Source: an uncultured Gammaproteobacteria bacterium (GTDB lineage Bacteria > Patescibacteriota > Microgenomatia > UBA8517). From it: a DNA stretch of 64,000 nt. The stretch lies in contig CAYSJW010000031.1 of NCBI GenBank assembly GCA_964431555.1, positions 336-64,335 on the forward strand, given 5' to 3'. The notes beneath the pieces are model-generated. The model had not been told where the DNA came from, searched no databases, and saw nothing but the letters and a program-made list of their open reading frames with translations. The translations under genes were made by a program, and so were the position numbers. Positions 1 to 64,000 of this stretch are shown here, in pieces (the stretch's first letter is position 1; the number at the start of each line of letters is the position of its first letter).

Positions 1-370
1 TTTTTGATTCTTCTCGAAGCGATGAAGTAAATTCAGCTAATACTTCTACCATCCTTCTAGGAGTACCTTCATAATTAGCATCTGTAAGATCCAAGCCAAG
101 ATTCGCCAAAAGTTCTTTAGCTGTAGACTCTGCTTTAGTAAAGTCTAATGTTTTTTTCATCATCCTCATTACTAAAAAAATCAAACCCTTGATACAACTG
201 GGTTCTAACGCAAAATTATATCGTTACTAATTGTATTTTTCAACTATTATAGGTAATTTATACCGCTAATGATTCTGTTTTTTGTTCAATCGATACCATT
301 TTAATTCAAACTATGGGGAATTATAATCTTATTAAAGCACAAACTCAAATTAGCTGTTAAAATATATCGT

Positions 371-679
371 ATGGATGGAGCAATTGGAGTTGTATTTGAT
401 AATCGCCAAAGATTACTTCTTGTTAAACGACGAAATGTCCCTGTCTGGGTTTTTCCTGGAGGTGGTATAGAAAAAGGCAAAACTCCTGAAATGGTTGTGG
501 AAAGAGAAGTTTTTGAAGAAAGTGGTTACAAAGTAAAAATAGTAAAAAAGATTGCTGAATATAAATACAAAAGTGTAGAAAGGAAAAACCATGTTTTCGA
601 GTGTCGAATTTTGTCGGGGGACTCGAGAGTCAGCCCAGAATCTAAAGAGGTTGTTTTTTTGACTCTTCCCAAGCATTAA
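371..679 (+). CDS. NUDIX hydrolase
   Basis: Nudix box GGGIEKGKTPEMVVEREVFEESG (GX5EX7REUXEEXGU) in a 102-aa ORF. Confidence 0.75.
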   Translation: MDGAIGVVFDNRQRLLLVKRRNVPVWVFPGGGIEKGKTPEMVVEREVFEESGYKVKIVKKIAEYKYKSVERKNHVFECRILSGDSRVSPESKEVVFLTLPKH

Positions 680-720
680 GCCACGGGCTTTAGCCTCAAG
701 GAGTAAGCATAGTTTGTGGC
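680..720. repeat. Stem-loop GCCAC...GTGGC immediately after the NUDIX stop. Either a terminator or the left-end hairpin of the adjacent IS200/IS605 remnant.
   Basis: GCCAC at 680-684 is complementary to GTGGC at 716-720. There is an inner ggcTTTagcc palindrome and no T-run. Confidence 0.3.
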
Positions 721-774
721 ATAATTGATTGATGGGATTTAATTATTGGCATGGGGGGACATACAAAACATAGG

Positions 775-1068
775 CTTTCGTATCATATTGTTTGAGTACC
801 AAAGTACAGGAAAAGAGTATTACGAGGCAAGGTAGGAAAGAAGATTAAGGAATCAATATATCAAGCTTGTATAGTAAACAGATGGTAGGTTGAAGAACTA
901 AACGTCATGGTAGATCATGTTCATATGTTAATCCGAATACAACCAACATTAAGCATCTCGAAAGTAGTACAGATTATCAAAGGTAAAACAAGCATGATCT
1001 TAAGAACAGAATACCCTGAATTGGAAGAATTTATCTGGGGTGATAGCTTTTGAAAAGAAGGCTACAAA
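775..1068 (+). mobile_element. IS200/IS605-family Y1 transposase (tnpA) remnant. It has three in-frame stops and is treated as a pseudogene.
   Basis: The translation reads SYHIV*VPKYRKRVLRGKV ... NVMVDHVHMLIRIQPTLSISKVVQIIKGKTSMILRTEYPELEEF IWGDSF*KEGYK. It matches the TnpA motifs YHxVWxxKYRR, the HUH motif DHVHLL and the C-terminal FWSRGYF. TGA sits at 793-795 and 1051-1053, both exactly at conserved Trp positions. TAG is at 886-888. Confidence 0.65.
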
Positions 1069-1070
1069 TA

Positions 1071-1111
1071 GGTTCAAACCCGTCGGGTTGAATAGGTTTG
1101 AACCTTTCGGG
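1071..1111. repeat. Tandem palindromic sub-terminal repeat GGTTYRAACCYKTCGGG, in two copies. It is the probable right-end hairpin of the IS200/IS605 remnant.
   Basis: ggttcaaacccgtcggg (1071-1087) and ggtttgaacctttcggg (1095-1111). Each contains the near-palindrome GGTTYRAACC and lies directly downstream of the tnpA remnant. Confidence 0.4.
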
Positions 1112-1202
1112 TGTTAACAAAGTTTGACTTCATACTCACCAATTAATTCTAAAAAGAAAAATATTCAATGAAAGAAAGAGAAATGAAAATACAAACCCAA
1201 GG

Positions 1203-1232
1203 TGTGAAGCCATTTCACCTCTAAGGTGTGAT
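1203..1232 (+). repeat. 30-bp direct repeat, copy 1: tgtgaagccatttcacctctaaggtgtgat.
   Basis: An identical 30-mer recurs at 6165-6194 in the same orientation. It contains the internal hairpin gtgaa-gccat-ttcac. Confidence 0.8.
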
Positions 1233-1316
1233 CTACAGTCTTTTGGCAATATCTTCTGGTCTAACCCCAGACCTGGATAACTCAAATGCCAATCCACAAA
1301 CACCCACGTTTTTCAT
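1233..1316 (-). CDS. Small ORF of 27 aa, MKNVGVCGLAFELSRSGVRPEDIAKRL, with a strong SD. It is hypothetical.
   Basis: GGAGGTGA sits 4 nt upstream of the ATG at 1316. The stop codon abuts direct-repeat copy 1. The ORF is too short for the ORF track and I recognise no homology. Confidence 0.25.
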   Translation of the reverse strand: MKNVGVCGLAFELSRSGVRPEDIAKRL

Positions 1317-1436
1317 AGTATCACCTCCTTTTTAGTCTATTTTACAAGCTGAAGTGATACTATTGTCTCATCTTAAATGAGAAATATCGTCTCAGCTAAT
1401 TTTCAGCTTAGCTTTGTAGAATTCACCCGTATAAAT

Positions 1437-2675
1437 ATGATAATTAGTGTTTTAAAAAAGTTTAAGACTCTAAAAATTTGGTTTTTAAAACAGTCGGTTC
1501 CTACCAAAATCGCTTTCGTTGTTGTAATCTTAGGAGTTAGTTGGTTTACCTTTTATAAGTTTACCGGCAGTAACCAACTCCAAACTCAAATCACAACAGC
1601 AAAGGTTGAAAGAGGAACGATAGTCTCAACAGTTTCTGCTTCTGGTAATATTATTTCCTCTAATTTTATCTCAATTGATACTAACGCAACCGGAATAGTT
1701 AGTAAAGTTTTTGTCAAGGAAGGGGACAAGGTTTATAAAGGCCAAAAAATTGCCGAAATTGAACTCGATTTGGAAGGCCAGCAACGTTTAGCGTCAGCCT
1801 ATTCAAGCCTGGTTTCTGCAAAAAACTCTCTTGCCGCTGCGGAGAATAATCTTCGCCTTGCAGAAGCCTCTTTGGAAAAAGTTTATGATGAGGTTAAAGG
1901 GCACGAGAAAGATGAAACTTTTGCCATAAAGGAAACGAGAACAAAAGCTGAGGTTACAAAAGATAACGCTTATAATAGCCTAGCTACTGCTAAGGCGAAT
2001 CTTTCTCTGGCGTCTATTAATTATCAATTGTCTTCTCCTATTATTATTGCTCCTTCATCAGGGATAATCGGAAGTATAAATGTAGTTCCGGGACTGGTTC
2101 TGGGAACTTCTTCTAATCAATCTTCCACCGCCACAAGTAGCCAAAACAACCTGGGAATGATTATTAAAGAAGGCAATCCTCTGGCTTCTTTCAACGTCTC
2201 TGAAATTGACACTCCTCAAGTTAAAGAGGGACAAAAGGTAACAATTACTTTAGACTCTATTCCCGACAAAACTTTTACAGGGAAAGTTGTAAGTGTTAAT
2301 AGGATGGGAACAGTAACTAACAATGTAACTAACTATCCTGTTATCGTGCAATTTGACACTTTCTCTAAAGAAATTTTAGCCAATATGGCAGCTTCAGCAA
2401 ATATTGTTATTCAAGTTAAAGACAATTGTTTATTAGTCCCTTCATCGGCAATACAAAAAGGTTCTGGCGGACAAATTGTAACTGTTTTAGAAAACAAAAA
2501 AGAAGTACAAAAAGTAGTAGAAACCGGTATTTCCTCGGACACACAAACAGAAATTATTTCCGGTCTTTCCGAAGGAGAAGTTGTTGTTATTACTAGAAGC
2601 AGTGGAACGAAAGTTCAAAGCGGAGGTTCTCCTTTTGGAGTACCAATTGGAGGTACTGGAAGGTTTGTAAGATAA
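1437..2675 (+). CDS. Efflux transporter periplasmic adaptor of the HlyD/MacA family (membrane-fusion protein).
   Basis: It has an N-terminal TM helix, long coiled-coil Ala/Leu-rich segments and C-terminal beta-barrel-like VxV motifs. It sits in an operon with a MacB-type ABC ATPase and an FtsX-like permease. An alternative start lies at 1377. Confidence 0.7.
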   Translation: MIISVLKKFKTLKIWFLKQSVPTKIAFVVVILGVSWFTFYKFTGSNQLQTQITTAKVERGTIVSTVSASGNIISSNFISIDTNATGIVSKVFVKEGDKVYKGQKIAEIELDLEGQQRLASAYSSLVSAKNSLAAAENNLRLAEASLEKVYDEVKGHEKDETFAIKETRTKAEVTKDNAYNSLATAKANLSLASINYQLSSPIIIAPSSGIIGSINVVPGLVLGTSSNQSSTATSSQNNLGMIIKEGNPLASFNVSEIDTPQVKEGQKVTITLDSIPDKTFTGKVVSVNRMGTVTNNVTNYPVIVQFDTFSKEILANMAASANIVIQVKDNCLLVPSSAIQKGSGGQIVTVLENKKEVQKVVETGISSDTQTEIISGLSEGEVVVITRSSGTKVQSGGSPFGVPIGGTGRFVR

Positions 2676-2677
2676 AG

Positions 2678-3385
2678 ATGAGTCTAATTTCTCTATCCCA
2701 CATTTCCAAAATTTACCAAAGCGGTGAAGTGAAAGTTAAGGCCTTAGATGACATTTCTTTTGAAATTGAAAAAGGCGAATTCGTGGCGATTATGGGGCCA
2801 TCTGGATCAGGTAAGTCAACATTAATGCATATTTTAGGTCTTCTGGACAAGCCTACTAGTGGTAAATATCTCTTGGAAGGTATAGATATCTCGAAATTCT
2901 CAGAAGAAGATTTAGCAAAAACCAGAAATAAAAAAATAGGTTTTGTCTTTCAGTTTTTCAATCTCCTGCCAAGAACTTCGGCTTTAAGAAATGTGATGGT
3001 GCCTATGATTTATGGTGGAGTTAAACAAGAGGAAAGAGAAAAAAGGGCAAGAAAGCTTTTAGAAACAGTCGGTTTAAAAGAACGAATTTATCACACATCA
3101 TCTCAATTATCTGGAGGAGAACAGCAGCGTGTAGCAATTGCTCGAGCTTTAACCATGAACCCGGAAATTATTCTGGCTGATGAACCAACAGGAAATGTTG
3201 CCACCAATCAGGCTGAAGAAATAATGAAGATTCTTCAAAGTCTAAACCGGGAGGGTCATACTGTAGTTCTTATTACCCACGAACAAGACATAGCTAGGTA
3301 CGCCAAGAGAATCATCCTTCTTCGCGATGGAAAAATTGTAAAAGACGAGCTAAACGGCAAGCAAAAAATTTTGATAAAAAGATGA
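2678..3385 (+). CDS. ABC transporter ATP-binding protein, MacB/LolD-like.
   Basis: Walker [13 protein letters not shown] signature LSGGEQQR and Walker B ILADEPT. Its TGA stop overlaps the next start as ATGA. Confidence 0.85.
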
Positions 3386-4602
3386 AAATAGAAATTAAAG
3401 AATTGATATCTGAAAGTCTAATCACCTTTAAGGCTAATAAGGTTCGTACTGGCCTGGCTGCCTTGGGGGTGGTAATCGGAATTGCCAGTGTCATTGCACT
3501 TCTATCTTTAGGTCAAGCGTCACAACACTTAATCGAAAGTCAAATTGAATCATTAGGCTCGAATCTACTAACAATTATGCCAGGAAGAATTTCTCAAAGA
3601 GGAATAAGCGGAGCACTCGGTGGAGCAACAACCCTAACCTACAATGACGCACAGGCTATTTCAAAAATTAGCACGGTCAAAACTGTTTCTCCTGAGTTTT
3701 CTCGAAGTACCCAAGTGACTGCCGGTAAAACTAATACCAATACCCAAATTTATGGGATAACCCCGGCTTATTTTCCTGTACGCAAGGTTGATATTGAAAA
3801 AGGGGTAGGAATTTCTCAACACGACGTTGACGCAATGGGCAAAGTGGCAGTTTTAGGTCCCCAAGTCGTTACCAACCTTTTTGGTGAAGGAACAAATCCG
3901 ATTGGAGAAGCTATAAGAATCAATAAAATTGCTTTCAGGGTAGTTGGAGTAACAAAAGGTAAAGGTGGAACTGGATTTTTTAGCCAAGACGACAGAATTT
4001 TTATTCCTTTAACCACTGCACAAAAAATTGTTTTTGGTGCTGAGTATTTAAGCACCATTGCAGTAGAGGCTACCAGCAAAGAAGTAATGACTGAAACACA
4101 AAACCAAATTGGCTATCTATTGCTGGATAGACATCGGATTTCTGACCCTACCGCTGCCGATTTTCAAATTATGTCCCAAGAGGATATTTTGAGTACTGCC
4201 ACCCAGGTAACCGAGACCTTTACTTATCTTTTGGCTGGAATCGCCACTATTTCTCTGTTGGTTGGAGGTATTGGTATTATGAACATTATGCTGGTAACAG
4301 TGACCGAAAGAACGCGGGAGATAGGTTTGCGCAAAGCTTTGGGAGCAACCAGGCAAATTATCATTACTCAGTTTTTAGTAGAAGCAGTAATAATTACCTT
4401 TAGCGGCGGAATTATTGGAATCTTACTGGGAGTGGGAATTTTTGCAATTTTAGCTAAGACAATGAGTTTGCCTTTTTTGATTTCTCCCTCGTCAGTAATA
4501 TTGGCTTTTGCTGTTTCTACCGCAGTTGGAGTCTTATTCGGCTGGTATCCTGCCCGCAAAGCCTCGAGTATGGAACCGATAGAAGCTTTACGGTATGAAT
4601 AA
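3382..4602 (+). CDS. ABC transporter permease of the FtsX/MacB family.
   Basis: It has an N-terminal TM helix, a large periplasmic loop and three C-terminal TM helices (MacB_PCD/FtsX topology). It is translationally coupled to the ATPase. Confidence 0.8.
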   Translation: MKIEIKELISESLITFKANKVRTGLAALGVVIGIASVIALLSLGQASQHLIESQIESLGSNLLTIMPGRISQRGISGALGGATTLTYNDAQAISKISTVKTVSPEFSRSTQVTAGKTNTNTQIYGITPAYFPVRKVDIEKGVGISQHDVDAMGKVAVLGPQVVTNLFGEGTNPIGEAIRINKIAFRVVGVTKGKGGTGFFSQDDRIFIPLTTAQKIVFGAEYLSTIAVEATSKEVMTETQNQIGYLLLDRHRISDPTAADFQIMSQEDILSTATQVTETFTYLLAGIATISLLVGGIGIMNIMLVTVTERTREIGLRKALGATRQIIITQFLVEAVIITFSGGIIGILLGVGIFAILAKTMSLPFLISPSSVILAFAVSTAVGVLFGWYPARKASSMEPIEALRYE

Positions 4603-4653
4603 ATTAAGTTTATCTAAAAAAACTTTAGGTTTTTTGTTTAAGGAGGTGATAAT

Positions 4654-5079
4654 ATGAAAAAAAGCTTAGTTACCACAATTGTTGTTACACTCCTTGTTGG
4701 CAGTGTTTGTTTTTTTGCAGGAATAAAATACCAGCAGAATAAACAAAGAGCTTTTACCAGACAATTCGTTGGTCAAATGGGAGGTAGACAGGGAAATGGA
4801 GCTAACCGTTTAGGTCTCAGTCCAGTTAACGGTGAGATTATCAGTGTTGATGACAAGAGTATCACAGTCAAACTTGCCGATAACAGCAGTAAAATTATCC
4901 TTTTAACTGAAACTACAGTTCTAAACAAGTCATCCGAAGCGTCAAAGAAGGATTTGAAAATAGGAGAGAAAGTGACTGCTTTCGGCACAGAAAATTCAGA
5001 CGGAAGCATTACGGCCCAAAACATCCAGCTTAATCCTATTCTGCGGAATTTGCCTGATACTAAATCCTCGACAAACTAG
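4654..5079 (+). CDS. Small secreted or membrane-anchored protein, hypothetical.
   Basis: It has a strong SD (AAGGAGGTGA) and an N-terminal signal/TM segment KKSLVTTIVVTLLVGSVCFFAG. There are no recognisable catalytic motifs. Confidence 0.45.
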   Translation: MKKSLVTTIVVTLLVGSVCFFAGIKYQQNKQRAFTRQFVGQMGGRQGNGANRLGLSPVNGEIISVDDKSITVKLADNSSKIILLTETTVLNKSSEASKKDLKIGEKVTAFGTENSDGSITAQNIQLNPILRNLPDTKSSTN

Positions 5080-5414
5080 AGTCTGTAAACCCTGTAAGTT
5101 GTACTAGACAGATAAATAAAACGGGTTCTCTAACTGCTTCTAAAAACCTATTTAAGTTCTTTGGCTGCAATTCAGTCTGGAATGCAAACTTCTGCCAAAA
5201 ATTTCTCAACTAGACGACTTATAAATAAATTACCTTTGTAACTTAATTTTTTTGACATTGGGAAATTTATCTACTCAAGTGCTAGAATTATCTTGATGAC
5301 TAAACAGGCCAATGGTCGAATCCGTCTACCAAAAGTTTTTTTGATAGATTTAGCCAAATTCTTTTTACCCTTCGGGAAGCTTTTGGGCTTTCCTATAAAA
5401 TTGATCCATAACTT

Positions 5415-6169
5415 TTGATAACCGCTCTTCTATTAAATGCCGTTTGGGGTCTTACTACTGTTCCTTCTTTTTATATAGATAGGCTGTTGATTGATAATCT
5501 AATTTTATTTGTTGGAAATTCTAATCTTAACCTTCTTTTAAGGCTAATTTTTCTGCTTCTTTTCCTAAGATTTTTTCTTGAGTTTTTTAGAAATGCCTTG
5601 AGCTCTTTTTTAAGCTATTTAAGGTATATGCTTTCAAGGAAAGTCTCAAACCAACTTGATATCTTAATTGGTGAAAAAATCTCCTCTCTTCCTTTAAAAA
5701 CTATTGAGGATCCTGATTTCCGTGACAAATTCAACAAAATTGAGAGGGAATCAGGAAGAAGGGTGTGGGGTCTTATGGTGCCTATATCAAATATTCCCAA
5801 CTATCTTTTGGTCTAATATCTTCAGTAGGTCTACTCTTACTTTTGGGTCCTTATGTAGTTTTAGAAGTCTTTGTCTTTTCTTTTCCAACAATTATGATGG
5901 ATAAGAAATTTATAAAGAAGGATTACGAGCTAAATACAAAATTATCCCCTTTATACAGAGTTTGGGCGTGGCTTAATTATTATTTGACAAGGAACAGAAA
6001 TTTTATGGAAATGAAGATTTTAGGACTTCCTGATTATTTGTCTGAGAAGCTTAGGAAGTTACAAGAAGAAGAATTTAGACAGAAACTGTCTCTTGAAAAA
6101 CAAAGACAGAAATCAAGATTTTTGAGCGTTGTGCCCTCTGCTGTTTTTAATTTTCTGGTAACTTTGTGA
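5415..6169 (+). pseudogene. Frameshifted remnant of a membrane protein. It resembles the transmembrane domain of an ABC exporter (MsbA/ATM1-type), and no nucleotide-binding domain follows.
   Basis: Two overlapping ORFs (5415-5816 and 5765-6169) lie in different frames. Together they read like one TMD: ...SLPLKTIEDPDFRDKFNKIERESGRRVWGLM.../...YGAYIKYSQLSFGLISSVGLLLLLGPYVVLEVF.... The region ends at direct-repeat copy 2. Confidence 0.3.
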
Positions 6170-6194
6170 AGCCATTTCACCTCTAAGGTGTGAT
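6165..6194 (+). repeat. 30-bp direct repeat, copy 2: tgtgaagccatttcacctctaaggtgtgat.
   Basis: It is identical to 1203-1232. A partial extra copy, ttaaggtgtaa, follows it. Confidence 0.8.
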
Positions 6195-6252
6195 TTAAGG
6201 TGTAATTTTACAAACTATACCCTATTACGTTAAAAAGATATATCATAGATTT

Positions 6253-7461
6253 ATGTCAGATCAAGAACCTTCAGGAGAAATAGGAATCTCAAACAGGAAT
6301 CAAGAAAAAATAAATAAATTGAAAGATAAAACTCAACATCCGGAGCTTGTTTCAAAATATGTTAATCAATCAATTCCTGAAGATGTCGCTCGAAGACTTG
6401 CAGCTCGGGACTTATTACTTGAAAGAGCTCGTAAACGAAATAAAGAACTCGAAGAATTAGCACTAAAAGATACACTTACCCGTTTAAGTAGACGAGATAT
6501 CGCGATACCAGATATTGAACACCAAATAGATTTATTCAAAAAAGGAGAGGTTAATACAATCATTATTGGCCTTACTGACATTGATTATTTCAGTAGATGG
6601 AATGATCTTTTCAGAAGCCACAAACTCGGAGATCAGGGGTTAATCGGTTTTGCTGAAATATTAAAGGAAATTTTAAGAGAAGAGGATATGGTTTCCCGGT
6701 TTGGTGGTGAAGAATTTGTAATAAGGTTATCCGTGGAAAAAAACCTAACACCGGAAGAGGCGGAAAAACTTGCAGAAAGAATAAGTGTAGAACTCGGGAA
6801 AAAAGTAATGGAAACACTTTTGGATAGAGTACTGGTAGATAATATCTTGAACGGTCAAAGAAGAGTTAAGATTGACAAATGGGATGAAAATGGTAATAGA
6901 CTAAGTGAACGAGAAGGTACAGTCGTACTTAGAGAATATGCGAAAAATTTTCTTCAAATGAGATCAAATGAAGACGAAGTAGAAAGTGTTGTAATGAACG
7001 GAAAAGGATCTGAAGAAGAAAAAAAAGAACTTTTAAAAATTATTCAATCTATAGACCTAAGTTACTACGAAGAATATCTTTCTGACGAAAGAGTTATCGA
7101 TGAATTTCAGATTGACAAAGACAATCCAGACTCGGAAGATGCTCAGAAGCTTTCGAGAAGACGTGAGATAGAAAGGAAATTGATCGATGATATTCGACGA
7201 GTTTTAAAAACAGGTACATGCAGTTCCGGTTTTCTAGTACTAACCCCTGAAGACAGAGACGAAGTTAATTCAGCTGACCAGCTTAAGAGCATTGCAGATA
7301 GCTTAATGTATCAGGCAAAATCATCAGGTAGAAACAGAGTAGCTTTACAGGTAGGTACTGAAGGTAAACAACCCAAAATTATCCCAATAGAAGGAAAAGA
7401 AAATCAACTTTCACCTGGCACTTCTTCCACCGAACCAACTACCAACTCACCATCTCCATAA
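6253..7461 (+). CDS. Diguanylate cyclase (GGDEF domain, GGEEF active site) with a roughly 150-aa insertion inside the catalytic domain.
   Basis: The motifs present are DIDYFSRWND...H..GDQ, RFGGEEFVI and the C-terminal MYQAKSSGRNRVAL. Between the GGEEF strand and the terminal helix lies a charged insert (Lys/Glu-rich, ~150 aa). Confidence 0.75.
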   Translation: MSDQEPSGEIGISNRNQEKINKLKDKTQHPELVSKYVNQSIPEDVARRLAARDLLLERARKRNKELEELALKDTLTRLSRRDIAIPDIEHQIDLFKKGEVNTIIIGLTDIDYFSRWNDLFRSHKLGDQGLIGFAEILKEILREEDMVSRFGGEEFVIRLSVEKNLTPEEAEKLAERISVELGKKVMETLLDRVLVDNILNGQRRVKIDKWDENGNRLSEREGTVVLREYAKNFLQMRSNEDEVESVVMNGKGSEEEKKELLKIIQSIDLSYYEEYLSDERVIDEFQIDKDNPDSEDAQKLSRRREIERKLIDDIRRVLKTGTCSSGFLVLTPEDRDEVNSADQLKSIADSLMYQAKSSGRNRVALQVGTEGKQPKIIPIEGKENQLSPGTSSTEPTTNSPSP

Positions 7462-7826
7462 ACACTAAAAACATACTTTCTAGACGGGAAAACAATATAG
7501 ATATTTCCAGTTTGTGCATCAATTTCTACCAAACTTAACCCAAATGATGCAAATATAGATTTTATTATTTCCGCAACAAATTCAGTTAATTCCTCACCAG
7601 TTTTCTCACTACGTTTAATGTACTCATCATCTTCGCGAAGCGCCCATTCCAATTCTCCTCCAACCGGCATTGGATTTTGCTCAACAACTAATGAAAAATT
7701 ACTTTTTGGATCAGAAAAAATTATTGAATTATTACCAAATCTTAATTTTTCCGGAAAATTTTCAATTTTACCAATTACTGATTCAACATCAGATTTAAAT
7801 TGAAAAAATGGATTTTCAGCGGACAT
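7404..7826 (-). CDS. Hypothetical protein.
   Basis: A 140-aa ORF. Its 3' end overlaps the 3' end of the GGDEF gene convergently by 58 nt. No motifs were recognised. Confidence 0.35.
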   Translation of the reverse strand: MSAENPFFQFKSDVESVIGKIENFPEKLRFGNNSIIFSDPKSNFSLVVEQNPMPVGGELEWALREDDEYIKRSEKTGEELTEFVAEIIKSIFASFGLSLVEIDAQTGNIYIVFPSRKYVFSVYGDGELVVGSVEEVPGES

Positions 7827-7907
7827 ATCAGTATTTTAAAATCATTTTGAGATTTAAACAACCAGTCTGCTTTCTCATTCAAATTCTATAAAGTTCCAAC
7901 CTGATAG

Positions 7908-7934
7908 ATTGAATAAGTTTAAACCTTTCGGGAG
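7908..7934. repeat. Solitary copy of the IS-end-like palindromic motif attgaataagtttaaacctttcgggag.
   Basis: It matches 1088-1113 (ttgaataggtttgaacctttcgggtg) at about 85% identity. It lies in an intergenic region between two minus-strand genes. Confidence 0.35.
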
Positions 7935-7995
7935 CTAATTTCGTAATCAAATTTCAAAAGAAAGTGAAAATCCAAATTGAGAAATTTTTTAATCT

Positions 7996-9045
7996 TTAAG
8001 GGGTAATTTCAAATTCCACTTTATATTCATCTGCCAGAGCACCAAATTCTTCAAGAATTATCTTCTCAAGAGAATCTATTTCCACAAGCAACTCTTTTAT
8101 TTTTGACTTCTCAATCTTTTCTTCTGTCAATCTTTGTCTGGCATTGTCCCGCTCAACATTTCTTTGCGAAAAATTCATAATTTCAACAATAAAATTTTCA
8201 TCATCTTCTGTAGTATTTGACAATAAGTATCCATGCAATTTTTTCATTGTCTCTGAAAGATCATTGTGATATCCCTTCATCAGCTCATAATAATCAAGTT
8301 CGGTTTCGGGAATATCTTTTATATTATCAAATCTAAATGATGCTTCATTTGAAAGATCCACAAGATCCGAAAGAATTTCAGTCCATTTTTCTTTGTCTGA
8401 AACATTATTTTTAACAAGATTATCCAGTTCTTTAAGTTTGTTATTAAGATTCACTCCTGACGCTTCAAGCATTGTCATTTGGAAACGCTCGAAAGAGTAA
8501 AGTAGATTCAACGATTCTTCCGACTTATGATAATACTCGTTAAGTTTTGTATCAAAAGATTCCAATTCCTCTGGCACTTCGAGCTGCTCTCTTGTTTCTT
8601 GAGCTTTATGAATTAGGTCAAGAGTGGAACTAATATCAATAACGTCCTGCTTCGTATCTTCAAGCGCTGAAAAATAATCTCTGGGTGTAATAATTTCATA
8701 AAAAGCACCTTTACTAGTTTGTAAGGACTTGGATACTTCGATAAATGAACCTTTGAAGTAATCAATTTTATAGGTAATATCTTTTAAATCACCAGCAACA
8801 GCTTGCAGATATTCCTGTGCTTTTACATCAGGTGCTTTTTGCAGAAATTTAACTATAACTAAAATAGAAACAATCAAAGCGAGAATAATAGTAACTAAAA
8901 AATGTAAAATCCTGGATTTTCGAGAATTGTTTCGAATGGAAACTTGTAATTGAGGTAATTCGGTAAGTGCACTTTGTCTTTCCAAAGGTGCTTCAATAAT
9001 ATCAATTTGAGATATCTGCTGGTTTTCTATCTGATCTTTATCCAC
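7996..9045 (-). CDS. Single-pass membrane protein with a coiled-coil, hypothetical.
   Basis: A TM helix FLVTIILALIVSILVIV lies near the N-terminus. The rest is a long acidic, coiled-coil-like region. Confidence 0.4.
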   Translation of the reverse strand: MDKDQIENQQISQIDIIEAPLERQSALTELPQLQVSIRNNSRKSRILHFLVTIILALIVSILVIVKFLQKAPDVKAQEYLQAVAGDLKDITYKIDYFKGSFIEVSKSLQTSKGAFYEIITPRDYFSALEDTKQDVIDISSTLDLIHKAQETREQLEVPEELESFDTKLNEYYHKSEESLNLLYSFERFQMTMLEASGVNLNNKLKELDNLVKNNVSDKEKWTEILSDLVDLSNEASFRFDNIKDIPETELDYYELMKGYHNDLSETMKKLHGYLLSNTTEDDENFIVEIMNFSQRNVERDNARQRLTEEKIEKSKIKELLVEIDSLEKIILEEFGALADEYKVEFEITP

Positions 9046-9134
9046 AATTAAATCTTATCTAAAAAATGGGGAGTATTTCAATAAAAGCTGACAGAGATAT
9101 TTTTTATAAAGTCTTTAAAAGATTGCATTTTGAT

Positions 9135-10430
9135 CTATCCAAACATCAATAATTCCGGTCTAAAGATTAGAAGAAGCCCAATTATTATCATCAAAATTCC
9201 TCCAATAAGATGAGAGTAACGGGAATATTTTGTGCTTATCCCGGTCACCTCCAAAGTTACCATTGCTGTTAAAAAGACAAAAAGATCATCTAACATAAAT
9301 ACGAAAATATAAAGAATCATATACAAATAGTACTGAAACCTAGTCAAATTACTCAAAGCTAAAACCTGTGTAAAAACAACAGGTAAACCTGCAGAGCAAA
9401 TAAGTTCAACCAGATTTACGGCAAAGGCAAGCAAAACTATTCCACCCAAAGCCAGTAAAAATTTTTTCTCTTGAGTAATATTTTTAAGTCTATCAAATAC
9501 TTTTTGCCTTTTTTCATCACTTGTAACCTTACAACCACTATCTTTATTGACAATATATTCCCTTAGGTTATAACCCCCTCCACTCAACGCAACCAAACCA
9601 ATCAAAACCCTTACCCAAATAATAAAACCGATAAACAAAATTAGATTCAACCACGCGGCCATAAATAAAAGGTAAACAAATGCGGAAGAGAAAATAAAAA
9701 CACTACCCAAAATCCAGCGTCTTTTTTTATCCTTCATGCCAAGAAGCAAACTTATTAAAAAAAGAAGAGTCCACATTGCGCAGGGGTTAAAGCCGTCCAA
9801 CGCTCCCAATAGAATTGCCATAGCCGGAAGAGAAAGGTCTTTGATATTAATACTACCGAGCAAGGGAATATTTATATTCTTAGGTATCTGAATACTTTTA
9901 TCAATTGAATTACCCTCAACTAAATCGTCTGCTTGAATTGGAGTAACTGTTTCTGTAATTGTACTTGTAAGAATAGGGGTGTCTGTCAGCTGCTCGAGTA
10001 TAGGGGTGGGTGTATTTTTTACTCCCTCAAGCTCCCGGATTATGGCGCCAACAAGATCCGGGTCACCTTTCTCAACATATTTTTCATATAGATTTGTTAT
10101 AGTTTTTCCTGTTATCTCGTCATTATAATAACCAACAAAATAACCTTTACCAACAATGGTAATCGGTACTCCGCTCGTTTCTATTTTGAATTTTTCACCT
10201 ACTGTACGAAGTATAAAATTGCTTTGCGGATCACTAATCTCATAGTAATGAACTAATAAGTTCGGGTAATTAGGTGAAATTTTTTGGAGAAATTCCTTTT
10301 CTCTTGCGCAATGAGGGCACGTTTTTGACCAGAAAAGATAAAGGTTAACCTGATTTTCCCGGGCAAAAATAATATTAGGGAACAAAAAGCATACACTAAA
10401 AAATATAAATACTACAATTTTTTTCAACAT
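9135..10430 (-). CDS. Thiol:disulfide interchange protein. An N-terminal DsbA/TlpA-like thioredoxin domain (CPHC) is fused to a CcdA/DsbD-like transmembrane domain.
   Basis: A signal peptide and WSKTCPHCAREKEFL mark the thioredoxin domain. The TM domain carries Cys-containing motifs GFNPCAMWTL and ELICSAGLP, typical of the DsbD/CcdA electron-transfer core. Confidence 0.6.
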   Translation of the reverse strand: MLKKIVVFIFFSVCFLFPNIIFARENQVNLYLFWSKTCPHCAREKEFLQKISPNYPNLLVHYYEISDPQSNFILRTVGEKFKIETSGVPITIVGKGYFVGYYNDEITGKTITNLYEKYVEKGDPDLVGAIIRELEGVKNTPTPILEQLTDTPILTSTITETVTPIQADDLVEGNSIDKSIQIPKNINIPLLGSINIKDLSLPAMAILLGALDGFNPCAMWTLLFLISLLLGMKDKKRRWILGSVFIFSSAFVYLLFMAAWLNLILFIGFIIWVRVLIGLVALSGGGYNLREYIVNKDSGCKVTSDEKRQKVFDRLKNITQEKKFLLALGGIVLLAFAVNLVELICSAGLPVVFTQVLALSNLTRFQYYLYMILYIFVFMLDDLFVFLTAMVTLEVTGISTKYSRYSHLIGGILMIIIGLLLIFRPELLMFG

Positions 10431-10433
10431 AAT

Positions 10434-10718
10434 TTACTTTTCTTTATTCTCATTAATCACCCTAACTAGTTCTTCTTTATCTACTTCACCCGTTAATCGT
10501 AAAAATTCCTTACCCTCTTTATCCAAAAAAATAAAAACGGGTAAGTTTCCGCTTTCAATATCATACTTTTTTATTTTTTCTTTATCATTATCAAAATCAA
10601 AATATTCCGTTTCCAGCCAGGGATTTTCCTTTTCAATCTCCTGCCAACGTGGACGCATAACAAGACACCCAGAACACCAGACAGCTCCGATTTTCAATAC
10701 TTTCATGAACTTTCTCAC
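10434..10718 (-). CDS. Thioredoxin-family protein.
   Basis: A 94-aa thioredoxin fold with the WCSGC active site. Confidence 0.65.
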   Translation of the reverse strand: MRKFMKVLKIGAVWCSGCLVMRPRWQEIEKENPWLETEYFDFDNDKEKIKKYDIESGNLPVFIFLDKEGKEFLRLTGEVDKEELVRVINENKEK

Positions 10719-10731
10719 CTCCTTTCAAGTT

Positions 10732-10932
10732 TTAACCATTGCAATTACAACGGACGGGGTTTTTACCGTCTTTTTTAATAAAATAAATATTTTTTAAAGA
10801 CTGTACTATCTTCTTAGAGTGGCACTTCGGACAATAAAATTTTTTTGGATCTTTTCTGTCATATTCTCCAAAACTTGCATTCAGATCAAAATTGTTTTTA
10901 CACTTCTGGCAGATAAAACTATATGCTGGCAT
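10732..10932 (-). CDS. FmdB-family regulatory zinc-ribbon protein.
   Basis: MPAYSFICQKCKNNFD...YCPKCHS is the FmdB pattern MPxYxYxCxxC...CPxC. I chose the start at the internal Met so that it does not overlap the upstream ccdA. Confidence 0.65.
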   Translation of the reverse strand: MPAYSFICQKCKNNFDLNASFGEYDRKDPKKFYCPKCHSKKIVQSLKNIYFIKKDGKNPVRCNCNG

Positions 10933-10934
10933 AC

Positions 10935-11648
10935 TTAAAATAAAACCCATTTAACCAAAAACTGTAAATAATAAATTCCTGTTAAAAGAAAAATACTGGC
11001 AATCATTTTCCTACTCGCCTCCTCAATTTTCTGCACTACCGAAAAAGCTTTTCCAACTTTTTGTATACTGAAAGCTATAAGAAATGAAAAAACAATTACC
11101 GGAAGTCCTGTTCCAATAGCAAAAAATGGAGCAAGTAAAAGCGCTTCACTTGATGCCAAAACCATCGGAATAAGCACACCGAAAAACAACACACCGCTAT
11201 AAGGACAAAAAGCCAAAGCAAAAAGCATCCCCAGAAGTATCGATCCTAAATATCCTTTTGAAGCCAAATGTTCTTTTAGTTTTTCAATCTTCTCATTTTT
11301 ACTGCCGAAATCTATTTTTATAACGCCGAGCATAATCAGTCCTATGATAATTAAAACAGGCCCCAAAATTTTATCGCCCCATCCTTGAAAGATACGGGAA
11401 ATCTCAAATGAAGATAAGCCAAAGTAAATTAAAGTTGCCAGAACTGTATAGCTAATTCCCCGACCAAGCGTATAAAATAAACCGTTCAAGAGAGTGTAGC
11501 GAGAGGTATTTATATCCTTGGAAATATAAGCAATAGCAGTGATGTTGGTTGCCAAGGGGCAAGGACTAATGGAAGTTAAGATACCAATAAGGAATGCCGT
11601 TAAGACTGGAATGTTATATACATCAATAAGATAGTTTATGTAATCCAT
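10935..11648 (-). CDS. ccdA: Cytochrome c-type biogenesis / disulfide-bond electron-transport membrane protein of the CcdA/DsbD family.
   Basis: It has six TM helices. The SPCPL motif is in TM1 and a second conserved Cys, AFCPYSG, is in TM4. Confidence 0.7.
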   Translation of the reverse strand: MDYINYLIDVYNIPVLTAFLIGILTSISPCPLATNITAIAYISKDINTSRYTLLNGLFYTLGRGISYTVLATLIYFGLSSFEISRIFQGWGDKILGPVLIIIGLIMLGVIKIDFGSKNEKIEKLKEHLASKGYLGSILLGMLFALAFCPYSGVLFFGVLIPMVLASSEALLLAPFFAIGTGLPVIVFSFLIAFSIQKVGKAFSVVQKIEEASRKMIASIFLLTGIYYLQFLVKWVLF

Positions 11649-11650
11649 AA

Positions 11651-12145
11651 TTATTTCCCCAATAGTGTCTTTAATTTATTCTCAAAATAATTACTGAATT
11701 GTTTTTCATTACCAACCAACCTCCAGACGGTAACATCTTCTTCAATGTTATCTTTTTCCCCCCGAATAGCATTTAGAAAAAGAGACGGACCACGAGCTTT
11801 GTATTTCATTACGATATCTTTATTTTCAACCGATTCACCATTAATATCCATATAAACAATTTTTCCTGATTCATATTCGTTTGGAAACTTTTCTTTAATA
11901 GTCTTTAAGGCGTATTCACCAACAGTGATACATGACCAGCACTGTTGCGTGCCGTGGAAATGGATAACTTCTATTTTATCGGCAGGAGCAATAGACTGCG
12001 GAGCGTTAGAAACTGTATTTAGACCGGAATTTCCCAAGACAGGCTGCGTTTTGTTAATTTCTTTGTATTTGGAATTTTTATTAATCACAAAAAAGCCAGA
12101 TATACCCAAGATTATTAAAATAATAACTACAACATTTTTTCTCAC
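11651..12145 (-). CDS. Membrane-anchored CxxC protein (thioredoxin-like fold, CWSC).
   Basis: An N-terminal TM helix and the motif HFHGTQQCWSC. Its operon context is the thiol-redox genes. Confidence 0.4.
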   Translation of the reverse strand: MRKNVVVIILIILGISGFFVINKNSKYKEINKTQPVLGNSGLNTVSNAPQSIAPADKIEVIHFHGTQQCWSCITVGEYALKTIKEKFPNEYESGKIVYMDINGESVENKDIVMKYKARGPSLFLNAIRGEKDNIEEDVTVWRLVGNEKQFSNYFENKLKTLLGK

Positions 12146-12153
12146 ATTATTAT

Positions 12154-13308
12154 CTAAACCATGCCATAAAAAAATCCCGCTAAAGTAGTCAGAATTATAA
12201 TTGAAACTGCATAAACAAGCATCTTCTTAGAGCCTATAAGTTTTCTAATAACTAGTAATCCCTGCAAAGATAAAACAGGATCGGCTAAAAGATAAGCCAT
12301 TAAAGGTCCCTTATTCATCCCCAGTTTCATGAAATTTTCAGCAATTGGCACTTCCACCAAAGCAGGAAAATAAGCCAAAGCACCAAACATAACGGCAATA
12401 AAATTGGTAAGCAATGTATTCTTACTTGCTAAGGTTTGAAACTCCTCCCTCGGAATAAGTCGGGTAATCGCAGCAGCAAAAAACACACCAACTAAAAGCA
12501 AGGGAATGATCTGACTTATAAACTTAATTGTTTCATCCCACCAAGCAGTCCTTCTTGTTTTAGAGAGCCAGGAAAAAGCCATAAAAAGCAGCAAAAGTAC
12601 TAACGGCAAAATTAAACTGTATCGTAAACTACTGTCAATAGGAGCAGTACCAACTACCAATATAGCAACCAGTGTTCCCCAAAACCAAAAAGTTTTTTTA
12701 CCCTGAAGTTTATCTAAATCTTGGGCAACAACCTGAAAATTTCCATCTTCTTTACCATCGCCGAAAATTCTCTCCATAATCAGACCTACCAAAATAGCAA
12801 AGATGACAGATAAGACAAATCTTGCAAGACTAAAACTCCAGCCTAAACGCTGGCCTGTTAAAATTAAAGCCACGATATTGAAAGCAGGGCCAGCATAAAG
12901 CAAGGTCGTGGCAATTCCCAAACCAGCTCCTTTCTTCCAAACACCAGCAAAAAGCGGTAAAATTGTGCAGGAACAAACTTCAATTAAAAAGCCAGCTGTG
13001 ACTGCAATAGCATAAGCCAACCATTTTTTTGTTTTTCCTGAAAGATATTTAAGAACCGATTGAGAATCAACCAAACTGTTAATCGCTCCGGCAATAAAAA
13101 AAGCGGGTACTAAACAAAAAAGAACATGAGCTGAAAGATAATCAACTAATCCTAGCCAGCCTTGATAAACTGCCTGACCAATGAGATTCTGCACTTGCTC
13201 GGAAGCTAAAAAGCTTTCTATCTGACTTTGCCAAAGATAGATTACTAAATAAGAACCTCCCAAAAACCCCAAAGCCCAGTTTTTCTTAAACATTTTAATA
13301 ATCTTCAT
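12154..13308 (-). CDS. Permease of the DUF318/COG0701 family (two-CxxC-type predicted permease; paired with ArsR and a thioredoxin-like protein).
   Basis: A polytopic membrane protein with the internal Cys motif IEVCSCTILPLFAG. Its gene neighbourhood is the classic ArsR / redox-active disulfide protein 2 / COG0701 permease arrangement. Confidence 0.65.
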   Translation of the reverse strand: MKIIKMFKKNWALGFLGGSYLVIYLWQSQIESFLASEQVQNLIGQAVYQGWLGLVDYLSAHVLFCLVPAFFIAGAINSLVDSQSVLKYLSGKTKKWLAYAIAVTAGFLIEVCSCTILPLFAGVWKKGAGLGIATTLLYAGPAFNIVALILTGQRLGWSFSLARFVLSVIFAILVGLIMERIFGDGKEDGNFQVVAQDLDKLQGKKTFWFWGTLVAILVVGTAPIDSSLRYSLILPLVLLLLFMAFSWLSKTRRTAWWDETIKFISQIIPLLLVGVFFAAAITRLIPREEFQTLASKNTLLTNFIAVMFGALAYFPALVEVPIAENFMKLGMNKGPLMAYLLADPVLSLQGLLVIRKLIGSKKMLVYAVSIIILTTLAGFFYGMV

Positions 13309-13311
13309 AGG

Positions 13312-13557
13312 TCATTTCTCTTGTGATTCCTTAATAAGAGCTTTAATTTTCTCAATATCCGGAGTAAAGCCAACCATCACCGGTTTTCCATTAACTGCAA
13401 GAACTGGACTGCCTACTACACCCATTTCCACAATCTTTGATACATCTGTAACATACCCAATCTCTTCGTCTAAACCTAATTCTTTGACTGCCTGCTGAGT
13501 TAATTCATATAACTTCTTGCAAGTTGGACAACCAGAACCTAATACCTGAATTTTCAT
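13312..13557 (-). CDS. Redox-active disulfide protein 2 (small thioredoxin-fold protein, CPTC).
   Basis: An 81-aa protein, MKIQVLGSGCPTCKKL..., with the MTH895/TIGR00412-like architecture. Confidence 0.7.
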   Translation of the reverse strand: MKIQVLGSGCPTCKKLYELTQQAVKELGLDEEIGYVTDVSKIVEMGVVGSPVLAVNGKPVMVGFTPDIEKIKALIKESQEK

Positions 13558-13883
13558 AGTTCCACCTCCTCCTGCGGAATGCTAAACAGCAAATTAGCAA
13601 TATATCTACCCTTAATAGTAAGTGAGTAATATACCCTTAAGCCCCGTTTCTCATCAGTAACCAAACCGGCATTTTTTAGATCTTTGAGATGATGGGAAAT
13701 AAGGCTTTGGGACATGCCAACATGCTCCATCAGCTCGCAGACGCAATGTTTTCCATTTTGGAGAATACACAAAAGTTTCAATCTGCTTTCTTCTGAAACT
13801 AATCTTAAAAGATTTGATAGAGAACTAACTTTCTTTGAACTATTGGCAGATAAAGAACAACAACTATATGAACCCATATTCAT
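13554..13883 (-). CDS. ArsR/SmtB-family metalloregulatory transcriptional repressor.
   Basis: The HTH is CELMEHVGMSQSLISHHLKDLKNAGLV. A metal-sensing Cys pair CVC precedes it. It is the first gene of the minus-strand redox operon. Confidence 0.75.
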   Translation of the reverse strand: MNMGSYSCCSLSANSSKKVSSLSNLLRLVSEESRLKLLCILQNGKHCVCELMEHVGMSQSLISHHLKDLKNAGLVTDEKRGLRVYYSLTIKGRYIANLLFSIPQEEVEL

Positions 13884-13940
13884 ATATATTAGGTGAAGAA
13901 TTATTTATAAGCAATAGTTATTTTGAATGTAGTTAGTTTT

Positions 13941-14123
13941 TTAATACCTTACTTTGAAGTTGAATATCTTTAACCTGTAATCTTCAATTTTCATCATTTG
14001 ATCTGCTGTTAATCCCTTAAAATATTTTATTATTGGACGAATGGAATTGCTGTGAGCAACTATCAAAACATTAATCTTTTCATTTCTCATTTTTTGGATA
14101 ACCTCTTTAATGAAAGAAAGCAC
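13941..14123 (-). pseudogene. C-terminal fragment of a histidine phosphatase (phosphoglycerate mutase GpmA-like).
   Basis: NVLIVAHSNSIRPIIKYFKGLTADQMMKIEDYRLKIFNF aligns with the GpmA C-terminus [38 protein letters not shown]. A possible short upstream piece starts with an ATG near 14273 in a shifted frame (MRKTIIEKRNF...). The total is far too short for an intact enzyme. Confidence 0.4.
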
Positions 14124-14383
14124 CCTTTTTTCAACTTCAATTATACTCTCCTTTCCAAGAAGATTTAGCTATTAACTCTTTAAAATCCAATATTTTTCTA
14201 CAAAACGAAAATCTCAGTTTCTTATCTATTAACCTCACAGGGAAATTTCTTTTTTCAATAATTGTCTTTCTCATACAGTCTGTGTATTTATTTACCTCAC
14301 TCAAATTCTATTAACCAATTCTTAGAAACAGCTGAAATTATACATAATAAAAAAAGACCTTGTAATTAAGTTGAGAAAATTCT

Positions 14384-14389
14384 TATAAT
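14384..14389 (+). promoter_or_regulatory. A TATAAT -10 box, 10 nt upstream of the ATG of the giant gene. This suggests a leaderless or very short-leader transcript.
   Basis: tcttATAATaaaaatataaATG. There is no SD. It lies in an AT-rich upstream tract. Confidence 0.3.
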
Positions 14390-14399
14390 AAAAATATAA

Positions 14400-17300
14400 A
14401 TGCAACCGGAAAACAATCTATCAATAGAAAATAATATCTTTAAAGAAGACTATCAAGCTAGTGAAAATTTTTTCAAAAAGATACTTTCTAAAATAAAAAA
14501 CATCTTTACTTTAGCTTTCATTAGAATAAAAACAGCCTGGCTGAGTATACCCAAAAAAACTAGGTTTATCATATCCCCGCTGATTATTCTTACACTTGCA
14601 CTACTTATACTCACGTTGGTATCAAAAAAGTTCAAACCCATAGATAGCATAAGGCGAATCACTCAAGAGGATATCATTAAACAATATTCTGAAGGATGGT
14701 CAAAACTTCAAATTCCCCAAAGAGAACCTGCTTTTTTCACTCTTAAACCGCAAACTCAAAGCAGATACGGCATCCTTCCCAAAGAGACATTTACACTAAA
14801 AACTAAAGAAGCTCTTGAGGAATCTTACATAAAAGAGAATTTAAACTCAAATATCCCAATTAAAATTACATCCGTTTCCAGTACCGAATTCAGAATTACA
14901 AGCGAAAAAGTTTTAGGAAATGACGAAATTGTTTCATTTAACTTACCGGTTAAAAACAAGAAAATCAGCAATCATACTTTTGACAGAAACTACGGATGGA
15001 CATTTCAGACTCAAGGCAAATTTAGAGTTACATCCACTATTCCCGGAAACGAGAAAAAGGACGTTCCACTAAATACTGGAATAGAAATTGTCTTCAGTCA
15101 AGATGATTACAAAGACCCGAAAGACTATATTACGATTACACCTGACATTGAATGGAGGGGGGAAAGACATGGAGAAACTTACGCAATCATTCCCATTAAA
15201 AAACTTAAAGCAAAAACAATCTATACAGTAACACTTAAAAAGGGGTTAAATTTGGAATCACGAAACGATCCAATTGGAGAGGATTTTACTTTTTCCTTCC
15301 AGACACAAGAGTTGGCTGATCCTCAAATGACTACAAGATCTCCAAGAATATCTTTAAATGAAAACTTCATACAAGTTTCAACAAATGAACAACCACCAGC
15401 TGTCAGTGTCTACACATCAAATTGGAAGAACGATTTAAGTCTTAAAACAAAAATCTATAAATTTCCAAACAGCACTCTATTTATCGAATCTAGAAAAAAA
15501 ATAGATGAAGCATCTTCAAATTGGTGGTCATATTTTGCAGAAGACCAAGAAATTTCAACCGAAAACTTAGCCAAAGTTGCTGAAATGGATCTCAAACTCC
15601 AAGAAAAGGATAATGTTGACTACATCCAACTTCCAGAAACTCTGCCTGAAGGCATGTATCTTGTCCAATTTTGGTATGAAGACGGTAAAAAACTCGAGCA
15701 GCTCTGGCTTCAATCAACAAATATTTCCGGATATATATCCGTAGGACGAAAACAAACACTTGTCTGGGTAAATGATGTTGCATCGGGAGAACCGGTAAAA
15801 AGCGCTCAGATAATACCTATTGGAACTAGTTTAAATTATTCAACAAGTGACAATGGAATTGCCGTCTTCTCAACTCCTCAAATTTTTTACGACAAACTAA
15901 TTCATTATATTAAAGTAGCTTCCGATAAAGGCGAGTTAATTTTACCCGTAAATTCGCTTAAAGGATATACCAAACCACAAGAAAAAAATTCCAATGATTA
16001 CTGGTCCTATCTTTACCACGAAAGACGTCTTTATAAACCGGAAGACACAGTTTATTTCTGGGGAGTAATAAAAGAAAGAGACACCGGTCTTATTCCCTCA
16101 AATATAAAAGTAAGTCTTACCAGCGGATATTACTATTACCCACCAAACGAAAATCTCCCGCTTAAATCCGTGGATATTACTCCCGATACCAATGGTTCTT
16201 TTATTGGTAATATAACATTGACAAATATTCCAAAAGGATATTATGAACTTTCCCTAACAGTGAATGAGGTCTGGATTGAAAGCAGTTACCTTCAAATTAC
16301 AGAGTATGAAAAACCCGAAATGAAAATTGAGGTTACTTCTGAAAAGAAAGCCATTTTTTCAACAGAAAAAAACAACTTTACTGCAAAAGTAAGCTTTTAC
16401 GACGAAACCCCAGCAAAAGGGGTTCCTCTAAACATATATAAATCGTTATACTCAAGTGGAGATAAAATTGAATTAAAAACTGACGCAAAAGGAGAAATAA
16501 AATACACTTATCAACCTCAATACGAAAAAGAAAGCAGTAATTACTCATATTATCCACGATATGAAAGTATAACAATTAGTCCTGCGCTAGCGGAGGAATC
16601 CAACATTGAAGGTTTTGGAAGCGTTTACGTTTATGGTTCAAAGCTGATGATCACATCAAAATCCAAACAAGAAGGGAATAAGGCATATCTTTCCGCAACA
16701 GTGAATAAAGTCAACTTAGATAACATAAATAAAGGAATCTCATCTGATGTAAAAGGAGATATTATTCCCAATAAAGAAGTCAGTATGAATATTACAAAAA
16801 CATGGTGGGAGAAAATTGAAGAAGGAACTTATTATGATTTCATCGAAAAAACCACCAGACCTTCCTATAAATATCAAAGACACGACGAAAAAATTGTTGA
16901 CACCAAATTAAAAACAAACGGAAATGGGGAAATTTCATTCGAGTTTAACATGGAAAATGATAAGTCCTATCATTTAATCTTGTCTACTAGTGATGAGGAT
17001 AATCACAAAACTTACGCGAATGAATATTACTATTACCATAAAGGTGATCAAGACTATTCTTTTTATAATGAGTCATATGAGTCCAGATATTCTGGTCTTA
17101 CTTTAGATAAGAAAGAAAACACTTACTCCGTAGGAGAAGATGTTAACTTAAGCATTAAACTAAAAGGTGAAAACTTCCCTGACAATGAAAAAAATAGATT
17201 CCTTTTTATATTAGCCCAAAGAGGAAATCAAGACTTTTTCGTTGAAGAAGGACCAAAATTCAGTTTTACCTTCGAGAAAAAACACATACCCGCTATCTAT

Positions 17301-19643
17301 GCAGCAGCCGTGATCTTTACCGGAAAACACTACCAAATTGTAAGTCATTACTGTTCCTGGGATTGGGCGTGTTCGTATAATTACAATTATTATAATTACT
17401 TCCCTTCTCTGGCAATTTATTATAAAAACAGCGATAGCAAATTAGAATTAGAGTTATCCTCAGACAAAGAAAAATACAAACCGGGAGATAACGCAAAAAT
17501 ATCCGTTTCTGTTAAAAAAGACGGTCAATTTGTTTCCAATGTACAAGTTAATTTAGTCTTAGTTGACCTTGCACTGGAAGCAATAGGAGGAGTTAAAAAA
17601 CCTTCAATTTTAGGTAGTCTTTATAGACCAGTTCCCGCTGAAATCTACTACGAGTATTACTCTCATAAACCATTCTTTCCGTATCCCCCAGAAGCTGAAC
17701 GTGGAGGAGGAGGAGGGGGAGATTACAGAGAAATCTTTAAAGACACGCCTTTTTTTGGATCAGCAAAAACAAATGAAGAAGGCATTGCCAATTTTGAATT
17801 TAAACTACCTGACAATATAACTACATGGTCAATTTACGCCCAAGGACTTTCAGAAAACTTTGACGCAGGGCAAACTGAAGGTAAAATAATATCGAGCAAA
17901 GAATTCTTTGTCACTAGCAACTTCCCTAAAGAATATCTGCAAAAAGACATAAGTTTCATAACGGGAAACGGGTTCGGAAACGCCATAGAGCAAAACCAAA
18001 CAATTTCCTATGAAGTAACGATATTAAAAGGCGATAATCAAATAGATAAAAAATCCGGCGAAGGAAAGACACTGAAAGACAAATCATTCCAACTTCCCTA
18101 CTTACAAACAGGCGAATATAGGGCTTGGCTGAAGGGAACCGCAAATAATCTTGTTGACGGAGTCGTCTATCCTTTTAAGGTAATCGAATCAAGGCTGGAT
18201 TTGCAAATGAACAAAAAGTACAAAATCGAAAAGGGAAACTCACTCGAGAGTATAAGCATCCCAGCCTTAAATAGTAAAAAACCTGTGAGACTTATCTTAA
18301 GTGACATTGGCAGAGGACAATATTACCTCCAGCTTTTCACTTTTTGCAATCTATACAGCAATCGTATTGAGAAAAGATTGGCAAAATCAAAAGCTAATTC
18401 TTTAATTTTAGAAAAATTTAACGAACAACCCTGTAAGGTAAGAAGTGAGGATTTAGTTGTTTATCAAAATTATGATGGTGGTATCTCGCAAGTTCCCTGG
18501 GGAGGAAGTGTACTTGAAACAACAGTCTGGGCAGTTTTAGTTGACCCAAACGCCTTTGATAAAGAAAAACTCACAAAATTCTTTGAAGGAAAATTAAATA
18601 ATAATCAAGGGGGAGACATCCAGAAAATATATTCACTATGGGGACTAACTCTTTTAGGCAAACCACATATAAATGAACTACTTACATTGGCTCAAAATTC
18701 AAAAGAATTTCAGGAAAAGATAATAAGCGCCTTGGCTTTGGCAAGCATCGGTGAAATAGAAATTCCCAGAGAGATTTATTATGACTTATTAGCAGATTTT
18801 GCTTACACGAATAAACCCTATATCCGCATTCAAACTCCCCTTAATAACAACAAAACCGTTGATGAATATGTCAAAAATACAGGTTTAATGCTTCTTTTAG
18901 GAAGCATGGTTGAAAAGGAATACAACGAGGGATTATATCTCTATATTAGAGATTATCAAAATCAAGTTGAAGACATAGTTATCGACCTTGGTAAAATCGC
19001 ATTTATCAGCGAAGAGTTAAGTAAACTCCCCGCTGAGGATACTCAAATAATTTTCAAATCCGCTTCCCGCGAAGAGTTAATTGATCTTTCAAAAGGGATG
19101 AGTAAAAGTATATTACTTCTTGAAGGAGAAATTGACACGACAAAATTAACTATCAATTCAGGCAAGGCCGAAGTTTTAGTTAATTATTTTGTTACCCCTG
19201 ATATCTTTAATCAAATTACTCAAGATAACAGACTTGAAATAAAAAGAGAGTATAAAAAAGTTAAAGGAGAAGGGAACACCATTAATCCGGGAGATATAGT
19301 TGAAATAAAAGTAAGTTTTGGTCTAGATTCAAAAGAAGCGCCACTTGGAAGTTACACAATAACAGATCACCTACCCTCAGGTTTAACATATATCAAAAAC
19401 CCCATAATCTACGGACTTGAAAAAAAGGGCTGGGCTGAAGAGGAAACAAATAACGTAATTAAATACAATTTCTACAATTCAACTTGGTGGCAAAAATACA
19501 GTGAAAGATTCTTCACTTATTATGCCAGAGCAACAGCAGTTGGAACATATGTTGCCGAACCTTGTATAATACAATCTAACTTGGACTTATCTGTAATCAA
19601 AAGTACATCAGAAGAAAAAGTTACAATAGAAAGCAAAAATTAA
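14400..19643 (+). CDS. Large protein of the alpha-2-macroglobulin family, of the thioester-less bacterial MagD/YfaS type. It has an N-terminal TM anchor and is 1747 aa.
   Basis: A TM helix lies at about aa 55-75. The A2M-domain signature FKDTPFFGSAKTNEEGIANFEFKLPDNITTWSIYAQGLSE matches FxETAFFxPxLxTDxxGxxxFxFxLPDSLTxWR. The downstream motif YQNYDGGISQVPWGGSVLETTVWAVLV matches the A2M TED-like motif YQxxDGsFxxW...WLTA. No CxEQ thioester motif was found. Confidence 0.6.
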   Translation: MQPENNLSIENNIFKEDYQASENFFKKILSKIKNIFTLAFIRIKTAWLSIPKKTRFIISPLIILTLALLILTLVSKKFKPIDSIRRITQEDIIKQYSEGWSKLQIPQREPAFFTLKPQTQSRYGILPKETFTLKTKEALEESYIKENLNSNIPIKITSVSSTEFRITSEKVLGNDEIVSFNLPVKNKKISNHTFDRNYGWTFQTQGKFRVTSTIPGNEKKDVPLNTGIEIVFSQDDYKDPKDYITITPDIEWRGERHGETYAIIPIKKLKAKTIYTVTLKKGLNLESRNDPIGEDFTFSFQTQELADPQMTTRSPRISLNENFIQVSTNEQPPAVSVYTSNWKNDLSLKTKIYKFPNSTLFIESRKKIDEASSNWWSYFAEDQEISTENLAKVAEMDLKLQEKDNVDYIQLPETLPEGMYLVQFWYEDGKKLEQLWLQSTNISGYISVGRKQTLVWVNDVASGEPVKSAQIIPIGTSLNYSTSDNGIAVFSTPQIFYDKLIHYIKVASDKGELILPVNSLKGYTKPQEKNSNDYWSYLYHERRLYKPEDTVYFWGVIKERDTGLIPSNIKVSLTSGYYYYPPNENLPLKSVDITPDTNGSFIGNITLTNIPKGYYELSLTVNEVWIESSYLQITEYEKPEMKIEVTSEKKAIFSTEKNNFTAKVSFYDETPAKGVPLNIYKSLYSSGDKIELKTDAKGEIKYTYQPQYEKESSNYSYYPRYESITISPALAEESNIEGFGSVYVYGSKLMITSKSKQEGNKAYLSATVNKVNLDNINKGISSDVKGDIIPNKEVSMNITKTWWEKIEEGTYYDFIEKTTRPSYKYQRHDEKIVDTKLKTNGNGEISFEFNMENDKSYHLILSTSDEDNHKTYANEYYYYHKGDQDYSFYNESYESRYSGLTLDKKENTYSVGEDVNLSIKLKGENFPDNEKNRFLFILAQRGNQDFFVEEGPKFSFTFEKKHIPAIYAAAVIFTGKHYQIVSHYCSWDWACSYNYNYYNYFPSLAIYYKNSDSKLELELSSDKEKYKPGDNAKISVSVKKDGQFVSNVQVNLVLVDLALEAIGGVKKPSILGSLYRPVPAEIYYEYYSHKPFFPYPPEAERGGGGGGDYREIFKDTPFFGSAKTNEEGIANFEFKLPDNITTWSIYAQGLSENFDAGQTEGKIISSKEFFVTSNFPKEYLQKDISFITGNGFGNAIEQNQTISYEVTILKGDNQIDKKSGEGKTLKDKSFQLPYLQTGEYRAWLKGTANNLVDGVVYPFKVIESRLDLQMNKKYKIEKGNSLESISIPALNSKKPVRLILSDIGRGQYYLQLFTFCNLYSNRIEKRLAKSKANSLILEKFNEQPCKVRSEDLVVYQNYDGGISQVPWGGSVLETTVWAVLVDPNAFDKEKLTKFFEGKLNNNQGGDIQKIYSLWGLTLLGKPHINELLTLAQNSKEFQEKIISALALASIGEIEIPREIYYDLLADFAYTNKPYIRIQTPLNNNKTVDEYVKNTGLMLLLGSMVEKEYNEGLYLYIRDYQNQVEDIVIDLGKIAFISEELSKLPAEDTQIIFKSASREELIDLSKGMSKSILLLEGEIDTTKLTINSGKAEVLVNYFVTPDIFNQITQDNRLEIKREYKKVKGEGNTINPGDIVEIKVSFGLDSKEAPLGSYTITDHLPSGLTYIKNPIIYGLEKKGWAEEETNNVIKYNFYNSTWWQKYSERFFTYYARATAVGTYVAEPCIIQSNLDLSVIKSTSEEKVTIESKN

Positions 19644-20452
19644 TGTTTAAAAAAATTATCGCATTAACTCTTTCAGTTATAATCATACTAACTCTTTCGC
19701 TGATAACACTAAAACAAATAAATAATCAAAAAAGAGTTGCCGGAGTTAATACAAATTTTGAAAAACAGAAAATAAAAGGAGTCATTATCCCTCATCATGA
19801 TCTGGCAAAGCAATATATTGAAGAGTCATTAAATCGAATTTCCCAAATTCAAAATCCACTAAACATAGTTGTTATCGGGCCAAACCACTTCCAAGAGGGA
19901 GAAACCAGATTTATTTCTACTGACCAGCTTTTTAATTACCCAATTCTAAAAGAATTTGTTTACAAACTTCAAAATGAGAGCTTAGTCGCTTTAAGCAAAG
20001 AAACAGTTGAAAGTGAACACTCGATAACGGTTCCAATTTTATACCTTCATAATTACTTTCCCAATGCAAATTTTATACCTCTAATTGCACCGAGGTATTT
20101 TGACAGAAGCGATATTTCTCAAATTGCAACATTTCTTAAAACTAGTTTACCAGAGGATACACTATATGTTGCGAGTGTCGACTTCTCCCACAACAAAATG
20201 CTTTTAGAAGCTATGAATAAAAACAAAGAGTCGGAAAGTGCAATTGCCAACTTCAACTATGAAAAGATATATAAATTTCAGGACGATTATACTGATTCTC
20301 CTGCTACTTTAGGACTTCTTCTTCAAATTATGCAAAGGTTGGGTGCAACCAAATGGGAAAAATGGTACGAAAGCCACGGAGCTTTAATCGCGGAAAAATT
20401 AGACCTCCAAGGAACCAGCTATATTATTGGCATTTTTAAAAAAGATCAATAA
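19643..20452 (+). CDS. Protein of the MEMO1 / AmmeMemoRadiSam-system protein B family (LigB-like), membrane-anchored.
   Basis: Its start overlaps the stop of the giant gene (TAATG). It has an N-terminal TM helix. The motifs IIPHHDLAKQY, VIGPNHF, SEHSITVPILY and VASVDFSHN align with MEMO1 ICPHAGYTYCG, ILGPSHH, DEHSIEMHLPY and VVSSDFCHWG. Confidence 0.65.
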   Translation: MFKKIIALTLSVIIILTLSLITLKQINNQKRVAGVNTNFEKQKIKGVIIPHHDLAKQYIEESLNRISQIQNPLNIVVIGPNHFQEGETRFISTDQLFNYPILKEFVYKLQNESLVALSKETVESEHSITVPILYLHNYFPNANFIPLIAPRYFDRSDISQIATFLKTSLPEDTLYVASVDFSHNKMLLEAMNKNKESESAIANFNYEKIYKFQDDYTDSPATLGLLLQIMQRLGATKWEKWYESHGALIAEKLDLQGTSYIIGIFKKDQ

Positions 20453-20612
20453 ACTAATCCAAAAAATCGATAAAATCCCTTCTAAATATCATCTAATAAA
20501 TAGCATAATTTTAAGCACTTATTCTACTAAATCGATTATAAAAACAAATGAATTATTTAATTTTTTATCCATTAAATACAAAAAATGAAATTTTTGAGTT
20601 AAAATACAAGAT

Positions 20613-21749
20613 ATGACATCAATAACCAAAATTAAATGCCCAAACTGTGGAAAATATTTTGAGCCCAGCGAAGCTTTTAAACATCAACTCGAAAAAGAAT
20701 TACTTTCAGCTGAAAGAGCTAAACACGAAAAAGAACTGGAAAAAGTCAAAAGCGAAGCAGAAAATATCGCCTATGAGAAAATCAAAACTGAATATGAGAT
20801 TCAATTAAAACAGCTGCAAAAGGATTCCCTTGAAGAAAAAGAACGAAACAAAAGACTTCTCAAACAACTTGAAGATATGAATGAAGAATTAAGGCAGTTA
20901 AGAAGAAAGGATGAAGAACGTGAGTTCGAAATGAAAAAAAGACTCGCGGAGGAGGAGGAAAATATAAGACAGGAGGCAAGAAAAAAGACTCTAGAAGAAC
21001 ATGAACTAAAAGACAAAGAAAAAGACAAACAATTAAAAGATGCCCTAAAACAGATCGAAGAATTAAAAGCAAAAATGCAAAGAGGTTCTTCACAAATGCA
21101 AGGAGAAGTTTTAGAACTTGAAATTGAAGAAATCCTAAAAAGAGAATTTCCATTAGATATAATCGAGGAAATTAAAAAGGGTCAGCGTGGTGCTGATGTC
21201 TTACAGAAGGTTTTTGACAAAAGGAATCGAAACTGTGGAACTATACTTTGGGAATCTAAAAATGCCCAGTGGAGCAATTCCTGGATTGCAAAACTTAAAG
21301 AAGATCAAAGACAAGCAAAGGCTGATTTAGCAGTTTTAGTTGTAACCGACCCGCCAGAAGATTTGGAAACTTTCTCATATAAAGAAGGTGTCTGGCTGGT
21401 TGTTAGAAAAATGATAGTTCCCCTGGCATTAGCATTAAGATTCGATCTTGTAAGGGTTAATTACGAAAAACTTGCCAATATAGGTAGAAACAAAAAAACA
21501 GAAATTCTCTACCAATATGTAACCAGTTCTGAATTCAAACAAAGGATAGAAGCAATTGTCGAAGCGTTCGGCTCTATGCAAGATGAAATAGAAAAAGAAA
21601 AAAGATGGTTTATGACAAAATGGGCTAGACAAGAAAAACAACTAAGAAAAGTAATTGATCATACCCAAGGAATGTACGGAGACCTTCAGGGAGTTGTCGG
21701 AAAATCACTTCCCGACCTTAAATCTCTTCAACTAGAATCCGGCGAATAA
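20613..21749 (+). CDS. DUF2130-domain protein. It has an N-terminal zinc ribbon, a long coiled-coil and a C-terminal DUF2130 region.
   Basis: An N-terminal zinc-ribbon half-site KIKCPNCGKYF is followed by a 150-aa Lys/Glu-rich coiled-coil. The C-terminus reads QRGADVLQKVFD...GTILWESKNAQWSNSWIAKLKEDQRQAKADLAVLV, which is typical of DUF2130. Confidence 0.55.
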   Translation: MTSITKIKCPNCGKYFEPSEAFKHQLEKELLSAERAKHEKELEKVKSEAENIAYEKIKTEYEIQLKQLQKDSLEEKERNKRLLKQLEDMNEELRQLRRKDEEREFEMKKRLAEEEENIRQEARKKTLEEHELKDKEKDKQLKDALKQIEELKAKMQRGSSQMQGEVLELEIEEILKREFPLDIIEEIKKGQRGADVLQKVFDKRNRNCGTILWESKNAQWSNSWIAKLKEDQRQAKADLAVLVVTDPPEDLETFSYKEGVWLVVRKMIVPLALALRFDLVRVNYEKLANIGRNKKTEILYQYVTSSEFKQRIEAIVEAFGSMQDEIEKEKRWFMTKWARQEKQLRKVIDHTQGMYGDLQGVVGKSLPDLKSLQLESGE

Positions 21750-21858
21750 CAAAATAAATTCAAAGAAAATCATTTCTAAAAAATCAAAGATTTATTTAAT
21801 AAACCAAAGCATAATCTTTAGCTCTTATAAGCTAATTCATTATAATAAATTAAAAGTA

Positions 21859-21864
21859 TATAAT
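21859..21864 (+). promoter_or_regulatory. A TATAAT -10 box, 9 nt upstream of the ATG (leaderless-type promoter).
   Basis: aaagtaTATAATcatattaacATG. There is no SD. Confidence 0.3.
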
Positions 21865-21873
21865 CATATTAAC

Positions 21874-22098
21874 ATGCGGGGAAATAGGACGCTACGCCAT
21901 TTCACTGCCTATATTAAAAGACTGCCCTTTCTCTCATTAAAAGAAAAGTACATTCTATCCAAAAGAGCACAAGGATTAACTTTAGAAAAGATTGGTAAGA
22001 AATTTGGAGTTACTGAAGGACGTATTCGCCAAATAGAAAAAAAAGCAATCAGTAAAATAAAAATCGGTGTTTATCAGCTGAAACTTTTTGATAAATAA
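21874..22098 (+). CDS. Stand-alone sigma-70 region 4 (HTH) mini-protein.
   Basis: LSLKEKYILSKRAQGLTLEKIGKKFGVTEGRIRQIEKKAISKIK matches sigma-70 region 4.2 (LSxRExxVLxLRFGL...[28 protein letters not shown]). The protein is only 74 aa, with no region 2 or 3. Confidence 0.6.
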   Translation: MRGNRTLRHFTAYIKRLPFLSLKEKYILSKRAQGLTLEKIGKKFGVTEGRIRQIEKKAISKIKIGVYQLKLFDK

Positions 22099-22111
22099 AA
22101 AATTTATAAAT

Positions 22112-22372
22112 TTAGATATTTTTCTTTCTCTTTCCTAGAACAATATCACTTCTTCTATTAAAAGGGCTATTTAAATTTTTAAATTGACTTATCAACATTT
22201 CTCTTGCATCATTATCTTTTTTTAATTGCTTTTCAACAATTCTCTGACAATCAGGGTCCGGACACCGGGTAGTCGTCGTTGTAACCCAAGAACCATTAAT
22301 AAGCTCCCTTTTAGTTTTTACAACTATCCTTTGTTTTCCACACCTAATACAAGGGTTTTTAACAAAAATCAT
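22112..22372 (-). CDS. Small zinc-ribbon protein, hypothetical.
   Basis: Cys pairs CIRCGK ... CPDPDC. Confidence 0.35.
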   Translation of the reverse strand: MIFVKNPCIRCGKQRIVVKTKRELINGSWVTTTTTRCPDPDCQRIVEKQLKKDNDAREMLISQFKNLNSPFNRRSDIVLGKRKKNI

Positions 22373-22384
22373 TGAAATTTCTTT

Positions 22385-22747
22385 CTATCTAAAATTGCCT
22401 CTCATTCTACCTCCTCTTACTGACCCACTTCTCCTTTGTCTTCTATCTTTTATAAACCGTCTACCACCCGAGTCAAACCTTCTAGGCTTTCTCTCTTCAA
22501 TCGGTCTAGCCAGATTCACTACAATAGTCCTTCCTTCAAGCTTTGATTGATTCAGACTTTCTATGGCTTCATCTGCCTGTTTTTCATCAGCCATTTCAAC
22601 AAAACCAAAACCTTTACTCCGTCCAGTAAATTTGTCAGATATAACAACTGCAGAAATTACTTCACCAAACTTGGCAAACATTTCTTCCAACTGAGAGTTT
22701 GAAACACTATATGGGAGTCCACCCACAAACAATCTTTTTGACACCAT
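22385..22747 (-). CDS. RRM-type (RNP-1/RNP-2) RNA-binding protein with a C-terminal Arg/Gly-rich tail.
   Basis: RNP-2 LFVGGL and RNP-1 KGFGFVEM. The tail is RRFDSGGRRFIKDRRQRRSGSVRGGRMRG. An SD AAGGTGGTGA lies upstream. Confidence 0.8.
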   Translation of the reverse strand: MVSKRLFVGGLPYSVSNSQLEEMFAKFGEVISAVVISDKFTGRSKGFGFVEMADEKQADEAIESLNQSKLEGRTIVVNLARPIEERKPRRFDSGGRRFIKDRRQRRSGSVRGGRMRGNFR

Positions 22748-22905
22748 CTATCACCACCTTCTTCAACTTCACTTTTTAAATAGGTCAAAAAGAATACCTT
22801 ACAAAGAAGAATTATCTTTTCCTACCTAAAATAAAGTTGAAATCATACTATGAGAGTATGTTATATATACTTTACCACAAATAAAAATTAAAGATACTAG
22901 CAAAA

Positions 22906-23382
22906 TCAATTTAACAAAAAAACAGCTAAGTTAAGAAACGAGGCAAAACTAACCCACAAAAGATAAGGGATCATAAGTAACCCTGAAATTTTTTCAACCT
23001 TATAAAAAGACTTTAAAGTTAAAAAAATAAAAAACCACAAAACAACTATTTCAATAAAGGCTACAAAAAGAAGTTTGTAACCAAAAAAAAGATAAGACCA
23101 AAGAATATTTAGAGTAAGTTGGATTATAAAAAAATAAAGTGCTTTCTTTACTTCCTTCCTAAATAATCCTTTCTGGTAAACTAGACTTGCCGATATTCCC
23201 ATTAGCAGAAAAAGAAGCGTCCAAACCGGCGCAAAAATCCAATTTGGTGGTGTAAAAAAGGGTTTATTCAAATAAACATACCAATTTCTAATTGCAGGAG
23301 TGGTTGCGACTGCTCCAATCAAACCAGCCAATTGAGATATTAATATAAAAAACAACAAACTAAAATAGTTTAAGCGTTTCAT
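22906..23382 (-). CDS. tspO: TspO/MBR family tryptophan-rich sensory protein.
   Basis: WYVYLNKPFFTPPNWIFAPVWTLLFLLMGISASLVY matches the TspO signature. There are five TM helices and the protein is Trp-rich. Confidence 0.8.
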   Translation of the reverse strand: MKRLNYFSLLFFILISQLAGLIGAVATTPAIRNWYVYLNKPFFTPPNWIFAPVWTLLFLLMGISASLVYQKGLFRKEVKKALYFFIIQLTLNILWSYLFFGYKLLFVAFIEIVVLWFFIFLTLKSFYKVEKISGLLMIPYLLWVSFASFLNLAVFLLN

Positions 23383-23518
23383 TTCAATTAATGATTACCA
23401 TAACAAATAATAAAATAAAGATCAAAGAAAAAAATAACAAGGAATAAAAGTTTAAAATACCTTTAATCATCTTGTCTCAGATCAAGTTTAGTAACTTATA
23501 TAATATACAATTTTTTAT

Positions 23519-23890
23519 TTACTTCTCCGTTGGCTCTTGAACTTCATCTTCAGTCTCTAGATTTTCATCAAATCTTTTCTCTTCAGGTTCTTCCGCTAAT
23601 GAAGGAGTAACTGAAGTTCCTTGAGAAGAAACCTCTCCTCTAGGCGCTTGTGGTCTCGCATCATTGACAGAAATATTTCTTCCATCTAATACCTGACCGT
23701 TCAGTTTTTTAGCTTCCTCTGCTTCTTCTTCAGTTGACATTTCTACAAAACCAAAGCCTCTGCTTCTTCCCGTATATTTATCTTTAATAACATTTGCAGA
23801 GATAACCTTTCCTGCACTCGAAAAGAAATTCCTTAAAGAATTATCTGTTGTGTCCCAGGAAAGTCCCCCAACAAAAAGTTTTGTTGCCAT
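23519..23890 (-). CDS. RRM-type RNA-binding protein, second copy, with an acidic C-terminal tail.
   Basis: MATKLFVGGLSWDTT...RSRGFGFVEM. I placed the start at the internal ATG with the GGTGAG SD. The ORF-track start at 23953 is probably an N-terminal over-extension. Confidence 0.8.
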   Translation of the reverse strand: MATKLFVGGLSWDTTDNSLRNFFSSAGKVISANVIKDKYTGRSRGFGFVEMSTEEEAEEAKKLNGQVLDGRNISVNDARPQAPRGEVSSQGTSVTPSLAEEPEEKRFDENLETEDEVQEPTEK

Positions 23891-24029
23891 TTTTCTCACC
23901 CCCTTTTTGTTCAAAACTATTAGGAACTTTCTTGATCTTCTAAAACTTGCCATTGAAATGGGGTTATACGAAGACTCATCAGTCCTACTTAAGTTTTAAC
24001 CAATTTTATTATATACTAAATATACCCTT

Positions 24030-24605
24030 ATGCAACCAATAACATATAATCAAAAAGTGAAGACATTTCCTAAAAAACAAAAATCACTTTCCGCATTTAC
24101 TCTCATAGAACTTTTAATAGTTATCTCGATATTGGGTGTGCTTGCAGTTGTGCTTCTTATATTAATTAAGCCGGGTGAAAAATTAGCTCAATCAAGAGAT
24201 ATTGGAAGAATATCAAGTGTTGCCCAACTGGGAAGAGCTATAAGCAGATATTTCGTAATGCACGAACAAACATACCCAAATCCATTAACTTGGAATAATG
24301 ATTTAATGCAAACAGGAGAGATAAAGAATTTTCCATCGGGAATCGAGTATAGACTAAACTCGGTAACACCATGTATAACAAATGCGGAACCTGAAATTAA
24401 TCCAACCTTTTGTTACGCTTTGGATGTTGTAAATGACAATGGTGCATTAATTTTTTCAAAACTCGAAGCAACTATCGAAGTAGAAAAATGTCCCATCGGT
24501 GATACCTATATAGTCTATTCCACTGCGGACGGAAGAACGGGAACTATCTGTTCAGATGGTGATCCTACTCCCTGGGAACCGGGTACAAAGAATTACCTTG
24601 ACTAA
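24030..24605 (+). CDS. Type IV pilin or pseudopilin-like protein with an atypical prepilin leader.
   Basis: The N-methylation/TM motif FTLIELLIVISILGVLAVV is present. The leader is 22 residues long with Ala, not Gly, at -1 (KSLSA|FTLIE). The C-terminal domain has four Cys. Confidence 0.7.
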   Translation: MQPITYNQKVKTFPKKQKSLSAFTLIELLIVISILGVLAVVLLILIKPGEKLAQSRDIGRISSVAQLGRAISRYFVMHEQTYPNPLTWNNDLMQTGEIKNFPSGIEYRLNSVTPCITNAEPEINPTFCYALDVVNDNGALIFSKLEATIEVEKCPIGDTYIVYSTADGRTGTICSDGDPTPWEPGTKNYLD

Positions 24606-24608
24606 AAC

Positions 24609-24920
24609 TTATCTTTTAAAAAATCTCGCTAATAGATCACCCAACCCACTTCTTTTCTTATTTCTCGCTTTGCCAGATAGGCAATTTTTCTCCCAAACTG
24701 ATAAAATCAACCATTGACCTTTTTCATTTTTCCTGGCTGCTACTTCGATTTTTCTACCACCCAAGTTTTGAAAATAAACCCAAACAGATTTACTTCTTAT
24801 ATACTTCGATTTTTCAGGATTATGCCAAGTTAAATAAGCATCTAACTGTTTAATACCCCGTTCACGCATGCGATAAATCGCGTGACTGGTCCAAATTAGA
24901 CCTTTATAATTTGGCTTCAT
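24609..24920 (-). CDS. DUF4258-like toxin-type small protein.
   Basis: WTSHAIYRMRERGI matches the DUF4258 signature (HAxxRMxERGI). Its start abuts the stop of the upstream small gene. Confidence 0.5.
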   Translation of the reverse strand: MKPNYKGLIWTSHAIYRMRERGIKQLDAYLTWHNPEKSKYIRSKSVWVYFQNLGGRKIEVAARKNEKGQWLILSVWEKNCLSGKARNKKRSGLGDLLARFFKR

Positions 24921-25246
24921 CAGATTTGAGTTTTAAAAACCTCCAATATTTCTTCTTCCAATGAAACTAACTTATTTCCAATTAATTCCTCCATATCCTC
25001 TCCTATTTTCTCATTTAGATACTCGATTATTTTGCGATCATAAGGGTAAGTAAAAAACATGTCTAAAAAATAACTATGATCTTCAACCGGAAGTTTTTCA
25101 AAAAGACAAATCAAAACATGATATTGAACAATTTCATCAATCAGTTTCCATAACTCTTCTCTTTCTTCAGGATTTACAACAACTCTCTTAATCTCTAAAT
25201 CAATCTTCTCGAGGACAATCAAATGGTCAAAAAATAACTTACTCAT
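24920..25246 (-). CDS. Small acidic protein, putative partner or antitoxin of the DUF4258 protein.
   Basis: 108 aa, immediately upstream of and overlapping the DUF4258 gene. Confidence 0.3.
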   Translation of the reverse strand: MSKLFFDHLIVLEKIDLEIKRVVVNPEEREELWKLIDEIVQYHVLICLFEKLPVEDHSYFLDMFFTYPYDRKIIEYLNEKIGEDMEELIGNKLVSLEEEILEVFKTQI

Positions 25247-25257
25247 AACTACTTTAC

Positions 25258-26208
25258 TTAATAAGATATAACCGAACTTAACTTTTTTTCTGCTTCAACA
25301 GGTCCTAAGGGAACTTCATTTTCAGGATCATCTACAAAAAAAAGCAAAACTCTACCCTTTTTATAGTCATCTCCACCCAGAGAAATCATAACTTCAGGAC
25401 TTGCTCCAAACTGTTTTCCAGTCCACGCAGCTGGACCCGAATCCGCAATTGCCGCTACAACCGCTCTACCGTTATCTACATTAACGATAATAACTTTTCT
25501 ATACTTATACCAGTTTTTAAGATATGGCTGTCTTTTACTCCAATCAGGAAGATACAGAGTTTGAACGACTGCATACCATCTTTCAACATTTTCCAGATAC
25601 TCATCCATTTCATCTTTAGAAGGAGCAAAATAACCCCAGGCCGAAAGACCTGGAGCTAAACCTTCTCTAAGAACCTTTCCCTCCCCGTGATATGAAAGTT
25701 TATCTTTAGGATAACGTCTCAAATGCTGTTCTATTCCTATAAAACCATAGGTGGTATTAAGATGTTCCCCTTCCAAAGAAGCCTTGGCTGAAATATTGTA
25801 AAAATTTTTGAAAATTTGTTCCAAAAACTTTTCTTCGCTCCTTAACAAAGGTCTTGGTTTTTCTGGTAAAACCGATTTTAAAATATTAACCAATATGCCC
25901 TTTTCATCAGAAAGTGTCAAGCTTTTGTCATCTTTTAATTTTAAAATTATTTCATGGGGTGAGGATAAAAACTTAACTTCGTCCCCAGGAGGTAACAAAA
26001 AAAGACTTCCCGTAATCAACCCTGTACCCAAAAGTTTCGCTGAGTGTTCCCTTATCTTTGAAATGTCAAGATTTTTTTCAAGAAAATAATTATTTACATG
26101 AGGATACTTATCTAAAATAGTACTTCTCAATTCTAAACTCTTTAATTTGAGCTTACGTCTTAAATTTTCTGAATCCAAAGTTTTAACTTTTATTTTATGA
26201 GCAGGCAT
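25258..26208 (-). CDS. Membrane-anchored protein with a C-terminal RlpA-like double-psi beta-barrel (DPBB) domain.
   Basis: An N-terminal TM helix LLGTGLITGSLFLL. The C-terminal VIIVNVDNGRAVVAAIADSGPAAWTGKQFGASPEVMISLG matches the RlpA DPBB core (VxVxNxxNGksVvVRINDRGPf...DLSxaAaxxLG). Confidence 0.5.
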   Translation of the reverse strand: MPAHKIKVKTLDSENLRRKLKLKSLELRSTILDKYPHVNNYFLEKNLDISKIREHSAKLLGTGLITGSLFLLPPGDEVKFLSSPHEIILKLKDDKSLTLSDEKGILVNILKSVLPEKPRPLLRSEEKFLEQIFKNFYNISAKASLEGEHLNTTYGFIGIEQHLRRYPKDKLSYHGEGKVLREGLAPGLSAWGYFAPSKDEMDEYLENVERWYAVVQTLYLPDWSKRQPYLKNWYKYRKVIIVNVDNGRAVVAAIADSGPAAWTGKQFGASPEVMISLGGDDYKKGRVLLFFVDDPENEVPLGPVEAEKKLSSVISY

Positions 26209-26241
26209 AATTTCTGTATTTTACAAAAAATCACCCTCTGT

Positions 26242-27597
26242 CTATAAATTTAAGATTCTTTTTATGCGCAAAAGAGAATTTTTCTTACCTATAAATTTCA
26301 TCGATTCATTTATCGGTGGAGTAACATCGCTTGAAAAAATCGCAATACGCAAGCTCATAAAAAAATCTCCCGTTTTAAATCCACTATCAGACACCAACTT
26401 CAAAAGTATATCATCTAGTTTAGATTTCCATTCCTTATCATTCAGTTTTTCTAGTACCTCGAGTGCCTTTCTCAGATGTACCTTATTTACCTTTATAAGA
26501 AGGTTATCATCTGGAGATTTTGGATTCTCGAATAATGGAAGGGCAATATTTCTGAAATCGGAAAGTTTTTTAATTCTAGTTTTTACTAAAGGTGCCGTAA
26601 TTTCCAAATCCTTTATTGAGGTACAAAAGGGAGCGTACTTTTTGACTTTTTCTGCAAATTCTTTATCAGACAATTTACTAATATAAACACCATTCATCCA
26701 GAGAAGTTTGTCCTTCAAAAACTTAGGATTGGCTTCCTGAAAACCATTAATATCAAAGTTCTCAACAAATTCTTCCAATGTAAAAAATTCCCTATTGTCT
26801 TTAGGTGCCCATCCTAAAAGCATAACAAAATTTAAAAGAGCTTCTGGTAAATATCCTTCCTCTAAAAATTGCTCAACAAAAACAGAATCCTTCCTTTTAG
26901 AAAGTTTCTTACCCGTTTCTGCAGACAGAATATCAGTAAGATGGCCTATTTCAGGTCTTTCTCCTTGAAGATATTCAAAAACTAAAAGATGAATAGGTGT
27001 TGAAGGAAGCCAATCATGACCCCTTAAAATATGAGTAATCCCCATATCCAAATCGTCAACACAAACAGCGAGGTGATATGTAGGGAATCCATCTGATTTC
27101 AAAAGAGTGGCATCGTAAACATCTTTTGTATTCCAGGAAATTTCCTTTTTGTGAACAAAATCGTAGTAAGAAACAATTTTATTATCAGGCACCATTAATT
27201 TGATTGCACCCGATGAAAAATTCTTTGATCTACAAGGATCACGAAGAATTCTTGTAAAACCTTCTTCTTTCGCATTTCTCGCAGGACAATTACAAAAAAA
27301 AGCTTTACCCTTTTTAACCAACTCCTCCGCCTTTTTTTGATAAATTCCCTCCTCTTTTCTTTTAGATTGGATATATAAAGGGCCATCCCAAAATAGCTTG
27401 AATTTTTTAAGGATCTCCTGCAAAGCAATGTCTGCTCCTTCAACTTTTCTCTTTTGATCAGTATCTTCTATCCTTAAGTAAAAATCCCCACCAAAATGCT
27501 TTGCCAAAGCATAGGAATAAAGTGCTGTCCTTAAACTTCCAATATGCAAAAATCCTGTAGGACTCGGGGCAAAACGCGTTCTAACCTTCTTTTTCAT
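26242..27597 (-). CDS. gltX: Glutamate--tRNA ligase.
   Basis: RFAPSPTGFLHIGSLRTALYSYALA (HIGH region), KLSKRK (KMSKS) and overall GluRS architecture. Confidence 0.95.
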   Translation of the reverse strand: MKKKVRTRFAPSPTGFLHIGSLRTALYSYALAKHFGGDFYLRIEDTDQKRKVEGADIALQEILKKFKLFWDGPLYIQSKRKEEGIYQKKAEELVKKGKAFFCNCPARNAKEEGFTRILRDPCRSKNFSSGAIKLMVPDNKIVSYYDFVHKKEISWNTKDVYDATLLKSDGFPTYHLAVCVDDLDMGITHILRGHDWLPSTPIHLLVFEYLQGERPEIGHLTDILSAETGKKLSKRKDSVFVEQFLEEGYLPEALLNFVMLLGWAPKDNREFFTLEEFVENFDINGFQEANPKFLKDKLLWMNGVYISKLSDKEFAEKVKKYAPFCTSIKDLEITAPLVKTRIKKLSDFRNIALPLFENPKSPDDNLLIKVNKVHLRKALEVLEKLNDKEWKSKLDDILLKLVSDSGFKTGDFFMSLRIAIFSSDVTPPINESMKFIGKKNSLLRIKRILNL

Positions 27598-27858
27598 CCT
27601 AAATGAATTCTACAATTAAAAACTACAATTATCTACACCTTTACTTTGATTAAATTTAGAACCAACACTTGAATTGGCCAGAATTAGCCTAACTTTCGCA
27701 AAAGAAACCAGACCCAAAAAAAGTAAAGATATTAAAATTATCCACAATTTCCTTCCTATCTTCAAATCTCAAATATTTCTACAATCTCTTATAAAGGATT
27801 TCTAGATCACCTTATAATAATTTACAATTTTAATATTTCTTAACACCTAGAAATTTTA

Positions 27859-27864
27859 TATAAT
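27859..27864 (+). promoter_or_regulatory. A TATAAT -10 box, 7 nt upstream of the ATG (leaderless-type promoter).
   Basis: aaattttaTATAATctttaccATG. There is no SD. Confidence 0.3.
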
Positions 27865-27871
27865 CTTTACC

Positions 27872-28738
27872 ATGTCAAAGATAGCTCTAGTCAAAAGTTT
27901 AGATTCATATAATGGAGTAACAAAATCCCTAAAGATGATTAGTCAGGAAGTTAAATCCCGTCTTAAAAAAATTAACAAGATAATTATAAAAATAAATTTT
28001 GTTACTACAAAAAACGAACTAGCAACTACCCCATTTCCATCTGTGAAAGCATTTATTGACTTTATAAAACCTTTCTACAAAGGCAGGATAATTATCGCAG
28101 AAGAAGCTACATTAGGAGATACAACTAAAGGATTTAATACCTTCGGATTCTCTAATTTAACCAAAGAAAAAGGAATAAAAACCTTTGATTCTGGAAAGGA
28201 TAAATCTGTAAAAATATCTCTACAAAGAAAAACGATAAATCTTGCAAAAATCTATACAAAACCTTCATTTGTTGTATCTATTTGCAGACCAAAAACTCAC
28301 GACACCGTTGTGGTAACTTTATCAATAAAAAATTTATTAATCGGCGCCATTAAACACGGACTTTTCAAAAAGAGGTTCCAACTTCCACACGACAAAAGAC
28401 TTAATTATATTATGGCAGACATCGCAGATTATACATTCCCCTCTCTTTCAATAATTGACGGAACTATTGGAATGGAAGGTAACGGCCCTGCTAACGGAAA
28501 TCCAATTAAATCAGGGTGGGTTGTAACTGGTTTTGATGCCTTGGCTTGTGATTCTTTAGCCTGCTATCTAATGGGCTTTGATATTGATGACGTTGGTTAT
28601 CTTAACTTAATGCGAGACAAAAAGTTAGGTAAATTATATCCCAAAGACGATATCAAAATCATAGGCGAAAACCCAGTCTCTCTTGTCAAAAAATTTAAAC
28701 CTCACCGAACTTTCCAAAAACAAAGACTTTGGAAATAA
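27872..28738 (+). CDS. DUF362-domain protein.
   Basis: CRPKTHDTVVVTLSIKNLLIGAIKH matches the DUF362 core (KTH...T...KNxxG). Confidence 0.5.
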   Translation: MSKIALVKSLDSYNGVTKSLKMISQEVKSRLKKINKIIIKINFVTTKNELATTPFPSVKAFIDFIKPFYKGRIIIAEEATLGDTTKGFNTFGFSNLTKEKGIKTFDSGKDKSVKISLQRKTINLAKIYTKPSFVVSICRPKTHDTVVVTLSIKNLLIGAIKHGLFKKRFQLPHDKRLNYIMADIADYTFPSLSIIDGTIGMEGNGPANGNPIKSGWVVTGFDALACDSLACYLMGFDIDDVGYLNLMRDKKLGKLYPKDDIKIIGENPVSLVKKFKPHRTFQKQRLWK

Positions 28739-28918
28739 ACCAGAACATACTGTCATAACATTATTCCTGATAGTATAAATATTTATAATAACCGAGCGCT
28801 TAAAACAAAGGTCTTATTCTAATAGATGATTCAAAAGAGAATCTAGACGAAATCGGAAATTGAAGTTAGAAAACTATAACGCTATACTCAAAGATAAGAT
28901 CTATTCTAACTATTTAAA

Positions 28919-29977
28919 ATGGCATCTCTTACCGAAATTTCAATAATCTCACGCAAAATTATCCGCTACTCCATATATACAGTAATCCTGATTATCATTG
29001 CTAGGTTTTCAATAAACATAGGAGGAAAAATTTACAAAATTCTATTTCCCCCAAAACCAGAACCTCCCACTGTTTCCTTTGGCAAGCTTTCGGCCATGCC
29101 CTTTCCAGAAAGACCAAAGTATGATTTCAAATACAAATTAGAACTACCGGAAGGCAAGCTCCCCATATTTCCTGACAGAGCAGAGGTTTACAAAATGCCT
29201 AAACCTCAATCAAATATCAAGGTATTAGACAATGCTAAAACTAAAGCTCAAAGTTTGGGCTTTGATCCGAATGGAAGACTTCTGGATGAAAAAATACCGA
29301 ATGTTTACATCTTCTCCAAAAAAGGACTTCCTTCCAGTTTAACCATGAATATAATAACCGGATTATTCTCAATCAGCTATAACCTGGAGGATGATCCTTT
29401 GGTTTTAAGAGATATTCCACCTTCCGCAGAAGCGGCCATTGCTCAAGCACTCAACTTTTTAAATGCTGGAGGACTTTTGAATGATGACCTAAGAAACGGA
29501 AAACCAACCCACCTATATCTCAAGGTCGAAGGTGGCAAATTTATTCCTGCTGTCTCATTATCGGATGCACAAATAACAAAAGTTAATATTTTCAGAAAAG
29601 CCTATGGTAAGGATGGCAATCTGGTTGCTGTGACTCCAAAAATGCCCCAGGCAAATATTTGGTTTATTATTTCCGGCGGGCGTGGAAAGCAAATCATAGC
29701 CGGAGAATACCATTACTATCCAGTCGACAAAAATAATCCCGCCACCTATCCGATAATAACTTCAGATCAAGCCTGGGAAGAATTAACTAAAAACAATGCA
29801 TTTATAGCCAATCCCGGAGAAAATCCAGACGGAAATATTACCATAAGAAAAGTTTACTTGGGTTACTACGATCCCGGGCAGTACTCAGAATATTACCAAC
29901 CTGTTGTAGTTTTTGAGGGAGACAATGACTTTTATGCTTACGTGCCAGCTGTCACCAGTGAATATTATCCAAAATAA
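28919..29977 (+). CDS. Membrane-anchored extracytoplasmic protein, hypothetical.
   Basis: An N-terminal TM helix IYTVILIIIARFSI. The rest is Pro/Tyr-rich with no motif I recognise. Confidence 0.35.
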   Translation: MASLTEISIISRKIIRYSIYTVILIIIARFSINIGGKIYKILFPPKPEPPTVSFGKLSAMPFPERPKYDFKYKLELPEGKLPIFPDRAEVYKMPKPQSNIKVLDNAKTKAQSLGFDPNGRLLDEKIPNVYIFSKKGLPSSLTMNIITGLFSISYNLEDDPLVLRDIPPSAEAAIAQALNFLNAGGLLNDDLRNGKPTHLYLKVEGGKFIPAVSLSDAQITKVNIFRKAYGKDGNLVAVTPKMPQANIWFIISGGRGKQIIAGEYHYYPVDKNNPATYPIITSDQAWEELTKNNAFIANPGENPDGNITIRKVYLGYYDPGQYSEYYQPVVVFEGDNDFYAYVPAVTSEYYPK

Positions 29978-29989
29978 TTCATTAAGTTT

Positions 29990-30943
29990 CTAATCTTCAT
30001 CCCACGAATAATTTTTAAAAACCCAATCGATTATCTTTTTGGTATCACCAAATCTGTCTTGGCTATTTAAAACCACGACAATAATCTTTCTTCCATTCCT
30101 ATCCAAAAAGGTGACCAAATTTTCTTTTGCATTTTCCGTCCAACCGGTTTTTACCCCAAGAACACCTTCCACCTCACCAATAAGCTTATTAATATTTTTT
30201 AACCTATGAGCAATTTCCGCATTATAACTTCCCACAATAATTTCTTTTGTCCCAACAACATCCCTAAAAAAATTATTCTTCATAGCATAATCGGTAATCT
30301 TTGTTAAATCAAAAGCGGTAGTATACTGCATTTCCCCATCAAAACCAGAAGGGTTCTCAAAAAAAGTATTCTCCAAACCCATTTCCTCAACCTTCAAATT
30401 CATAGCCTTAACAAAAGATTGCTTCCCTCCAGGATAACTACTAGCTAAAACTTCCGCTGCATCATTTGCACTATAAACCAAAAGACCGTATATCAGATTT
30501 CTAACAGAAATTTGCTCGCCGGGAATTAAGTTCATCTTCTGGCCTTCCACATTTAATTCCGGAACAGTCAGAATACTATCCAAAGAATAATAATCCAAAG
30601 CAACTAAAGCGGTAACTATTTTTGTCGTCGAGGCGGGGAGAAGTCTAATTGAGGAGTTCTTTTCATACAAAACAAATCTAGATTCTACATCCGTAACCAA
30701 AACACTGAAAGCAGATATTTCCGGAAAGGGATCTTCTCCTTTTAATTTGGGAATTGGAACAGATTTATTATAAGACTTAACCATTACGGTTTTTTCCCGA
30801 TATTTGGCAGATTTATGTTTTCCTAAAGCAAAAACACTAATCATTAATGTCGCCTGAGCAATCAGAATAAAGGAGAAAATGCAGAGATAAAAAAAGTGTT
30901 TCCGCATTAAAAAATTATCATAAAATCTATTCCTCTTTTTCAT
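29990..30943 (-). CDS. D-alanyl-D-alanine carboxypeptidase (PBP5/DacA-like, peptidase S11).
   Basis: SxxK ASTTKIVTALVAL, SxN YSANDAA and KTG GVKTGWT. I used the start at MKKRNRF; the ORF-track start at 31015 overlaps aspS by 89 nt. Confidence 0.8.
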   Translation of the reverse strand: MKKRNRFYDNFLMRKHFFYLCIFSFILIAQATLMISVFALGKHKSAKYREKTVMVKSYNKSVPIPKLKGEDPFPEISAFSVLVTDVESRFVLYEKNSSIRLLPASTTKIVTALVALDYYSLDSILTVPELNVEGQKMNLIPGEQISVRNLIYGLLVYSANDAAEVLASSYPGGKQSFVKAMNLKVEEMGLENTFFENPSGFDGEMQYTTAFDLTKITDYAMKNNFFRDVVGTKEIIVGSYNAEIAHRLKNINKLIGEVEGVLGVKTGWTENAKENLVTFLDRNGRKIIVVVLNSQDRFGDTKKIIDWVFKNYSWDED

Positions 30944-32276
30944 TTTTTCGGGATAAAAGAAAATCAACACGTTCCATATCTCTTGGAAAAAGAGAAGCTT
31001 CCCTGACATTACCAAGCCCGAGAATTTGCATGGTCATTCTTTCCAAACCAAAAGAAAATCCTCCTTCTGGGGGCATCCCGTATTTAAATGCTTGAAGATA
31101 CATTTCAAAGTCCTCGGGATCCATACCTTTTTCTTTTATCGTCTTAACAAGCTGATCATAGTTATTAATTCTTTGACTTCCGCTTAAAATTTCTAAACCC
31201 TTATAGATCAAATCGTAGCTTAATGAATATTCAGGATTATTTGGATCCGGCATTGTATAAAAAGCTCGCTTTTTCGTAGGATAATGGGTCACAGTAACTA
31301 AATCCGAACCAAATTCCTCCAAAGCCCATTTACTTAACTCCCTTTCATCAAACGGGTCCAAGTCCAATTCATTTGTATGGTCAATACCAGTTCTTTCTTT
31401 TATTAATTTTTGTGCATCTCTCATCTTTATACGAGGTATTTTCATACCAACTTTAGGTTCTTCAACATGGAACTCTTTTAAAATATCTTTATTCCTTTCA
31501 GCTACATACTTTAAAATCTCGCCTCCAATATACTCTAACGCATCTAAAAGATCATTAAAGTTCACAAATCCAAATTCACAATCCATTTGTATTGATTCTG
31601 AAAGATGTCTGGTTGTAACCGAGGGTTCAGATCTATAAGCATGAGAGACAAGGTACACCCTTTCGAAAACAGGAACTAAAATTTGCTTATAAAGTTGAGG
31701 ACTCTGTATAAGATAAGCTTGATTATCATAATATTTAATCTTGAAAACTTCAGCTCCTCCTTCGGTAGCAGAAGCTGATATTGTTGGAACAAAAACTTCT
31801 GTACATCCCAATTCTTGTGACGCTCTTCTAAATCCCTCCATAATCGCTTCCTGCACTTTAAAAATCTTCGCAACCTTTGGATGTCTTAATGTGAGAGCCC
31901 TGTAATCCAAAAGTGTAGGAAGCTGAAGTCCCAAATCTGGTTTGGCCATATCAAAAGGAAGTACATCTGCTTTTGCTAACAAATTCACTTTATCAGCCTC
32001 GATTTCAATAGTTCCCGTTTCTATATCTTTGTTGACCAAATTATCTGGGCGCTTTTTAACCAAACCCTCTATTTCAACTACAGATTCCTGCGTAAGGTCA
32101 GAAAATAAACCCTCATATCCTACTATTTGAATTAATCCACTTCTATCACGTAAGTCAATAAAAGAAACTTTTCCATGATCTCTCTTAGTACAAATCCAAC
32201 CACCAATTTTAACTTTTTGGTCAATTTTATTTAAAGTTTCCCTGATTAAGATTCTTTTCATATTCGCCAAAACCAA
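30927..32276 (-). CDS. aspS: Aspartate--tRNA ligase, archaeal/class IIb type, possibly non-discriminating.
   Basis: An N-terminal OB fold GGWICTKRDHGKVSFIDLRDRSGLIQIV, motif 2 and motif 3 YGMPPEGGFSFGLERMTM. The length of 449 aa fits the archaeal-type AspRS. Confidence 0.75.
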   Translation of the reverse strand: MVLANMKRILIRETLNKIDQKVKIGGWICTKRDHGKVSFIDLRDRSGLIQIVGYEGLFSDLTQESVVEIEGLVKKRPDNLVNKDIETGTIEIEADKVNLLAKADVLPFDMAKPDLGLQLPTLLDYRALTLRHPKVAKIFKVQEAIMEGFRRASQELGCTEVFVPTISASATEGGAEVFKIKYYDNQAYLIQSPQLYKQILVPVFERVYLVSHAYRSEPSVTTRHLSESIQMDCEFGFVNFNDLLDALEYIGGEILKYVAERNKDILKEFHVEEPKVGMKIPRIKMRDAQKLIKERTGIDHTNELDLDPFDERELSKWALEEFGSDLVTVTHYPTKKRAFYTMPDPNNPEYSLSYDLIYKGLEILSGSQRINNYDQLVKTIKEKGMDPEDFEMYLQAFKYGMPPEGGFSFGLERMTMQILGLGNVREASLFPRDMERVDFLLSRKNEKEE

Positions 32277-32319
32277 CTAATCATAACTCAGTCACTTTTT
32301 TAATCTCTTTATTTTAACA

Positions 32320-32574
32320 TTAAGAGATTAGCCTTAAATAAAACTTCCTAAGAATATTCAAACAAAGCATAAATTCCTCTTCCCTAAGCTTCCAATATTT
32401 GGGATTATTGCTTGAATACTTCCTAACTAAAAAAACCAATTCAATTTCTCTTAAAAGCCCAGGATATAAAATCTTTAAATCTAAAAAAATTCTTTTGGCA
32501 TTGGCAATTTTTCCCTTTGCCAAAATCATATATCTAACACACCTAAAAATATGCTTAAGAACATCTTTTTGCAA
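32320..32574 (-). CDS. Small basic protein, hypothetical, third gene of the kinase/NTase operon.
   Basis: 84 aa, starting 4 nt after the NTase stop. No motif was recognised; a HEPN assignment was considered but is not supported. Confidence 0.3.
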   Translation of the reverse strand: MQKDVLKHIFRCVRYMILAKGKIANAKRIFLDLKILYPGLLREIELVFLVRKYSSNNPKYWKLREEEFMLCLNILRKFYLRLIS

Positions 32575-32577
32575 CCT

Positions 32578-33048
32578 TTAATCTATCTTTATACCCTTAA
32601 TTGCAAACTTCCTATATTCCGTCAAAATTTTCTCTAACTTGACCACAACACTTTGATAAACCAAATCCTTATCTATCTTAATATCGCTAAAGGGGTTTTT
32701 TCCATACAAAACAATAGATCTTTGAAGTTCCCAGATTAAAAAATGTCCATTACCTTTATGACTTGCAAAAGATTCGTCCTTAAATTTTAACTCATCCAAC
32801 CACTTGACACTCAAAGATAACCCTAAAGGCCTATACTTGGCATAAACATTTTTTAAGTAAATAAAATCTCCTAAAGAATAATTTTTTAAAACAATCCAAA
32901 GATCCACGTCGCTTTCAGGGTTTTCAAAACCTGCCGAATAACTACCAAAAAGCAAAATACACTCTACGCGCTTTTTCGTAAAAAACTTAAAAACATCATT
33001 GATAAATTCGTCAATAAAACCAATCTTTTCAAAAGTACTCTTTTTCAT
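32578..33048 (-). CDS. Minimal nucleotidyltransferase of the Pol-beta superfamily (MNT/KNTase-like).
   Basis: LLFGSYSAGFENPESDVDLWIV matches GSxaxGxxxxxSDxDL. Its start forms an ATGA overlap with the stop of the upstream kinase-like gene, confirmed on the sequence at 33045-33048. Confidence 0.7.
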   Translation of the reverse strand: MKKSTFEKIGFIDEFINDVFKFFTKKRVECILLFGSYSAGFENPESDVDLWIVLKNYSLGDFIYLKNVYAKYRPLGLSLSVKWLDELKFKDESFASHKGNGHFLIWELQRSIVLYGKNPFSDIKIDKDLVYQSVVVKLEKILTEYRKFAIKGIKID

Positions 33049-33605
33049 ATCTTTCCCAAAATATCCCAAAAAAGATCATCCAGTTTATTCTCTCCATCAA
33101 GAATCACTGAATTGGAAGGTAAGTATCTCGAATACAAATCATTCAAAATAGCTATTTCTTCTATGTTAAAAAGTGAGACTTTTCCTCTTAATAAATTCCT
33201 TTCTCGAGAAATTTCAGGTTTCAAAATCAAAAAAAACACTTGATCTATAGAGGGTAAAAACCTCTTAAGAATGATTAGTAAAAAATTATAATCATGGTTG
33301 CGGATAACTTTCTTTATCCTGTAAAACTCTATATAAACCAGACGATCCCAAAAACCTCTATCCAAAAAAAGATAGTCCAATTTTATATCCGAATTTACAA
33401 CTTTCAAAATTCTATTTCCAAGTGTAAAAACGGTCCAAAGCTGCTGGTCAAAAACGCAATCTTTCCTATCCTTAAAGCTACAACTTCGAAACCCTTCATT
33501 GATAATTTCAGAAACCATACCTTTTTCCTTTAGATAAAAATCCAGCTTCTTGATTAGAGCTGATTTACCTGATTTTGACGTTCCAGTAAACTCAATTATT
33601 TTCAT
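33045..33605 (-). CDS. P-loop kinase-like protein, resembling deoxynucleoside or nucleotide kinases.
   Basis: A Walker A motif at the N-terminus, FTGTSKSGKSAL, and a DRG/DR-type motif FLDRGFWDRLVYIEF as in the dNK/dCK family. 186 aa. Confidence 0.5.
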   Translation of the reverse strand: MKIIEFTGTSKSGKSALIKKLDFYLKEKGMVSEIINEGFRSCSFKDRKDCVFDQQLWTVFTLGNRILKVVNSDIKLDYLFLDRGFWDRLVYIEFYRIKKVIRNHDYNFLLIILKRFLPSIDQVFFLILKPEISRERNLLRGKVSLFNIEEIAILNDLYSRYLPSNSVILDGENKLDDLFWDILGKI

Positions 33606-33628
33606 AAATATTTCATTATTCTACATTC

Positions 33629-35119
33629 TTACGATTTTCTTCTCAAATATTGATTTATCTTCTGTCTAGCCAAACTTGTAACAACGAAATTTAACCAATC
33701 GGGATTGGGAGGTCTGGGATTTTTAGATTTAACAATCTCAACAACCTGTCCGCTTGTCAACTTAAAATCCAAGGGGACAATCTTTCCATCAACTTTAGCC
33801 GTTTTAATATACTCGGCAAGATTGGTATGCACCGCGTAAGCAAAATCAATTGGAGTTGCATCCTCTGGAAGATCAAAGACATCTCCCTTGGGAGAAAAGA
33901 CAAAAATTCTTTTGGAAAACGTATCCAATTTGACAGTTTGTAAATATTCCTTAGCATCTTTTACTCGATTTTGCCATTCCGCAAGTTGCTTAACCCAACT
34001 TAACTTATCAACAATGGTTACAACATGGTTACTTAGGTCTCCTGATATTTTTGATGCTCTCTTACTTTTTACTTCACTATAAGCCCAATGGGCTGCAATA
34101 CCAAATTCAGATTGTCTATGCATTTCCAAAGTTCTTATCTGTATTTCTAGAATTTTTCCTCCCGGCCCAAAAACTTTGGTGTGAATAGATTGATAACCAT
34201 TAGGTTTAGGTTGAGCTATAAAATCAGAAATTCCCAAATGAGGAACCGGTTTATAACATTTATGAACTACCCCAAGGCTAATATAACATTCAGGAATTGT
34301 AACAACGATTATTCTTAATGCTACAATATCATATATTTTCGAAAAATCCCACTTTACATTCGGTCTTTCCAGTTTCTTCCAAAGTGAAAAAAGGTGCTTT
34401 TTCCTACCGTCTATCCTCGCCTTAATCCCTTCTTCAGCTAAACTCCTTAAAAGATTTCTCTTAACCCTTTTTATATATTCTTCCGCTTTCCTATAATAAA
34501 TTTTAGATTCACTTTTTACCCTCTTAAATTCTTCAGGATAAATGTAGGGAAAAGCTAAATCATCCAATTCCGCTTTTATTTCTCCCATCCCAAGCCTTTC
34601 CGCTAGTGGTGCGTAAATCTCAATGGTTTCAGAGGAAATTCTTATCCTTTTCTCTTTCGGTAAAGCGTAAAGAGTACGCATGTTATGAAGTCTATCGGCT
34701 AGTTTAACAAGAACAACTCTTAGATCCTTTGCCATAGCAAAAAACATTTTCCTCAAGTTTTCAACAAATTCCTCCTCTTTGCTTCCGCGAAGTTTTATAT
34801 TAGAAACTTTAGTCACACCATCCACCAAAAAAGAAACATCCTCGCCAAACCTTTCCTCAATGTCCTTTAAGGTCGCTGCTCCGTCTTCAACACTATCATG
34901 TAAAAGCCCTGCCAAAATCGCGCTTAAATCAAGTTTCCATGAGGCTAAAATTTTGGCTGTCTCTAGCCCATGCATAACGTAAGGCTCCCCCGTTAATCTC
35001 CTCTGTCCAGAATGAGCCAGTTTCGCAAAATCCCAAGCTCTTTTCAATGAAGCCAAAACTTTTTCCTTATCTTCCCAAGACTCAAAAATTTTTAGAAAAT
35101 CTCTAAATTCTTTTTCCAT
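33629..35119 (-). CDS. rel: (p)ppGpp synthetase/hydrolase of the RelA/SpoT family. It has HD, synthetase and TGS domains and no ACT domain.
   Basis: HD motif LHDSVEDG, synthetase motifs YQSIHTKV and GIAAHWAY, and a C-terminal TGS domain. It is 496 aa. Confidence 0.9.
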   Translation of the reverse strand: MEKEFRDFLKIFESWEDKEKVLASLKRAWDFAKLAHSGQRRLTGEPYVMHGLETAKILASWKLDLSAILAGLLHDSVEDGAATLKDIEERFGEDVSFLVDGVTKVSNIKLRGSKEEEFVENLRKMFFAMAKDLRVVLVKLADRLHNMRTLYALPKEKRIRISSETIEIYAPLAERLGMGEIKAELDDLAFPYIYPEEFKRVKSESKIYYRKAEEYIKRVKRNLLRSLAEEGIKARIDGRKKHLFSLWKKLERPNVKWDFSKIYDIVALRIIVVTIPECYISLGVVHKCYKPVPHLGISDFIAQPKPNGYQSIHTKVFGPGGKILEIQIRTLEMHRQSEFGIAAHWAYSEVKSKRASKISGDLSNHVVTIVDKLSWVKQLAEWQNRVKDAKEYLQTVKLDTFSKRIFVFSPKGDVFDLPEDATPIDFAYAVHTNLAEYIKTAKVDGKIVPLDFKLTSGQVVEIVKSKNPRPPNPDWLNFVVTSLARQKINQYLRRKS

Positions 35120-35124
35120 AATAA

Positions 35125-36843
35125 CTAAGTTAATCTGAGATCCTTAACTTTCAACTGAAGTTTTTGATTTCCATTCCAAATGTCTTTTGACAAATTATAG
35201 GCAACATCTATATAAATATCTGGCTCAAGTTTTTGCAAGTAATGGGCCATTCCAAAAGCAATTCCTTCAAATCTAACTCCATTATTTTCAAGAAACAATC
35301 TTAAATGAGTAGAATCTGACCCAACAATTTTCGCATCAACTAATCTCACATTCCTGGTTACAAACAAAGGCGCGGGGTTACCCAAACCTGTAGGTTCGAA
35401 TTCATCAATTTTGTTGCAAAGCTCTAAACTCAAATTATCAAAATCTAACTCCAAATCTGCATATAGTTTTTTTCTTAACAAATCTTCATCTAAAAGCTCT
35501 GAAGCATACTTTTCAAATCTTTTTTTAAAAACTTCCAGCTTTGAAGTTTCAATAGAAAATCCAGCTGCCATTGGGTGTCCACCTCCACCTAAAATAAGGT
35601 TTTCAAACTTTCTAATTGATTCAATAATATTAAAACCGGAAATCGAGCGGGCTGACGCTTTGGATATTTTTTCTCCCTTGGAAAAAACTATTGTAGGTCT
35701 CCAAAATTCCTCAACCAACTTTGACGCTGCCAAACCTATAACACCCTCATGATATCTTTCATGCGCAACTATAATCGCTTTTTTCAACTTCTCCTTCAAA
35801 ACTTGTCCTCTTACATGAAATAATACTTCATCTACAATCCTTTGACGCTCTTGATTAACTCTTCCCAACAAACTCGCAAGTTCATAGGCTTTTCTTTCAT
35901 CTCTTGTGCATAAAAGCCGTAAAGAATCAATTGCGTTTTTAACACGACCCATAGCATTTATTCTCGGTGCTATAATAAATCCCACCTCATAAGTACCAAT
36001 CTTAACCAAATTTCTATCAGAAAAACCACCTTTAACTAAACCAGCTTCATCCAATAACGCCAATAGACCAATCCTTTTTGTATTATTCAAAGAAAAAAGA
36101 CCATGTTTGGCAAAAGATCGATTGGTTTGAATCAAAGACATTTGATCCGCAACGGTTCCTATTGCCACAAGATCTAAACCGTCACTCATAAATTTCGAAT
36201 CCGAAATACCAAACTCTTTTTTAATTTCTCTAGACAAAATCCAAGCAATCGCCGAACCGCTTATCTTATTTGTATGAATTATTGAATCAGCTTTGGGAAT
36301 CCTTTCTTGTTTTTGATGATGATCCGTTATTATCACCTTCAAACCCAAAGACAATGCCTTATCAACCGCTTCATAAGCAACAATTCCGTTATCCACAGTT
36401 ATTATTAGTTTTACTTGGGGGTAGCGCGATTTGAGATTTTCTATACTTGACAGATTTATTCCATAACCTTCTTCAAACCTGTCTGGCAGATAAGGATAAA
36501 CATTTTTGGATAATGAATATAAAGTTTCCCACAATATGGCTGTAGCACAAATTCCATCGGCATCATAATCTCCAAAAATAACTATTTGTTGATTTTCCCT
36601 AATCGCCTTCTTTATTACTTTCAAAGCTTTTTTTACTTGATTAACTTCAATATTCAAATCGGCTAATTTTAATTGGTAAGGCGAAGTTGGATTAAAAAAC
36701 TCCGCCTTTTGCTTTTCCGTCTTCAAACCTCGATTTTTCAAGAGGATGTTTACAATATCGGAGGTCTTTATTTTTTTAGATCCCCGATTAGCAACTCTAC
36801 CTAAAATCTCCCATTTTAAATCTTTTGTCCTCATAATATTCAT
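35125..36843 (-). CDS. recJ: Single-stranded-DNA-specific exonuclease RecJ.
   Basis: DHH motifs IVIFGDYDADGICA and ITDHHQ, plus the DHHA1 GGGHPMAAG. Confidence 0.9.
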   Translation of the reverse strand: MNIMRTKDLKWEILGRVANRGSKKIKTSDIVNILLKNRGLKTEKQKAEFFNPTSPYQLKLADLNIEVNQVKKALKVIKKAIRENQQIVIFGDYDADGICATAILWETLYSLSKNVYPYLPDRFEEGYGINLSSIENLKSRYPQVKLIITVDNGIVAYEAVDKALSLGLKVIITDHHQKQERIPKADSIIHTNKISGSAIAWILSREIKKEFGISDSKFMSDGLDLVAIGTVADQMSLIQTNRSFAKHGLFSLNNTKRIGLLALLDEAGLVKGGFSDRNLVKIGTYEVGFIIAPRINAMGRVKNAIDSLRLLCTRDERKAYELASLLGRVNQERQRIVDEVLFHVRGQVLKEKLKKAIIVAHERYHEGVIGLAASKLVEEFWRPTIVFSKGEKISKASARSISGFNIIESIRKFENLILGGGGHPMAAGFSIETSKLEVFKKRFEKYASELLDEDLLRKKLYADLELDFDNLSLELCNKIDEFEPTGLGNPAPLFVTRNVRLVDAKIVGSDSTHLRLFLENNGVRFEGIAFGMAHYLQKLEPDIYIDVAYNLSKDIWNGNQKLQLKVKDLRLT

Positions 36844-36866
36844 ATCCTAATCATCACTATCTGAAG

Positions 36867-36872
36867 TATAAT
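36867..36872 (+). promoter_or_regulatory. A TATAAT -10 box, 9 nt upstream of the cca ATG (leaderless-type promoter).
   Basis: gaagTATAATaatatcatcATG. There is no SD. Confidence 0.3.
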
Positions 36873-36881
36873 AATATCATC

Positions 36882-38300
36882 ATGGAAATTAAATTACCTA
36901 AAAAAGTCAAAGAAGTTTTGGATAAATTCAATGACGAAGGATACGAAATTTATATTGTCGGCGGAGCTGTAAGAGATATATTAATGAACAAATTGGTTTA
37001 CGATTGGGATTTCACCACCAACGCAACCCCTGACAAAATATTAAAAATATTCAAAGAAGCTTACTACACAAACGATTTTGGCACCGTTGGAATCCCTAAT
37101 GAAAACAAAAGAGAAAGACCATTCGAAATAACCACCTTCAGAAAAGAATACGGATACTCTGATTCACGAAGACCTGACAGAGTCGAATGGGGAAAAACAC
37201 TTGAAGATGACCTGCAAAGGCGTGATTTTACCATTAATGCAATGGCACTTCAGGAAGAAAAAAGAGAAAAGGCAAAAAAAGAAAATAAAGATGAATACTC
37301 TTCTGACTTTATTAGTTGCAATATGAAACTCATAGATTTTTTTAATGGTCAGGCCGATCTAAGGAATAAAATCATCCGAGCTGTTGGTAATCCTGACGAA
37401 CGGATTTCAGAAGATGCTCTACGCATGATGCGGGCTATAAGAATTGCCTCTGAATTAAATTTTAAAATTGAAGAAAAAACATTTAACGCAATAATAAAAA
37501 ATGCTAGTTTAATAAATAAAATTAGCAAAGAAAGAGTAAGAGATGAACTCTTTAAACTTCTAAAATCACCATATCCCCACAAAGGAATTCTACTTTTAAA
37601 AAATTCCCTGCTTATGCAAAAAATTTTACCGGAAATGGAAAAAACATTCGGGGTAGAACAAAAATCACCCGGCAGACACCACATCTTTGAAGTTGGTTTA
37701 CATAGTCTTAACTCACTTAAATTTATAGCCGAAAGAAATGAAGATCCGATAGTTCGTCTAGCTACCTTAATTCATGATATTGGAAAACCCCAAACATTCA
37801 AAAAACTGGAAAATGGTACAATTACCTTCTACAATCATGAAATTATCGGTGCCCAAATAGCCAAAAGAATTGCCGAAAGGCTTCATTTCTCCAAAAAACA
37901 GAAAGAAAAACTATTCAAACTAGTAAGGTATCATCAATTTTCAGTAGATGAGAGACAAACAGACTCGGCAATCCGCAGATTTATTCGGAAAGTGGGAATA
38001 GAAAATCTGAAAGATATCTTGGATTTACGCGTAGGTGACAGGTTAGGAGGAGGGGCTAGAGAAACTTCATGGAGACTTGAGGAATTTAAAAGACGTCTAA
38101 TAGAAGTACAAAAACAACCGTTTACCGTACATGATCTTAAAATAACAGGTTATGATGTTATGAAAATACTCAACATCCAACCAGGACCAAAAGTGGGTGA
38201 AATTTTGGATAAACTTTTTGAAGAAGTCATCAATCATAAAATTGAAAACAACAAACTAGTGTTAATTAAAAGATTAGAAGAAATAAAAAATGAAAGATAA
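36882..38300 (+). CDS. cca: CCA-adding tRNA nucleotidyltransferase with an HD domain.
   Basis: PolyA-polymerase head YIVGGAVRD and the HD motif LIHDIGKP. Confidence 0.85.
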   Translation: MEIKLPKKVKEVLDKFNDEGYEIYIVGGAVRDILMNKLVYDWDFTTNATPDKILKIFKEAYYTNDFGTVGIPNENKRERPFEITTFRKEYGYSDSRRPDRVEWGKTLEDDLQRRDFTINAMALQEEKREKAKKENKDEYSSDFISCNMKLIDFFNGQADLRNKIIRAVGNPDERISEDALRMMRAIRIASELNFKIEEKTFNAIIKNASLINKISKERVRDELFKLLKSPYPHKGILLLKNSLLMQKILPEMEKTFGVEQKSPGRHHIFEVGLHSLNSLKFIAERNEDPIVRLATLIHDIGKPQTFKKLENGTITFYNHEIIGAQIAKRIAERLHFSKKQKEKLFKLVRYHQFSVDERQTDSAIRRFIRKVGIENLKDILDLRVGDRLGGGARETSWRLEEFKRRLIEVQKQPFTVHDLKITGYDVMKILNIQPGPKVGEILDKLFEEVINHKIENNKLVLIKRLEEIKNER

Positions 38301-38325
38301 TTTAGAGAAGCTAGATTTCAAGGAC

Positions 38326-39213
38326 TTATTTTTTAAATAACTTAATCTTTTTTTCTCTTATTTCCTCCCAATAAACAACCAAAGGAACTGCCACAAAGGG
38401 TGAAGAATAAGTTCCCAAGATAGTTCCAATAAGAAGGGCCAAAGAAAACCACCTTATTGTAGATCCTCCCAAAAGTATCAAGGCTATAAGCATAAATATA
38501 ATTGTAAAAGAATTATTTAAAGACCTAACCATAGTTTCTGTTATAGCCCGATTCGCAATTTGATACAACGAACCACCAGCTTTTGCTTGAGTTTCCCTAA
38601 TCCTGTCATAGACAACAATCGTATCATGAACAGAAAAAGACAAAGTGGTTAAAAAGGCAGTCACAAAAAGAAAATCAACTTCCGCTCCAAAGAAATGTCC
38701 AATAATTGAAAAAATTCCCAAAAGACAAAAACTATCATGAAACATTGCAAATATTGCTGAAACACCGTACTTCAAACTTTTAAACTGGATAGCCACCCAG
38801 AGCATTATAGAAAAAGATGAAATCGCAATAGCATAAATAGTCTTCTTAATGAGCTCAGGCCCAATGGAAGGTCCGACAATTTCATACCTTAATTCCTCAA
38901 TTTGGCCTTTATCTTTAAAACTTTCAATTATTTTTTTTACCTTATCCTGATCTCCAACCTCAAGAACAGGCAAACGAAAGAAATATTTGTTATCTGAAGT
39001 CTCCTGGATAGAAAAAACATTTATTCCCTCTTCCTCAAATTTTTTAGAAATATCATCTTTAGAAATACCCTCTCCAAAGGAATACTCCGCAATCGTCCCA
39101 CCCTTAAAATCTATTCCCAAGTTCAAACCCCAATTAACCAAACCAAAAATTCCAGAAGCAATCAAAATTCCAGAAATAATTAAATATATAATTCTAAATT
39201 TCATCCAGTCCAT
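38326..39213 (-). CDS. secF: Protein translocase subunit SecF.
   Basis: GLNLGIDFKGGT and six TM helices, located downstream of secD. Confidence 0.9.
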   Translation of the reverse strand: MDWMKFRIIYLIISGILIASGIFGLVNWGLNLGIDFKGGTIAEYSFGEGISKDDISKKFEEEGINVFSIQETSDNKYFFRLPVLEVGDQDKVKKIIESFKDKGQIEELRYEIVGPSIGPELIKKTIYAIAISSFSIMLWVAIQFKSLKYGVSAIFAMFHDSFCLLGIFSIIGHFFGAEVDFLFVTAFLTTLSFSVHDTIVVYDRIRETQAKAGGSLYQIANRAITETMVRSLNNSFTIIFMLIALILLGGSTIRWFSLALLIGTILGTYSSPFVAVPLVVYWEEIREKKIKLFKK

Positions 39214-39283
39214 AATATTTAAGAATTCAAGATAATAAGAATTACGAGAATAAAATTATTCACCATTCTCCAAAATCTTTTAT

Positions 39284-40612
39284 TTATCTATCCCTATCTC
39301 TAATAAATACTCTTAATAAATTCCTGCTGACTACTATTCCTGTAAATAAACTTATAGCAATCCCCATCGCCAAAGTCACCGCAAAACCTCTCACCGATCC
39401 TGAAGTGTGTAAAAAATTAAAATCCAAAGGATTAGCCAAAACAAACGCTGTAACTAATGTTGCAATATTCGCATCTCTTATCGAATCCCAAGCTCTGCCA
39501 AAAGAAACTTCCAACGCATCGGCTAAATTTCTTTTGTATTTCTCTTCTTTAAAACGCTCAAAAATCAAAATGTTAGAATCCACAGCCATTCCTACAGACA
39601 AAAGAAATCCCGCGATTCCCGGTAAAGTAAGAACAACAGGTATAAGTTTATACAAGGCAAGAGTTAATACTCCAAAAATTATAAGTGCAATATCAGCAAC
39701 CAAACCTAATTTACCATAACTTAATAACATAAAAACCATAACCATAACCAACCCTACTAAACCTGCCTTTATACTCCTGGCAATAGACTCCGTGCCCAAA
39801 ATTGCACCAATAGTTCTTTGTTCAACCAATTTAACAGGTGCCGGAAGAGCACCAGCATTAAGCTGGATTGATAAATTTTTAGCTTCCTTTAAGTCGAAAT
39901 CGCCACTTATTTGAGCAGAACCCCCCGAAATTTTTTCCTGAACCACTGGAGCCGAAACTAACTCCTGATCTAAAAGAATAGCTAAAGGTTTTCCAATATT
40001 CTTTTCAGAAATCATTTCAAATTTTTTGGCACCCTCTTCATTAAATTGCAAAAGAACAACCGGTTTACCTGTGGACTTGTCAAAACCTACATCAGAACTT
40101 TTTAAATCCGCACCTGTCAAGTCAGTCAAATTCAAACCCGGTTTATCCTCTTCTCCTACTTCGGCAAAGTAAAGTTGCGCAGTTTTTCCGATAATCTCTA
40201 TTGCTTCCTGTGTTTCCTTAACACCCGGAAGTTCCACAATCACTCTGTCCTTGTCCTGAAAAGATGATGTTTGAACATTAGGCTCGCTAACACCAAAAAG
40301 ATTAACTCTTTTTTCCATAACCTTTCTTACGGCATCTACAGCAACCTTTCTCCTTCCCTCCTCAATACCAGTAGTATCCACTTCAAAAACCAAATGAGAT
40401 CCACCCGCGAGATCAAGTCCTAAAACCAAATCAAAATTCTTCTTGATATAAAATTTACCCAGATGAAAATCAAGGTCATACCTTTTAAAAACTTTATCTA
40501 TCTTGAAACTTTTAAGGCTCAATTTTACTGGAATTTCTTTAGGCAGACTTATGTAAGTAGAGGTTAAGGAAAGTAAAAGTATAAGGAAAAGTTTTAAGAA
40601 GTTTTTACGCAT
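39284..40612 (-). CDS. secD: Protein translocase subunit SecD.
   Basis: A periplasmic domain followed by a C-terminal six-TM RND-like core (FERFKEEKYKRNLADALEVSF). Confidence 0.9.
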   Translation of the reverse strand: MRKNFLKLFLILLLSLTSTYISLPKEIPVKLSLKSFKIDKVFKRYDLDFHLGKFYIKKNFDLVLGLDLAGGSHLVFEVDTTGIEEGRRKVAVDAVRKVMEKRVNLFGVSEPNVQTSSFQDKDRVIVELPGVKETQEAIEIIGKTAQLYFAEVGEEDKPGLNLTDLTGADLKSSDVGFDKSTGKPVVLLQFNEEGAKKFEMISEKNIGKPLAILLDQELVSAPVVQEKISGGSAQISGDFDLKEAKNLSIQLNAGALPAPVKLVEQRTIGAILGTESIARSIKAGLVGLVMVMVFMLLSYGKLGLVADIALIIFGVLTLALYKLIPVVLTLPGIAGFLLSVGMAVDSNILIFERFKEEKYKRNLADALEVSFGRAWDSIRDANIATLVTAFVLANPLDFNFLHTSGSVRGFAVTLAMGIAISLFTGIVVSRNLLRVFIRDRDR

Positions 40613-41197
40613 TTATGAAACCAATTCTTCTTCATCTCCAATTATCATAATCCTACTACCGGAAAGTATACTTGTCAAAAATGGGTCTCTTCTTTTTTTT
40701 CGAAAGTCAAGCTCTTCTTTACTCATCACCGTGTAGTTAATCTCCTTTCCTCTCTTTGATTCCTCCCGTCTTATCAATGCGGCAAGCTCCGGCAAAACTA
40801 TATCTCCGACAACAAGTATATCTACATCATCATCCCTTTTTCCAGGTTTTCTTCTAACAAATCTTCCTGAAAACATAACGTAACCAACTTTACCTATTTT
40901 ATTCCTATTTTGCCATATTTCTGCTCCCAAACCTTTTGTTTTCGCAACCAAAGAAAGTAAATCGTTGAAAAAAGGATAATCTTGTCTAGGCCAGTAATAC
41001 AACCTATTTCCTCGTTTTTCACTTTTTAAAATTCCAGCCCCTTCCAACTTTTCAAGCTCTCTCCTTACGGCGTTTATTTCCTCTTTTACTTCCCTTACAA
41101 TCCCTCTAACATGGTACATCTCTGTAATATCAGAAAAGAAAAGCTCTAAAATCTTTATCCTTACTTTGGAAGTGATTATATCCTCTAAACTAGCCAT
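40613..41197 (-). CDS. Winged-helix DNA-binding protein with a C-terminal nucleotidyltransferase-like region, hypothetical.
   Basis: An N-terminal wHTH (KVRIKILELFF...VRGIVREV). The C-terminus reads DDDVDILVVGD. It lies immediately upstream of secD. Confidence 0.35.
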   Translation of the reverse strand: MASLEDIITSKVRIKILELFFSDITEMYHVRGIVREVKEEINAVRRELEKLEGAGILKSEKRGNRLYYWPRQDYPFFNDLLSLVAKTKGLGAEIWQNRNKIGKVGYVMFSGRFVRRKPGKRDDDVDILVVGDIVLPELAALIRREESKRGKEINYTVMSKEELDFRKKRRDPFLTSILSGSRIMIIGDEEELVS

Positions 41198-41229
41198 TTA
41201 TTTTAGGGGCAGACAAAAATGAAAGTAAG

Positions 41230-42450
41230 CTAATTATAGCTTATTTTATTCCCTTCTGGAACAGCCTCAATCCACGTCTCACCTCTGACCAAACTAATCT
41301 CTTTCCCCTCCTCGTCAAAAAAAGCCAAATTCTCTTCTTTAACCCTTTTTCTCCAAACTCCTTTAATTACATCACCATTTTGAAAAACCAGTAATTTTCC
41401 CTCACCAATTGTTGTATAAAACATATGTCCTTCATTGTCAACAGGTCCTTCCTCCTTAACAAATAGAATAACTACATTTTTAGCGAAAAGTTGCTGCTTG
41501 TTTTCATAATCAATATGCTCCTTTCCCCCATTGAATCTTAAATATCTATTTCCTCCCTTTTCATATTTCCACAAAACATTATAATCTCCTTTATTTCTCC
41601 AAAACTCAAAAGATATTTGGGTAGCGGAAGGAGAATCTAAAGGTTCGTCTTCTTTAAATTTCCAAGATATATAATTTTCATTCCAGGCCTCTCCTTTCGA
41701 ATTTCTAAAAGCAAAACCTCTTTTTTCCGCCTCCTCAAATATCTTATCGGTGAATCCCGCAACTGAATGCTCCCAAGCCGATTTTTCTCCCAAACGGTAT
41801 TGATCTCTAATAATCACAGGATAACCGATATTAGTCCCTCCATCGAAAGCATTACCTTTAGGTGATCTCCAACTCATTCTTTCAAGAAGCCTAAATGCGT
41901 CAACTTTACTGGCGGTATAACCTGCTGGTTTAACACCCCCGGGACAGCTTCCACAAATATTGTTTGCGCCGCCAACATGAACAAATATTGGCTTGTCTCC
42001 ATATGCAGCTGCCCAATTTATAAAATAAACCCTCGCACTTCTTATAGGTGCAATTTTTACATCCTCAGCCGATACACCACAATAGAAAATAGACAAAAAC
42101 CTAGTAATTCCACCTTCAGAAACCGCTTCGTATACCACATCTGCCTTGGAAATCCCAGATTGGGGTCTTGAGTCTTGATGATTCTCAATTATTGCGGCTA
42201 TTGGACGCCTGGTTTCCCAAATCTCGCGCTCTGGCTTACTGTAAAGTTTCCCATTTATGGGACATGTTTCCGTCTTTGGAAGATTAGGATCTATTTTCCC
42301 CTTCGTAGAAGAGAAATCATCAGACTTGTAAGGTTCTTTAAGATAGGAAAACAAAGCCCAAGAAGTACCTGTTGCCAAAAAATAAACACCAAGGAAGGAA
42401 ACAATAACCATAAATTTTTTACCCGAGAAGATTTCAAATATTTTTTTCAT
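41230..42450 (-). CDS. DUF3048-domain protein (YerB-like).
   Basis: An N-terminal TM helix and ADVVYEAVSEGGITRFLSIFY, which matches the DUF3048 signature VYExxVEGGITRF. Confidence 0.6.
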   Translation of the reverse strand: MKKIFEIFSGKKFMVIVSFLGVYFLATGTSWALFSYLKEPYKSDDFSSTKGKIDPNLPKTETCPINGKLYSKPEREIWETRRPIAAIIENHQDSRPQSGISKADVVYEAVSEGGITRFLSIFYCGVSAEDVKIAPIRSARVYFINWAAAYGDKPIFVHVGGANNICGSCPGGVKPAGYTASKVDAFRLLERMSWRSPKGNAFDGGTNIGYPVIIRDQYRLGEKSAWEHSVAGFTDKIFEEAEKRGFAFRNSKGEAWNENYISWKFKEDEPLDSPSATQISFEFWRNKGDYNVLWKYEKGGNRYLRFNGGKEHIDYENKQQLFAKNVVILFVKEEGPVDNEGHMFYTTIGEGKLLVFQNGDVIKGVWRKRVKEENLAFFDEEGKEISLVRGETWIEAVPEGNKISYN

Positions 42451-42481
42451 ACTTAAAAGATATCCATTTCAACTATCATAC

Positions 42482-42943
42482 CTAAAAAAATTTATTCTTT
42501 AAAGCCATATTCAGGGCTTTTTTTTCCTCATCAGATAATTCTAAATTACTTTTACCCTTTTTGACACCTTTTAGATAAATCCTAGTACGTTCTCGCGTAT
42601 GTAAACCGGTAATAATAAAGCCGTTATCCTCGCCATCCAAAATTGCCAAAGAAAAACTGTGATTACCTCCAACATCCCCAAACGGATTGTATCTAATCAG
42701 ACCTTTTTTTTGTAAATGTGATCTAGCCTTTTGTTCAAATTCCAAAATCTCTTTCTCTACCCTCTTTAAAGATTTAGAAAAATTTTCTTCCTTATTTATG
42801 ACACTTTCCAAAACTTTAATTAAATTTCCTTTTTCAACACCTTTGGAAAGATTACGAAAATATCTAATAATTAAAGTAAAAGCTAATGTTAAAACAAAAA
42901 GCCAAAAAATAACAATCCCAAAAAAATAATACTCCACAGTCAT
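42482..42943 (-). CDS. DUF4446-family protein.
   Basis: An N-terminal TM helix and a coiled-coil. GLIRYNPFGDVGGNHSFSLAILDGEDNGFIITGLHTRERTRIY is the DUF4446 core. Confidence 0.55.
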   Translation of the reverse strand: MTVEYYFFGIVIFWLFVLTLAFTLIIRYFRNLSKGVEKGNLIKVLESVINKEENFSKSLKRVEKEILEFEQKARSHLQKKGLIRYNPFGDVGGNHSFSLAILDGEDNGFIITGLHTRERTRIYLKGVKKGKSNLELSDEEKKALNMALKNKFF

Positions 42944-43397
42944 GCAACTCTATAATTGTACAAAATACATCACCTTTATTCAAACAGAAAATTAAGACTC
43001 GAACATTTTTGCATATCCAATTTACTTTTTTCAAGACACAATCTAAAATGTTTGTCAAATGTCTAATAAAAAGAGAAGAACAAAAAAAGAGAAAATAAAT
43101 CCAAAATACAACTTTTTAATAAGTTGGAAACCTTCAGAAGATGAGGCTAAAAAATCAAATTTTGAAGCTAATGTCAATAGGGATTTATCCAAAGATAAAA
43201 TTCGATATTCTAAAAGTCAAAAAAGTATTTTTATTGCCAAAGATACGGGAAAATATAATGATATTAAAGCTATCAAAAGAGATTTATTAAAAAGTCTCTT
43301 ATACTTTCACCTGATTATAGCTTCAGAAATAATGATATACTTACTTTGGTATAAAAAATAGTTTCAATCTGTCCTAGGAAGGGAGGTGAATGTAAAA

Positions 43398-43535
43398 ATG
43401 TATTGTGTCAAATGTAGAGCAAAGAGAGAAGGTAAAAATAAAGAAGTTGTAACCACAAAGAACGGCAAGAAAGCCCAAAAGGCAGTTTGTGAAGTTTGTG
43501 GTACGAAAATGTTCAAAATTCTAGGCAATGCTTAA
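43398..43535 (+). CDS. Small Cys4 zinc-ribbon protein of 45 aa (MYCVKCRAKREG...CEVCGTKMFKILGNA). It is not in the ORF track.
   Basis: A strong SD, GGAAGGGAGGTGA, 8 nt upstream. The motifs CxxC...CxxC are present. Confidence 0.45.
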   Translation: MYCVKCRAKREGKNKEVVTTKNGKKAQKAVCEVCGTKMFKILGNA

Positions 43536-43581
43536 ATTTTGCCTTCCCGAAAAGAGATCCAAGAGTAGCCTATAAAAGTAA

Positions 43582-44223
43582 ATGAAAGGCTTCTCTTGGT
43601 TTAAAATTAAATTTAAAATGTCCCCAAATTTCCAAAATGTCTTCAAGGTTTTTAAAAGATACTACAAAAAAATTCCGCTGGAAATTTTTGGAAAAAATTC
43701 CTATAAAACTTTAGTGTCTACTATTCTGTCTTCAAGAACAAAAGATGAAATCACACTCGTTGCTTCAAAAAGACTTTTTAAAAAAGCAGATAATATTTTC
43801 AAACTAGATCAATTGGATCAATCTGAAATTAGAAACCTGATATATCCTGTTGGCTTTTACAAAACCAAAGCAGAATATCTTAAAAAAATAGCTAAGATAA
43901 TCACAACTAGATACAAAGGTAAAATACCAAGGACTAAAAATCAACTTCTTCGTCTACCTGGAGTTGGAAGTAAAACAGCCAATCTAGTTCTTAACAGAGC
44001 CTTTAAAATCCCCGCAATTGCAGTTGATACTCATGTCCACAGAATTTCAAATATCCTAAAATGGGTTAGTACAAAAACACCGGAACAAACAGAAAAAGAA
44101 TTAGTAAAAATTTTACCAAAGAAATACTGGAGTGATATAAATAGACTCTTCGTATCGATCGGCCGCCAGTTTACATCAAAGAAGAAACTGATAAATTTTC
44201 TTAAAAAGAATAAGCTTATTTAA
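43582..44223 (+). CDS. HhH-GPD base-excision DNA glycosylase (endonuclease III-like) lacking the C-terminal 4Fe-4S cluster cysteines.
   Basis: The HhH-GPD motif LLRLPGVGSKTANLVLNRAFKIPAIAVDTHVHRISNIL is present. There is no Cys-x6-C-x2-C-x5-C at the C-terminus. Confidence 0.7.
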   Translation: MKGFSWFKIKFKMSPNFQNVFKVFKRYYKKIPLEIFGKNSYKTLVSTILSSRTKDEITLVASKRLFKKADNIFKLDQLDQSEIRNLIYPVGFYKTKAEYLKKIAKIITTRYKGKIPRTKNQLLRLPGVGSKTANLVLNRAFKIPAIAVDTHVHRISNILKWVSTKTPEQTEKELVKILPKKYWSDINRLFVSIGRQFTSKKKLINFLKKNKLI

Positions 44224-44586
44224 AAAGCAAGAAAATAAAAAATTGTAAGAACTGCAGATCATATAATAGGAATTGCTCAAATATTCGTAACCTTAACTTT
44301 TTCTTAATTCCCCGCATACAAAGTCTTTACCAAGATACGGCGCTTGAAATCGAATTTTCTCCTATTAAAGCATATACACCACCACTACTAAGTTTTTTCA
44401 TGGATATTTTAGGAGTTTATTTATGACATAAATTATCTTCATCCAAAGATAATTAGCTTGGAAAATATTTTACAATATCAATCATTTATCTTTCTGCCAC
44501 CTTTATAACTGCCGGGATAGTAACTAAATTATCAGTTTTGACTGCAATTATACCTTCATGTCATATAAACCAAGTCACTCGTTAAA

Positions 44587-45285
44587 TTAAATATCTTCTG
44601 AAAAATCATTATCAATAATATGACCCTCTTCTACATCTGAATTACCCAATCTTTTAAAAATTTTTGCAATTAGATATCCTGATATAAATCCTCCAACATG
44701 AGCCCAAAAGGCAATACCGCCACTTTGCATATCAACTATCGAGCCCACACCGGAAAAAAGTTGAGTAAAAAACCAATAAACCAGCATAAAATATGAAGAA
44801 ACATCAATTGTCGTCCAGTAAAAACCAATTGGAATTAAAGTGGTAATCTTATGATTTGGAAAAAAAACAAGATAGGCACCCAAAATACCCGCCACAGCAC
44901 CGGAGGCCCCTAGCATGGGTACATTTGACGAAGAAGAAAAAAGGTATTGCATAAGTCCTCCAAAAACTCCCGAAACCAGATATACAATTAAAAATAAAAA
45001 CGAGCCGAATTTTTCTTCAACATTATCTCCAAATATTTTCAAAAACCACATATTCGAAATAATATGCAAAAATCCAGCGTGTAAAAACTGGCTGGTTATA
45101 AATAATTTCAAACTGGAATAATAGTAAAAATTTACTTTTGAAGGAATTAAAGCATAATTTTCTATCAAAAATTCGGGATTTATTAAAATAATTTCAATAA
45201 TAAAAATCAAAACATTTATTAAAATTAACAACATTGTTACCAGCGGGAATCTATAAGTAGGATTGCTATCTTTAAGTGGAAACAT
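44587..45285 (-). CDS. Rhomboid-family intramembrane serine protease.
   Basis: GASGAVAGILGAY (GxSG) and WAHVGGFISG (catalytic His), with six TM helices. Confidence 0.85.
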   Translation of the reverse strand: MFPLKDSNPTYRFPLVTMLLILINVLIFIIEIILINPEFLIENYALIPSKVNFYYYSSLKLFITSQFLHAGFLHIISNMWFLKIFGDNVEEKFGSFLFLIVYLVSGVFGGLMQYLFSSSSNVPMLGASGAVAGILGAYLVFFPNHKITTLIPIGFYWTTIDVSSYFMLVYWFFTQLFSGVGSIVDMQSGGIAFWAHVGGFISGYLIAKIFKRLGNSDVEEGHIIDNDFSEDI

Positions 45286-45324
45286 ATTAAGATAAACTCA
45301 AAATTAAAATTTCAAAAATCAAAA

Positions 45325-45978
45325 TTAATACGCGGTTATGGCAACTGCAAAGGTGTTTTGGGCATAAATACAACCCCAGACATACTCACCACCATTTAAT
45401 ATTTTTTTATGTCCTAAAGTGTTATCCCACAAAGAAACTGTTTCTTGAGGGGTTTCCCCTCCCATCGCTAAAAATTCGGCAATTACTGAATATTTTTCAA
45501 AAATCCAATTTAAATCCGGTCTTCTCTCCTTCAAATTACTAAACCCCTCATGACCATCGAGCTTGCCAATTTCCAGTAATTCATTTAAACGAATTGAAGC
45601 AATTGTGCAAAGATCATCTTTCTGATTTAAGGGATTAACGCCATACTCCTGCCTTTTTTTATTCACTTCTAACCAAAGCTCAGGCCCACCCCATGAAACT
45701 TTAGGTTTAACAGTTATTATTGTTGGCATCGGTTTCGTGGATGGAGTCGCTGTATTTTTGGGAATTAAAGTAGAGAAGGGTGTGGGTGTGATTTCAACCT
45801 TTTCACTGGATAAACTCCTCAAAGATTTTTCAATATCCTCGAAAGCTTTATAGTAGCCACTCCAAAAACCGGCAAAATAACCAAAGATGACCAAAAAAGA
45901 AAGCAAAACAAAAGCAAAGCTTAATAGAAAGACTTTAAGTATGTCCAGCCAAAAAATTTTTTTTATCTTAATAATCAT
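45325..45978 (-). CDS. CAP/SCP (YkwD-like) domain protein with an N-terminal TM anchor.
   Basis: HEGF...WDNTLGHKKILNGGEYVWGCIY matches the CAP motifs (HEGF; WxNSxGHRxNIL). Confidence 0.5.
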   Translation of the reverse strand: MIIKIKKIFWLDILKVFLLSFAFVLLSFLVIFGYFAGFWSGYYKAFEDIEKSLRSLSSEKVEITPTPFSTLIPKNTATPSTKPMPTIITVKPKVSWGGPELWLEVNKKRQEYGVNPLNQKDDLCTIASIRLNELLEIGKLDGHEGFSNLKERRPDLNWIFEKYSVIAEFLAMGGETPQETVSLWDNTLGHKKILNGGEYVWGCIYAQNTFAVAITAY

Positions 45979-46418
45979 AATTCACAAATAATCGTAACCG
46001 GACCGTCCAAAACTGCGCTAATTTCCATATATGAACCAAATTCTCCAGTTTCCACCTTCAAACCAAATGATCTTAAACTCCTGACAAACTCCTCAATTAC
46101 CTTCCGAGCATCTTCAGGCATTGCTGCGTCAATGAAAGAGGGCCTCCTGCCACCGGAAGTATCCGCATACAATGTGAATTGAGAAACAACCAAAACCTCC
46201 GAATTCGTTTCAGATACTGACAGGTTCATTTTTCCCTTATTGTCAGCCATTATTCTTAGCTTGGATAATTTTTCTGCCAAAACTCTAGCCTTCGAAAAAT
46301 CATCTCCTCTTCCAACACCCACCAAAACTAAAATACCTTTATTTATTTCACCAACTTTGATTTTTTTCTGGACAACTTCTACCTTCGCCTTTTTTACTCT
46401 TTGAATTACTAGTTTCAT
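45975..46418 (-). CDS. dtd: D-aminoacyl-tRNA deacylase.
   Basis: MKLVIQRV..., SQFTLYAD and GPVT motifs. 147 aa. Confidence 0.85.
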   Translation of the reverse strand: MKLVIQRVKKAKVEVVQKKIKVGEINKGILVLVGVGRGDDFSKARVLAEKLSKLRIMADNKGKMNLSVSETNSEVLVVSQFTLYADTSGGRRPSFIDAAMPEDARKVIEEFVRSLRSFGLKVETGEFGSYMEISAVLDGPVTIICEL

Positions 46419-46469
46419 TTATAATCTTTAAAGGTAAATTTTAGAATTATTTATATAAAAAGCTTTTTA

Positions 46470-46691
46470 TTACTTATTTCTTCTTGATTCACCTTTCTCA
46501 AGCAATTCCCAGAAATATTTAACAATAAAAAATACCCATAACAAGGCAATCAATAAAAAAATCAGATTAAATAATAAACCCTGGGGACTAATAAAAGCAT
46601 ATAAAAAACCAACAACAAAGATAAAAAGAAAACCTACAAAAAATATAAAATATTCTGCAAAGAGTTTAATCAATTTTGATATAACACCCAT
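46470..46691 (-). CDS. Small membrane protein with two TM helices, hypothetical.
   Basis: 73 aa and hydrophobic. Confidence 0.3.
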   Translation of the reverse strand: MGVISKLIKLFAEYFIFFVGFLFIFVVGFLYAFISPQGLLFNLIFLLIALLWVFFIVKYFWELLEKGESRRNK

Positions 46692-46706
46692 AACAACTTT
46701 CTAATT

Positions 46707-47867
46707 TTAAACCTTAATTCTTTCATTTAACAATAAACGAAAAGTTAAAAGATAAAAAATTAAAGCACCCCAAAGCGCATGATGTTTCAACAATAAGGGC
46801 AGATTAACTGAATTTTTAAAATTTAAAGTCATTAAAAAATAGGACAAAAATAAAAATAAATAGTAGCGAAAATCATTAACTTCTTCTCTTAAATATTCCA
46901 CCACCGAAAAAAGAGGAATCAGCATCCAAACAAAATGATGTTTCCATGAATTGTTAACAACTAAAATACTAAAATTAGAAAGAAATCCAAAAAAAAGCAA
47001 TTTAAACATGTAATTCATTCTATTAAATTTACAAAAATATATAATTGGCAAAAGTAAAACTATATAAAATATATATTTAATGAAAATAAAAAATTGACCA
47101 TTCCCTAATAATTCATTAATAAAACCGGGAAGAGATTGGTTATAATAAGCCAAAGCAACACTAGAAAAAAGATTTGGCAAGGTATTGGAAAAATAGTAAA
47201 GATAAATTTCCTCACCTAAAAAAGGAAAGGATAAAATCAGCAAAGAAAAACTAAAAACAAAAAATGATAATAAAGTTTTCCGATTCCTTTCCAAAAAGGG
47301 AATCAAAAGTAAAAGCAAAGGCCATACCTTTAGAATTGAAGCCAGACTTATAAATAATCCCGAATATACATATTCATCTTTAACATAAAAATAAATAAAT
47401 AAAATAACTGCCAATAAAACAAAATTATTTATTTGTCCCATTCCGAGTGTGAATTTTGTTGGAAAAAAATTAAAAGCAATTATTAAAAGAAACATTCCTA
47501 AATTTGAAAAAGGCCCTATTTTAACAATTTTAAAAAGTAAATACAAAGAAAAAATAAGACAAAATATTGAAATACCAGTAAAAACCTTGCCTGCAACCGA
47601 CAAAGGCAAGAAAGATAAAAAAATAAAAAGAAAAAGTGAAGGGGGTGGATAAAGAAACAAGCCAAAATCCTTACCCCGGTCAAGGTATGGATTCCCCTTC
47701 TCCATGAATGTATAAGCCGCGTAATAATAACTAGTAAAATCGGGAAAATTATTATAAAACAAGGGTTTGAGAATCAGCGAAAAAGAAAAAAATAATACAA
47801 TAAGCAGTATTAATTTAACCAAAAAATCGTATTTTCCGTTCTTATCCAACAACCTCTTTGACCTCAT
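46707..47867 (-). CDS. Polytopic membrane protein, DUF2029/GT87-like putative glycosyltransferase (GT-C fold).
   Basis: About 11 TM helices. The motif FNFFPTKFTLGMGQINNFVLL resembles the DUF2029 core. Confidence 0.4.
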   Translation of the reverse strand: MRSKRLLDKNGKYDFLVKLILLIVLFFSFSLILKPLFYNNFPDFTSYYYAAYTFMEKGNPYLDRGKDFGLFLYPPPSLFLFIFLSFLPLSVAGKVFTGISIFCLIFSLYLLFKIVKIGPFSNLGMFLLIIAFNFFPTKFTLGMGQINNFVLLAVILFIYFYVKDEYVYSGLFISLASILKVWPLLLLLIPFLERNRKTLLSFFVFSFSLLILSFPFLGEEIYLYYFSNTLPNLFSSVALAYYNQSLPGFINELLGNGQFFIFIKYIFYIVLLLPIIYFCKFNRMNYMFKLLFFGFLSNFSILVVNNSWKHHFVWMLIPLFSVVEYLREEVNDFRYYLFLFLSYFLMTLNFKNSVNLPLLLKHHALWGALIFYLLTFRLLLNERIKV

Positions 47868-47933
47868 TATTTATATTAGCATTTTAAACAATCCAGATTG
47901 ACAACAAGTATTTAGACTAACTAAACTTAAATT

Positions 47934-49910
47934 GTGAAAAGATTTCCCTTTTTCAATACAGTTACTGTGCTTTTTCCTCTCTTAATCTTTTTATCAATTT
48001 TCTCAATAACCCTAAGCCAGATTTTTCTTTTAGAACCAAAAATGGTCAAGAAAACTACTTTACCTAATCAACTAGCAGGTCGGGTAATTTCTTCAACTTG
48101 CCATGAACCAATGAGTGGGTGTGGCAGTAATTACTATTGGGATTCACAGACCTGCTCTTGTAAATGTGTTACGAGTAATACCTGTCCAACTAATTATTAT
48201 TGGAATACAACCTCATGTTCGTGTGTTCCTCAAACAACCACCAATAAAACAACTTGTGACCCGCAATACTGCGGGATCAATCGTTACTGGGATGAATCTT
48301 CATGCTCGTGTAAATGCGCATCCTTCACTGCCTGCCCGACGGATCAGTACTGGGATGTTGCATCCTGCAGTTGCTTGCCTTCTACATCAGCAAACTTTAC
48401 CCCCACTCCTACAACCAAAACTTCCCCAACTACCACAAGCAGTATCACTGATTGTACCCAGCAATATTGTGGTTTAAACCGCTACTGGGATCACGCATCT
48501 TGTTCATGCAAATGTGCATCATATACTGCCTGTCTAACAAATTACTTCTGGGATACCTCATCCTGTAGTTGTCTTCCTTTAACCGAAACGAATACCAAAA
48601 CTACTTCAGAACCATCAAGTTGCACAACACCAACTTCGGATTGTCCTGCAAATTATTATTGGGACAGCAAAACTTGCTCCTGCAAATATTTGATAACAAA
48701 TCTTGACAGACTTGCCCATGAAACTCCCGAAGTAACCACATGTGTCAAATCAAAGTTGGCAGATTACGAGTATCAAAGATTTAGATATTTTATACCCACC
48801 ACCCAGCAAGATTTTGATGAAATAGAAAATCTCCACGATAGAGTTTTAGATTGTTGGAGATTAGAAATATCAGCTTCTGAAACAGCTCAAATTAAAACTA
48901 CATTAATTGAAAAAGAAAAATGTCTCATCAATTCCATCGGAGAAAATGCATACCGTCAAATTTATGAAGGAAAAAGGTCCCCCACCCAAAATGAGCATTT
49001 GTGGTTTGAAAAATGCTTCGGAAATATTCCAGCAAGTACGGTTGTTTTCCTTGATAAGGATGAGAATCTCTCAAAGGAAACTATTTCCTGCCTCAAAAAA
49101 ACACTTGGGCCAGATTTATATCAAAAGGTGTATTCTCAAAAGGCTCAAGTACCAGCCAACCTACAAAAGGGGGTTGAAATTTGTTTCGGGGCAAAATCAC
49201 AACCGTTTGAAATTGGTTCCGTATACAAAATTCCTGAATCCGTAAGAAACTGCTTAACACAAAACTTAGGGGAAGTAAAAATTGACATGTTAATTGAGGG
49301 TGTAGCCCAGTTAACTGAAGACAAAAAGGAAAAAGCCGTATCATGTTTTGAAATGATTAACCAATCCCAGAAAAAATTTCTTCCGCCCCCACCCGAACAA
49401 ATTCCCTTTATCAAAGAAAGTGATTCTATAAAAGTTACAAACGTAAAACAGGAGAAAAAAACCATAAAGAAAAAGACCTATGGAGGCAAAATAACGCTGG
49501 AGGGCAGAGCTACACCAAATAGCATCGTCAATCTCTATTTCTTTTCAGAGCCAATCGTCGTCACCACAAAAACCGATGAAAACGGCGACTGGATTTTTGA
49601 AATGCAAAAGCCGATGGATGAGGGAAAACATATTGTTTATGCTATGACAAAAACCGAAGAGGGTAATTTGATTAGATCATCAATTTTAAGTTTTGAAGTC
49701 ATCGCGGCAGAAAAGGTATCAACTCCCCAAATTTTTCTTGAAGAAGACAAAGTTACAAGTGTAACAAAAGATTTCATATACTATTCTTTAGCCGCAATAC
49801 TGATAATATCTTTAATTATTTCTGGAAGTATTTTTTACATTCAAACAAGCAAAAAAATAAATAAAATGGGAGAAAATGAATTAAACAGGAATAGTAAAAC
49901 TAAACCTTGA
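47934..49910 (+). CDS. Secreted, C-terminally membrane-anchored protein. It has about seven tandem Cys-rich repeats (C...YYWD...CSC), a C-terminal Ig-like domain and a GTG start.
   Basis: A signal peptide is present. The repeats alternate CxxQYCGxNRYWDxxSCSCKCASxTA with CxTNYYWxTxSCSC[LV]P between aa 60 and 265. A Big-like domain follows (GRATPNSIVNLYFFSEPIVVTTKTDENGDW) and then a C-terminal TM helix. Confidence 0.6.
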   Translation: MKRFPFFNTVTVLFPLLIFLSIFSITLSQIFLLEPKMVKKTTLPNQLAGRVISSTCHEPMSGCGSNYYWDSQTCSCKCVTSNTCPTNYYWNTTSCSCVPQTTTNKTTCDPQYCGINRYWDESSCSCKCASFTACPTDQYWDVASCSCLPSTSANFTPTPTTKTSPTTTSSITDCTQQYCGLNRYWDHASCSCKCASYTACLTNYFWDTSSCSCLPLTETNTKTTSEPSSCTTPTSDCPANYYWDSKTCSCKYLITNLDRLAHETPEVTTCVKSKLADYEYQRFRYFIPTTQQDFDEIENLHDRVLDCWRLEISASETAQIKTTLIEKEKCLINSIGENAYRQIYEGKRSPTQNEHLWFEKCFGNIPASTVVFLDKDENLSKETISCLKKTLGPDLYQKVYSQKAQVPANLQKGVEICFGAKSQPFEIGSVYKIPESVRNCLTQNLGEVKIDMLIEGVAQLTEDKKEKAVSCFEMINQSQKKFLPPPPEQIPFIKESDSIKVTNVKQEKKTIKKKTYGGKITLEGRATPNSIVNLYFFSEPIVVTTKTDENGDWIFEMQKPMDEGKHIVYAMTKTEEGNLIRSSILSFEVIAAEKVSTPQIFLEEDKVTSVTKDFIYYSLAAILIISLIISGSIFYIQTSKKINKMGENELNRNSKTKP

Positions 49911-51218
49911 CCCGGATCCATAAATCGACTCAACAGATATTCTTCCTCCCAAAGCTTCAACTATTTTTTTGGTAATCCATAAACCCAAACCAGTTCCTCT
50001 TACATTTTCGGTTTTCTTATCCTGAACCCGGTGGAATTTCGAAAAGAGTTTTACTATCTCATCTGGGGGTATTCCAATACCTGTATCCTTAACAGCTATT
50101 TCAATAAACTTATCCCTTTTTCTTGCACTAATTTCTATATTTCCCTCAAGAGTATATTTTATCGAATTACCTAAAAGATTAGTTATAATTTGACGCAATC
50201 TATTTCTATCAGTTTTTACAACAGGAAGATTTTCTTCTTGATAATTAATAATCAAACCTTTTGCATCAGCTGATGATTTCATGGTAGCAATAACATCCTG
50301 AATAACTTTATTAACATCAACTTCGGTTAGTTCATAGGTTAACCTACCCTGTTCAATTCTTGAAACATCCAAAAGATCTTCTATTAAATTTCTTAAATCA
50401 TCGGTTAAACTTTGCAAAAGAGAAATATCAGAAACAATTTTTTGAGCCTCTTGGGGAGAAATTTTTTTCTGCAAAAGATCTAAGTACCCTACCAATGCTG
50501 TAATTGGAGTTCTTAATTCATGGGCTGCCATTGACAAAAATTCATCCTTAAGCTTATCCACTTCTTCAAGTTGTCTTACTTTCTGAGCCTTTTGGTAAAA
50601 AATAAAGTGATTTATCAATAATGCCAAGGCAAATAAAATTAACAAAAAAAGTACAAGATAGGAATCTTTTGATGTTCTTTGTAGTATTTGATCTACCTTA
50701 TCAACCTTTAATTTTAAAAACATTATATAGTTTTTGCCGCTAACTTCACCTAAAGGAACTGAAACATTCCACAAATTCATACCAGCTTTGGGATCATAGC
50801 TTAAACCAGCAAAGGGCTCATTAAAACTCAAGGAGAGCTGGTTTAAACCTAAGTTACTAAAATCTTCAGTTTCATAATTTAAAGACGATGAAATAACAAG
50901 ATTAATTTTTTTGTTTTCCTGATAAAGTATGGAAATATCAAAAATATCACTATTCGAATTTACCGTTTTTTCAAGAGTATTTCTTAAAACATCCAAATTA
51001 CCGATGTTATCCAATACGTTAGGTTTTAATGTTTCAGCAATGCCCAAGGCATGATGGCGAATTAAAAAATTTATATCTCTACCAAATGAGCGCAAATTCC
51101 AGACTGTATTAAAAACCAAAAGAGAAGGTATAAAAAAAATTATGACAATTGGGTAAAAAACAAAAGAAAACTTCTTATAAGATTTCAACTTTTCAGAAAA
51201 ATTTGAAAAGATAAGCAT
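49881..51218 (-). CDS. Sensor histidine kinase.
   Basis: Two TM helices with a periplasmic sensor domain. H-box HELRTPITAL and HATPase GTGLGLWITKKIV. Confidence 0.85.
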   Translation of the reverse strand: MLIFSNFSEKLKSYKKFSFVFYPIVIIFFIPSLLVFNTVWNLRSFGRDINFLIRHHALGIAETLKPNVLDNIGNLDVLRNTLEKTVNSNSDIFDISILYQENKKINLVISSSLNYETEDFSNLGLNQLSLSFNEPFAGLSYDPKAGMNLWNVSVPLGEVSGKNYIMFLKLKVDKVDQILQRTSKDSYLVLFLLILFALALLINHFIFYQKAQKVRQLEEVDKLKDEFLSMAAHELRTPITALVGYLDLLQKKISPQEAQKIVSDISLLQSLTDDLRNLIEDLLDVSRIEQGRLTYELTEVDVNKVIQDVIATMKSSADAKGLIINYQEENLPVVKTDRNRLRQIITNLLGNSIKYTLEGNIEISARKRDKFIEIAVKDTGIGIPPDEIVKLFSKFHRVQDKKTENVRGTGLGLWITKKIVEALGGRISVESIYGSGSRFSFTIPV

Positions 51219-51264
51219 TTTCTATCAACGCTTTAGATAAACCCAAAATATTAATAAAACTAAT

Positions 51265-51684
51265 TTAAGAAATATATTTTTTTACAGTCTCGCTTAATTT
51301 ATCTAAAGAAATCTCGTTTTTAATAAGATACTCCAACACACCTAAATTTAAAACTTTACTTTTTTCCTCATCATCAGCAAGATTGGACCAGGCTATAATC
51401 TTCAAATTTCGGCCTTTTATATTTTTTCTAATTTTTTCTATCAATTCAGTACCTGAAAGCCGGGGAAGCATAATATCGGTTATTAAAAGATCTATTTTGT
51501 TATTTTGAAAAATTTCATAACCTTCTTCTCCATTACTGGATGATAAAACATTGTATCCATCCATCCTTAATCTTTGTTCATACATATTCCTCAACACCAC
51601 ATCATCTTCAACCAACAATATATTTTTGGGAGAAACTACATTTACTTTCTTTTCTTCTTCATTACTTTTATCCATAAAATCCAA
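51265..51684 (-). CDS. Stand-alone response-regulator receiver (CheY-like).
   Basis: LLVEDDVV ... DLLITDIMLP ... KIIAWSN. There is no output domain. Confidence 0.8.
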   Translation of the reverse strand: MDFMDKSNEEEKKVNVVSPKNILLVEDDVVLRNMYEQRLRMDGYNVLSSSNGEEGYEIFQNNKIDLLITDIMLPRLSGTELIEKIRKNIKGRNLKIIAWSNLADDEEKSKVLNLGVLEYLIKNEISLDKLSETVKKYIS

Positions 51685-51801
51685 TATTCATTTTACAAAA
51701 AGAAAAGACAACTAACAAGAAAAAAAGAGTTTAACAATTACCAAAAATCAATATAAAAGAAAATTTTATTTAATTTAAAACCAAAAAAACTTCTGCAAAC
51801 A

Positions 51802-52836
51802 TTATTTGACCATTTTCCTTACATCTTCAATTCTTATCCAACCGTTAGTTTCATCATCAAGAATCACTCTATACCATCCAGATGCTTTATCTATTACCTT
51901 TAGACCAGAATTTTTCCTAATTTCCCCAATAACCTCCGCCTGATCATTCGGCTTTGAATATAAATTAAGACCTTCCCCATTGTAGATAAAAATCAAATCA
52001 TACAAATTGCTCTGACTATGAAACCTCTGAAAATCGTCATAACCTTTAAACTTCTCAATCCAATTTGAGACAGGGACTAAAGATGAATAATTTTCAAAAA
52101 ATGTATATGAAAAACAAAAACCAATTCCCCAAGCACTTATTCCAATCATTAATAAAACTAAAATTCTCATTTCAAAACCTAACTTTATTTTTAACACCAA
52201 AGGTCTTTTAACCCTAATGAAAATTGCTGTCAAGAAAACCAATAAAAACAAAACTGTAAAAGGTAAAAGTGAGAATTTGAAATTATAAGAGGAAGTCCCC
52301 AAAACCTTGGATCTGCTTGGTAAATTTTCAATCAAGGTTTTTGAAGAAGCCAAAAGTTTATCTTCAGAATATACTTCAAAAGTCCCAACATAATATCCAT
52401 TTTTCAAGATGACCGGAAACTCAAGATCAATTTTTAAAGTTTCGCCACTTTTTACTCTTTCTTTCTTTTCTTTACTTGATATAACTTTATCAGAACCATC
52501 CAACTTAGATGCTATAAGTAAAACTCTGCTAATGTCTAAATCTTCACCACTTTTATTAAATAAAGTTATTGTCGCAAAAATATTCTCGTCAGAAACCAAT
52601 TCACCTAGACTGATATTTTTTATTTCAAGATAATCGCTTTCAAAATAATTCTCTTTTTCATTACCTTCACTAACCTGAATAGTATCTATGAAAAAATTGT
52701 CTAACCTTCCTTGAGCAAAACATACAAAATTCCTCCCTTTTCTCCATATAAAAGTTATTAATAAGATCCAAAAGGAAAAAATTAAAAAACTTATAAACAA
52801 AGGTAAAAAGATCTTTAAAAAAGTATTTTTCCGCAT
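51802..52836 (-). CDS. Membrane protein with a C-terminal bacterial SH3 (SH3b) domain.
   Basis: TM helices at the N-terminus and in the middle. The C-terminus reads YSKPNDQAEVIGEIRKNSGLKVIDKASGWYRVILDDETNGWIRIEDV. Confidence 0.45.
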   Translation of the reverse strand: MRKNTFLKIFLPLFISFLIFSFWILLITFIWRKGRNFVCFAQGRLDNFFIDTIQVSEGNEKENYFESDYLEIKNISLGELVSDENIFATITLFNKSGEDLDISRVLLIASKLDGSDKVISSKEKKERVKSGETLKIDLEFPVILKNGYYVGTFEVYSEDKLLASSKTLIENLPSRSKVLGTSSYNFKFSLLPFTVLFLLVFLTAIFIRVKRPLVLKIKLGFEMRILVLLMIGISAWGIGFCFSYTFFENYSSLVPVSNWIEKFKGYDDFQRFHSQSNLYDLIFIYNGEGLNLYSKPNDQAEVIGEIRKNSGLKVIDKASGWYRVILDDETNGWIRIEDVRKMVK

Positions 52837-52870
52837 AATCTTAATTTAATTAGATAAAAAAATACCCTAA

Positions 52871-54499
52871 TTACCACCCTGAAACATCACCTTTTACAGC
52901 TATCAAATAATTCGACCCAGAATAAATCCCAGCTACTGTATTTTCCGGAACTTTAATTCCCCAGTAAATGCTTTTTTCCCGAAACGTTTTAGTAGGTTTT
53001 TTCAAGTCAAGATCAAAATACTTCATCCCCTTCCCCAAAGGGAAGGCATCCCAGAAACAAATTTTAGATAGCGCATAACGTTGATTTTCCACTGATATTT
53101 TATATTCACCGGCATTAACAAGGTCAGTCCCATATAAAATTGCATCCAAACCAACATTGCTAAAAGATCTAATCTTAGTTTCTTTTGATAAGGGGTCTAT
53201 AACCTGGCCTATATTCAATTCCCCATATTCTATTCCAGAATCCAAATCAAAAGAAATAAGACTATTCATCTCAACTCCGATTGACACCTCCCTTTCCGAA
53301 ACAAAACCATTATCATCCTCAACTCGCAATGTTGCTTTCCAATCATCGGTAGAAAAAAAGGTTCCTTTATCAGTTGGGTCGGCATAATACCAGACCTCAA
53401 TATCACACTGGTAATTTAAAGTGGCATCCTTAGGATGTTCACAAAGCTCACCCTCAACTAAACTACAAGAAATACTAGGATAACAATAATTATTGTTAGC
53501 TTGGTAAATTGATTTGCAGCCCTGATAACCGACAGATGATCGATAAAGACTGGCTGTAACTGACTTTATTTCATCTTGACTACAGGAGTTTCTATCGCTG
53601 ACAGTTGCAGTAACTTTCACCAAAGTTTTTGTATTTGGAAAAAGATTGATATCCCTCCCCTGATTTAAAACCAAACTCATAGTTTCCGGATAGATATTAT
53701 TCACCCCGAAAGAACTCTCAACCCCCTGCAAACTAGATTGAGATTCCATACCATGTTCATCCACCAAAAAAACGTAAGCTTTATGGAGATTATCTTTCTC
53801 AATATCAGGAATCCTGTAACTGCAAGTCGGATTATTTGAAGACAATTCACTTTCGCAATATACTCCATCACTACATCTACCATTAGAAAAAGAAGGAGAA
53901 CTACAAACAAAAATTTTTGTCCTGTCTCTTCCCCCTATCACATCGGGGTCAAATGACTTAACACTCCAAACAATTAAACCACTAGGATAATCACTACCAT
54001 TATTGGTCACCGAAATAAATTCGGGAGGGTGATTTACATAAAACGGAGATCCTTGAGATCCTGAGCCTTGATAGGAATCTGAACAATAACCTGTTCCAAA
54101 ACTACAAAGAAAAGCAAACCAATCGTTCTCTTCAGAATCATCAATCCTTGCCATATACTCACATTTGGCATTATTTCCATTTTCCGTTAATTCGCTCATA
54201 CACCACATACCTTGAGGGCACGAAGGTGGATGTCCAGCATTTGAAATAATCTCGTCGGTTTTACATACAATAAAATAGTAACTGGGCGACTCCGGATCGT
54301 AAGCCTGGGCGTTAAAAATTATCTTTTCACCCGCATTTGTGGGCAGACCAACAGAGCTTTCAGGATCCTCCAGCGGACCATAAGTAAAGTGCGGAATATC
54401 CGCAACATAAACAACAACATTTACAGTTTGGGCATTAACCCTTGCAATAACAAAAGAAAAAAGAAAAAAGCCAAAAAAAATAGGCAGGGTTTTAAACAT
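52871..54499 (-). CDS. Secreted Cys-containing protein, paralog A1 of 56878-58590.
   Basis: A signal peptide. It shares two repeated Cys domains with the paralog (YYFIVCKT... and IFVCSSPSFSNGRCSD...CSYRIPD...YVFLVDEHG). The shared C-terminal motif is IYWGIKVPENTVAGIYSGSNYLIAV. Confidence 0.5.
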   Translation of the reverse strand: MFKTLPIFFGFFLFSFVIARVNAQTVNVVVYVADIPHFTYGPLEDPESSVGLPTNAGEKIIFNAQAYDPESPSYYFIVCKTDEIISNAGHPPSCPQGMWCMSELTENGNNAKCEYMARIDDSEENDWFAFLCSFGTGYCSDSYQGSGSQGSPFYVNHPPEFISVTNNGSDYPSGLIVWSVKSFDPDVIGGRDRTKIFVCSSPSFSNGRCSDGVYCESELSSNNPTCSYRIPDIEKDNLHKAYVFLVDEHGMESQSSLQGVESSFGVNNIYPETMSLVLNQGRDINLFPNTKTLVKVTATVSDRNSCSQDEIKSVTASLYRSSVGYQGCKSIYQANNNYCYPSISCSLVEGELCEHPKDATLNYQCDIEVWYYADPTDKGTFFSTDDWKATLRVEDDNGFVSEREVSIGVEMNSLISFDLDSGIEYGELNIGQVIDPLSKETKIRSFSNVGLDAILYGTDLVNAGEYKISVENQRYALSKICFWDAFPLGKGMKYFDLDLKKPTKTFREKSIYWGIKVPENTVAGIYSGSNYLIAVKGDVSGW

Positions 54500-55391
54500 T
54501 ATTCATCTTTTTCTTTTTTAAGCTAATAAAAAATGCTTTCAAAACTAAAAGGCTAATAATAAGCACTAAAAAAGACAATCCATAAAGTATTATTAAGTAG
54601 TTTTTGCCTCCAGTATCATACGTCTTTTCTGAAATACTCTCTTCCTTTTCTTTAACATTAAAAACCAATTTTTCTTCCCTCAAGGGTTTATCCTGAAATA
54701 CTACCGTAACAAAAGCGTAATATTCTCCCTCAATCAAATTATTCTTAAATTCGGCAGTTATATCCTTGGTCAAAGAAGGCTCAATACTTTCAAAATCCAA
54801 ATCCTCACCTTCAAAAAGCAAATTATTTGCAATGTCATAAACTTTAATTTCAATCTTTTGAGGTTTAGACTTCTTATTCCCTTGGTTCTCTATTGTGAGA
54901 ATCAAACGTATCGGATCCCCCTTCATTACGTTTGGCATTTCCATTTTTCTTACCAAAAGCCTATTTACTTCAATTTTCGTTGTTATAAGATTAACGGCAA
55001 TCCCAACTCCCTTAACCAGGGATACACCTGGTGTACCTTCACCTTCCAATATCTTTACAACAATAAATCCTTCATAGTTTCTTAAGGGAGCATCTTCCGG
55101 TATTGACACTTTTACCTTCATCTTCTTAGTTTTTTCTCCCCGCAAAATTGGAAAAGAAACACCCGGTTCAACCTTTATCCATTGATTTGCACCCTCAACA
55201 TCCGCCTCAATAACTATCCTTGCCTCTTTTTCACTTTCCGTTCTTGAAATAAGAAATTCTTTTTCTACTGTCTCACCGGGAATGATGTTTTCAAAAGTAA
55301 AATCAGACGGTGAAATTCCAAAAGAAGCATAAACGCAAGGCGGAAACAAGATAAAAAAGAAAAGACACAAAATTAGAGCATTTTTTTTCAT
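54492..55391 (-). CDS. Surface protein B1: signal peptide, two beta-rich domains (the second CARDB-like) and a C-terminal TM anchor.
   Basis: FGISPSDFTFENIIPGE... then KGDPIRLILTIENQGNKKSKPQKIEIKVYD (CARDB-like), then TM LIILYGLSFLVLIISLLVL. Confidence 0.5.
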   Translation of the reverse strand: MKKNALILCLFFFILFPPCVYASFGISPSDFTFENIIPGETVEKEFLISRTESEKEARIVIEADVEGANQWIKVEPGVSFPILRGEKTKKMKVKVSIPEDAPLRNYEGFIVVKILEGEGTPGVSLVKGVGIAVNLITTKIEVNRLLVRKMEMPNVMKGDPIRLILTIENQGNKKSKPQKIEIKVYDIANNLLFEGEDLDFESIEPSLTKDITAEFKNNLIEGEYYAFVTVVFQDKPLREEKLVFNVKEKEESISEKTYDTGGKNYLIILYGLSFLVLIISLLVLKAFFISLKKKKMNNV

Positions 55392-55439
55392 AACTTCACT
55401 ATTATAGTACTGGAAACTTCAACTTAACCAGAAGAGATA

Positions 55440-56825
55440 TCACTTTCTACTCTTAACACTTGTCTTATGAAGCCAACCAAAACTTCCATCATAAAGCATG
55501 ATATTATACCAATCTCCCTCTTTTTTAATCACCTCAAAAGTCTCTCCATCCTCTGCCTCATAAATAATTTTTGAAGTGAAAGTTGGTTTTTCATAAACTG
55601 GATATAGACCAGGCGTTCCAGGCTTACTCACCAAAAAGGGAGCATTTTTCTCCTCTAATTGAACTGAAACTCCTTTAACTTCCTTTTGGGGAGTGGGAGT
55701 AATTTGGACTTGAGTAGTAGGTGAGGGTGACAAAGTTGGACTAAGAATCTTTTCTTTCTCTACTACCTCACTTTCTACCACCTTATTTTGTCTAATCAGC
55801 TTCGGTGAAAAACCCAAAACCAAACCTACAAAAGTTATCAAAAAACTAGCCACCAGCAACAAAAGGGTTAACAACTTATTTTTATGAACCAAATCCGATA
55901 TCTTTTTTTCAAAATCAGATTCTCCTTTCTCCTTCCTTCGAAAATAGACAAAAAGCAAAATAGTCAAAATCAATAAACCAACGAAAGCCAGTATCAACCC
56001 TATCCAATTCATCAAACCAAAAGAGACAGGCTGAACCTGAAATATCTCTTCCTTTACCTTAGCTGGTTTTGCATTTACAGTCAAAACCATTTTCTGTCTA
56101 GCAATCTCTTCACCTTTAAAAACAACTGATGCGTCTATTCTATATTGACCTACATCCAAATTTGAATTAAATTCTGCCTTAATTTCCTTTGTTGTAAAAG
56201 GCTCAACTACCTCAAAAGATGAGTCCGATAAACTCTCCAAAGGTTTTTCAAAAAGATCCATAATTTCCAAATCAACTCTATCAGGCTTTGCCGGGGTATT
56301 ACCCAAATTCTCTATTTTTATAAAAAGACTGACAGGATCACCACTTTCTATACTGGGGGCATTTATTGAAAGAACTTTAAGAGAAGACAAGTCCTTATTT
56401 GTCGTTGTCAATTCCACCTGAAGAACTGCACCTTTAATCATCGTTACACCTTCGCTTGCTTTTTTATCAGACAAACCCTTAGCTACTATACTTCCCTTGT
56501 AAGTTTTAAGATCAATGTCTTTAGGAACATCAATTATTACCTTAAACTTAGTGGTATTCTCTCCCTTGGGAAAGGGAAATTCCATTCCAGGTTCAAACTT
56601 AAACCAACTTCCCATTTCACCCAAATCCGGCTCAAGCACAACATTCAGATTCTCGCTAACTTCCTTAGCCGGTCTGGTAACAAAAATTTCAGTTTCATAA
56701 TGACTTCCCGCTTTTAAATTTTTAACATTAATTTCAGCGGGTGTTACCCCAAAACCCGAAGCAATCCTTGGAGAAAAGAAAAAAACCAAAAGCAAAATAA
56801 AAAATAAAGTTAATTTCCTAAACAT
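55440..56825 (-). CDS. Surface protein B2, paralog of B1, with a C-terminal TM helix and an intracellular/extracellular SH3b-like tail.
   Basis: FGVTPAEINVKNLKAGS..., SGDPVSLFIKIENLGNTPAKPDRVDLEIMD, a TM helix, then GETFEVIKKEGDWYNIMLYDGSFGWLHKTSV. Confidence 0.5.
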   Translation of the reverse strand: MFRKLTLFFILLLVFFFSPRIASGFGVTPAEINVKNLKAGSHYETEIFVTRPAKEVSENLNVVLEPDLGEMGSWFKFEPGMEFPFPKGENTTKFKVIIDVPKDIDLKTYKGSIVAKGLSDKKASEGVTMIKGAVLQVELTTTNKDLSSLKVLSINAPSIESGDPVSLFIKIENLGNTPAKPDRVDLEIMDLFEKPLESLSDSSFEVVEPFTTKEIKAEFNSNLDVGQYRIDASVVFKGEEIARQKMVLTVNAKPAKVKEEIFQVQPVSFGLMNWIGLILAFVGLLILTILLFVYFRRKEKGESDFEKKISDLVHKNKLLTLLLLVASFLITFVGLVLGFSPKLIRQNKVVESEVVEKEKILSPTLSPSPTTQVQITPTPQKEVKGVSVQLEEKNAPFLVSKPGTPGLYPVYEKPTFTSKIIYEAEDGETFEVIKKEGDWYNIMLYDGSFGWLHKTSVKSRK

Positions 56826-56877
56826 TTTTAAATAATACTAAAATAATAAACTACAAAACCAGCAACTTTTATTATAT

Positions 56878-58590
56878 TTACCAATAACTTGGCCCACTAT
56901 AAATAGCCGCTAGAGTAGTTGTTCCTGTATAAGTTGCTGGGAACTGATCGTCCGGAATATTGATACCCCAATAAACATAATCCACTTCAGGAGAACTTGA
57001 TATGGTTGTTTTTGGTGTTCTAATCTCTACAGTCTGACCCGTCCCACTAAGAACAATTGAAGCTGAATCCCATTCAGTATTGTAAGTTTCATCGGCTCTC
57101 TGGTTATTGACAGCAATTGTGTGACCTTGACCATCGCTCATTGGAGCAGAACTTGAAACTTGCGTATTCAAGCCGGTATTTCCCGTATTGGTAACCTCGT
57201 TGGAATCTACCAAATAATCATCGTGCATTCCCGCTGACATACTTCCATAAGAAAGATTACCTGAATCCAGAGCCTGAAGCATGTTTAATTCCACCCCTGT
57301 TGCCGTATCATCCACCTCTTCCAAATCATCATCGGCAATTTCAAAATAAGAAAGCCAAGTATCATCGGACCAAGGAGTATTTTCAACTGTCGGATCTGTA
57401 TGATACTGCATAGCTGCAGTACAAGTATAGGTTACATCAACATCCGATCCCCCAGTGCAAGTGGAATTGGAATTACAGACAACTTTATAATCGCCGGAAT
57501 CACCAGTATAACAGTTATTAACATTTCCGCTACAAGATGATCCTCCAGAAACCGATGACCTATACATCACATAACTTGAAGGGTCATCCAAATCATTACA
57601 CCCATTATTGTCTTGAATTGAAACCACGAAACTTATATTTGTCGTTGAAGGATACTCTCCCCCTGTTAAAACAATCGCACTTCCCCCGTTTGTACTTATA
57701 CTTAATATAGTCGGTGCGACATTAGCTACATAATAACCCGATGAAGTGCTAACCGAAGGATCAAAACCGTGCTCATCGACAATGAAAGCATACGCACTAT
57801 AAGGGGATGAGTCATCATCGGTTCCTGCCGGAATTTGATAAGAACAGGTAGGGTTGGATGACTTTCCAATATCGTAACACAATGTTGTCGCCGCACACGA
57901 TCCATTAAATGAGTTTGTCGAACAAACATAAAGGCTTATCGTATCACCTGAATCGGTATCTGGATCACTTGCAACAGTAGTCCAGGTAACGTAATCTCCC
58001 GGATCATTTGGAGAACTTTCTCCTGCGTCATTTTGCACACTTGTTACATTTGGAGCATGATTAACCACTAAAGGTGACGCCTCATTTTGGCCAGTATTCC
58101 CCTGCGAAGTCGCCGAGCAAGTCTGATCTGTTGTATTTGCGTCACAAACTTTGGCATACCAAACCTGATTCTCATTATCTCCCTGCTGGGCTTGATAATT
58201 ACAACTTGCAACCTCACCATCATTTGTGGCTGATGAAACACAAATGGTTTGGCCTGTATCACAAGTTGGAGCACCAGAATTATTCTCATTAAAAACATTG
58301 GTTTTACAAACTATTAAATAGTATTGCTCTCCGTTTGGTTCATCAGCTGTTGCCCTGAAGGTAGTTGAAGAACCAACATTAACAGGGCTGGCAGTATATC
58401 TAGCAGGACTCTCACAAGGATAATTACCACAAACTGCATCAGTATCAAAATCCGGAGGATCGTTACCCACAGTAACGGAAGTCTCAATATTATCTGCTTT
58501 TGTTTGTTTAGAAAAACCCGGGATAAAACCAACTACTAATAAAACTGCCAAAATAAAAATTAAATAAATCCTTATTTTTTTAAATTTCAT
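56878..58590 (-). CDS. Secreted Cys-containing protein, paralog A2, rich in Ser/Thr/Asp.
   Basis: YYLIVCKTN...CNYQAQQGD...WYAKVCD...SPLVVNHAPNV and ISLYVCSTNSFNGSC...CSYQIPAG...YAFIVDEHG. The C-terminus reads VDYVYWGINIPDDQFPATYTGTTTLAAIYSGPSYW. Confidence 0.5.
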   Translation of the reverse strand: MKFKKIRIYLIFILAVLLVVGFIPGFSKQTKADNIETSVTVGNDPPDFDTDAVCGNYPCESPARYTASPVNVGSSTTFRATADEPNGEQYYLIVCKTNVFNENNSGAPTCDTGQTICVSSATNDGEVASCNYQAQQGDNENQVWYAKVCDANTTDQTCSATSQGNTGQNEASPLVVNHAPNVTSVQNDAGESSPNDPGDYVTWTTVASDPDTDSGDTISLYVCSTNSFNGSCAATTLCYDIGKSSNPTCSYQIPAGTDDDSSPYSAYAFIVDEHGFDPSVSTSSGYYVANVAPTILSISTNGGSAIVLTGGEYPSTTNISFVVSIQDNNGCNDLDDPSSYVMYRSSVSGGSSCSGNVNNCYTGDSGDYKVVCNSNSTCTGGSDVDVTYTCTAAMQYHTDPTVENTPWSDDTWLSYFEIADDDLEEVDDTATGVELNMLQALDSGNLSYGSMSAGMHDDYLVDSNEVTNTGNTGLNTQVSSSAPMSDGQGHTIAVNNQRADETYNTEWDSASIVLSGTGQTVEIRTPKTTISSSPEVDYVYWGINIPDDQFPATYTGTTTLAAIYSGPSYW

Positions 58591-58778
58591 AAATCTTCGT
58601 ATAAAAGTATTAAATAATTATTAAATAGTTCATAACCAAATTTCAATAGCAAATTAACCAACATCGTTTCTACTAGATTTTAGAATTTTTAAATACTATA
58701 AATATACTGGTATATTCGGTAAATATTAAGCTAATAGAATAAATTTATTGCACCTATAAAAATTAACCCCAAAGTTTG

Positions 58779-61700
58779 CTAAGGAGAAACTATACTGACA
58801 ATGGTATTACTTCCATAATAATTTCCCCAGGGAGTAGTTTGAGGAATACCTAAAATCCAATAAACATTCTTCGAGGAATTTGAAGGTATAACTTGCGATT
58901 TGGGAATATCTATATCCAAGGGTACAAGATCTTTTGAAAGCAAATTACCCTCACCATAAATAAAACTCGAAGAATCATATTCCTGGTTATCAACATTTAT
59001 CTTATCCCCAAGACAATCCGGATAATCTGTACACATATCATCCCCTGAAATACGCAAATCCAAAGTTCTATTTCCATGATTTTCAACCGGAGTTTGTTTT
59101 AGACCTGACGTCTTAGTGGGAAGAATTTTACCATAAGCAATAGATGATGAAGTACTTATTGTAAGAAGACTATTTACATCAACTACATCGGAAGGGCTGA
59201 TATTTTCCCCTGATTCGCTTTTAACATCTGTTGCCTTAATCCAAGCCAACCAATATTCAGATGAGTAATTCCCCGAATCTGTTGCATCAGAAAAAAAAGC
59301 TAAAGATACCTCACAGGTTGCCGTACAGGAATTTCCCGAACAACCTGAAAGAGTACAAGATGAATCATAATAACAGTTATTTAAATCCTCAACACACTCT
59401 TTCCCAACTCCCGACCTATATACCTTGCCTTCAACAACATCTATATCCGAAAATCCATTCTCGTCAGAAACAGTTGCTGTAAAATTCACTGCTTTGCTAC
59501 TATTTGGTGTCAAATCAATATCTAAACCTGAATTCAAAACTACATTTACCACTTCTGGTGCCGCATTAATGGTCACAACTCCTTCTGAATAATCACTTAC
59601 CTGGGGATTAATACCGTCACTGGTTATACCATATATATAATAAGTTCCAGGGGAAACTCCTGTTGTATCCCAATCACAAGTTTGATTTGAACCTTCAGGC
59701 TGGTCCTGGCAGCTTGAAATCGCAGTTCCGTCAAGACCGCTACCATCTGTGTCATAATAAAAATCGGCATAAACAGTATTATCACCATCACTAAGGTCAT
59801 ACTGGATTGTAAAAACAGATCCTTCAGAAATTACATCGTTAACTCCATCTGGTTCATCAATATTAAGAGAAGGCGGCTGATTTACCAAAGGAGTATATTG
59901 GATAACAATAATTCCCTGTTTCCCTGAAGAACCGGAACCTGCAGAATAACCCTTTCCCGAACCTCCCCCTCCTGCGCCGCCCGCACCATATTGACCAGAT
60001 GTGCCACCCCCGCCTCCGTTGTTATTTCGGCTTCCCCCGCCTCCTCCACCGCCACCACCTCCAGAACCGTGAGTAGAATCCCACTCGCTCCCATTACCTC
60101 CCGCCCCACCCGAAGAACTTGCCGGACCACCGCTTCCTCCGATTCCACCATAAGAACCGTCTCCTCTTCCTCCACTCCCTCCAGCACCTCCCGTATTTCC
60201 TGAAGCGGCAGAACCATTATTACCCGCATTTCCAGATGCATAAAGTCCACCAGCTCCACCGCCACCGCCACCCCCTCCACCGGCATTTGTAGAAGCCGCA
60301 CCTCCACTACCACCATTACCTCCTGAATAACCTGAACCAACCGAAGCTACACCCCCGGACCCCCCATTTGTTCCTGAACCTCCACCACCCCCTGTGGCAC
60401 AAACAGACGAGCTAGCACAACTTGAACCGTTGAAGTAAGTTGACCCCCCTGCGCTTCCTACCGAACCACCACTTCCTACTGCCAACGAAACGGAACTATT
60501 GGGAGTTAAATCCAAATTGGTAATTTTTGAATAGCCTCCACCACCCCCTCCTCCTCCGCCAAGACCTCCTGATGTTGATGAAGCTGTTCCATTTGCTCCT
60601 CCACCACCCCCGCCAACTACTTCAATAGAATTGTCATTATCATTCCAATCATTGGGTACTGTCCAACTCGTTCCCGAAGTTATATAAACAGTCGCATCCG
60701 AAGCTAATTGCCACTGACGAGTATCCCTGAAGGTCTGTTGAGCATCCATCGAAATCATCTCTAAAGGTCCAAGCAAAAAAACAAAGGGGGATAGTTTTGG
60801 AGCCTGATATTCATAAGCAAGTACTTTTTTCTCTTTTGCAGTAACATCCAAAATCCAAGAAATAAACTTTTCATTTTTTTCTTCAGTAATTGTGTAGTTA
60901 CCTTCTTTTATTTGAAAATCTTGCGGAACTTTTTCAATGAGGGTTCCTGAAAAACCAGACTTAGATTCCACTACAATCTTCATCGTATAAGAAGATTTAT
61001 AAGGATTTATACGCGTTGCTCCCACTCTTTCCAGCGAAAAAACAGGATCTTCCTCTACAGTAAACGCACCATTTATCGAAAAACCATTGGCAAGGTTGGT
61101 TAGAAAAAAATGATAGTTGCCAATCTCCTTCAGTTCATAATAAACAAAATAATCAGGTTTATCGGTGACATTATTATTTAGACAATAATCACTTATGGAG
61201 ATAGACCCATCCTCAACATAAAAACTTTTTACCTCCCCATTTGGCTTAACAATCAAAAGTTCCAAGTTGCTATCACAAACCGTGTGTCCATCATCCCCTA
61301 AAGAAGCCATCTGAATATAGGCGGTTTCACCTTTTGCAAAAACTGTTTTATTCAAATTAAGAGCCAGCACTCCATACAAAAAAGTCTGCTCAACAAAATT
61401 ACCCGTTTCATTATCTCTGACAGTAACAACATGTTTACCTGGTTTTATATTGCTAATCGGCACCTGCAATGTCAGATTTTTTAACTCAATATCCTTCTCA
61501 AGTTCCACATTCTTGTCAATGTCTTCAACAATCAGTTTTAAATTCGAGTCTTTTTGTGGTTTGTCAATTTTTTCATTCGACAATCCTAGTATTTTTTGCA
61601 ATACCCCCGATTGAGTTGAACCAACTGTCTCCTCAAAAACAACTTCCTCAATCTTGACTTCAGGCACTTCATCTGCTCTAAAATGAACTTTCGGCATTGA

Positions 61701-63935
61701 AACTTTAATTGTTTTATCTTTGGTATTTAAAATTCTTTCCTCCAACTTAAGATTTCCATAGCGCTCACTAGCCAAAAATTTACCCTTGGGCATCACCAAA
61801 TCTGGTCTAATTTCCCAAACCCTATCAACACCTTTTCCATCAATTACAACCGGGCCCAGATAATAGTTAGTCCAATCGCTTCCCAAATCACTAAATGTGT
61901 ATCTTAGGGTATAAGTTTTGCCTTTTATAAAATCTACATCCCAAATAATCTCTTGAATGCTTTCATTTTCCTTAACCACAAAGTCCTCTTTTAGAGAAAT
62001 TAAATCTTGGTTTTCTGACGACGTAACAAAATTACTATAGGGTTTAATGTAAAAGTTCTTTGGCAAGATATCTTTAACCTTTCCTTTATAATTACGGTTT
62101 GCTTTTATTTTTATCACAACAGGATAATCCTCACCTGGTCCCACCCTAATTGGAGCTCCTCTTGAAACTTCAAAATCTTCATCTACTCCTAAATCGTTAA
62201 CTACAAAGTCAGAAGATAACTCAAACATTTCATCAGCTTTTTCAAAAATAAGACTAACTTTATAATCACCTTTTTCAGTTACAATATACTTTGCTTCATA
62301 GTCTGCCTTGTTTGTTTTTTCTGATCTCTTACATTCATCATTTACTTTAATAGAACCATCAAATGTCGCTAAAATTGTCTTTTTGACCAAGTCCTTATTC
62401 TCTACAATCAAAAGTAAATTTGCGTCACAATATGGCTTACCTTGACTATCCATAACACTCATCGCAAATAATACCTCTTCACCAACTTTATAAGACGATT
62501 TATTGACATTCAAAGCGGCAATCCCCCAGCTAAATTTCTTAGTTACTAATCCTTCATTCTTTGATTCAAAATTCAGAGTGTATTCACCAGGTCTTAAACC
62601 ACTCGAGTCATCTACCCTTATTTCATATTCCCCTATGTCATTTTTTATGACTTTAAAACCGCTTACCTTTGTACCGCTAGAATCAAAAATATTCACTTTG
62701 GGTTCTTCTGGCTCAATCTCATAACTCACCCCCAAGACCTTTGACAGGCTACTTTGTGTTTTCTGAACCAATCCTATTTTCTTTTGAACAGTAAAAAGGG
62801 GCTTTTCTGTAACCAAATAATTCGTTTTACCCCTCACAATTAAATCTTTACTTTCTGATTTATAAACCACTTCTGAAAATTGCTCTTTCCCCTTTTTTAC
62901 ACTTTCTTCAGAAAAGGTAAAACTCTGTTTTAAAAAATAACCCTCCTCTTCTCTAATAAAAGATGGGGCAAAAATTAAAAATAAAATAAGTAAAGAATAA
63001 TAAAATAAGTAACTTGGACTATCTCTGAAGTAACCAATAAGTCTTAACGAAAAATTTTCCAATTCTGTTTTTACAAAAAGTGCTTTTGCAAAATCAACAA
63101 AAAAGTCAATGTTTTGAAGGATTGAAAACTTTAATGATATCAGGCGTTTTTTGAAAGAAGCTATAAAAGCAAAATAGTAATCAAGAATAAGTAAAGATAT
63201 CTTCTTTGAAGAAAATATAAAACTCGCTTTCAAAGCTTTTGGAATTTTACGAGTGAGTGCATAAAGAAGTTTAAGTCTATGCTCAATAAAGGAAAACGAA
63301 AGTGAAACTGTAATAACCGGTACTTTTTCTTGTCTTCTCCTCAAAAGCTTTTTAGCAAACAATATCCTTTTTTCTCTATTACTTAACTGGTACCGATTTA
63401 AAATGTTCCAGATAGTCCAAACGGAAACATTTAAACTTTCTGAAAGTTGACTGATTGAAAAGAAAGGATTATTTGCAACAAGCAATAAGAGTTTTTCTTC
63501 GATCCTCGGGTAGACAGCCAACGGATGGTCTTTACCTCTGACATATTCTTTCTTAAAAATTTCTACTTTGTCACTCTGTTTATTCCTGTACCGTTGGATC
63601 CAAGTATAAAGTGTTTTTCTGGCAATTCCATATCTTTTAGCCACATCTGTAATCCTTTCCCCGTTATTTACTACATGGAGTACCGCTTCTTTTCTCTTAT
63701 AAGCATATAAATTTTTACGCTTGTAGTTGTAAGAATACAAAATACGTTTTTCTTGAGTATTTAAATTATGTTTTTCAAGAATTTTCCAAGTAGTCCAAAC
63801 CGACAAAGGTACATATCTAGTTAATGAATTTATAGATAATTTTGGATGTTTAACAACTATTCTAAGAAGTTTTTCTTCTAATAAAGGATATTTAGCTCTC
63901 GGGTGTTTGTATCCTCTAACATACCTAGGAGTCAA
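58779..63935 (-). CDS. Giant 1718-aa protein. It has three transposase-like HTH domains at the N-terminus, two hydrophobic TM segments, a long extracellular region with a 250-aa poly-Gly/Ser tract, and a C-terminal paralog-A domain.
   Basis: aa 1-200 contain duplicated HPRAKYPLLEEKLLRIV...SVWTTWKILEKH and HPLAVYPRIEEKLLLLV...SVWTIWNILNRY (winged HTH) flanking RITDVAKRYGIARKTLYTWIQRYRN (IS3-OrfA-like HTH). TM helices lie at about 235-330. The Gly tract (...VVGGGGGGANGT...GGGGGGGGGGSRNNNGGGGG...) spans about aa 1090-1345. The C-terminal domain reads CQDQPEGSNQTCDWD...YYIYGITSDGINPQVSDYSEGVVTINAAPEVVNVV and YWILGIPQTTPWGNYYGSNTIV, shared with 52871 and 56878. Confidence 0.55.
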   Translation of the reverse strand: MTPRYVRGYKHPRAKYPLLEEKLLRIVVKHPKLSINSLTRYVPLSVWTTWKILEKHNLNTQEKRILYSYNYKRKNLYAYKRKEAVLHVVNNGERITDVAKRYGIARKTLYTWIQRYRNKQSDKVEIFKKEYVRGKDHPLAVYPRIEEKLLLLVANNPFFSISQLSESLNVSVWTIWNILNRYQLSNREKRILFAKKLLRRRQEKVPVITVSLSFSFIEHRLKLLYALTRKIPKALKASFIFSSKKISLLILDYYFAFIASFKKRLISLKFSILQNIDFFVDFAKALFVKTELENFSLRLIGYFRDSPSYLFYYSLLILFLIFAPSFIREEEGYFLKQSFTFSEESVKKGKEQFSEVVYKSESKDLIVRGKTNYLVTEKPLFTVQKKIGLVQKTQSSLSKVLGVSYEIEPEEPKVNIFDSSGTKVSGFKVIKNDIGEYEIRVDDSSGLRPGEYTLNFESKNEGLVTKKFSWGIAALNVNKSSYKVGEEVLFAMSVMDSQGKPYCDANLLLIVENKDLVKKTILATFDGSIKVNDECKRSEKTNKADYEAKYIVTEKGDYKVSLIFEKADEMFELSSDFVVNDLGVDEDFEVSRGAPIRVGPGEDYPVVIKIKANRNYKGKVKDILPKNFYIKPYSNFVTSSENQDLISLKEDFVVKENESIQEIIWDVDFIKGKTYTLRYTFSDLGSDWTNYYLGPVVIDGKGVDRVWEIRPDLVMPKGKFLASERYGNLKLEERILNTKDKTIKVSMPKVHFRADEVPEVKIEEVVFEETVGSTQSGVLQKILGLSNEKIDKPQKDSNLKLIVEDIDKNVELEKDIELKNLTLQVPISNIKPGKHVVTVRDNETGNFVEQTFLYGVLALNLNKTVFAKGETAYIQMASLGDDGHTVCDSNLELLIVKPNGEVKSFYVEDGSISISDYCLNNNVTDKPDYFVYYELKEIGNYHFFLTNLANGFSINGAFTVEEDPVFSLERVGATRINPYKSSYTMKIVVESKSGFSGTLIEKVPQDFQIKEGNYTITEEKNEKFISWILDVTAKEKKVLAYEYQAPKLSPFVFLLGPLEMISMDAQQTFRDTRQWQLASDATVYITSGTSWTVPNDWNDNDNSIEVVGGGGGGANGTASSTSGGLGGGGGGGGGYSKITNLDLTPNSSVSLAVGSGGSVGSAGGSTYFNGSSCASSSVCATGGGGGSGTNGGSGGVASVGSGYSGGNGGSGGAASTNAGGGGGGGGGAGGLYASGNAGNNGSAASGNTGGAGGSGGRGDGSYGGIGGSGGPASSSGGAGGNGSEWDSTHGSGGGGGGGGGGSRNNNGGGGGTSGQYGAGGAGGGGSGKGYSAGSGSSGKQGIIVIQYTPLVNQPPSLNIDEPDGVNDVISEGSVFTIQYDLSDGDNTVYADFYYDTDGSGLDGTAISSCQDQPEGSNQTCDWDTTGVSPGTYYIYGITSDGINPQVSDYSEGVVTINAAPEVVNVVLNSGLDIDLTPNSSKAVNFTATVSDENGFSDIDVVEGKVYRSGVGKECVEDLNNCYYDSSCTLSGCSGNSCTATCEVSLAFFSDATDSGNYSSEYWLAWIKATDVKSESGENISPSDVVDVNSLLTISTSSSIAYGKILPTKTSGLKQTPVENHGNRTLDLRISGDDMCTDYPDCLGDKINVDNQEYDSSSFIYGEGNLLSKDLVPLDIDIPKSQVIPSNSSKNVYWILGIPQTTPWGNYYGSNTIVSIVSP

Positions 63936-64000
63936 TAACTTTAAACTTTTATCTGAAGATTTCTGAACTATTTTAATTAAGCTGTATAAGGTTTTTCTGG

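Follow-up and report, generated by a model that had tools for sequence, protein, structure and literature searches.

Two perfect direct repeats of 30 bp enclose an efflux operon near the start of the 64,000-nucleotide stretch of DNA analysed here (the window), and this arrangement raises the question of whether the repeats are the ends of a mobile element or mark a segment of chromosome that comes and goes by other means. The window contains exactly two copies of the 30-mer (TGTGAAGCCATTTCACCTCTAAGGTGTGAT), at positions 1203-1232 and 6165-6194, on the + strand in both cases and 4,962 nt apart, as a preliminary description had recorded. No match to it arises in any of 100 dinucleotide-preserving shuffles, even with three mismatches allowed, and identity between the two copies reaches 33 nt with one mismatch (GAT[C/T]TA). 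The features of the region are as follows.

371-679, + strand: truncated NUDIX gene, 102 aa (Pfam NUDIX 1.7e-15, profile positions 5-85 of 134).
662-1065, + strand: decayed IS200-family element, left-end hairpin region plus tnpA pseudogene (Y1_Tnp 6.6e-33).
1066-1235, + strand: E1, full copy of a dispersed repeat element (92.6% identical over 176 nt to L002:5928-6103).
1203-1232, + strand: 30-mer copy 1, which forms the invariant tail at the 3' end of E1 and marks the left edge of the polymorphic segment.
1236-1316, - strand: 27-codon ORF (translation MKNVGVCGLAFELSRSGVRPEDIAKRL) with a strong ribosome-binding site, AGGAGGTG.
1377-2675, + strand: MacA/HlyD-type periplasmic adaptor, intact (Pfam HlyD_D23 and HlyD_3; NCBIfam RND_mfp 4.9e-37).
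2678-3385, + strand: ABC ATPase of MacB/LolD type, intact (ABC_tran 2.1e-36; MacB N-terminal half 6.9e-80).
3382-4602, + strand: MacB-type permease (MacB_PCD and FtsX), intact (Pfam 4.7e-46 and 8.5e-24).
4654-5079, + strand: small membrane-anchored or secreted DUF5666 protein (Pfam DUF5666 8.6e-7).
5293-6166, + strand: ABC-exporter pseudogene with two frameshifts, covering the N-terminal ~292 of ~615 aa (colinear alignment to P0242).
6165-6197, + strand: e2, a solo 33-nt tail (30-mer copy 2 plus TTA), right boundary of the polymorphic segment.
6195-6206, + strand: TTAAGGTGTAAT, matching the final 12 nt of the repeat at 10 of 12 positions.
6253-7461, + strand: GGDEF diguanylate-cyclase gene, right-hand neighbour in both alleles (Pfam GGDEF 4.9e-21; contigs L002-L004).
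7893-8007, + strand: E3, decayed third copy of the whole element with an internal deletion (nhmmer E 1.2e-5, alignments).

Profile searches in Pfam and NCBIfam bear out the adaptor, the MacB ATPase, the FtsX permease and the small protein that the preliminary description had named. The closest relatives of the permease are from Microgenomates (80-84% identical), and a DUF5666 gene also lies 3' of MacB in relatives L013-L018. The MacAB-DUF5666 operon stands in varied, unrelated contexts among relatives, some adjoining IS elements; none of those with 80-84% identical MacB has the NUDIX-GGDEF synteny, and the exact MacB protein was found only in the present NUDIX/GGDEF context. Genes are cut at both edges of the cassette. 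On the left, the 27-codon ORF looks like the N-terminus of an HTH protein, judging from its translation; it has no family match in profile searches, and its stop codon is provided by the terminal CTA of the repeat element. On the right, the frameshifted remnant that had been called MsbA-like does end at the repeat, cut exactly at copy 2 with its stop codon inside it, but it has no Pfam, NCBIfam or PDB match. We read it as the N-terminal half of an ABC exporter because its three frames align colinearly and ungapped to residues 12-291 of P0242 (44% identity, E 2e-71), a 615-aa exporter with ABC_tran at residues 385-540; the 3' half was not found in the window or in contig L002.

On the left flank, the last six codons of the NUDIX gene (662-679, TLPKH*) come from the left end of the IS200 insertion, which alignment to intact IS200 copies places at 662. 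The tnpA pseudogene carries a single frameshift as well as three in-frame stops, each at a Trp codon, and retains 85% amino-acid identity to the intact 145-aa TnpA P0001, with DNA alignment to L011 and L012. It is truncated at 1065, ahead of the catalytic Tyr region (Pfam profile positions 2-106 of 121 matched), and the insertion lacks its 3' part and right end, being cut between GGCTAC and AAATAG. The tnpA remnant is thus not directly upstream of the first 30-mer, as had been stated, since the intervening 137 nt are part of the repeat element to which the 30-mer itself belongs. Apart from this dead IS200, Pfam scans detected no recombinase or transposase domains in the cassette ORFs, the window or 8.7 kb upstream.

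An empty site with NUDIX and GGDEF adjacent, which the preliminary description had suggested looking for, is present in public metagenomes. In the 51.9-kb metagenome contig L002, the NUDIX gene and IS200 remnant are joined to GGDEF through a single 30-mer; the contig corresponds to window 1-1232 (0 mismatches in 1,232 nt) and window 6165 onward (1 mismatch in 11,297 nt), with one repeat. The filled allele with both junctions is carried by L009 (window 1106-6289), from the same JGI sample as L002, and by L008 (window 720-6305), from an ENA sample, each 100% identical to the window. In the filled contigs the flank length is 30 less than the assembler k-mer size (97 nt at k = 127, 111 nt at k = 141), which fits the expectation for a two-allele bubble. 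In two other samples the assembly breaks exactly at the repeat; contigs L003 and L004 begin exactly at position 6165. The contigs show that both alleles exist, with breakpoints that fall within the repeat, exactly one copy of which stays in the empty allele. The segment that is polymorphic in the natural population comprises 4,962 bp, from 1233 to 6194, and holds the truncated HTH-like ORF, the operon of MacA, ABC ATPase, MacB permease and DUF5666 genes, the ABC-exporter pseudogene and one repeat copy. It is a discrete presence/absence unit, in line with the earlier suggestion of an integrated or excisable module, and filled and empty sites coexist in one sample.

What, then, is the repeat? 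In alignments, the 30-mer forms the invariant tail at the 3' end of a non-coding dispersed repeat of ~170 nt. In E1 the 5' module of this element holds two 24-nt hairpin units in tandem (1069-1117), and an A-rich spacer separates it from the 3' module (1162-1235), which ends ...AAGGTGTGAT(C)TA. Its 3' 74 nt are 93% identical to L002:2608-2681 and L005:52-123, and E3 retains 78% identity in the 5' module and 64% in the tail; e2 wholly lacks the upstream 137 nt. When its copy number was followed up, as had been proposed, we found five element copies in the same orientation within 17 kb, separating gene blocks of 2-5 kb, and none in the other 56 kb searched. Among the five intact copies the tail never varies, although the rest of the element differs by 7-12%; a 27-nt core of the 30-mer is kept in two other sequences, a Woesebacteria genome and another metagenome contig. 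The 24-nt hairpin unit occurs about eight times in the 17 kb and is absent from the other 56 kb, and REP-like solo hairpin units are scattered near the element. The element has subterminal hairpins near both ends, the left unlike the right, and a sharp 3' boundary. TA precedes RGTTCC and ends ...GATYTA in three copies; this TA might be a target-site duplication, as a DDE-type MITE would have, or may belong to the element itself. Rfam 15 gave no matches in the window at the gathering threshold, and with cutoffs of E<=5 for 600-8200 and E<=0.1 for L002 1-9000 no relevant family came up.

Several classes of known repeat do not account for the 30-mer. A CRISPR array would show regular spacers of about 30-40 nt, but the 30-mer has two copies 4,962 nt apart, the others being embedded in the 170-nt conserved element. 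As an intrinsic terminator it lacks a T-run 3' of the hairpin, and no terminator-like sites were found in 600-1500 or at 6165-6194. The GTGAA/TTCAC stem that had been reported is there, but it confers no particular stability, since on both strands shuffled sequence folds as well as the 30-mer (z about 0). The R''/L''...L'/R' boxes of an integron attC (RYYYAAC...GTTRRRY) are missing, GTTGAAT occurring only in the unrelated 5' hairpin unit of the element; no intI was found, and the polymorphic cassette, unlike an integron cassette, comprises several genes together with a divergent ORF of its own. Nor is the 30-mer the right end of the IS200: intact relatives (L011, L012, L024, L025) carry CCACGGGCTTTAGCCCGTGG at both left and right ends and terminate ...GTGGAGTATCATT(T), and the 30-mer hairpin, GTGAAGCCATTTCAC, differs. 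Nor does an intact Y1 (HUH) transposase gene lie between such ends, the tnpA being frameshifted, interrupted by stops and truncated. The terminal inverted repeats of a DDE-type MITE are lacking, the left end and the reverse-complemented right end sharing 8 of 25 positions in a manual comparison. The preliminary description had taken 6195-6206 for a partial third copy, but the 10/12 match is not above chance. It had also allowed that the 30-mer might be a common intergenic motif such as a terminator, with no link to the cassette; the repeat is indeed one of a multi-copy intergenic family, yet it is no terminator, and the presence or absence of the cassette is linked to it.

We consider that, on balance, the empty allele arose by recent deletion of a resident segment through recombination across the two tails, and that repeat-mediated loss of the ordinary kind, rather than the activity of a new mobile element, is most likely. 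The immediate event would have joined the two directly repeated tails by crossover or template switching, through either RecA-type short-homology recombination or slippage during replication. On this view the filled allele came first and recent loss of the operon gave rise to the empty one, with the excised product a circle carrying one repeat that was subsequently lost. The solo tail, like the genes truncated wherever the element borders them, would be an older scar of the activity of this element. This reading draws on the exact direct repeats at the edges, the native-like composition and the lack of any recombinase in the cassette and window beyond the dead IS200. Because both cassette edges cut genes, the segment appears to be an arbitrary chromosomal stretch and not a designed mobile unit, and the att-like, integrated element that had been proposed is not borne out, given these cut edges and the missing integrase or transposase. 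The accompanying proposal of horizontal acquisition fares no better: GC and tetranucleotide composition of the cassette lie within the range of the window, and since the exact MacB was found only in the present context, no donor locus is seen. A length of 30 bp is roughly the minimum known to allow RecA-dependent recombination in E. coli. Recombination without RecA between direct repeats several kb apart is documented for longer repeats (PMC4627823). Against deletion, repeats of 30 bp offer very little homology for the loss of 5 kb, and the direction of change is not polarised by an outgroup, the MacB operons of relatives lying in unrelated contexts. The locus otherwise resembles known cases of repeat-mediated segmental deletion and small variable segments (PMC2884548, PMC4627823), in which a few-kb segment without a dedicated enzyme is present or absent between otherwise identical genomes, with direct repeats at its edges and one kept in the short allele. 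It departs from them in that the repeats here are only 30-33 bp and form the invariant tail of a dispersed element, not random homology, and in that several older rearrangement breakpoints also fall at element ends.

At least four rearrangement breakpoints fall exactly at ends of the element or of the 33-nt tail: between the IS200 remnant and E1, between E1 and the HTH-like ORF, between the ABC-exporter pseudogene and e2, and between e2 and the region upstream of GGDEF. A second strain difference (L005 vs L002:2679) begins exactly after the tail of another copy. Together with the invariant tail and the clustered copies in one orientation, breakpoints at element ends hint at enzymatic action on the tail, as opposed to a passive patch of homology.

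Site-specific cassette exchange is a possibility, if a minor one. The 27-33-nt tail would be the site of a trans-encoded recombinase, and a circular unit consisting of a segment and one tail would integrate beside, or excise from, a resident tail, by analogy with IS26 translocatable units or integrase-less islands mobilised in trans; over time this would produce an array of multi-gene segments parted by repeats of one orientation. The five copies bounding 2-5-kb blocks in 17 kb and nowhere in the other 56 kb, the breakpoints exactly at tail boundaries, and the contrast between an invariant tail, its 27-nt core kept elsewhere, and a diverged body all favour such exchange, and the empty allele retains one site, as after precise excision of a translocatable unit (PMC4196232, PMC4676283). 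IS26 pseudo-compound transposons and translocatable units likewise hold arbitrary, often truncated cargo between directly oriented repeats, lose a segment with one repeat to leave a single repeat, and form local arrays of repeats and segments (PMC4196232, PMC4676283). IS26 differs, however, in being an 820-bp IS with its own DDE transposase and terminal inverted repeats; the shared unit here is 30-33 nt (a 170-nt non-coding element at most), without transposase or inverted repeats. Further points against exchange are that no recombinase is encoded in the window or 8.7 kb upstream, that the unit common to both sides is so short, copy 2 lacking the rest of the element, that no alternative cassette context was found, that the element is absent from the MacAB loci of relatives, and that the difference between L005 and L002a has a fuzzy right boundary resembling allelic replacement. 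Integrase-less islands mobilisable in cis do exist among att-flanked integrated elements. With such elements, including tycheposon-type islands with repeated att remnants (10.1101/2020.12.28.424599), the locus shares ~30-bp direct repeats, a one-copy empty site (identical cores at both edges and one core in the empty site, the attL/attR pattern) and clustered repeat remnants in a variable region. Unlike them, it has no integrase, its repeat is not a tRNA or gene 3' end, and its edges cut genes, so that the segment is not a coherent element. A bolder version seems doubtful to us: that the tail (AGGTGTGAAGCCATTTCACCTCTAAGG..., 27-33 nt) is the site of an undescribed trans-acting Microgenomates system, either an IS26-unit-like recombinase on a minimal site or a Y1/HUH enzyme pairing two right ends. 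As part of this doubtful version, the system would excise and insert arbitrary multi-gene segments beside resident copies and so build the local array of same-orientation repeats between 2-5-kb blocks.

Recent gain is unlikely. Here the empty allele would be ancestral, and the cassette would have arrived by transformation or other transfer through the 30-mer, either by Campbell-type integration of a circle or as a captured linear fragment that duplicated a 30-bp target. The perfect identity of the two repeats, a cassette with genes truncated at both ends, as captured DNA would be, and the varied contexts of the operon among relatives, some beside IS elements, would suit an arrival. But no donor context for identical genes was found, the composition is native-like, and a circle would need an odd junction of ABC-exporter remnant, tail and HTH-like ORF beforehand. 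Nor is any bacterial transposase known to make a 30-bp target duplication.

Quite improbable, in our estimate, is an HUH/Y1 single-strand transposase acting on a palindrome-associated, IS200/IS605-like or REP-like non-autonomous element, whose tail would be the right end with hairpin and cleavage site. A trans-acting Y1 enzyme would cut after both tails on one strand, release a single-stranded circle and leave the donor resealed with one tail. The lack of terminal inverted repeats, the subterminal hairpins, the sharp 3' boundary, the nearby REP-like units and the presence of the Y1 family in the lineage accord with this, as does the single orientation of all copies, which lagging-strand-template targeting predicts (PMC5027513), although at n = 5 the bias is weak evidence. 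The element also resembles IS200/IS605-derived PATEs and Y1-mobilised REP/BIME sequences (PMC3201880, PMC5027513, PMC8266576) in being small, non-coding and intergenic, with hairpin-containing ends, uniform orientation and an adjoining Y1 transposase pseudogene. But its hairpins mismatch the adjacent IS200 family, whose intact members carry a different hairpin at both ends, and are unlike each other; the hairpin of the 30-mer has no unusual thermodynamic stability, the tnpA at this locus is dead, and no cognate Y1 or RAYT gene was found. In the IS608 paradigm, a guide tetranucleotide 5' of the hairpin selects the cleavage site (PMC3201880), and at that position copy 1 has AAGG and copy 2 ACTT.

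Finally, an assembly artefact, in which one arrangement is a mis-join across the 30-bp repeat, is very hard to credit: short repeats can confuse assemblers and several contigs break at this one, but both arrangements are spanned by contigs from k-mers (127-141) far exceeding the repeat, in independent assemblies and samples, with flanks past the repeat of 95-480 nt in the filled allele and kilobases in the empty one.

The locus gives a clean case, resolved to the base pair, of variable gene content within one population of a Candidate Phyla Radiation bacterium, in which a complete MacAB-type efflux operon is gained or lost via a 30-bp repeat, the two alleles occurring side by side in the same samples. 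It shows how accessory transporters are retained or discarded in these very small genomes, and draws attention to an unclassified ~170-nt repeat with a 27-nt core conserved across species and ends that lie at several rearrangement breakpoints. If the tail is not an enzymatic site, the locus is a textbook repeat-mediated deletion; if it proves to be one, it would point to a new mechanism of cassette exchange.

The 64-kb window contains the 30-mer TGTGAAGCCATTTCACCTCTAAGGTGTGAT in two exact copies, at 1203-1232 and 6165-6194, both on the plus strand; the direct pair that the preliminary description placed at the edges of the intervening segment (the cassette) is thus exact. In 100 shuffled sequences searched with up to three mismatches we found zero matches. 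The similarity between the copies continues for three bases past the 30-mer with one mismatch (GAT-CTA vs GAT-TTA).

A look-up of the exact GGDEF protein led us to a 51.9-kb JGI contig (L002) in which 611 nt separate the truncated NUDIX gene from GGDEF, and the predicted empty site, with these two genes adjacent and one 30-mer kept, therefore exists. Alignment and BLAST show L002 to consist of window 1-1232 followed directly by the window from 6165 on, with a single 30-mer; the left part has 0 mismatches and the right part 1 mismatch over 11,297 nt. The filled allele is seen in a 5,184-nt contig from the same JGI sample (L009), which equals window 1106-6289 and holds the cassette with both junctions, and in a contig of an ENA assembly (L008) that is 100% identical to window 720-6305. 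The flanks beyond the repeat measure 97 nt and 111 nt, or k minus 30 for k = 127 and k = 141, the pattern given by an assembly-graph bubble of two coexisting alleles, and contigs from two samples (L003 and L004) start exactly at 6165. Given these contigs and the starts at 6165, both arrangements are real and occur side by side in two or three environmental samples at least, and it is very unlikely that an assembly artefact explains one of them.

The 30-mer is the 3' tail of a separate, non-coding repeat of ~170 nt at window 1066-1235. The copies of this element are as follows.

Window 1066-1235, plus strand: full copy, ending in the first 30-mer
L002:5928-6103, within the 8.7 kb preceding the window: full copy with 92.6% identity across 176 nt
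L002:2388-2681, upstream of the window: variant copy, 5' hairpin module and 3' 74 nt around ~190 nt of unrelated sequence
Window 7893-8007, same orientation as the others: third full copy, decayed, between two minus-strand ORFs
Window 6165 onward, plus strand: last 30-33 nt of the element and nothing else (second 30-mer)

All five are co-oriented and lie inside ~17 kb, and a search of the other 56 kb gave zero copies. Every copy ends in ...AAGGTGTGAT(T/C)TA, beyond which the sequences diverge, and starts near the junction of TAR and GTTCCAACCC. The tail is invariant among five intact copies, with the remainder of the element 7-12% different. The tail of the decayed copy overlaps the stop of ORF 7996-9045. 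A 24-nt hairpin unit of the 5' module, TTCCAACCCGWCGGGTTGAA, also occurs solo or in tandem upstream of the window, at L002:3238-3262, 4410-4432, 5835-5900 and 5918-5945; these REP-like units are clustered in the same 17-kb region and are missing elsewhere in the window. The element lacks terminal inverted repeats, and its global fold is not significant (z -0.6 for the whole element; only the 5' module reaches -2.4). A conserved small ORF within it was rejected, the frame being broken in a copy in L002 (L002a) and in another metagenome contig (L006). Neither a chimeric peptide query from ORFs called across the element nor a search of viral contigs and plasmid collections returned a match. A 27-nt core of the tail, AGGTGTGAAGCCATTTCACCTCTAAGG, recurs without any change in other organisms, at L006:620-658 and at L001:1358-1422 (Woesebacteria GW2011_GWB1_39_12), where it fills the 50 nt that separate a HIT-family gene from the gene after it. 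Since this core contains an anti-Shine-Dalgarno-like CACCTC between two AGGTG, plus TGTGA...TCAC half-sites, it is conceivable that it acts as a regulatory RNA or protein-binding site.

The earlier gene calls for the region hold, and the features left of and within the cassette are listed here.

371-679, plus strand: NUDIX gene, final six codons from the left end of the IS200-family element
662-1065, plus strand: IS200-family element, tnpA with a frameshift and three stops and without its 3' part
1236-1316, minus strand: ORF of 27 codons adjoining the first repeat, with a strong ribosome-binding site; its stop is the terminal CTA of the ~170-nt element
1377-5079, plus strand: MacA-type adaptor, ABC ATPase, MacB_PCD/FtsX permease and DUF5666 protein, all intact
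5293-6166, plus strand: ABC-exporter pseudogene in three frames, ending at the second repeat

The closest protein relatives of the window, which has a G+C content of 34%, are Microgenomates/Woesebacteria, which places the source bacterium in the Candidate Phyla Radiation. Relatives carry the same operon core at 80-84% identity. Intact relatives of the IS200 copy (TnpA P0001, 145 aa, 85% identical) have the hairpin CCACGGGCTTTAGCCCGTGG at both ends and the terminus ...GTGGAGTATCATT(T); the window copy is cut between GGCTAC and AAATAG. Alignment to these intact copies ruled out the 30-mer as the right end of the adjoining IS200, and two shortened TnpA entries considered as extra element junctions (P0012 and P0286) proved to be uninformative, point-mutated full-length copies. 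In the tnpA pseudogene (751-1071) each of the three in-frame stops takes the place of a Trp codon of intact relatives (TGG to TGA, TAG and TGA), all by G-to-A changes, and the single frameshift lies near the start. We read these stops as decay rather than recoding because TGA is clearly a stop codon in the host, e.g. in the ATGA overlap at 3382-3385.

The three frames of 5293-6166 matched nothing in Pfam, NCBIfam or PDB; a full HMMER scan returned homologues of 590-615 aa, the best of which, a 615-aa ABC exporter (P0242, with its ABC_tran domain at 385-540), shares 44% identity with the reconstructed 292 aa in an alignment free of gaps. On this alignment the segment encodes, interrupted by two frameshifts, the N-terminal half of an ABC exporter, which bears out the MsbA-like remnant first described as stopping at the second repeat. 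Neither the window nor the 8.7 kb before it contains the 3' half. The 27-codon ORF on the left resembles the beginning of an HTH protein, and a homologue of this ORF was not found elsewhere in the window or loci. With this ORF at one edge and half an exporter at the other, both cassette edges cut through genes.

Elsewhere in the window are two giant ORFs, one (14400-19643, plus strand) for a 1,747-aa alpha-2-macroglobulin-like protein (Big_5, A2M) and one (58779-63935, minus strand) for 1,718 aa whose sole family match is an N-terminal HTH_23/HTH_28 domain. A stretch of ~130 nt common to L002 (2890-3021) and a further contig, L005, is conserved and rich in G+C for a genome of 34% G+C; Rfam gives no match for it and its fold z-score is modest (-1.9), and it may be an unannotated structured RNA.

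Because the two alleles differ by exactly the segment and one repeat, the event was a crossover or a template switch inside the repeat. A repeat of 30 bp is close to the lower length limit for RecA-dependent exchange. There is good documentation of recombination between direct repeats that lie kilobases from each other (PMC4627823). Our inference is that deletion recently produced the empty allele from an older, filled one, since the identical MacB is found only in this context with no donor locus seen, the cassette composition is native-like (G+C 37.3% vs 34.4 ± 1.9%; tetranucleotide distance within range), a search of the cassette, window and upstream region yielded no recombinase, and the segment edges are arbitrary cuts in genes. 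These observations leave the original suggestion of att sites around a horizontally acquired island unsupported. The direction is not polarised by any outgroup, because in the relatives' MacAB loci, which we examined for synteny to this end, the operons sit in unrelated contexts.

Several features hint that the tail could act as an enzymatic site; that an undescribed site-specific system underlies the polymorphism we regard as unlikely. Four older breakpoints fall on a boundary of the element or of its tail, the tail sequence is invariant, and the element copies are clustered and co-oriented. A second strain difference (L005:124-2178 vs L002:2680-2889, flanks 99% identical) also begins exactly after another 30-mer copy; its right boundary, however, grades into a homologous terminator region and looks like allelic replacement. 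One version of this difference holds a 618-aa ORF without family match, the other a 210-nt fragment. IS26 translocatable units offer a formal analogy (PMC4196232, PMC4676283), as does Y1/HUH transposase excision between two right ends (PMC3201880, PMC5027513, PMC8266576). Two points speak against HUH excision: the bases 5' of the hairpin, which guide cleavage in IS608 (PMC3201880), differ between copies 1 and 2, and the element hairpins are unlike those of the local IS200 family.

Other identities for the 30-mer were rejected. The stem of the GTGAA/TTCAC hairpin noted earlier is present, but neither strand folds better than shuffled sequence, and exceptional secondary structure is rejected at z about 0. 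No terminator-like or promoter-like site coincides with it, Rfam gives no match, ARAGORN finds no tRNA and manual inspection no tRNA-like fold for a tRNA-derived att site, and there is no convincing dif-like match for Xer at up to six mismatches. A replication-terminus hotspot was dismissed as the GC skew follows gene orientation, a DGR template/variable repeat pair as the copy mismatches are mostly A/G transitions in both directions with no reverse transcriptase seen on manual inspection, and a CRISPR or casposon-like target duplication as there is no cas1 and no array.

The locus is thus most likely a resident efflux operon affected by a recent repeat-mediated deletion polymorphism, the repeat behind it most likely supplied by an unclassified small dispersed element. 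Bacterial species commonly contain small variable segments of this sort (PMC2884548). Among relatives, one locus (L013:4254-5285) has a lone cas1 gene near the homologous MacAB-DUF5666 operon and another (L015:365-3729) has IS1595 and IS110 transposases near it; on the basis of these neighbours the operon tends to sit in plastic regions.

Follow-up and report, generated by a model that had tools for sequence, protein, structure and literature searches.

DsbD-family proteins are established to hand electrons to extracytosolic thioredoxin-like proteins (PMC8238504), and a trio of CcdA, thioredoxin and disulfide-protein-2 genes has already been described from ars operons (PMC2963123). In Campylobacter jejuni, the ArsP permease pumps out MAs(III) as well as roxarsone in its trivalent form (PMC6205960). 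Here, we compare with these systems a locus rich in thiol-disulfide proteins, located in a 64-kb window (the whole stretch of DNA that was analysed). The source is a candidate-phyla-radiation (CPR) bacterium of Woesebacteria/Microgenomates type: the GltX encoded in the window has its named relatives in Woesebacteria and Microgenomates. The eight adjacent genes of the locus lie on the same strand.

Gene content of the locus

An ORF check placed all eight minus-strand open reading frames (9135-13883) at the coordinates given in the original prediction of a tightly packed operon, and the intergenic spacings from arsR to P8 (−4, +3, +8, +2, −16, +13 and +3 nt) agree with it. Co-transcription of the eight genes is assumed from this spacing alone. 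Seven of the eight gene assignments were backed by Pfam and NCBIfam searches; the last protein, which we call P8, matched no family in either collection. The features are as follows.

13947..14156, minus strand: remnant of a His_Phos_1 gene upstream of arsR, C-terminal 70 residues only (tblastn with the L081 His_Phos_1 product)
13900..13927, minus strand: promoter-like site (TTCAAA, 16 nt, AATAAT) upstream of arsR; consensus scan alone, 9/12 matches, weak by itself
13865..13886, no strand: candidate ArsR operator, palindrome TATATGAA-N6-TTCATATA over the arsR start codon (conservation among loci)
13554..13883, minus strand: ArsR/SmtB-family metalloregulator, N-terminal Cys-Cys and C47-V-C49 in the DNA-binding domain (PF01022, 72.5 bits; NF033788, 87.3 bits, cut-off 55)
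13312..13557, minus strand: cytoplasmic 81-aa thioredoxin-like protein with CPTC (Trx_3/TrxE; MTH895/ArsE family, "redox-active disulfide protein 2"; PF13192, 74.9 bits; TIGR00412, 81.1 bits, cut-off 62)
12154..13308, minus strand: ArsP_1 (COG0701) permease, vicinal Cys pair C112-S-C114 (PF03773, 224.9 bits)
11651..12145, minus strand: ArsF-family protein, N-terminal membrane anchor and predicted outward-facing Trx-fold domain with CWSC (NF040494, 89.3 bits, cut-off 60)
10935..11648, minus strand: ArsG-family, DsbD_2-type six-helix membrane protein, Cys in helix 1 (SPC30P) and helix 4 (FC148P) (NF040495 equivalog, 292.7 bits, cut-off 200; PF13386, 69.1 bits)
10732..10950, minus strand: FmdB-type zinc ribbon (CxxC...CxxC), probable start Met7 (10932) (TIGR02605, 33.8 bits, cut-off 31.3)
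10434..10718, minus strand: Trx7, small cytoplasmic thioredoxin with WCSGC, conserved partner of P8, probable start 10706 (PF14595, 38.5 bits; PF00085, 30.8 bits)
9135..10430, minus strand: P8, 431 aa, with signal peptide, glutaredoxin-like CPHC domain, flexible linker and six-helix membrane domain (AlphaFold2 model, homologue alignment)

The Cys motifs listed in the original prediction are all present, and being invariant or nearly so among homologues they are not due to chance. The CxxC motif occurs in 58/58 TrxE (ArsE), 60/60 ArsF and 31/31 Trx7 homologues, the CxC motif in 48/48 permeases, and C30 together with C148 in 78/78 ArsG homologues, while ArsR homologues retain C47 in 37/38 cases and C49 in 22/38. 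What had been labelled a CWSC protein and a CcdA carry these motifs, and both exceed the cut-offs of the NCBIfam ArsF and ArsG families. Pfam gave no match for ArsF; its soluble domain aligned by hhalign with Trx-fold profiles, those of the P8 N-domain (94.5% probability) and of TrxE (83%), which identifies ArsF as a Trx-fold protein. In ArsG, a weak internal repeat pairs C30 with C148 (E=0.003). No signal peptide was found in ArsE, and the permease scored under the NCBIfam cut-offs of the SO_0444 and SaoE equivalogs.

Of the predicted gene overlaps, that of arsR with Trx_3 (4 nt) stands, and that of ArsG with FmdB (16 nt) probably falls, because a start at Met7 leaves FmdB without overlap with the preceding gene. 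The FmdB product scored 31.4 bits against Pfam Zn_ribbon_8, under the cut-off of 34.4, and its gene is missing at the related locus L081 and in 160/160 surveyed loci, making it apparently a lineage-specific accessory gene.

Gene neighbourhoods

From the gene orders of other genomes, the operon is a composite of two units, each of which also occurs alone. Unit A (13883-10935) is a recurrent ars-type cassette, ArsR-ArsE-ArsP-ArsF-ArsG, three proteins of which bear the NCBIfam names ArsE, ArsF and ArsG. It is widespread, occurring in uncultured CPR bacteria from sediment and groundwater, in Bacteroidota and in other groups. Among 80 ArsG loci, ArsF is present in 68 (where it adjoins ArsG), TrxE in 55, the permease in 55 and ArsR in 49. 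In the 19 loci flanked on either side by 4 kb or more (12 non-CPR, 7 CPR-like), ArsF and TrxE both occur in 19/19 and the cassette is complete in 19/19, so that the CWSC protein and CcdA, once taken for an expansion peculiar to this window, belong to the standard cassette. The five genes are also present in Fulvitalea, and a Prevotella plasmid has the order wHTH-ArsF-ArsG-Trx-permease-ArsC-ACR3.

The original prediction had held that an ars-type detoxification system would count against it; this plasmid, the trio already described from ars operons and the occurrence of arsC and/or acr3 with the cassette in 6/12 well-flanked non-CPR loci point towards such a system. Among the well-flanked CPR-like loci, 1/7 has arsC and/or acr3, and the 64-kb window itself contains neither of these nor any further canonical arsenic gene, so that in CPR the inducer may be something other than arsenic.

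Unit B (10718-9135), Trx7-P8, is a separate pair conserved across Patescibacteria. Trx7 lies directly upstream of P8 in 32/80 loci, with a median gap of 4 nt. The closest relatives have the pair without the ArsR cassette, as in L085 and L086 (P8 69% and 65% identical), which read His_Phos_1-Trx7-P8; in the nearest relatives the pair ends an operon FUR-ZnuA/C/B-YibE_F-His_Phos_1. In L081 the cassette lies between His_Phos_1 and Trx7, and in L083 it stands by itself. The His_Phos_1 remnant of the window (residues 123-192 of 193, 68.6% identity, E=3e-28, L081 query), at whose equivalent position L081, L085 and L086 have an intact gene, is a relic of the ancestral arrangement in front of arsR.

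P8 lies within 10 kb of ArsR-TrxE-permease in 7/80 loci, the other 73 having no cassette nearby, and most P8 proteins would therefore function independently of it. Direct adjacency, seen in 5/80 loci versus about 0.06 expected (binomial P ~5e-9), nevertheless suggests that the two units are functionally linked. The juxtaposition takes at least five distinct gene orders (window/L081/L095; L104; L142/L003; L002/L009/L016/L029; L034). P8 occupies the ArsF-ArsG slot in L002, L009, L016 and L029, preceded by Trx7 only in L002; Trx7-P8 sits within the cassette in L104; and in L034 a TrxB-P8-lipoprotein group is followed by an ArsG::ArsP_1 fusion protein. In related genomes, Trx7-P8 either follows DUF5320-DUF134 and metal-uptake genes or replaces ArsF-ArsG behind ArsR-ArsE-ArsP. 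Other neighbours of P8 are TrxB (6 loci) and peroxiredoxin (5 loci).

The P8 protein

P8 looks like a widespread, so far unnamed membrane thiol-relay protein, with more than 7400 homologues in a word-indexed search, 1105 clusters at 50% identity (E<=1e-30) and occurrence in at least 597 species genomes across Patescibacteria. Its AlphaFold2 model has a mean pLDDT of 80.9. The membrane domain holds the invariant cysteines C217 (DGFNPCAMW) and C345 (VELICSAGLP) and a near-invariant loop cysteine, C300; C38, C41, C217 and C345 are each kept in 121-125 of 125 representatives. The signal peptide, together with a strong positive-inside bias (16 K+R in predicted inner loops versus 2 outside, the sequence being set against the modelled helices), places the CPHC domain outside the cell according to the model.

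The outer domain had been predicted to be DsbA-like. Its CPHC motif, with Val before the cis-Pro position, is indeed a DsbA signature too, but the modelled fold is a plain glutaredoxin-like one and the helical insert of DsbA is missing; the best PDB sequence matches, 3IC4 and 1FO5, are archaeal glutaredoxin-like thioredoxins that also have CPHC. The CcdA/DsbD-like nature predicted for the membrane domain holds for the CcdA-like layout of its two invariant cysteines, and homology is unproven: the DsbD/CcdA HMM models gave no match, hhalign gave probabilities of 0.6-10% (local mode) and 44% (global mode), Foldseek gave E=1.4, and a search for an internal repeat found none. CcdA (5VKV) had the top TM-scores among the PDB matches of this domain (0.41/0.44).

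Regulatory region

The TGAA-N6-TTCA core of the candidate operator occurs at the same position in 9/31 ArsR loci, versus 0.014 expected per 260 nt, and was found at L081 and L083 too. In most core-bearing loci the arms reach TATATGAA/TTCATATA, those of L083 and L121 being imperfect. The arms take in non-coding bases, and the wobble T preceding TCA is kept although the codon is for G, N, H, D or S. These observations indicate that the candidate operator is conserved. The promoter-like site lies 14 nt upstream of the palindrome. With the ancestral upstream genes lost, no driver of the eight genes other than the ArsR promoter is apparent in this genome.

Proposed function and alternatives

We consider it rather probable, with moderate confidence, that the locus works as a composite operon against envelope stress, responsive to metal(loid)s, in which a thiol-dependent efflux permease is combined with two cytoplasm-to-outside thiol relays. 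The anatomy fits two such relays. In each, a Trx-fold protein with CxxC lies in the cytoplasm, a six-helix protein with two invariant cysteines spans the membrane, and a Trx-fold domain with CxxC faces outwards. ArsR, with its CVC and N-terminal CC motifs, is most likely the repressor of the operon, acting at the palindrome that covers the arsR start codon, and would let go of it on binding a thiol-seeking metal(loid). By analogy with C. jejuni ArsP, the permease would use its invariant CxC pair to export trivalent thiol-reactive species. In unit A, reducing equivalents would pass from ArsE (CPTC) to ArsG (two Cys) and ArsF (CWSC) at the outer face, in a thioredoxin-to-CcdA-to-periplasmic-thioredoxin relay that may keep the permease thiols and other envelope thiols reduced or metalloid-free. 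Unit B would be a second, more compact relay of the same logic, in which the electrons of Trx7 would reach the C217/C345 membrane pair of P8 and then its own tethered CPHC domain outside. To judge from its DUF5320-DUF134 and metal-uptake neighbours and its replacement of ArsF-ArsG, it probably maintains extracytoplasmic thiols in general when the cell meets metal or oxidative stress. We infer a reducing direction of electron flow in P8; an oxidising role of the CPHC domain is possible, because of the DsbA signature mentioned above.

Such a role is central to the original reading, in which the operon serves the oxidative folding or isomerisation of Cys-rich secreted proteins and of the pilin, with a DsbA-like CPHC domain re-oxidised by the membrane domain. 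The window does encode the predicted secreted proteins, which have 36, 17 and 18 Cys, as well as a type IV pilin containing 4 Cys. The CPHC motif of P8 is invariant, and the wide distribution of P8 would be expected of a housekeeping enzyme. CPR bacteria are not known to have quinones, which would make DsbB or VKOR unworkable and call for another oxidase. However, these proteins lie 34-47 kb from the operon, and Cys-rich exoproteins within 10 kb of P8 homologues amount to about 0.4 per 64 kb, versus 3-4 in this window, so that neither the distance in the window nor the P8 neighbourhoods yielded evidence joining the operon to them. Furthermore, P8 has no DsbB or VKOR similarity and no evident oxidant or quinone site, its partner is a cytoplasmic thioredoxin with TrxB near in several genomes (the signature of a reducing pathway), its fold is not that of DsbA, and genes 1-5 are an ars-type cassette. 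We thus regard this folding role as unlikely: the two-relay anatomy of the predicted disulfide relay is supported, and the surface-protein role is not. A metal-handling P8, which would use its CPHC and membrane cysteines to bind a soft metal such as Zn or Cu or to carry it through the membrane, seems very improbable. It would suit the FUR/Znu operon that Trx7-P8 closes in the nearest relatives, the ZIP, CDF and CopA transporters near P8 (7, 6 and 4 loci) and the ScsC-type copper-resistance proteins among its weak PDB matches; but the FUR/Znu linkage is limited to one lineage (2 FUR matches in 80 loci), the conserved partner is a thioredoxin and no metallochaperone, His- or Met-rich metal motifs are absent from P8, and the four invariant cysteines (an outside CxxC plus one in each of two membrane helices) form the pattern of a thiol-disulfide conduit.

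The units might also share a strand without sharing a function, a mobile ArsR cassette having landed beside an unrelated housekeeping pair with its own promoter. The 73 P8 loci without nearby cassette, the units found alone and the rearranged region upstream of arsR agree with this, yet the pairing recurs in the five or more gene orders far over chance, P8 replaces ArsF-ArsG in four loci, and the 13- and 3-nt gaps are too small for a separate promoter outside coding sequence; an accidental neighbourhood is accordingly quite unlikely. Finally, the names ArsE, ArsF and ArsG, given for Shewanella putrefaciens 200, might be taken literally: trivalent roxarsone or nitarsone would then have its nitro group reduced by ArsE and ArsF, ArsG would export the aromatic amino-arsenical product, and other trivalent organoarsenicals would leave through the ArsP permease. 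All three proteins exceed their NCBIfam cut-offs (ArsG as an equivalog), RefSeq puts the same names on the Fulvitalea and Prevotella cassettes, and the substrates of C. jejuni ArsP are of this kind. Against it, roxarsone and nitarsone are synthetic feed additives for which so widespread a cassette cannot have evolved; neither ArsE nor ArsF, both Trx-fold CxxC proteins, has a recognised domain for a flavin or metal cofactor; ArsE is cytoplasmic and ArsF apparently outward-facing, a poor arrangement for a soluble enzyme made of two subunits; and ArsG has the two invariant cysteines of its DsbD_2 family, and its fusion to ArsP_1 is more in keeping with a redox partner than with another pump working in parallel. 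We find this literal reading unlikely.

Comparison with known systems

The composite operon that we propose would join an ars-type resistance cassette to the widespread relay protein P8. ArsG and the P8 membrane domain share the same layout: in both, the N-terminus lies outside, the central loop is basic, and of the six helices the first and the fourth carry the cysteines. In Shewanella putrefaciens 200, ArsEF reportedly acts as a nitroreductase and ArsG as an efflux permease, and these published functions differ from the relay reading proposed here.

Gene content of the operon

Between 13883 and 9135, the eight ORFs stand head-to-tail on the minus strand, with gaps, in gene order, of −4, +3, +8, +2, −16, +13 and +3 nt. 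The tightly packed, ArsR-led operon of the original prediction is thereby verified, and Pfam and NCBIfam searches back most of its gene assignments; two labels could be sharpened, the "CWSC protein" being a member of the ArsF family (NF040494) and the "CcdA" protein matching the ArsG equivalog (NF040495). Scans for promoters and terminators within the operon returned weak consensus matches only, and we presume that the eight genes are co-transcribed.

Family assignments of the eight genes, in gene order (bit scores, with cut-offs in brackets)
ArsR: HTH_5 (PF01022), 72.5 bits; NF033788, 87.3 bits (55)
ArsE, 81 aa, CPTC: Trx_3, 74.9 bits; TIGR00412 (MTH895/ArsE family), 81.1 bits (62)
Permease, C-S-C: ArsP_1 (PF03773), 224.9 bits (gathering score 32.3), residues 52-382
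ArsF, membrane-anchored CWSC protein: NF040494, 89.3 bits (60)
ArsG, 237-aa membrane protein: DsbD_2 (PF13386), 69.1 bits; equivalog NF040495, 292.7 bits (200), residues 11-229
FmdB zinc ribbon, CxxC...CxxC: TIGR02605, 33.8 bits (31.3); PF09723, 31.4 bits, under its cut-off (34.4)
Trx7, small thioredoxin, WCSGC: Thioredoxin_9, 38.5 bits; Thioredoxin, 30.8 bits
P8, 431 aa: no family in the Pfam or NCBIfam searches

Met7 (10932) is the probable start of the zinc-ribbon gene and 10706 that of Trx7, the latter matching the public gene call. The cysteine motifs originally listed for the thiol-disulfide proteins are each invariant or nearly so among homologues and, judging from these alignments, they are conserved features rather than chance occurrences.

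The named relatives of the GltX protein of the window are Woesebacteria and Microgenomates, and the source organism is a CPR bacterium. Many contigs harbouring a Patescibacteria-type P8 together with Trx7 are titled 'uncultured Gammaproteobacteria', 'Bdellovibrionales', etc. (surveyed loci L001, L006, L008, L017 and other 'binchicken' records), and such titles look unreliable as taxonomy.

Two independent units with a recurrent linkage

As had been suggested alongside the original prediction, gene neighbourhoods were surveyed across relatives, around 80 P8 homologues from species-level genomes and 80 ArsG homologues from metagenomes (many of these on short contigs). The window operon consists of two independent units, an ars cassette (ArsR, ArsE, permease, ArsF and ArsG) and a Trx7-P8 pair. 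Trx7 lies immediately upstream of P8 in 32 of the 80 P8 loci, the median gap being 4 nt. In two relatives (loci L085 and L086, with P8 proteins 69% and 65% identical to that of the window) the gene order is DUF5320-DUF134-FUR-Znu-YibE_F-His_Phos_1-Trx7-P8, without the ArsR cassette; in the relative L081 the cassette stands between His_Phos_1 and Trx7; and L083 has the cassette alone. Upstream of arsR, the window retains the last 70 codons of His_Phos_1 (13947-14156, minus strand; residues 123-192 of 193), with 68.6% identity to the gene that L081 has intact at this position. From this remnant and the gene orders of the relatives, we infer that the window descends from an L081-like arrangement of which the upstream part was lost, the remnant marking the rearrangement that removed DUF5320-DUF134-FUR-Znu-YibE_F. 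The operon is now flanked by the following genes:

14400-19643, plus strand, membrane-anchored alpha-2-macroglobulin-like protein of 1747 aa (A2M, A2M_BRD, MG2, bMG10 and Big_5)
7996-9045, minus strand, Cys-free protein of 349 aa with one membrane span, no family assignment

The former, divergent from arsR, fills the place of the lost upstream genes. The latter starts 89 nt after P8 on the same strand and may or may not be co-transcribed with it; it is not conserved downstream of P8 elsewhere.

Across Patescibacteria, DUF134 (27/80) and DUF5320 (22/80) occur upstream of P8 on the same strand, and could represent the regulator or partner that usually goes with the Trx7-P8 module; examples are found in L081 (209-880), L085 (2679-3350) and L086 (3502-4106). 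A linkage to FUR and Znu as a general property of P8 was rejected, being confined to the lineage of the window itself. In L081, from a 920-kb relative, Trx7 and P8 are separated by an ORF of 224 aa (9033-9707) that has a hydrophobic segment at its N-terminus and no assigned family; neither the window nor any of the 80 P8 loci has it.

In five of the 80 loci, P8 directly adjoins the ArsR cassette or the ArsR-Trx-permease core of the latter, and in seven they lie within 10 kb of each other, knowing that about 0.06 loci with direct adjacency are expected by chance (P ~5e-9, in a rough binomial estimate that ignores shared ancestry). The cassette precedes Trx7-P8 in the window, L081 and L095, encloses the pair in L104, and follows P8 in L003 and L142. 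In L002, L009, L016 and L029, P8 occupies the ArsF-ArsG slot behind ArsR-Trx-permease (with Trx7 ahead of it only in L002), and neither ArsF nor ArsG occurs within 10 kb of P8 in L002 and L009. Finally, L034 (342-4875) comprises TrxB, P8, a 211-aa lipoprotein-like ORF and a 566-aa ArsG::ArsP_1 fusion, with the ArsG domain at residues 6-234 and the ArsP_1 domain, including its CSC motif, at residues 311-559. The differing gene orders argue for repeated selection of the cassette-P8 linkage, and this recurrent adjacency suggests that the two units are functionally linked. Furthermore, the substitution by P8 and the L034 fusion suggest both that P8 does the job of ArsF plus ArsG, and that ArsG acts with the permease.

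The P8 ORF of L104 is short (277 aa) and lies with Trx7 between the permease and ArsF genes (416-4939); this could reflect a gene fragment or a frameshift.

The ars-type cassette and its candidate operator

Genes 1-5 form an ars-type cassette of a known kind. Around the 80 ArsG homologues we found ArsF in 68 loci, Trx_3 and the permease in 55 each, and ArsR in 49; the 19 loci flanked by 4 kb or more on both sides all had ArsF and Trx_3. The two common orders are ArsR-Trx-Perm-ArsF-ArsG in CPR and ArsR-Trx-ArsF-ArsG-Perm in non-CPR genomes, as in a Fulvitalea plasmid. ArsC and/or Acr3 genes stand beside the cassette in 6 of the 12 well-flanked non-CPR loci and in 1 of the 7 CPR-like ones (7/19 overall), with orders such as ArsR-Acr3-Trx-Perm-ArsF-ArsG (L092) or wHTH-ArsF-ArsG-Trx-permease-ArsC-ACR3 (a Prevotella nigrescens plasmid). 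A tblastn search of the 64-kb window with the Prevotella ArsC and Acr3 proteins found neither arsC nor acr3. Taken across genomes, these comparisons tie the cassette to arsenic or related metalloids.

The cysteines of ArsG, in the motifs SPC30P (helix 1) and FC148P (helix 4), are kept in 78/78 homologues, and a weak internal repeat aligns C30 with C148 (E=0.003). ArsE lacks a signal peptide and, like Trx7, should on that ground be cytoplasmic. ArsF has a hydrophobic anchor at its N-terminus, and its soluble domain can be assigned a thioredoxin fold by profile comparison (hhalign probability of 94.5% against the outer domain of P8 and 83% against ArsE). Neither ArsF nor ArsG gave a useful match among PDB sequences.

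The C112-S-C114 pair of the permease, a vicinal cysteine pair in a membrane helix, is kept in 48/48 homologues; against the named equivalogs SO_0444 (Cu/Zn) and SaoE, the protein stays under the cut-offs. Similarly, ArsR falls below the cut-off of every named equivalog. It has a C47-V-C49 motif in the DNA-binding region (C47 kept in 37/38 homologues, C49 in 22/38) and an N-terminal Cys-Cys. A 22-bp palindrome, TATATGAA-N6-TTCATATA, lies over the arsR start codon (13865-13886) and recurs at the same position in 9/31 ArsR loci, as well as in L081 and L083. Its conservation extends to non-coding bases and to a wobble T that is constant across five different amino acids, and it is a good candidate for the ArsR operator.

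Structure, conservation and spread of P8

P8 was modelled with AlphaFold2 (mean pLDDT of 80.9) as a cleavable-looking signal peptide, the CPHC domain, a disordered linker and six long membrane helices. The outer domain has the order beta-alpha-beta-alpha-beta-beta-alpha (E28-34, H39-54, E58-64, H68-81, E90-93, E96-99, H104-121) with pLDDT above 90. Helices 1 and 4 are broken in the model exactly at C217 (DGFNPCAMW) and C345 (VELICSAGLP), and the strongly basic central loop holds C300. The C38-P-H-C41 motif is invariant (alignment A2); among 125 representatives at 50% identity, C38, C41, C217 and C345 are kept in 121-125 (124 for C217 and all 125 for C345), and C300 is changed to Ser or Thr in eight. 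The predicted inner loops carry 16 Lys and Arg versus 2 outside, a bias which would place the CPHC domain outside the cell.

The outer domain had been called DsbA-like. This did not hold, since the model shows a glutaredoxin-like fold devoid of the helical insert and the best PDB sequence matches include the archaeal glutaredoxin-like thioredoxins 3IC4, 1FO5 and 1J08 (a Pyrococcus glutaredoxin-like protein). As for the "CcdA/DsbD-like" membrane domain, the six-helix, two-cysteine layout stands, whereas the family relationship found neither an HMM match (DsbD, DsbD_2 or CcdA in Pfam/NCBIfam) nor a significant fold match; there was no PDB sequence match either. Homology of this domain to ArsG by sequence was rejected, the hhalign probabilities being too low for such a claim: local alignment gave 0.6% (close homologues) and 10% (diverse representatives), and global alignment gave 44%, with C217 falling on ArsG C30 and the second cysteine out of register in the latter. 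No internal repeat was detectable in the P8 membrane domain, for an E-value of 0.003 with ArsG as the positive control. Foldseek returned thioredoxins only with the full P8 model; with a membrane-only model (pLDDT 73), it ranked CcdA (5VKV) fourth at E=1.4, no match reaching E<=0.001. The TM-scores against 5VKV, 0.41/0.44 over 243 columns, were the highest in the list and below the usual 0.5. As judged by these profile and model comparisons, the P8 membrane domain cannot be filed under DsbD/CcdA. By analogy, it may nevertheless work like CcdA, with which it shares six helices in an N-out/C-out layout, an invariant cysteine in each of helices 1 and 4, and a Trx-fold partner on either side.

At 50% identity, the P8 family falls into at least 1105 clusters; it occurs in no fewer than 597 species-level genomes, almost all of them from Patescibacteria. 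Literature searches on disulfide-bond systems in Patescibacteria, on CcdA/thioredoxin in CPR and on TsoR turned up nothing relevant. P8 homologues also turn up on contigs bearing the labels Bacillota, Bacilli or Tenericutes (L062, L075 and L076; 43-52% identity, all with Trx7), and on contigs labelled as DPANN or other archaea (Aenigmatarchaeota, Pacearchaeota and Bathyarchaeia; L003, L014 and L052, mostly without Trx7), which could mean either that P8 has truly spread to other organisms with reduced genomes or that the contigs were wrongly binned. Long forms of about 530 aa (P0062, P0104 and P0012; loci L007 and L012) were considered as Trx7-P8 fusions; this was rejected, the outer Trx-fold domain being instead duplicated in tandem, with CPHC in the first copy and CPLC in the second.

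Cys-rich surface proteins

The original prediction regarded the operon as possible folding or isomerisation machinery for the Cys-rich secreted proteins and the pilin of the window. These proteins do exist:

47934-49910, plus strand, Cys-rich secreted protein, 36 Cys in 658 aa, with CXCXC repeats and a Big_13 domain
52871-54499, minus strand, Cys-rich secreted protein, 17 Cys in 542 aa
56878-58590, minus strand, Cys-rich secreted protein, 18 Cys in 570 aa
24030-24605, plus strand, type IV pilin, 4 Cys

The proposed tie to them found no support: the Cys-rich secreted proteins, which have no or only weak family assignments, are encoded 34-47 kb from the operon, and Cys-rich exoprotein-like ORFs show no sign of enrichment near P8 homologues (about 8/80 loci, i.e., about 0.4 per 64 kb, in a count made without a proper control).

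Proposed pathway and direction of electron flow

Each unit comprises a CxxC thioredoxin predicted to be cytoplasmic, a six-helix protein whose helices 1 and 4 each hold a cysteine, and a CxxC Trx-fold domain predicted to face outward. We slightly favour the view that the operon combines a metal(loid)-responsive efflux with two outward thiol relays, Trx7-P8 being now placed under the ArsR promoter. A thiol-seeking metal(loid), the presumed inducer, would free ArsR from the palindrome, and the ArsP_1 permease would expel the toxic species via its CxC pair. ArsE, ArsG and ArsF would move reducing equivalents outward, thereby keeping the permease and other envelope thiols, the presumed targets, reduced or metalloid-free. 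Trx7 and P8 would form a second, housekeeping relay of like kind, P8 operating as a fused ArsF-plus-ArsG analogue that in this genome would have come under the ArsR promoter.

We also considered that Trx7-P8 could be an undescribed family of transmembrane thiol-disulfide conduits, sequence-unrelated to DsbD/CcdA, DsbB and VKOR, and the main redox route for exported cysteines in quinone-less Patescibacteria and perhaps in some reduced-genome Bacillota, a possibility that we regard as unlikely. In its boldest version, electrons would be drained 'backwards' from secreted proteins via CPHC into Trx7, which would hand them to thioredoxin-consuming enzymes, so as to provide quinone-independent disulfides for pilins and Cys-rich surface proteins. 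To our knowledge, the CPR host lineage lacks quinones, and some unconventional solution for disulfides is therefore needed. Furthermore, P8 resembles DsbA by its CPHC site and the Val preceding the cis-Pro, and resembles DsbA/DsbB in that its exported Trx-fold domain is joined to a membrane protein with cysteines. Unlike DsbA, the modelled P8 has no helical insertion domain; P8 shows no similarity to DsbB or VKOR, no such partner is encoded within the operon, and, in contrast with the DsbA/DsbB system, its partner is a cytoplasmic thioredoxin. The same small fold and CPHC motif occur in MJ0307 (1FO5) and in Archaeoglobus fulgidus Grx-1 (3IC4), which are free cytoplasmic proteins, whereas the P8 domain is predicted to be exported and is tethered to its membrane domain. 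Hence, CPHC is not diagnostic of DsbA and, knowing that the Methanocaldococcus jannaschii glutaredoxin-like thioredoxin is strongly reducing, it cannot by itself tell which way electrons flow. We consider an oxidative-folding role for P8 as rather improbable, and prefer the two outward relays.

P8 probably sets the redox state of extracytoplasmic cysteines in organisms without respiratory chains, and it is a concrete, testable candidate for the making or protection of disulfides in CPR pili and surface proteins. The main interest of the present data lies in this large family, for which neither Pfam nor NCBIfam offers a model, and in the names of ArsF and ArsG, which are likely wrong; the data also illustrate that neighbourhood comparison can resolve an apparent eight-gene 'operon' into modules.

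Comparison with known systems

In the 2019 study of the ArsEFG system of Shewanella putrefaciens 200 by Chen, Zhang and Rosen, ArsEF reportedly nitroreduces trivalent roxarsone or nitarsone, and ArsG is said to export the aromatic amino-arsenical so formed; the NCBIfam names ArsE, ArsF and ArsG derive from that work. All three families match in the window above the NCBIfam cut-offs, their genes being grouped with those of an ArsR regulator and an ArsP_1-type permease, and Bacteroidota carry the same five-gene cassette next to arsC and acr3. Unlike these, the window has neither arsC, acr3 nor other arsenic genes. It is unlikely that an uncultured CPR host meets synthetic nitro-arsenicals and, since the cassette is common in uncultured CPR and Bacteroidota, synthetic roxarsone and nitarsone cannot explain it. 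The anatomy found in the window, with a cytoplasmic Trx, a DsbD_2 protein and an outward Trx-fold protein, suggests a thiol relay rather than a nitroreductase plus a pump. Together, this anatomy, the invariant cysteine pairs, the ArsG::ArsP fusion and the replacement of ArsF-ArsG by P8 suggest a general relay serving a thiol-dependent permease, and we read nitroreduction and efflux by ArsEFG as side activities of that relay. Under automated annotation, genes 2, 4 and 5 will receive names taken from roxarsone chemistry (nitroreductase subunit, aromatic aminobenzylarsenical efflux permease); if the general-relay reading is true, thousands of annotations mislead.

Similarly to the Campylobacter jejuni ArsP protein, in which the vicinal cysteine pair is required, the window permease belongs to PF03773 and has an invariant pair of this kind in a membrane helix; unlike ArsP, the cassette permease is always paired with a Trx_3 protein. 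C. jejuni ArsP exports methylarsenite and trivalent roxarsone (PMC6205960). A trio of genes for CcdA, for thioredoxin and for redox-active-disulfide-protein-2 was presented by Castillo and Saier in 2010 as new determinants of ars operons, with the CcdA homologue suggested as a possible transmembrane electron carrier; seven of their eight instances had arsC, and a role in supplying ArsC was favoured (PMC2963123). This redox-gene trio is common to the window operon, which, unlike theirs, is devoid of arsC and has an ArsP_1 permease and the second relay, Trx7-P8.

Both units follow the same logic as the pathways leading from thioredoxin through DsbD/CcdA to periplasmic reductases (CcdA-ResA/CcmG, CcdA-Etrx-MsrAB2 and ScsB-ScsC), namely a cytoplasmic thioredoxin, a membrane protein with one cysteine in each of two helices, and an outward CxxC Trx-fold acceptor. 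The ScsB-ScsC system confers copper tolerance. ArsG is a true member of the DsbD_2 family; the P8 membrane domain has no match to DsbD or CcdA models. The general function of the thioredoxin-DsbD/CcdA-reductase pathways is established (PMC8238504). In contrast with them, the acceptor domain of P8 is fused N-terminally to the membrane domain and, unlike in the known CcdA pathways, no cytochrome c maturation or Msr genes occur near the window operon. The pneumococcal Etrx lipoproteins act in the defence against extracellular oxidative stress (PMC3914529). A stress-defence setting is common to the window operon, Etrx and ScsB-ScsC.

Follow-up and report, generated by a model that had tools for sequence, protein, structure and literature searches.

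Is the gap between the rel and aspS genes of this Woesebacteria-type (Patescibacteria) genome filled by three genes that form a new system, or by something simpler? A sequence-only reading of the window, by which we mean the whole 64,000-nt stretch of DNA that was analysed, had proposed the former: a compact operon of a P-loop kinase, a minimal nucleotidyltransferase (NTase) and a small basic protein, wedged as an insert between two housekeeping genes and possibly a novel toxin-antitoxin (TA) or defence system. The features that bear on this question all lie on the minus strand and are listed in that orientation.

33629..35119, minus strand: rel (RSH, with HD_4, RelA_SpoT and TGS domains), the upstream flank, 23 nt from the kinase start
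33045..33605, minus strand: kinase gene, 186 aa, P-loop protein of the dNK/TMPK fold with Walker A GTSKSGKS, a DRG motif and the LID-like SRERNLLRGK
33045-33047, minus strand: TGA stop codon of the kinase gene
33045..33048, minus strand: ATGA stop/start overlap of kinase and NTase genes (tcat on the plus strand), translational coupling
32581..33048, minus strand: 5' piece of the NTase gene, ATG at 33048, 156 aa, with FGSYSAGF...SDVDLW
32578..32580, minus strand: premature TAA, codon 157 of the NTase gene
32320..32577, minus strand: 3' remainder of the NTase gene (85 codons and a stop), encoding four of the C-terminal bundle helices, in which D, KH, R and RY are conserved
TTG at 32574 to stop at 32320-22, minus strand: 84-codon ORF inside the NTase remainder, beginning 3 nt past the NTase TAA
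30927..32261, minus strand: aspS of the archaeal-like type, 444 aa, the downstream flank, 58 nt past the NTase remnant

The individual observations behind that proposal were reproduced: the kinase ORF carries FTGTSKSGKS and DRGFWDR, the NTase carries GSxxxG...SDVDL, and the ATGA overlap and the short ORF are both present. The latter is indeed basic (18 K+R and 7 D+E residues, pI of about 10), and a gene caller annotated the 3' remainder as a 69-aa protein starting from an internal ATG (P0009). A scan of the locus for promoters and terminators returned counts at chance level, and no operon boundary.

A nonsense codon within the NTase gene

One reading frame runs through the 156-aa NTase ORF and the 84-codon ORF, and a lone TAA parts them. 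In all three full-length close homologues found, single polypeptides span both pieces (P0002, 244 aa; P0003, about 245 aa; P0007, 241 aa), and in the alignment the position of the TAA is occupied by a Gln (CAA) in P0002 and P0003, and by a Leu in P0007. The C-terminal remnant shares 35-49% identity with the C-terminal parts of these fused homologues. The common frame and the fused homologues rule out three independent genes, which leaves two where three had been proposed; judging from the alignment, the ‘84-aa basic protein’ is the severed C-terminal helical tail of the NTase, and no third gene. The change itself would most simply have been CAA to TAA. It is found identically in assemblies L006 and L031. 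While L006, like L007, is 100% identical to the window and may derive from the same data, L031 differs by one SNP located elsewhere than the TAA. This makes a sequencing or assembly error unlikely, and since an assembly distinguished by one SNP has the stop codon too, we take it to be a real nonsense mutation. The main value of the present analysis lies in this correction, by which an apparent three-component system becomes a two-gene cassette with a nonsense mutation. With it falls the argument for a novel small partner and for a TA or defence trio.

So what remains of the NTase in this genome? In the AF2 model of P0002, the TAA maps to the loop between helices 123-146 and 153-173, and would thus part the catalytic domain and the first C-domain helix from the other four helices. 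In AadA, the phosphates of ATP and the greater part of the acceptor are bound by the C-terminal domain, so that the 156-aa truncation product most likely has no activity alone; if so, the NTase gene in the window is most likely a recent pseudogene. Conversely, the two pieces could form a functional split enzyme. The NTase would then be cut at a natural hinge, the 84-aa piece would be made by termination-reinitiation at the TTG and reassemble with the 156-aa piece, in the manner of separately encoded MNT and HEPN-like partners, and the cassette would still be active. We regard this as possible, although doubtful. The break does fall in the loop that directly follows the counterpart of AadA helix 7, a helix that moves together with the N-domain as a rigid unit; the closeness of the TTG to the TAA makes reinitiation conceivable; the remnant ORF has stayed open over 84 codons without excessive divergence; and the occurrence of the TAA allele in an assembly with a different SNP implies that it persists in the population. 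However, the three full-length close homologues are all in one piece, there is no Shine-Dalgarno sequence usable at a proper distance from the TTG, and a start at the internal ATG chosen by the gene caller would remove the conserved D/KH/R/RY helix. Moreover, decay is the trend among relatives, with the NTase wholly gone in L021 and the entire cassette gone in five others. The remnant carries no additional stop or frameshift. Of the sites fixed in the three homologues, 3/24 are changed in the remnant and 4/50 in the N-terminal part; these are few sites, by which the remnant is no more diverged. Its state as seen in the sequence would fit a very recent mutation and a still-functional two-piece enzyme equally well.

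Distribution and loss of the kinase-NTase pair

An overlapping kinase-NTase pair was found in at least four lineages, at the rel/aspS site wherever the context is visible. The sequence-only reading had considered that its three genes might never co-occur elsewhere; this holds for the supposed third gene, but fails for the kinase-NTase pair. The ATGA overlap recurs in L013, where aspS lies downstream, while the genes overlap by 8 nt in L003-5, where the C-terminus of rel is found upstream, and by 38 nt in L001. These overlapping reading frames argue for co-expression of kinase and NTase.

The rel/aspS loci of relatives were sought via a neighbouring lineage-specific protein of 352 aa. L008/L021 has the order rel-kinase-aspS without an NTase, and in five related Woesebacteria genomes (L015, L016, L017, L020 and L022) aspS adjoins rel at a distance of 28-200 nt, with nothing in between. 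The module is also missing from the closest relatives of both module-bearing genomes. Because relatives have empty rel-aspS sites, the cassette is accessory, and the earlier description of an insert between aspS and rel is borne out. Some lineages have it intact, one has kept only the kinase and five relatives lack it altogether; it is thus dispensable and being lost. Intact, nonsense-split, kinase-only and empty sites together provide a natural series for the study of gene loss in reduced genomes, and the cassette itself belongs to the pool of accessory genes in Patescibacteria, of which little is understood. The pair is very rare, amounting to a handful of sequences among billions, and its link is seen only within one clade and at one site, so that the adjacency could stem from common descent and need not reflect a functional link. 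As a side observation, a 55-nt identical overlap of contig ends between L002 and L014 points to a single genome as the source of NTase P0003 and kinase P0156, with rearrangement around IS1595-like fragments, although this overlap may be a repeat.

Folds and families of the two proteins

The NTase of the window scores above the Pfam gathering thresholds of PF18765 (33.8 bits against a cut-off of 26.9, E 3.9e-8) and PF01909 (27.7 against 21), and together with its FGSYSAGF and SDVDLW motifs this places it, at the sequence level, in the Pol-beta superfamily, as had been proposed. For the intact homologue P0002, an AF2 model (pLDDT 94.4) was compared with the PDB using Foldseek, which returned ANT(4') with an E-value of 5e-7, and ANT(9) and AadA with TM-scores of 0.61-0.67. 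The intact enzyme is thus predicted to be a two-domain protein of about 242 aa, in which an N-terminal Pol-beta catalytic domain is followed by a C-terminal helical bundle, the architecture of ANT(9), AadA and ANT(4'). This layout within one polypeptide is seen in P0002 and P0007, whereas the copy in the window is interrupted at codon 157. The objection that the NTase is too short for a classical ANT therefore applies to the truncated ORF; the intact form, at 241-245 aa, falls within the size range of about 240-260 aa of ANT(9)/AAD(9), AadA ANT(3'')(9) and ANT(4')/KNTase. Further points of likeness are the GS and DxD motifs of the Pol-beta domain, the carboxylate on the next strand (KWLDEL here), the C-terminal helical bundle, and the best full-length Foldseek matches, which range from E 5e-7 to 3e-5 with a TM-score of up to 0.67. 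Profile matches across the wider family are weak. Among 47 family members, the only matches to ANT models were sub-threshold, and the curated NCBIfam cut-offs were not reached (ANT_9, 12.9 bits against 340; ANT_4p_I, 12.3 against 350). Furthermore, identity to the ANTs is 12-15%, and the SHKGNGHF / HGxFF signature and the KH..R..RY helix belong to this NTase family and not to the ANTs. The setting differs as well, in that the partner here is a dNK-like kinase, the host an uncultured Patescibacterium, and the window gene interrupted.

Distant relatives are fused to NUDIX or alpha/beta-hydrolase domains, or are encoded beside methyltransferases and hydrolases. A fold search of BFVD returned generic two-domain NTases only, no NTase relatives were found in viral contigs, and a scan of the genomes of GTDB representatives with alignment A1 found no relative.

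For the kinase, the AF2 model (pLDDT 92.0) matches the deoxynucleoside kinases dAK (2jat/2jas), dCK (1p5z) and Dm-dNK in the PDB with E-values of 3e-9 to 1e-8 and TM-scores of 0.73-0.78, and also TMPK and AbmG, in line with the dNK-like P-loop kinase that the sequence-only reading had recognized. At the sequence level, the models tested (PF01712, PF02223 and TIGR00041) stay below threshold, with 15.8 bits against 27 for Thymidylate_kin and 16.2 against 83 for DTMP_kinase; PF01712 / PF02223 are carried by the more distant family members P0158 and P0159. With its P-loop, DR-x motif and LID arginines, all shared with dAK, dCK, Dm-dNK and TMPK, the protein is predicted to be a divergent member of the deoxynucleoside-kinase / dNMP-kinase fold. 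It carries DRG where dNK and dNMP kinases have ERS or DRY, and the conserved motif GFRxCPFKD is unique to its family. In dNKs, a conserved catalytic Glu activates the 5'-OH, while in TMPK an Arg of the R-E-P type binds the NMP phosphate. In contrast to the dNKs, the position of the catalytic Glu is not conserved in this kinase family: E37 varies among the homologues, while R40 (within GFRxCPF) is invariant in the close family. The acceptor may accordingly be either a nucleoside or a nucleotide.

Comparison with toxin-antitoxin and defence modules

Could the pair be a TA system after all? By analogy with type VII systems, the NTase would play the part of a MenT/TglT-like toxin, and the kinase encoded upstream that of an enzymatic antitoxin like TakA, which phosphorylates TglT, with the nonsense mutation and the loss of only the NTase representing inactivation of the toxin while the antitoxin is kept. 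There is precedent for an NTase toxin neutralised by a kinase antitoxin (PMC7205606), and the resemblance extends to the arrangement of a kinase gene and an NTase gene as a two-gene module. In the present locus the putative antitoxin gene likewise comes first, with overlapping stop and start codons, and it is the NTase that is broken or lost while the kinase persists. Nevertheless, we consider this origin quite unlikely. The kinase has a nucleoside/NMP-kinase fold that is neither that of a protein kinase nor TakA-like, and the NTase has the architecture of an ANT without the DUF1814/AbiEii signature: no DUF1814 match was obtained in Pfam at E<=1, and AbiEii, MenT or TglT were absent from the top 50 PDB fold matches. 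The MntA model does match the NTase weakly, but this is confined to the N-domain (25.4 bits against a cut-off of 60, over 33 residues only). In the fold search, too, MntA aligns with no more than the N-domain, and the best full-length matches are small-molecule ANTs. The hydrolase and NUDIX fusions of distant relatives are unlike toxins, and in at least three lineages the pair is found at one and the same place on the chromosome, without signs of mobility.

The MNT-HEPN modules (MntA/HepT) resemble the locus in another way, in that a minimal-NTase Pol-beta core is followed by a helical partner, the two being separate ORFs in the window. KNTase-type C-domains have, moreover, been classed with HEPN. 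In agreement with the sequence-only reading, however, the HEPN motif Rx4-6H is absent from the 84-aa segment, and also from its homologues; a HEPN partner is rejected, as the 84-aa ORF has no match in Pfam, NCBIfam or PADLOC either. The separation differs in kind from that of MNT and HEPN, since the three full-length close homologues are fused and the two pieces here result from a nonsense codon.

An anti-phage module, in which the NTase, like HalB or a CD-NTase, would synthesize a signal of nucleotide or oligonucleotide nature while the kinase senses or alters nucleotide pools, is the reading to which we give the least credence. Hailong HalB, an oligodeoxyadenylate synthase, is also a two-domain Pol-beta NTase, and HalB structures are among the Foldseek matches (E 3e-4), yet their TM-scores of 0.41-0.46 are lower than those of the ANT matches and the NCBIfam HalB model, with its cut-off of 190 bits, gives a score of 13.6. 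Near the NTase of the window there is no HalA-like membrane effector, nor is there another adjacent effector such as a channel, nuclease or TIR/SIR2 protein; its surroundings consist of the kinase gene, rel and aspS, and the locus does not lie in a defence island. The presence of the cassette is patchy, as would suit a defence gene, and the PADLOC candidate families PDC-S09 and PDC-M05A match the N-domain of the NTase. These matches are however limited to the generic Pol-beta core of 40-50 residues, and PADLOC otherwise returned a weak mad8 match at the locus. The lack of an NTase relative in viral contigs is a further point against this role. With generic N-domain matches, a housekeeping neighbourhood and relatives linked to hydrolases, NUDIX proteins and methyltransferases, the earlier suggestion of a novel TA or defence system is not sustained.

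Putative function of the cassette

We therefore favour, with a probability of roughly 0.6, an accessory cassette of two translationally coupled genes in a Woesebacteria-type genome, the second of them broken by a nonsense codon; when intact, the pair would most likely have a small molecule as its substrate. The kinase would add phosphate to a hydroxyl or phosphate group of a nucleoside or nucleotide-like kind, and the NTase would transfer a nucleotide to a hydroxyl (O-nucleotidylation), either of this compound or of a related one. Candidate outcomes are the salvage of a nucleoside- or aminoglycoside-like compound, its activation or its detoxification. Such modification of a nucleoside-like or other small molecule, by phosphorylation and nucleotidylation, is the most likely, putative role, and the hydrolases, NUDIX proteins and methyltransferases in whose company distant relatives occur are among the points in its favour. 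Should the NTase modify antibiotics, it would represent an environmental relative of the ANT resistance enzymes.

A bolder version of this proposal, which we regard as improbable although worth stating, is an undescribed two-step pathway confined to Woesebacteria/Microgenomates. In such a pathway the dNK-fold kinase and then the ANT-fold NTase would act on one nucleoside-like metabolite or antibiotic, yielding either a nucleotide-linked compound or the double inactivation of a nucleoside or aminoglycoside toxin derived from the host or from competitors; the split allele might even work as two pieces. A literature search for a dNK and NTase pair in Patescibacteria gave nothing relevant and, as far as our searches show, a dNK-fold kinase translationally coupled to an ANT-fold NTase has not been described before.

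Alternatively, the kinase may be a plain dNK or dNMP kinase that serves nucleotide salvage in a role of its own, and the NTase a co-inherited but functionally unrelated neighbour. The dNK/TMPK fold, the retention of the kinase alone in L008/L021, and distant homologues that stand alone (L012 and P0157) are all consistent with this, but we consider it unlikely, as the ATGA, 8-nt and 38-nt overlaps in four lineages argue for coupled expression, and five related genomes do without the kinase, which is thus not a core gene. Furthermore, the kinase evolves fast: its homologues are 37-45% identical between lineages, compared to 53-69% for AspS and 56-66% for Rel of the window against those of relatives. 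In viral contigs, the kinase has three distant relatives only, at 28-31% identity.

Two genes and an internal stop codon

The sequence-only reading had proposed a three-gene operon between aspS and rel, coding for a kinase, a nucleotidyltransferase (NTase) and a small basic protein. The open reading frames and motifs that it described are accurate and are seen on the minus strand:

33045..33605, minus strand: dNK-like kinase, 186 aa, starting MKIIEFTGTSKSGKSA and containing LDRGFWDR
33048 (ATG) to 32578-32580 (TAA), minus strand: NTase ORF, 156 aa, containing FGSYSAGFENPESDVDLW
33045-33048, minus strand: overlap of kinase stop and NTase start, ATGA on the coding strand
32574 (TTG), minus strand, 3 nt past the NTase stop: 84-codon ORF, product basic (pI ~10)

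While the locus is real, its anatomy was misread. When 32320-33069 is read as a single frame, the translation runs ...KGIKID*RLQKDVLKH..., with the NTase and the small ORF in-frame and a single TAA between them. Searching with the two sequences joined recovered the database proteins P0002 (244 aa; 52% identical, with 96% of the query covered) and P0003 (annotated at 311 aa, true length ~245 aa). P0007 (241 aa) came from a profile search against 1.8 billion representatives. In alignments with these three, similarity continues unbroken across the TAA column, which is occupied by Gln in P0002 and P0003, and by Leu in P0007. A separate small gene was absent in every NTase homologue found, and in the databases the small ORF is represented solely by P0009, a 69-aa call from an internal ATG in the same genome. 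The supposed third gene is thus the tail of the NTase, given the shared frame, the one TAA and the fused homologues, and a new three-component system was rejected on the same grounds. As judged from the sequence, the locus consists of two genes, the second of which is interrupted by a nonsense codon, and a single CAA-to-TAA change would be the simplest explanation for it.

So is this stop codon real? Two other public assemblies match the window at 100% identity, L006 along 20.6 kb and L007 along 11 kb, and possibly represent the same data; L006 contains the TAA, and L007 stops short of its position. A Logan assembly of run SRR5216256 (L031) shares the TAA; across 2252 nt, a single SNP, at window position 33316 within the kinase, sets it apart from the window. 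Because an assembly with a SNP of its own has the same stop, we take the nonsense codon to be real in the population.

Folds of the two enzymes

An AF2 model of intact P0002 was built from a 47-sequence alignment (pLDDT 94.4, pTM 0.88); it begins with an alpha/beta Pol-beta domain at the N-terminus, after which come five helices. Foldseek comparison of this model with the PDB gave full-length matches to ANT(4')/KNTase (E 5e-7, TM ~0.43-0.48), to ANT(9) and AadA (E 7e-7 to 7e-5, TM 0.61-0.67) and to Hailong HalB (E 3e-4 and weaker, TM 0.41-0.46), as well as, at weaker E, to LinB over its full length and to MntA in the N-domain only. At the sequence level, recognition is limited to the Pol-beta core (PF18765 at 3.9e-8); among PDB sequences, the NTase matched KNTase and a putative NTase with E 3e-4 to 2e-2, and none of the curated ANT, MntA and HalB models came near its cut-off for this family.

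In the P0002 model, the stop of the window falls in the loop joining helix 123-146 to helix 153-173. In AadA, ATP sits in the cleft between the domains, and the N-domain moves together with helix 7 as a single rigid body (PMC6065190). By analogy, the 156-aa product of the window would still have its catalytic carboxylates as well as the counterpart of helix 7, and would lack the helix on which the D, KH, R and RY residues invariant in the family are located. It is possible, though less likely than not, that the interrupted allele still works as a functional split: the break lies at a natural hinge, a TTG follows 3 nt downstream of the stop, and the C-terminal remnant is no more diverged than expected.

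The AF2 model of the kinase, built from 7 sequences (pLDDT 92.0), is closest in fold to Mycoplasma deoxyadenosine kinase, human dCK and Drosophila dNK (Foldseek E 3e-9 to 1e-8, TM 0.73-0.78), with TMPKs and the albomycin kinase AbmG close behind. Sequence models (AAA_28, Thymidylate_kin and a phage 'thymidylate kinase' PHROG) all remained sub-threshold, and more remote relatives have hits to PF01712 or PF02223. In the family, conservation extends to Walker A, the DRG motif, a LID-like Arg cluster and the Arg of GFRxCPF, and not to the dNK-type Glu. One homologue, P0006 (ENA, 629-nt contig), terminates in ...GRASCRERV, which we take to be a recurrent chimeric or artefactual assembly sequence, and this tail was trimmed ahead of alignment.

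A recurrent pair and its possible substrate

The co-occurrence of kinase and NTase is confirmed elsewhere, as the pair recurs in overlapping genes. A kinase fragment overlaps intact P0002 in L001, in L003-L005 the Rel C-terminus is followed by kinase P0005, which overlaps an NTase fragment by 8 nt, and in L013 a 190-aa kinase precedes intact P0007 (ATGA overlap) and aspS. Directly upstream of P0003 lie frameshifted IS1595/ISXO2-like transposase fragments (L002:100-770), into which its 311-aa call over-extends; the end of this contig equals the start of L014 over 55 nt, a contig from the same sample that carries kinase P0156. Close relatives are few: for each protein, just 3 to 8 sequences were found in 5.8 billion clusters. 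Both enzyme folds are known, but their pairing in Patescibacteria, dNK-fold kinase with ANT-like NTase, is rare and apparently undescribed.

By their fold matches, both proteins belong with enzymes acting on small molecules, namely nucleosides or nucleotides for the kinase and antibiotic hydroxyl groups for the NTase, and the gene overlap argues for their co-expression. Moreover, distant NTase relatives are fused to or located beside alpha/beta-hydrolases, NUDIX hydrolases and a SAM methyltransferase, the company kept by enzymes that modify small molecules, and not by toxins or immune effectors. Together, these folds, overlaps and neighbours lead us, with moderate confidence, to suggest that the pair would phosphorylate and nucleotidylate a small molecule, nucleoside-like or otherwise hydroxylated, serving in its salvage, activation or detoxification. 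A kinase antitoxin paired with an NTase toxin, as in TakA/TglT (PMC7205606), would fit with the NTase being the decaying partner, but both folds argue against it and we regard it as improbable. The defence module entertained in the sequence-only reading is without support and more improbable still, there being no effector gene at the locus, no defence-island context and no specific model match. The locus is of modest interest as a tidy example of gene decay, and may point to an ANT-like enzyme from the environment that has a kinase as its partner.

Probable loss of the cassette at a constant site

With a neighbouring lineage-specific 352-aa protein as probe, 11 loci were recovered from GTDB representatives, most of them labelled Candidatus Woesebacteria. 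This protein (28919-29977, plus strand) has an N-terminal hydrophobic segment and no Pfam family on record, and is conserved (32-58% identity) and syntenic in Woesebacteria and in a small number of other Patescibacteria MAGs, so that it served well as a lineage marker. Five loci (L015, L016, L017, L020 and L022) read dac-aspS-rel-recJ with 28-200 nt from aspS to rel, and L021, the same genome as L008, reads rel-kinase-(350 nt)-aspS without an NTase. The proposal of an accessory module between aspS and rel is thus borne out by the empty sites, and the cassette is dispensable whether it was lost or inserted repeatedly.

The aspS identities pair the window with module-less L016 (69%) and L013 with module-less L015 (84%), kinases are 37-45% identical between lineages, and the G+C of the module is 0.30-0.31 versus 0.35-0.37 in its flanks. 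Since the cassette is always found at the same site (rel | aspS), and no integrase gene was seen beside it in the window, L008 or L013, we consider it more likely that the cassette is ancient and was lost repeatedly than that it was inserted several times. Both the kinase-only locus and the nonsense allele are consistent with repeated loss, and the cassette of the window would be caught in the midst of it.

Neighbouring genes

Two types of aspS occupy one locus (dac to rel/recJ) in related Woesebacteria: an archaeal-like type in the window (30927-32261, minus strand), L013, L015, L016, L017 and L020, and a bacterial type, ~28-33% identical to it, in L008/L021 (L008:6913-8313), L018, L019, L022 and L024. 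Judging from sequence comparison, the gene for an essential aminoacyl-tRNA synthetase seems to have been displaced in situ. The Rel/RSH of the window (33629-35119, minus strand) is short, at 496 aa (HD_4, RelA_SpoT, TGS), without the usual C-terminal regulatory domains, and rel is absent from the syntenic site in L019 and L024, as well as in L023 and L025. Of the Woesebacteria-type loci, L015, L016, L019 and L020 have TPA_asm titles reading 'uncultured Gammaproteobacteria bacterium', probably a taxonomic mislabel. The window also contains two very large ORFs of 1747 and 1718 aa (14400-19643, plus strand; 58779-63935, minus strand). Furthermore, at 39284-41197 (minus strand), a 194-aa ORF that has no recorded family is in-frame with secD (442 aa), with one TAA between them, and the two are called as separate genes in L006.
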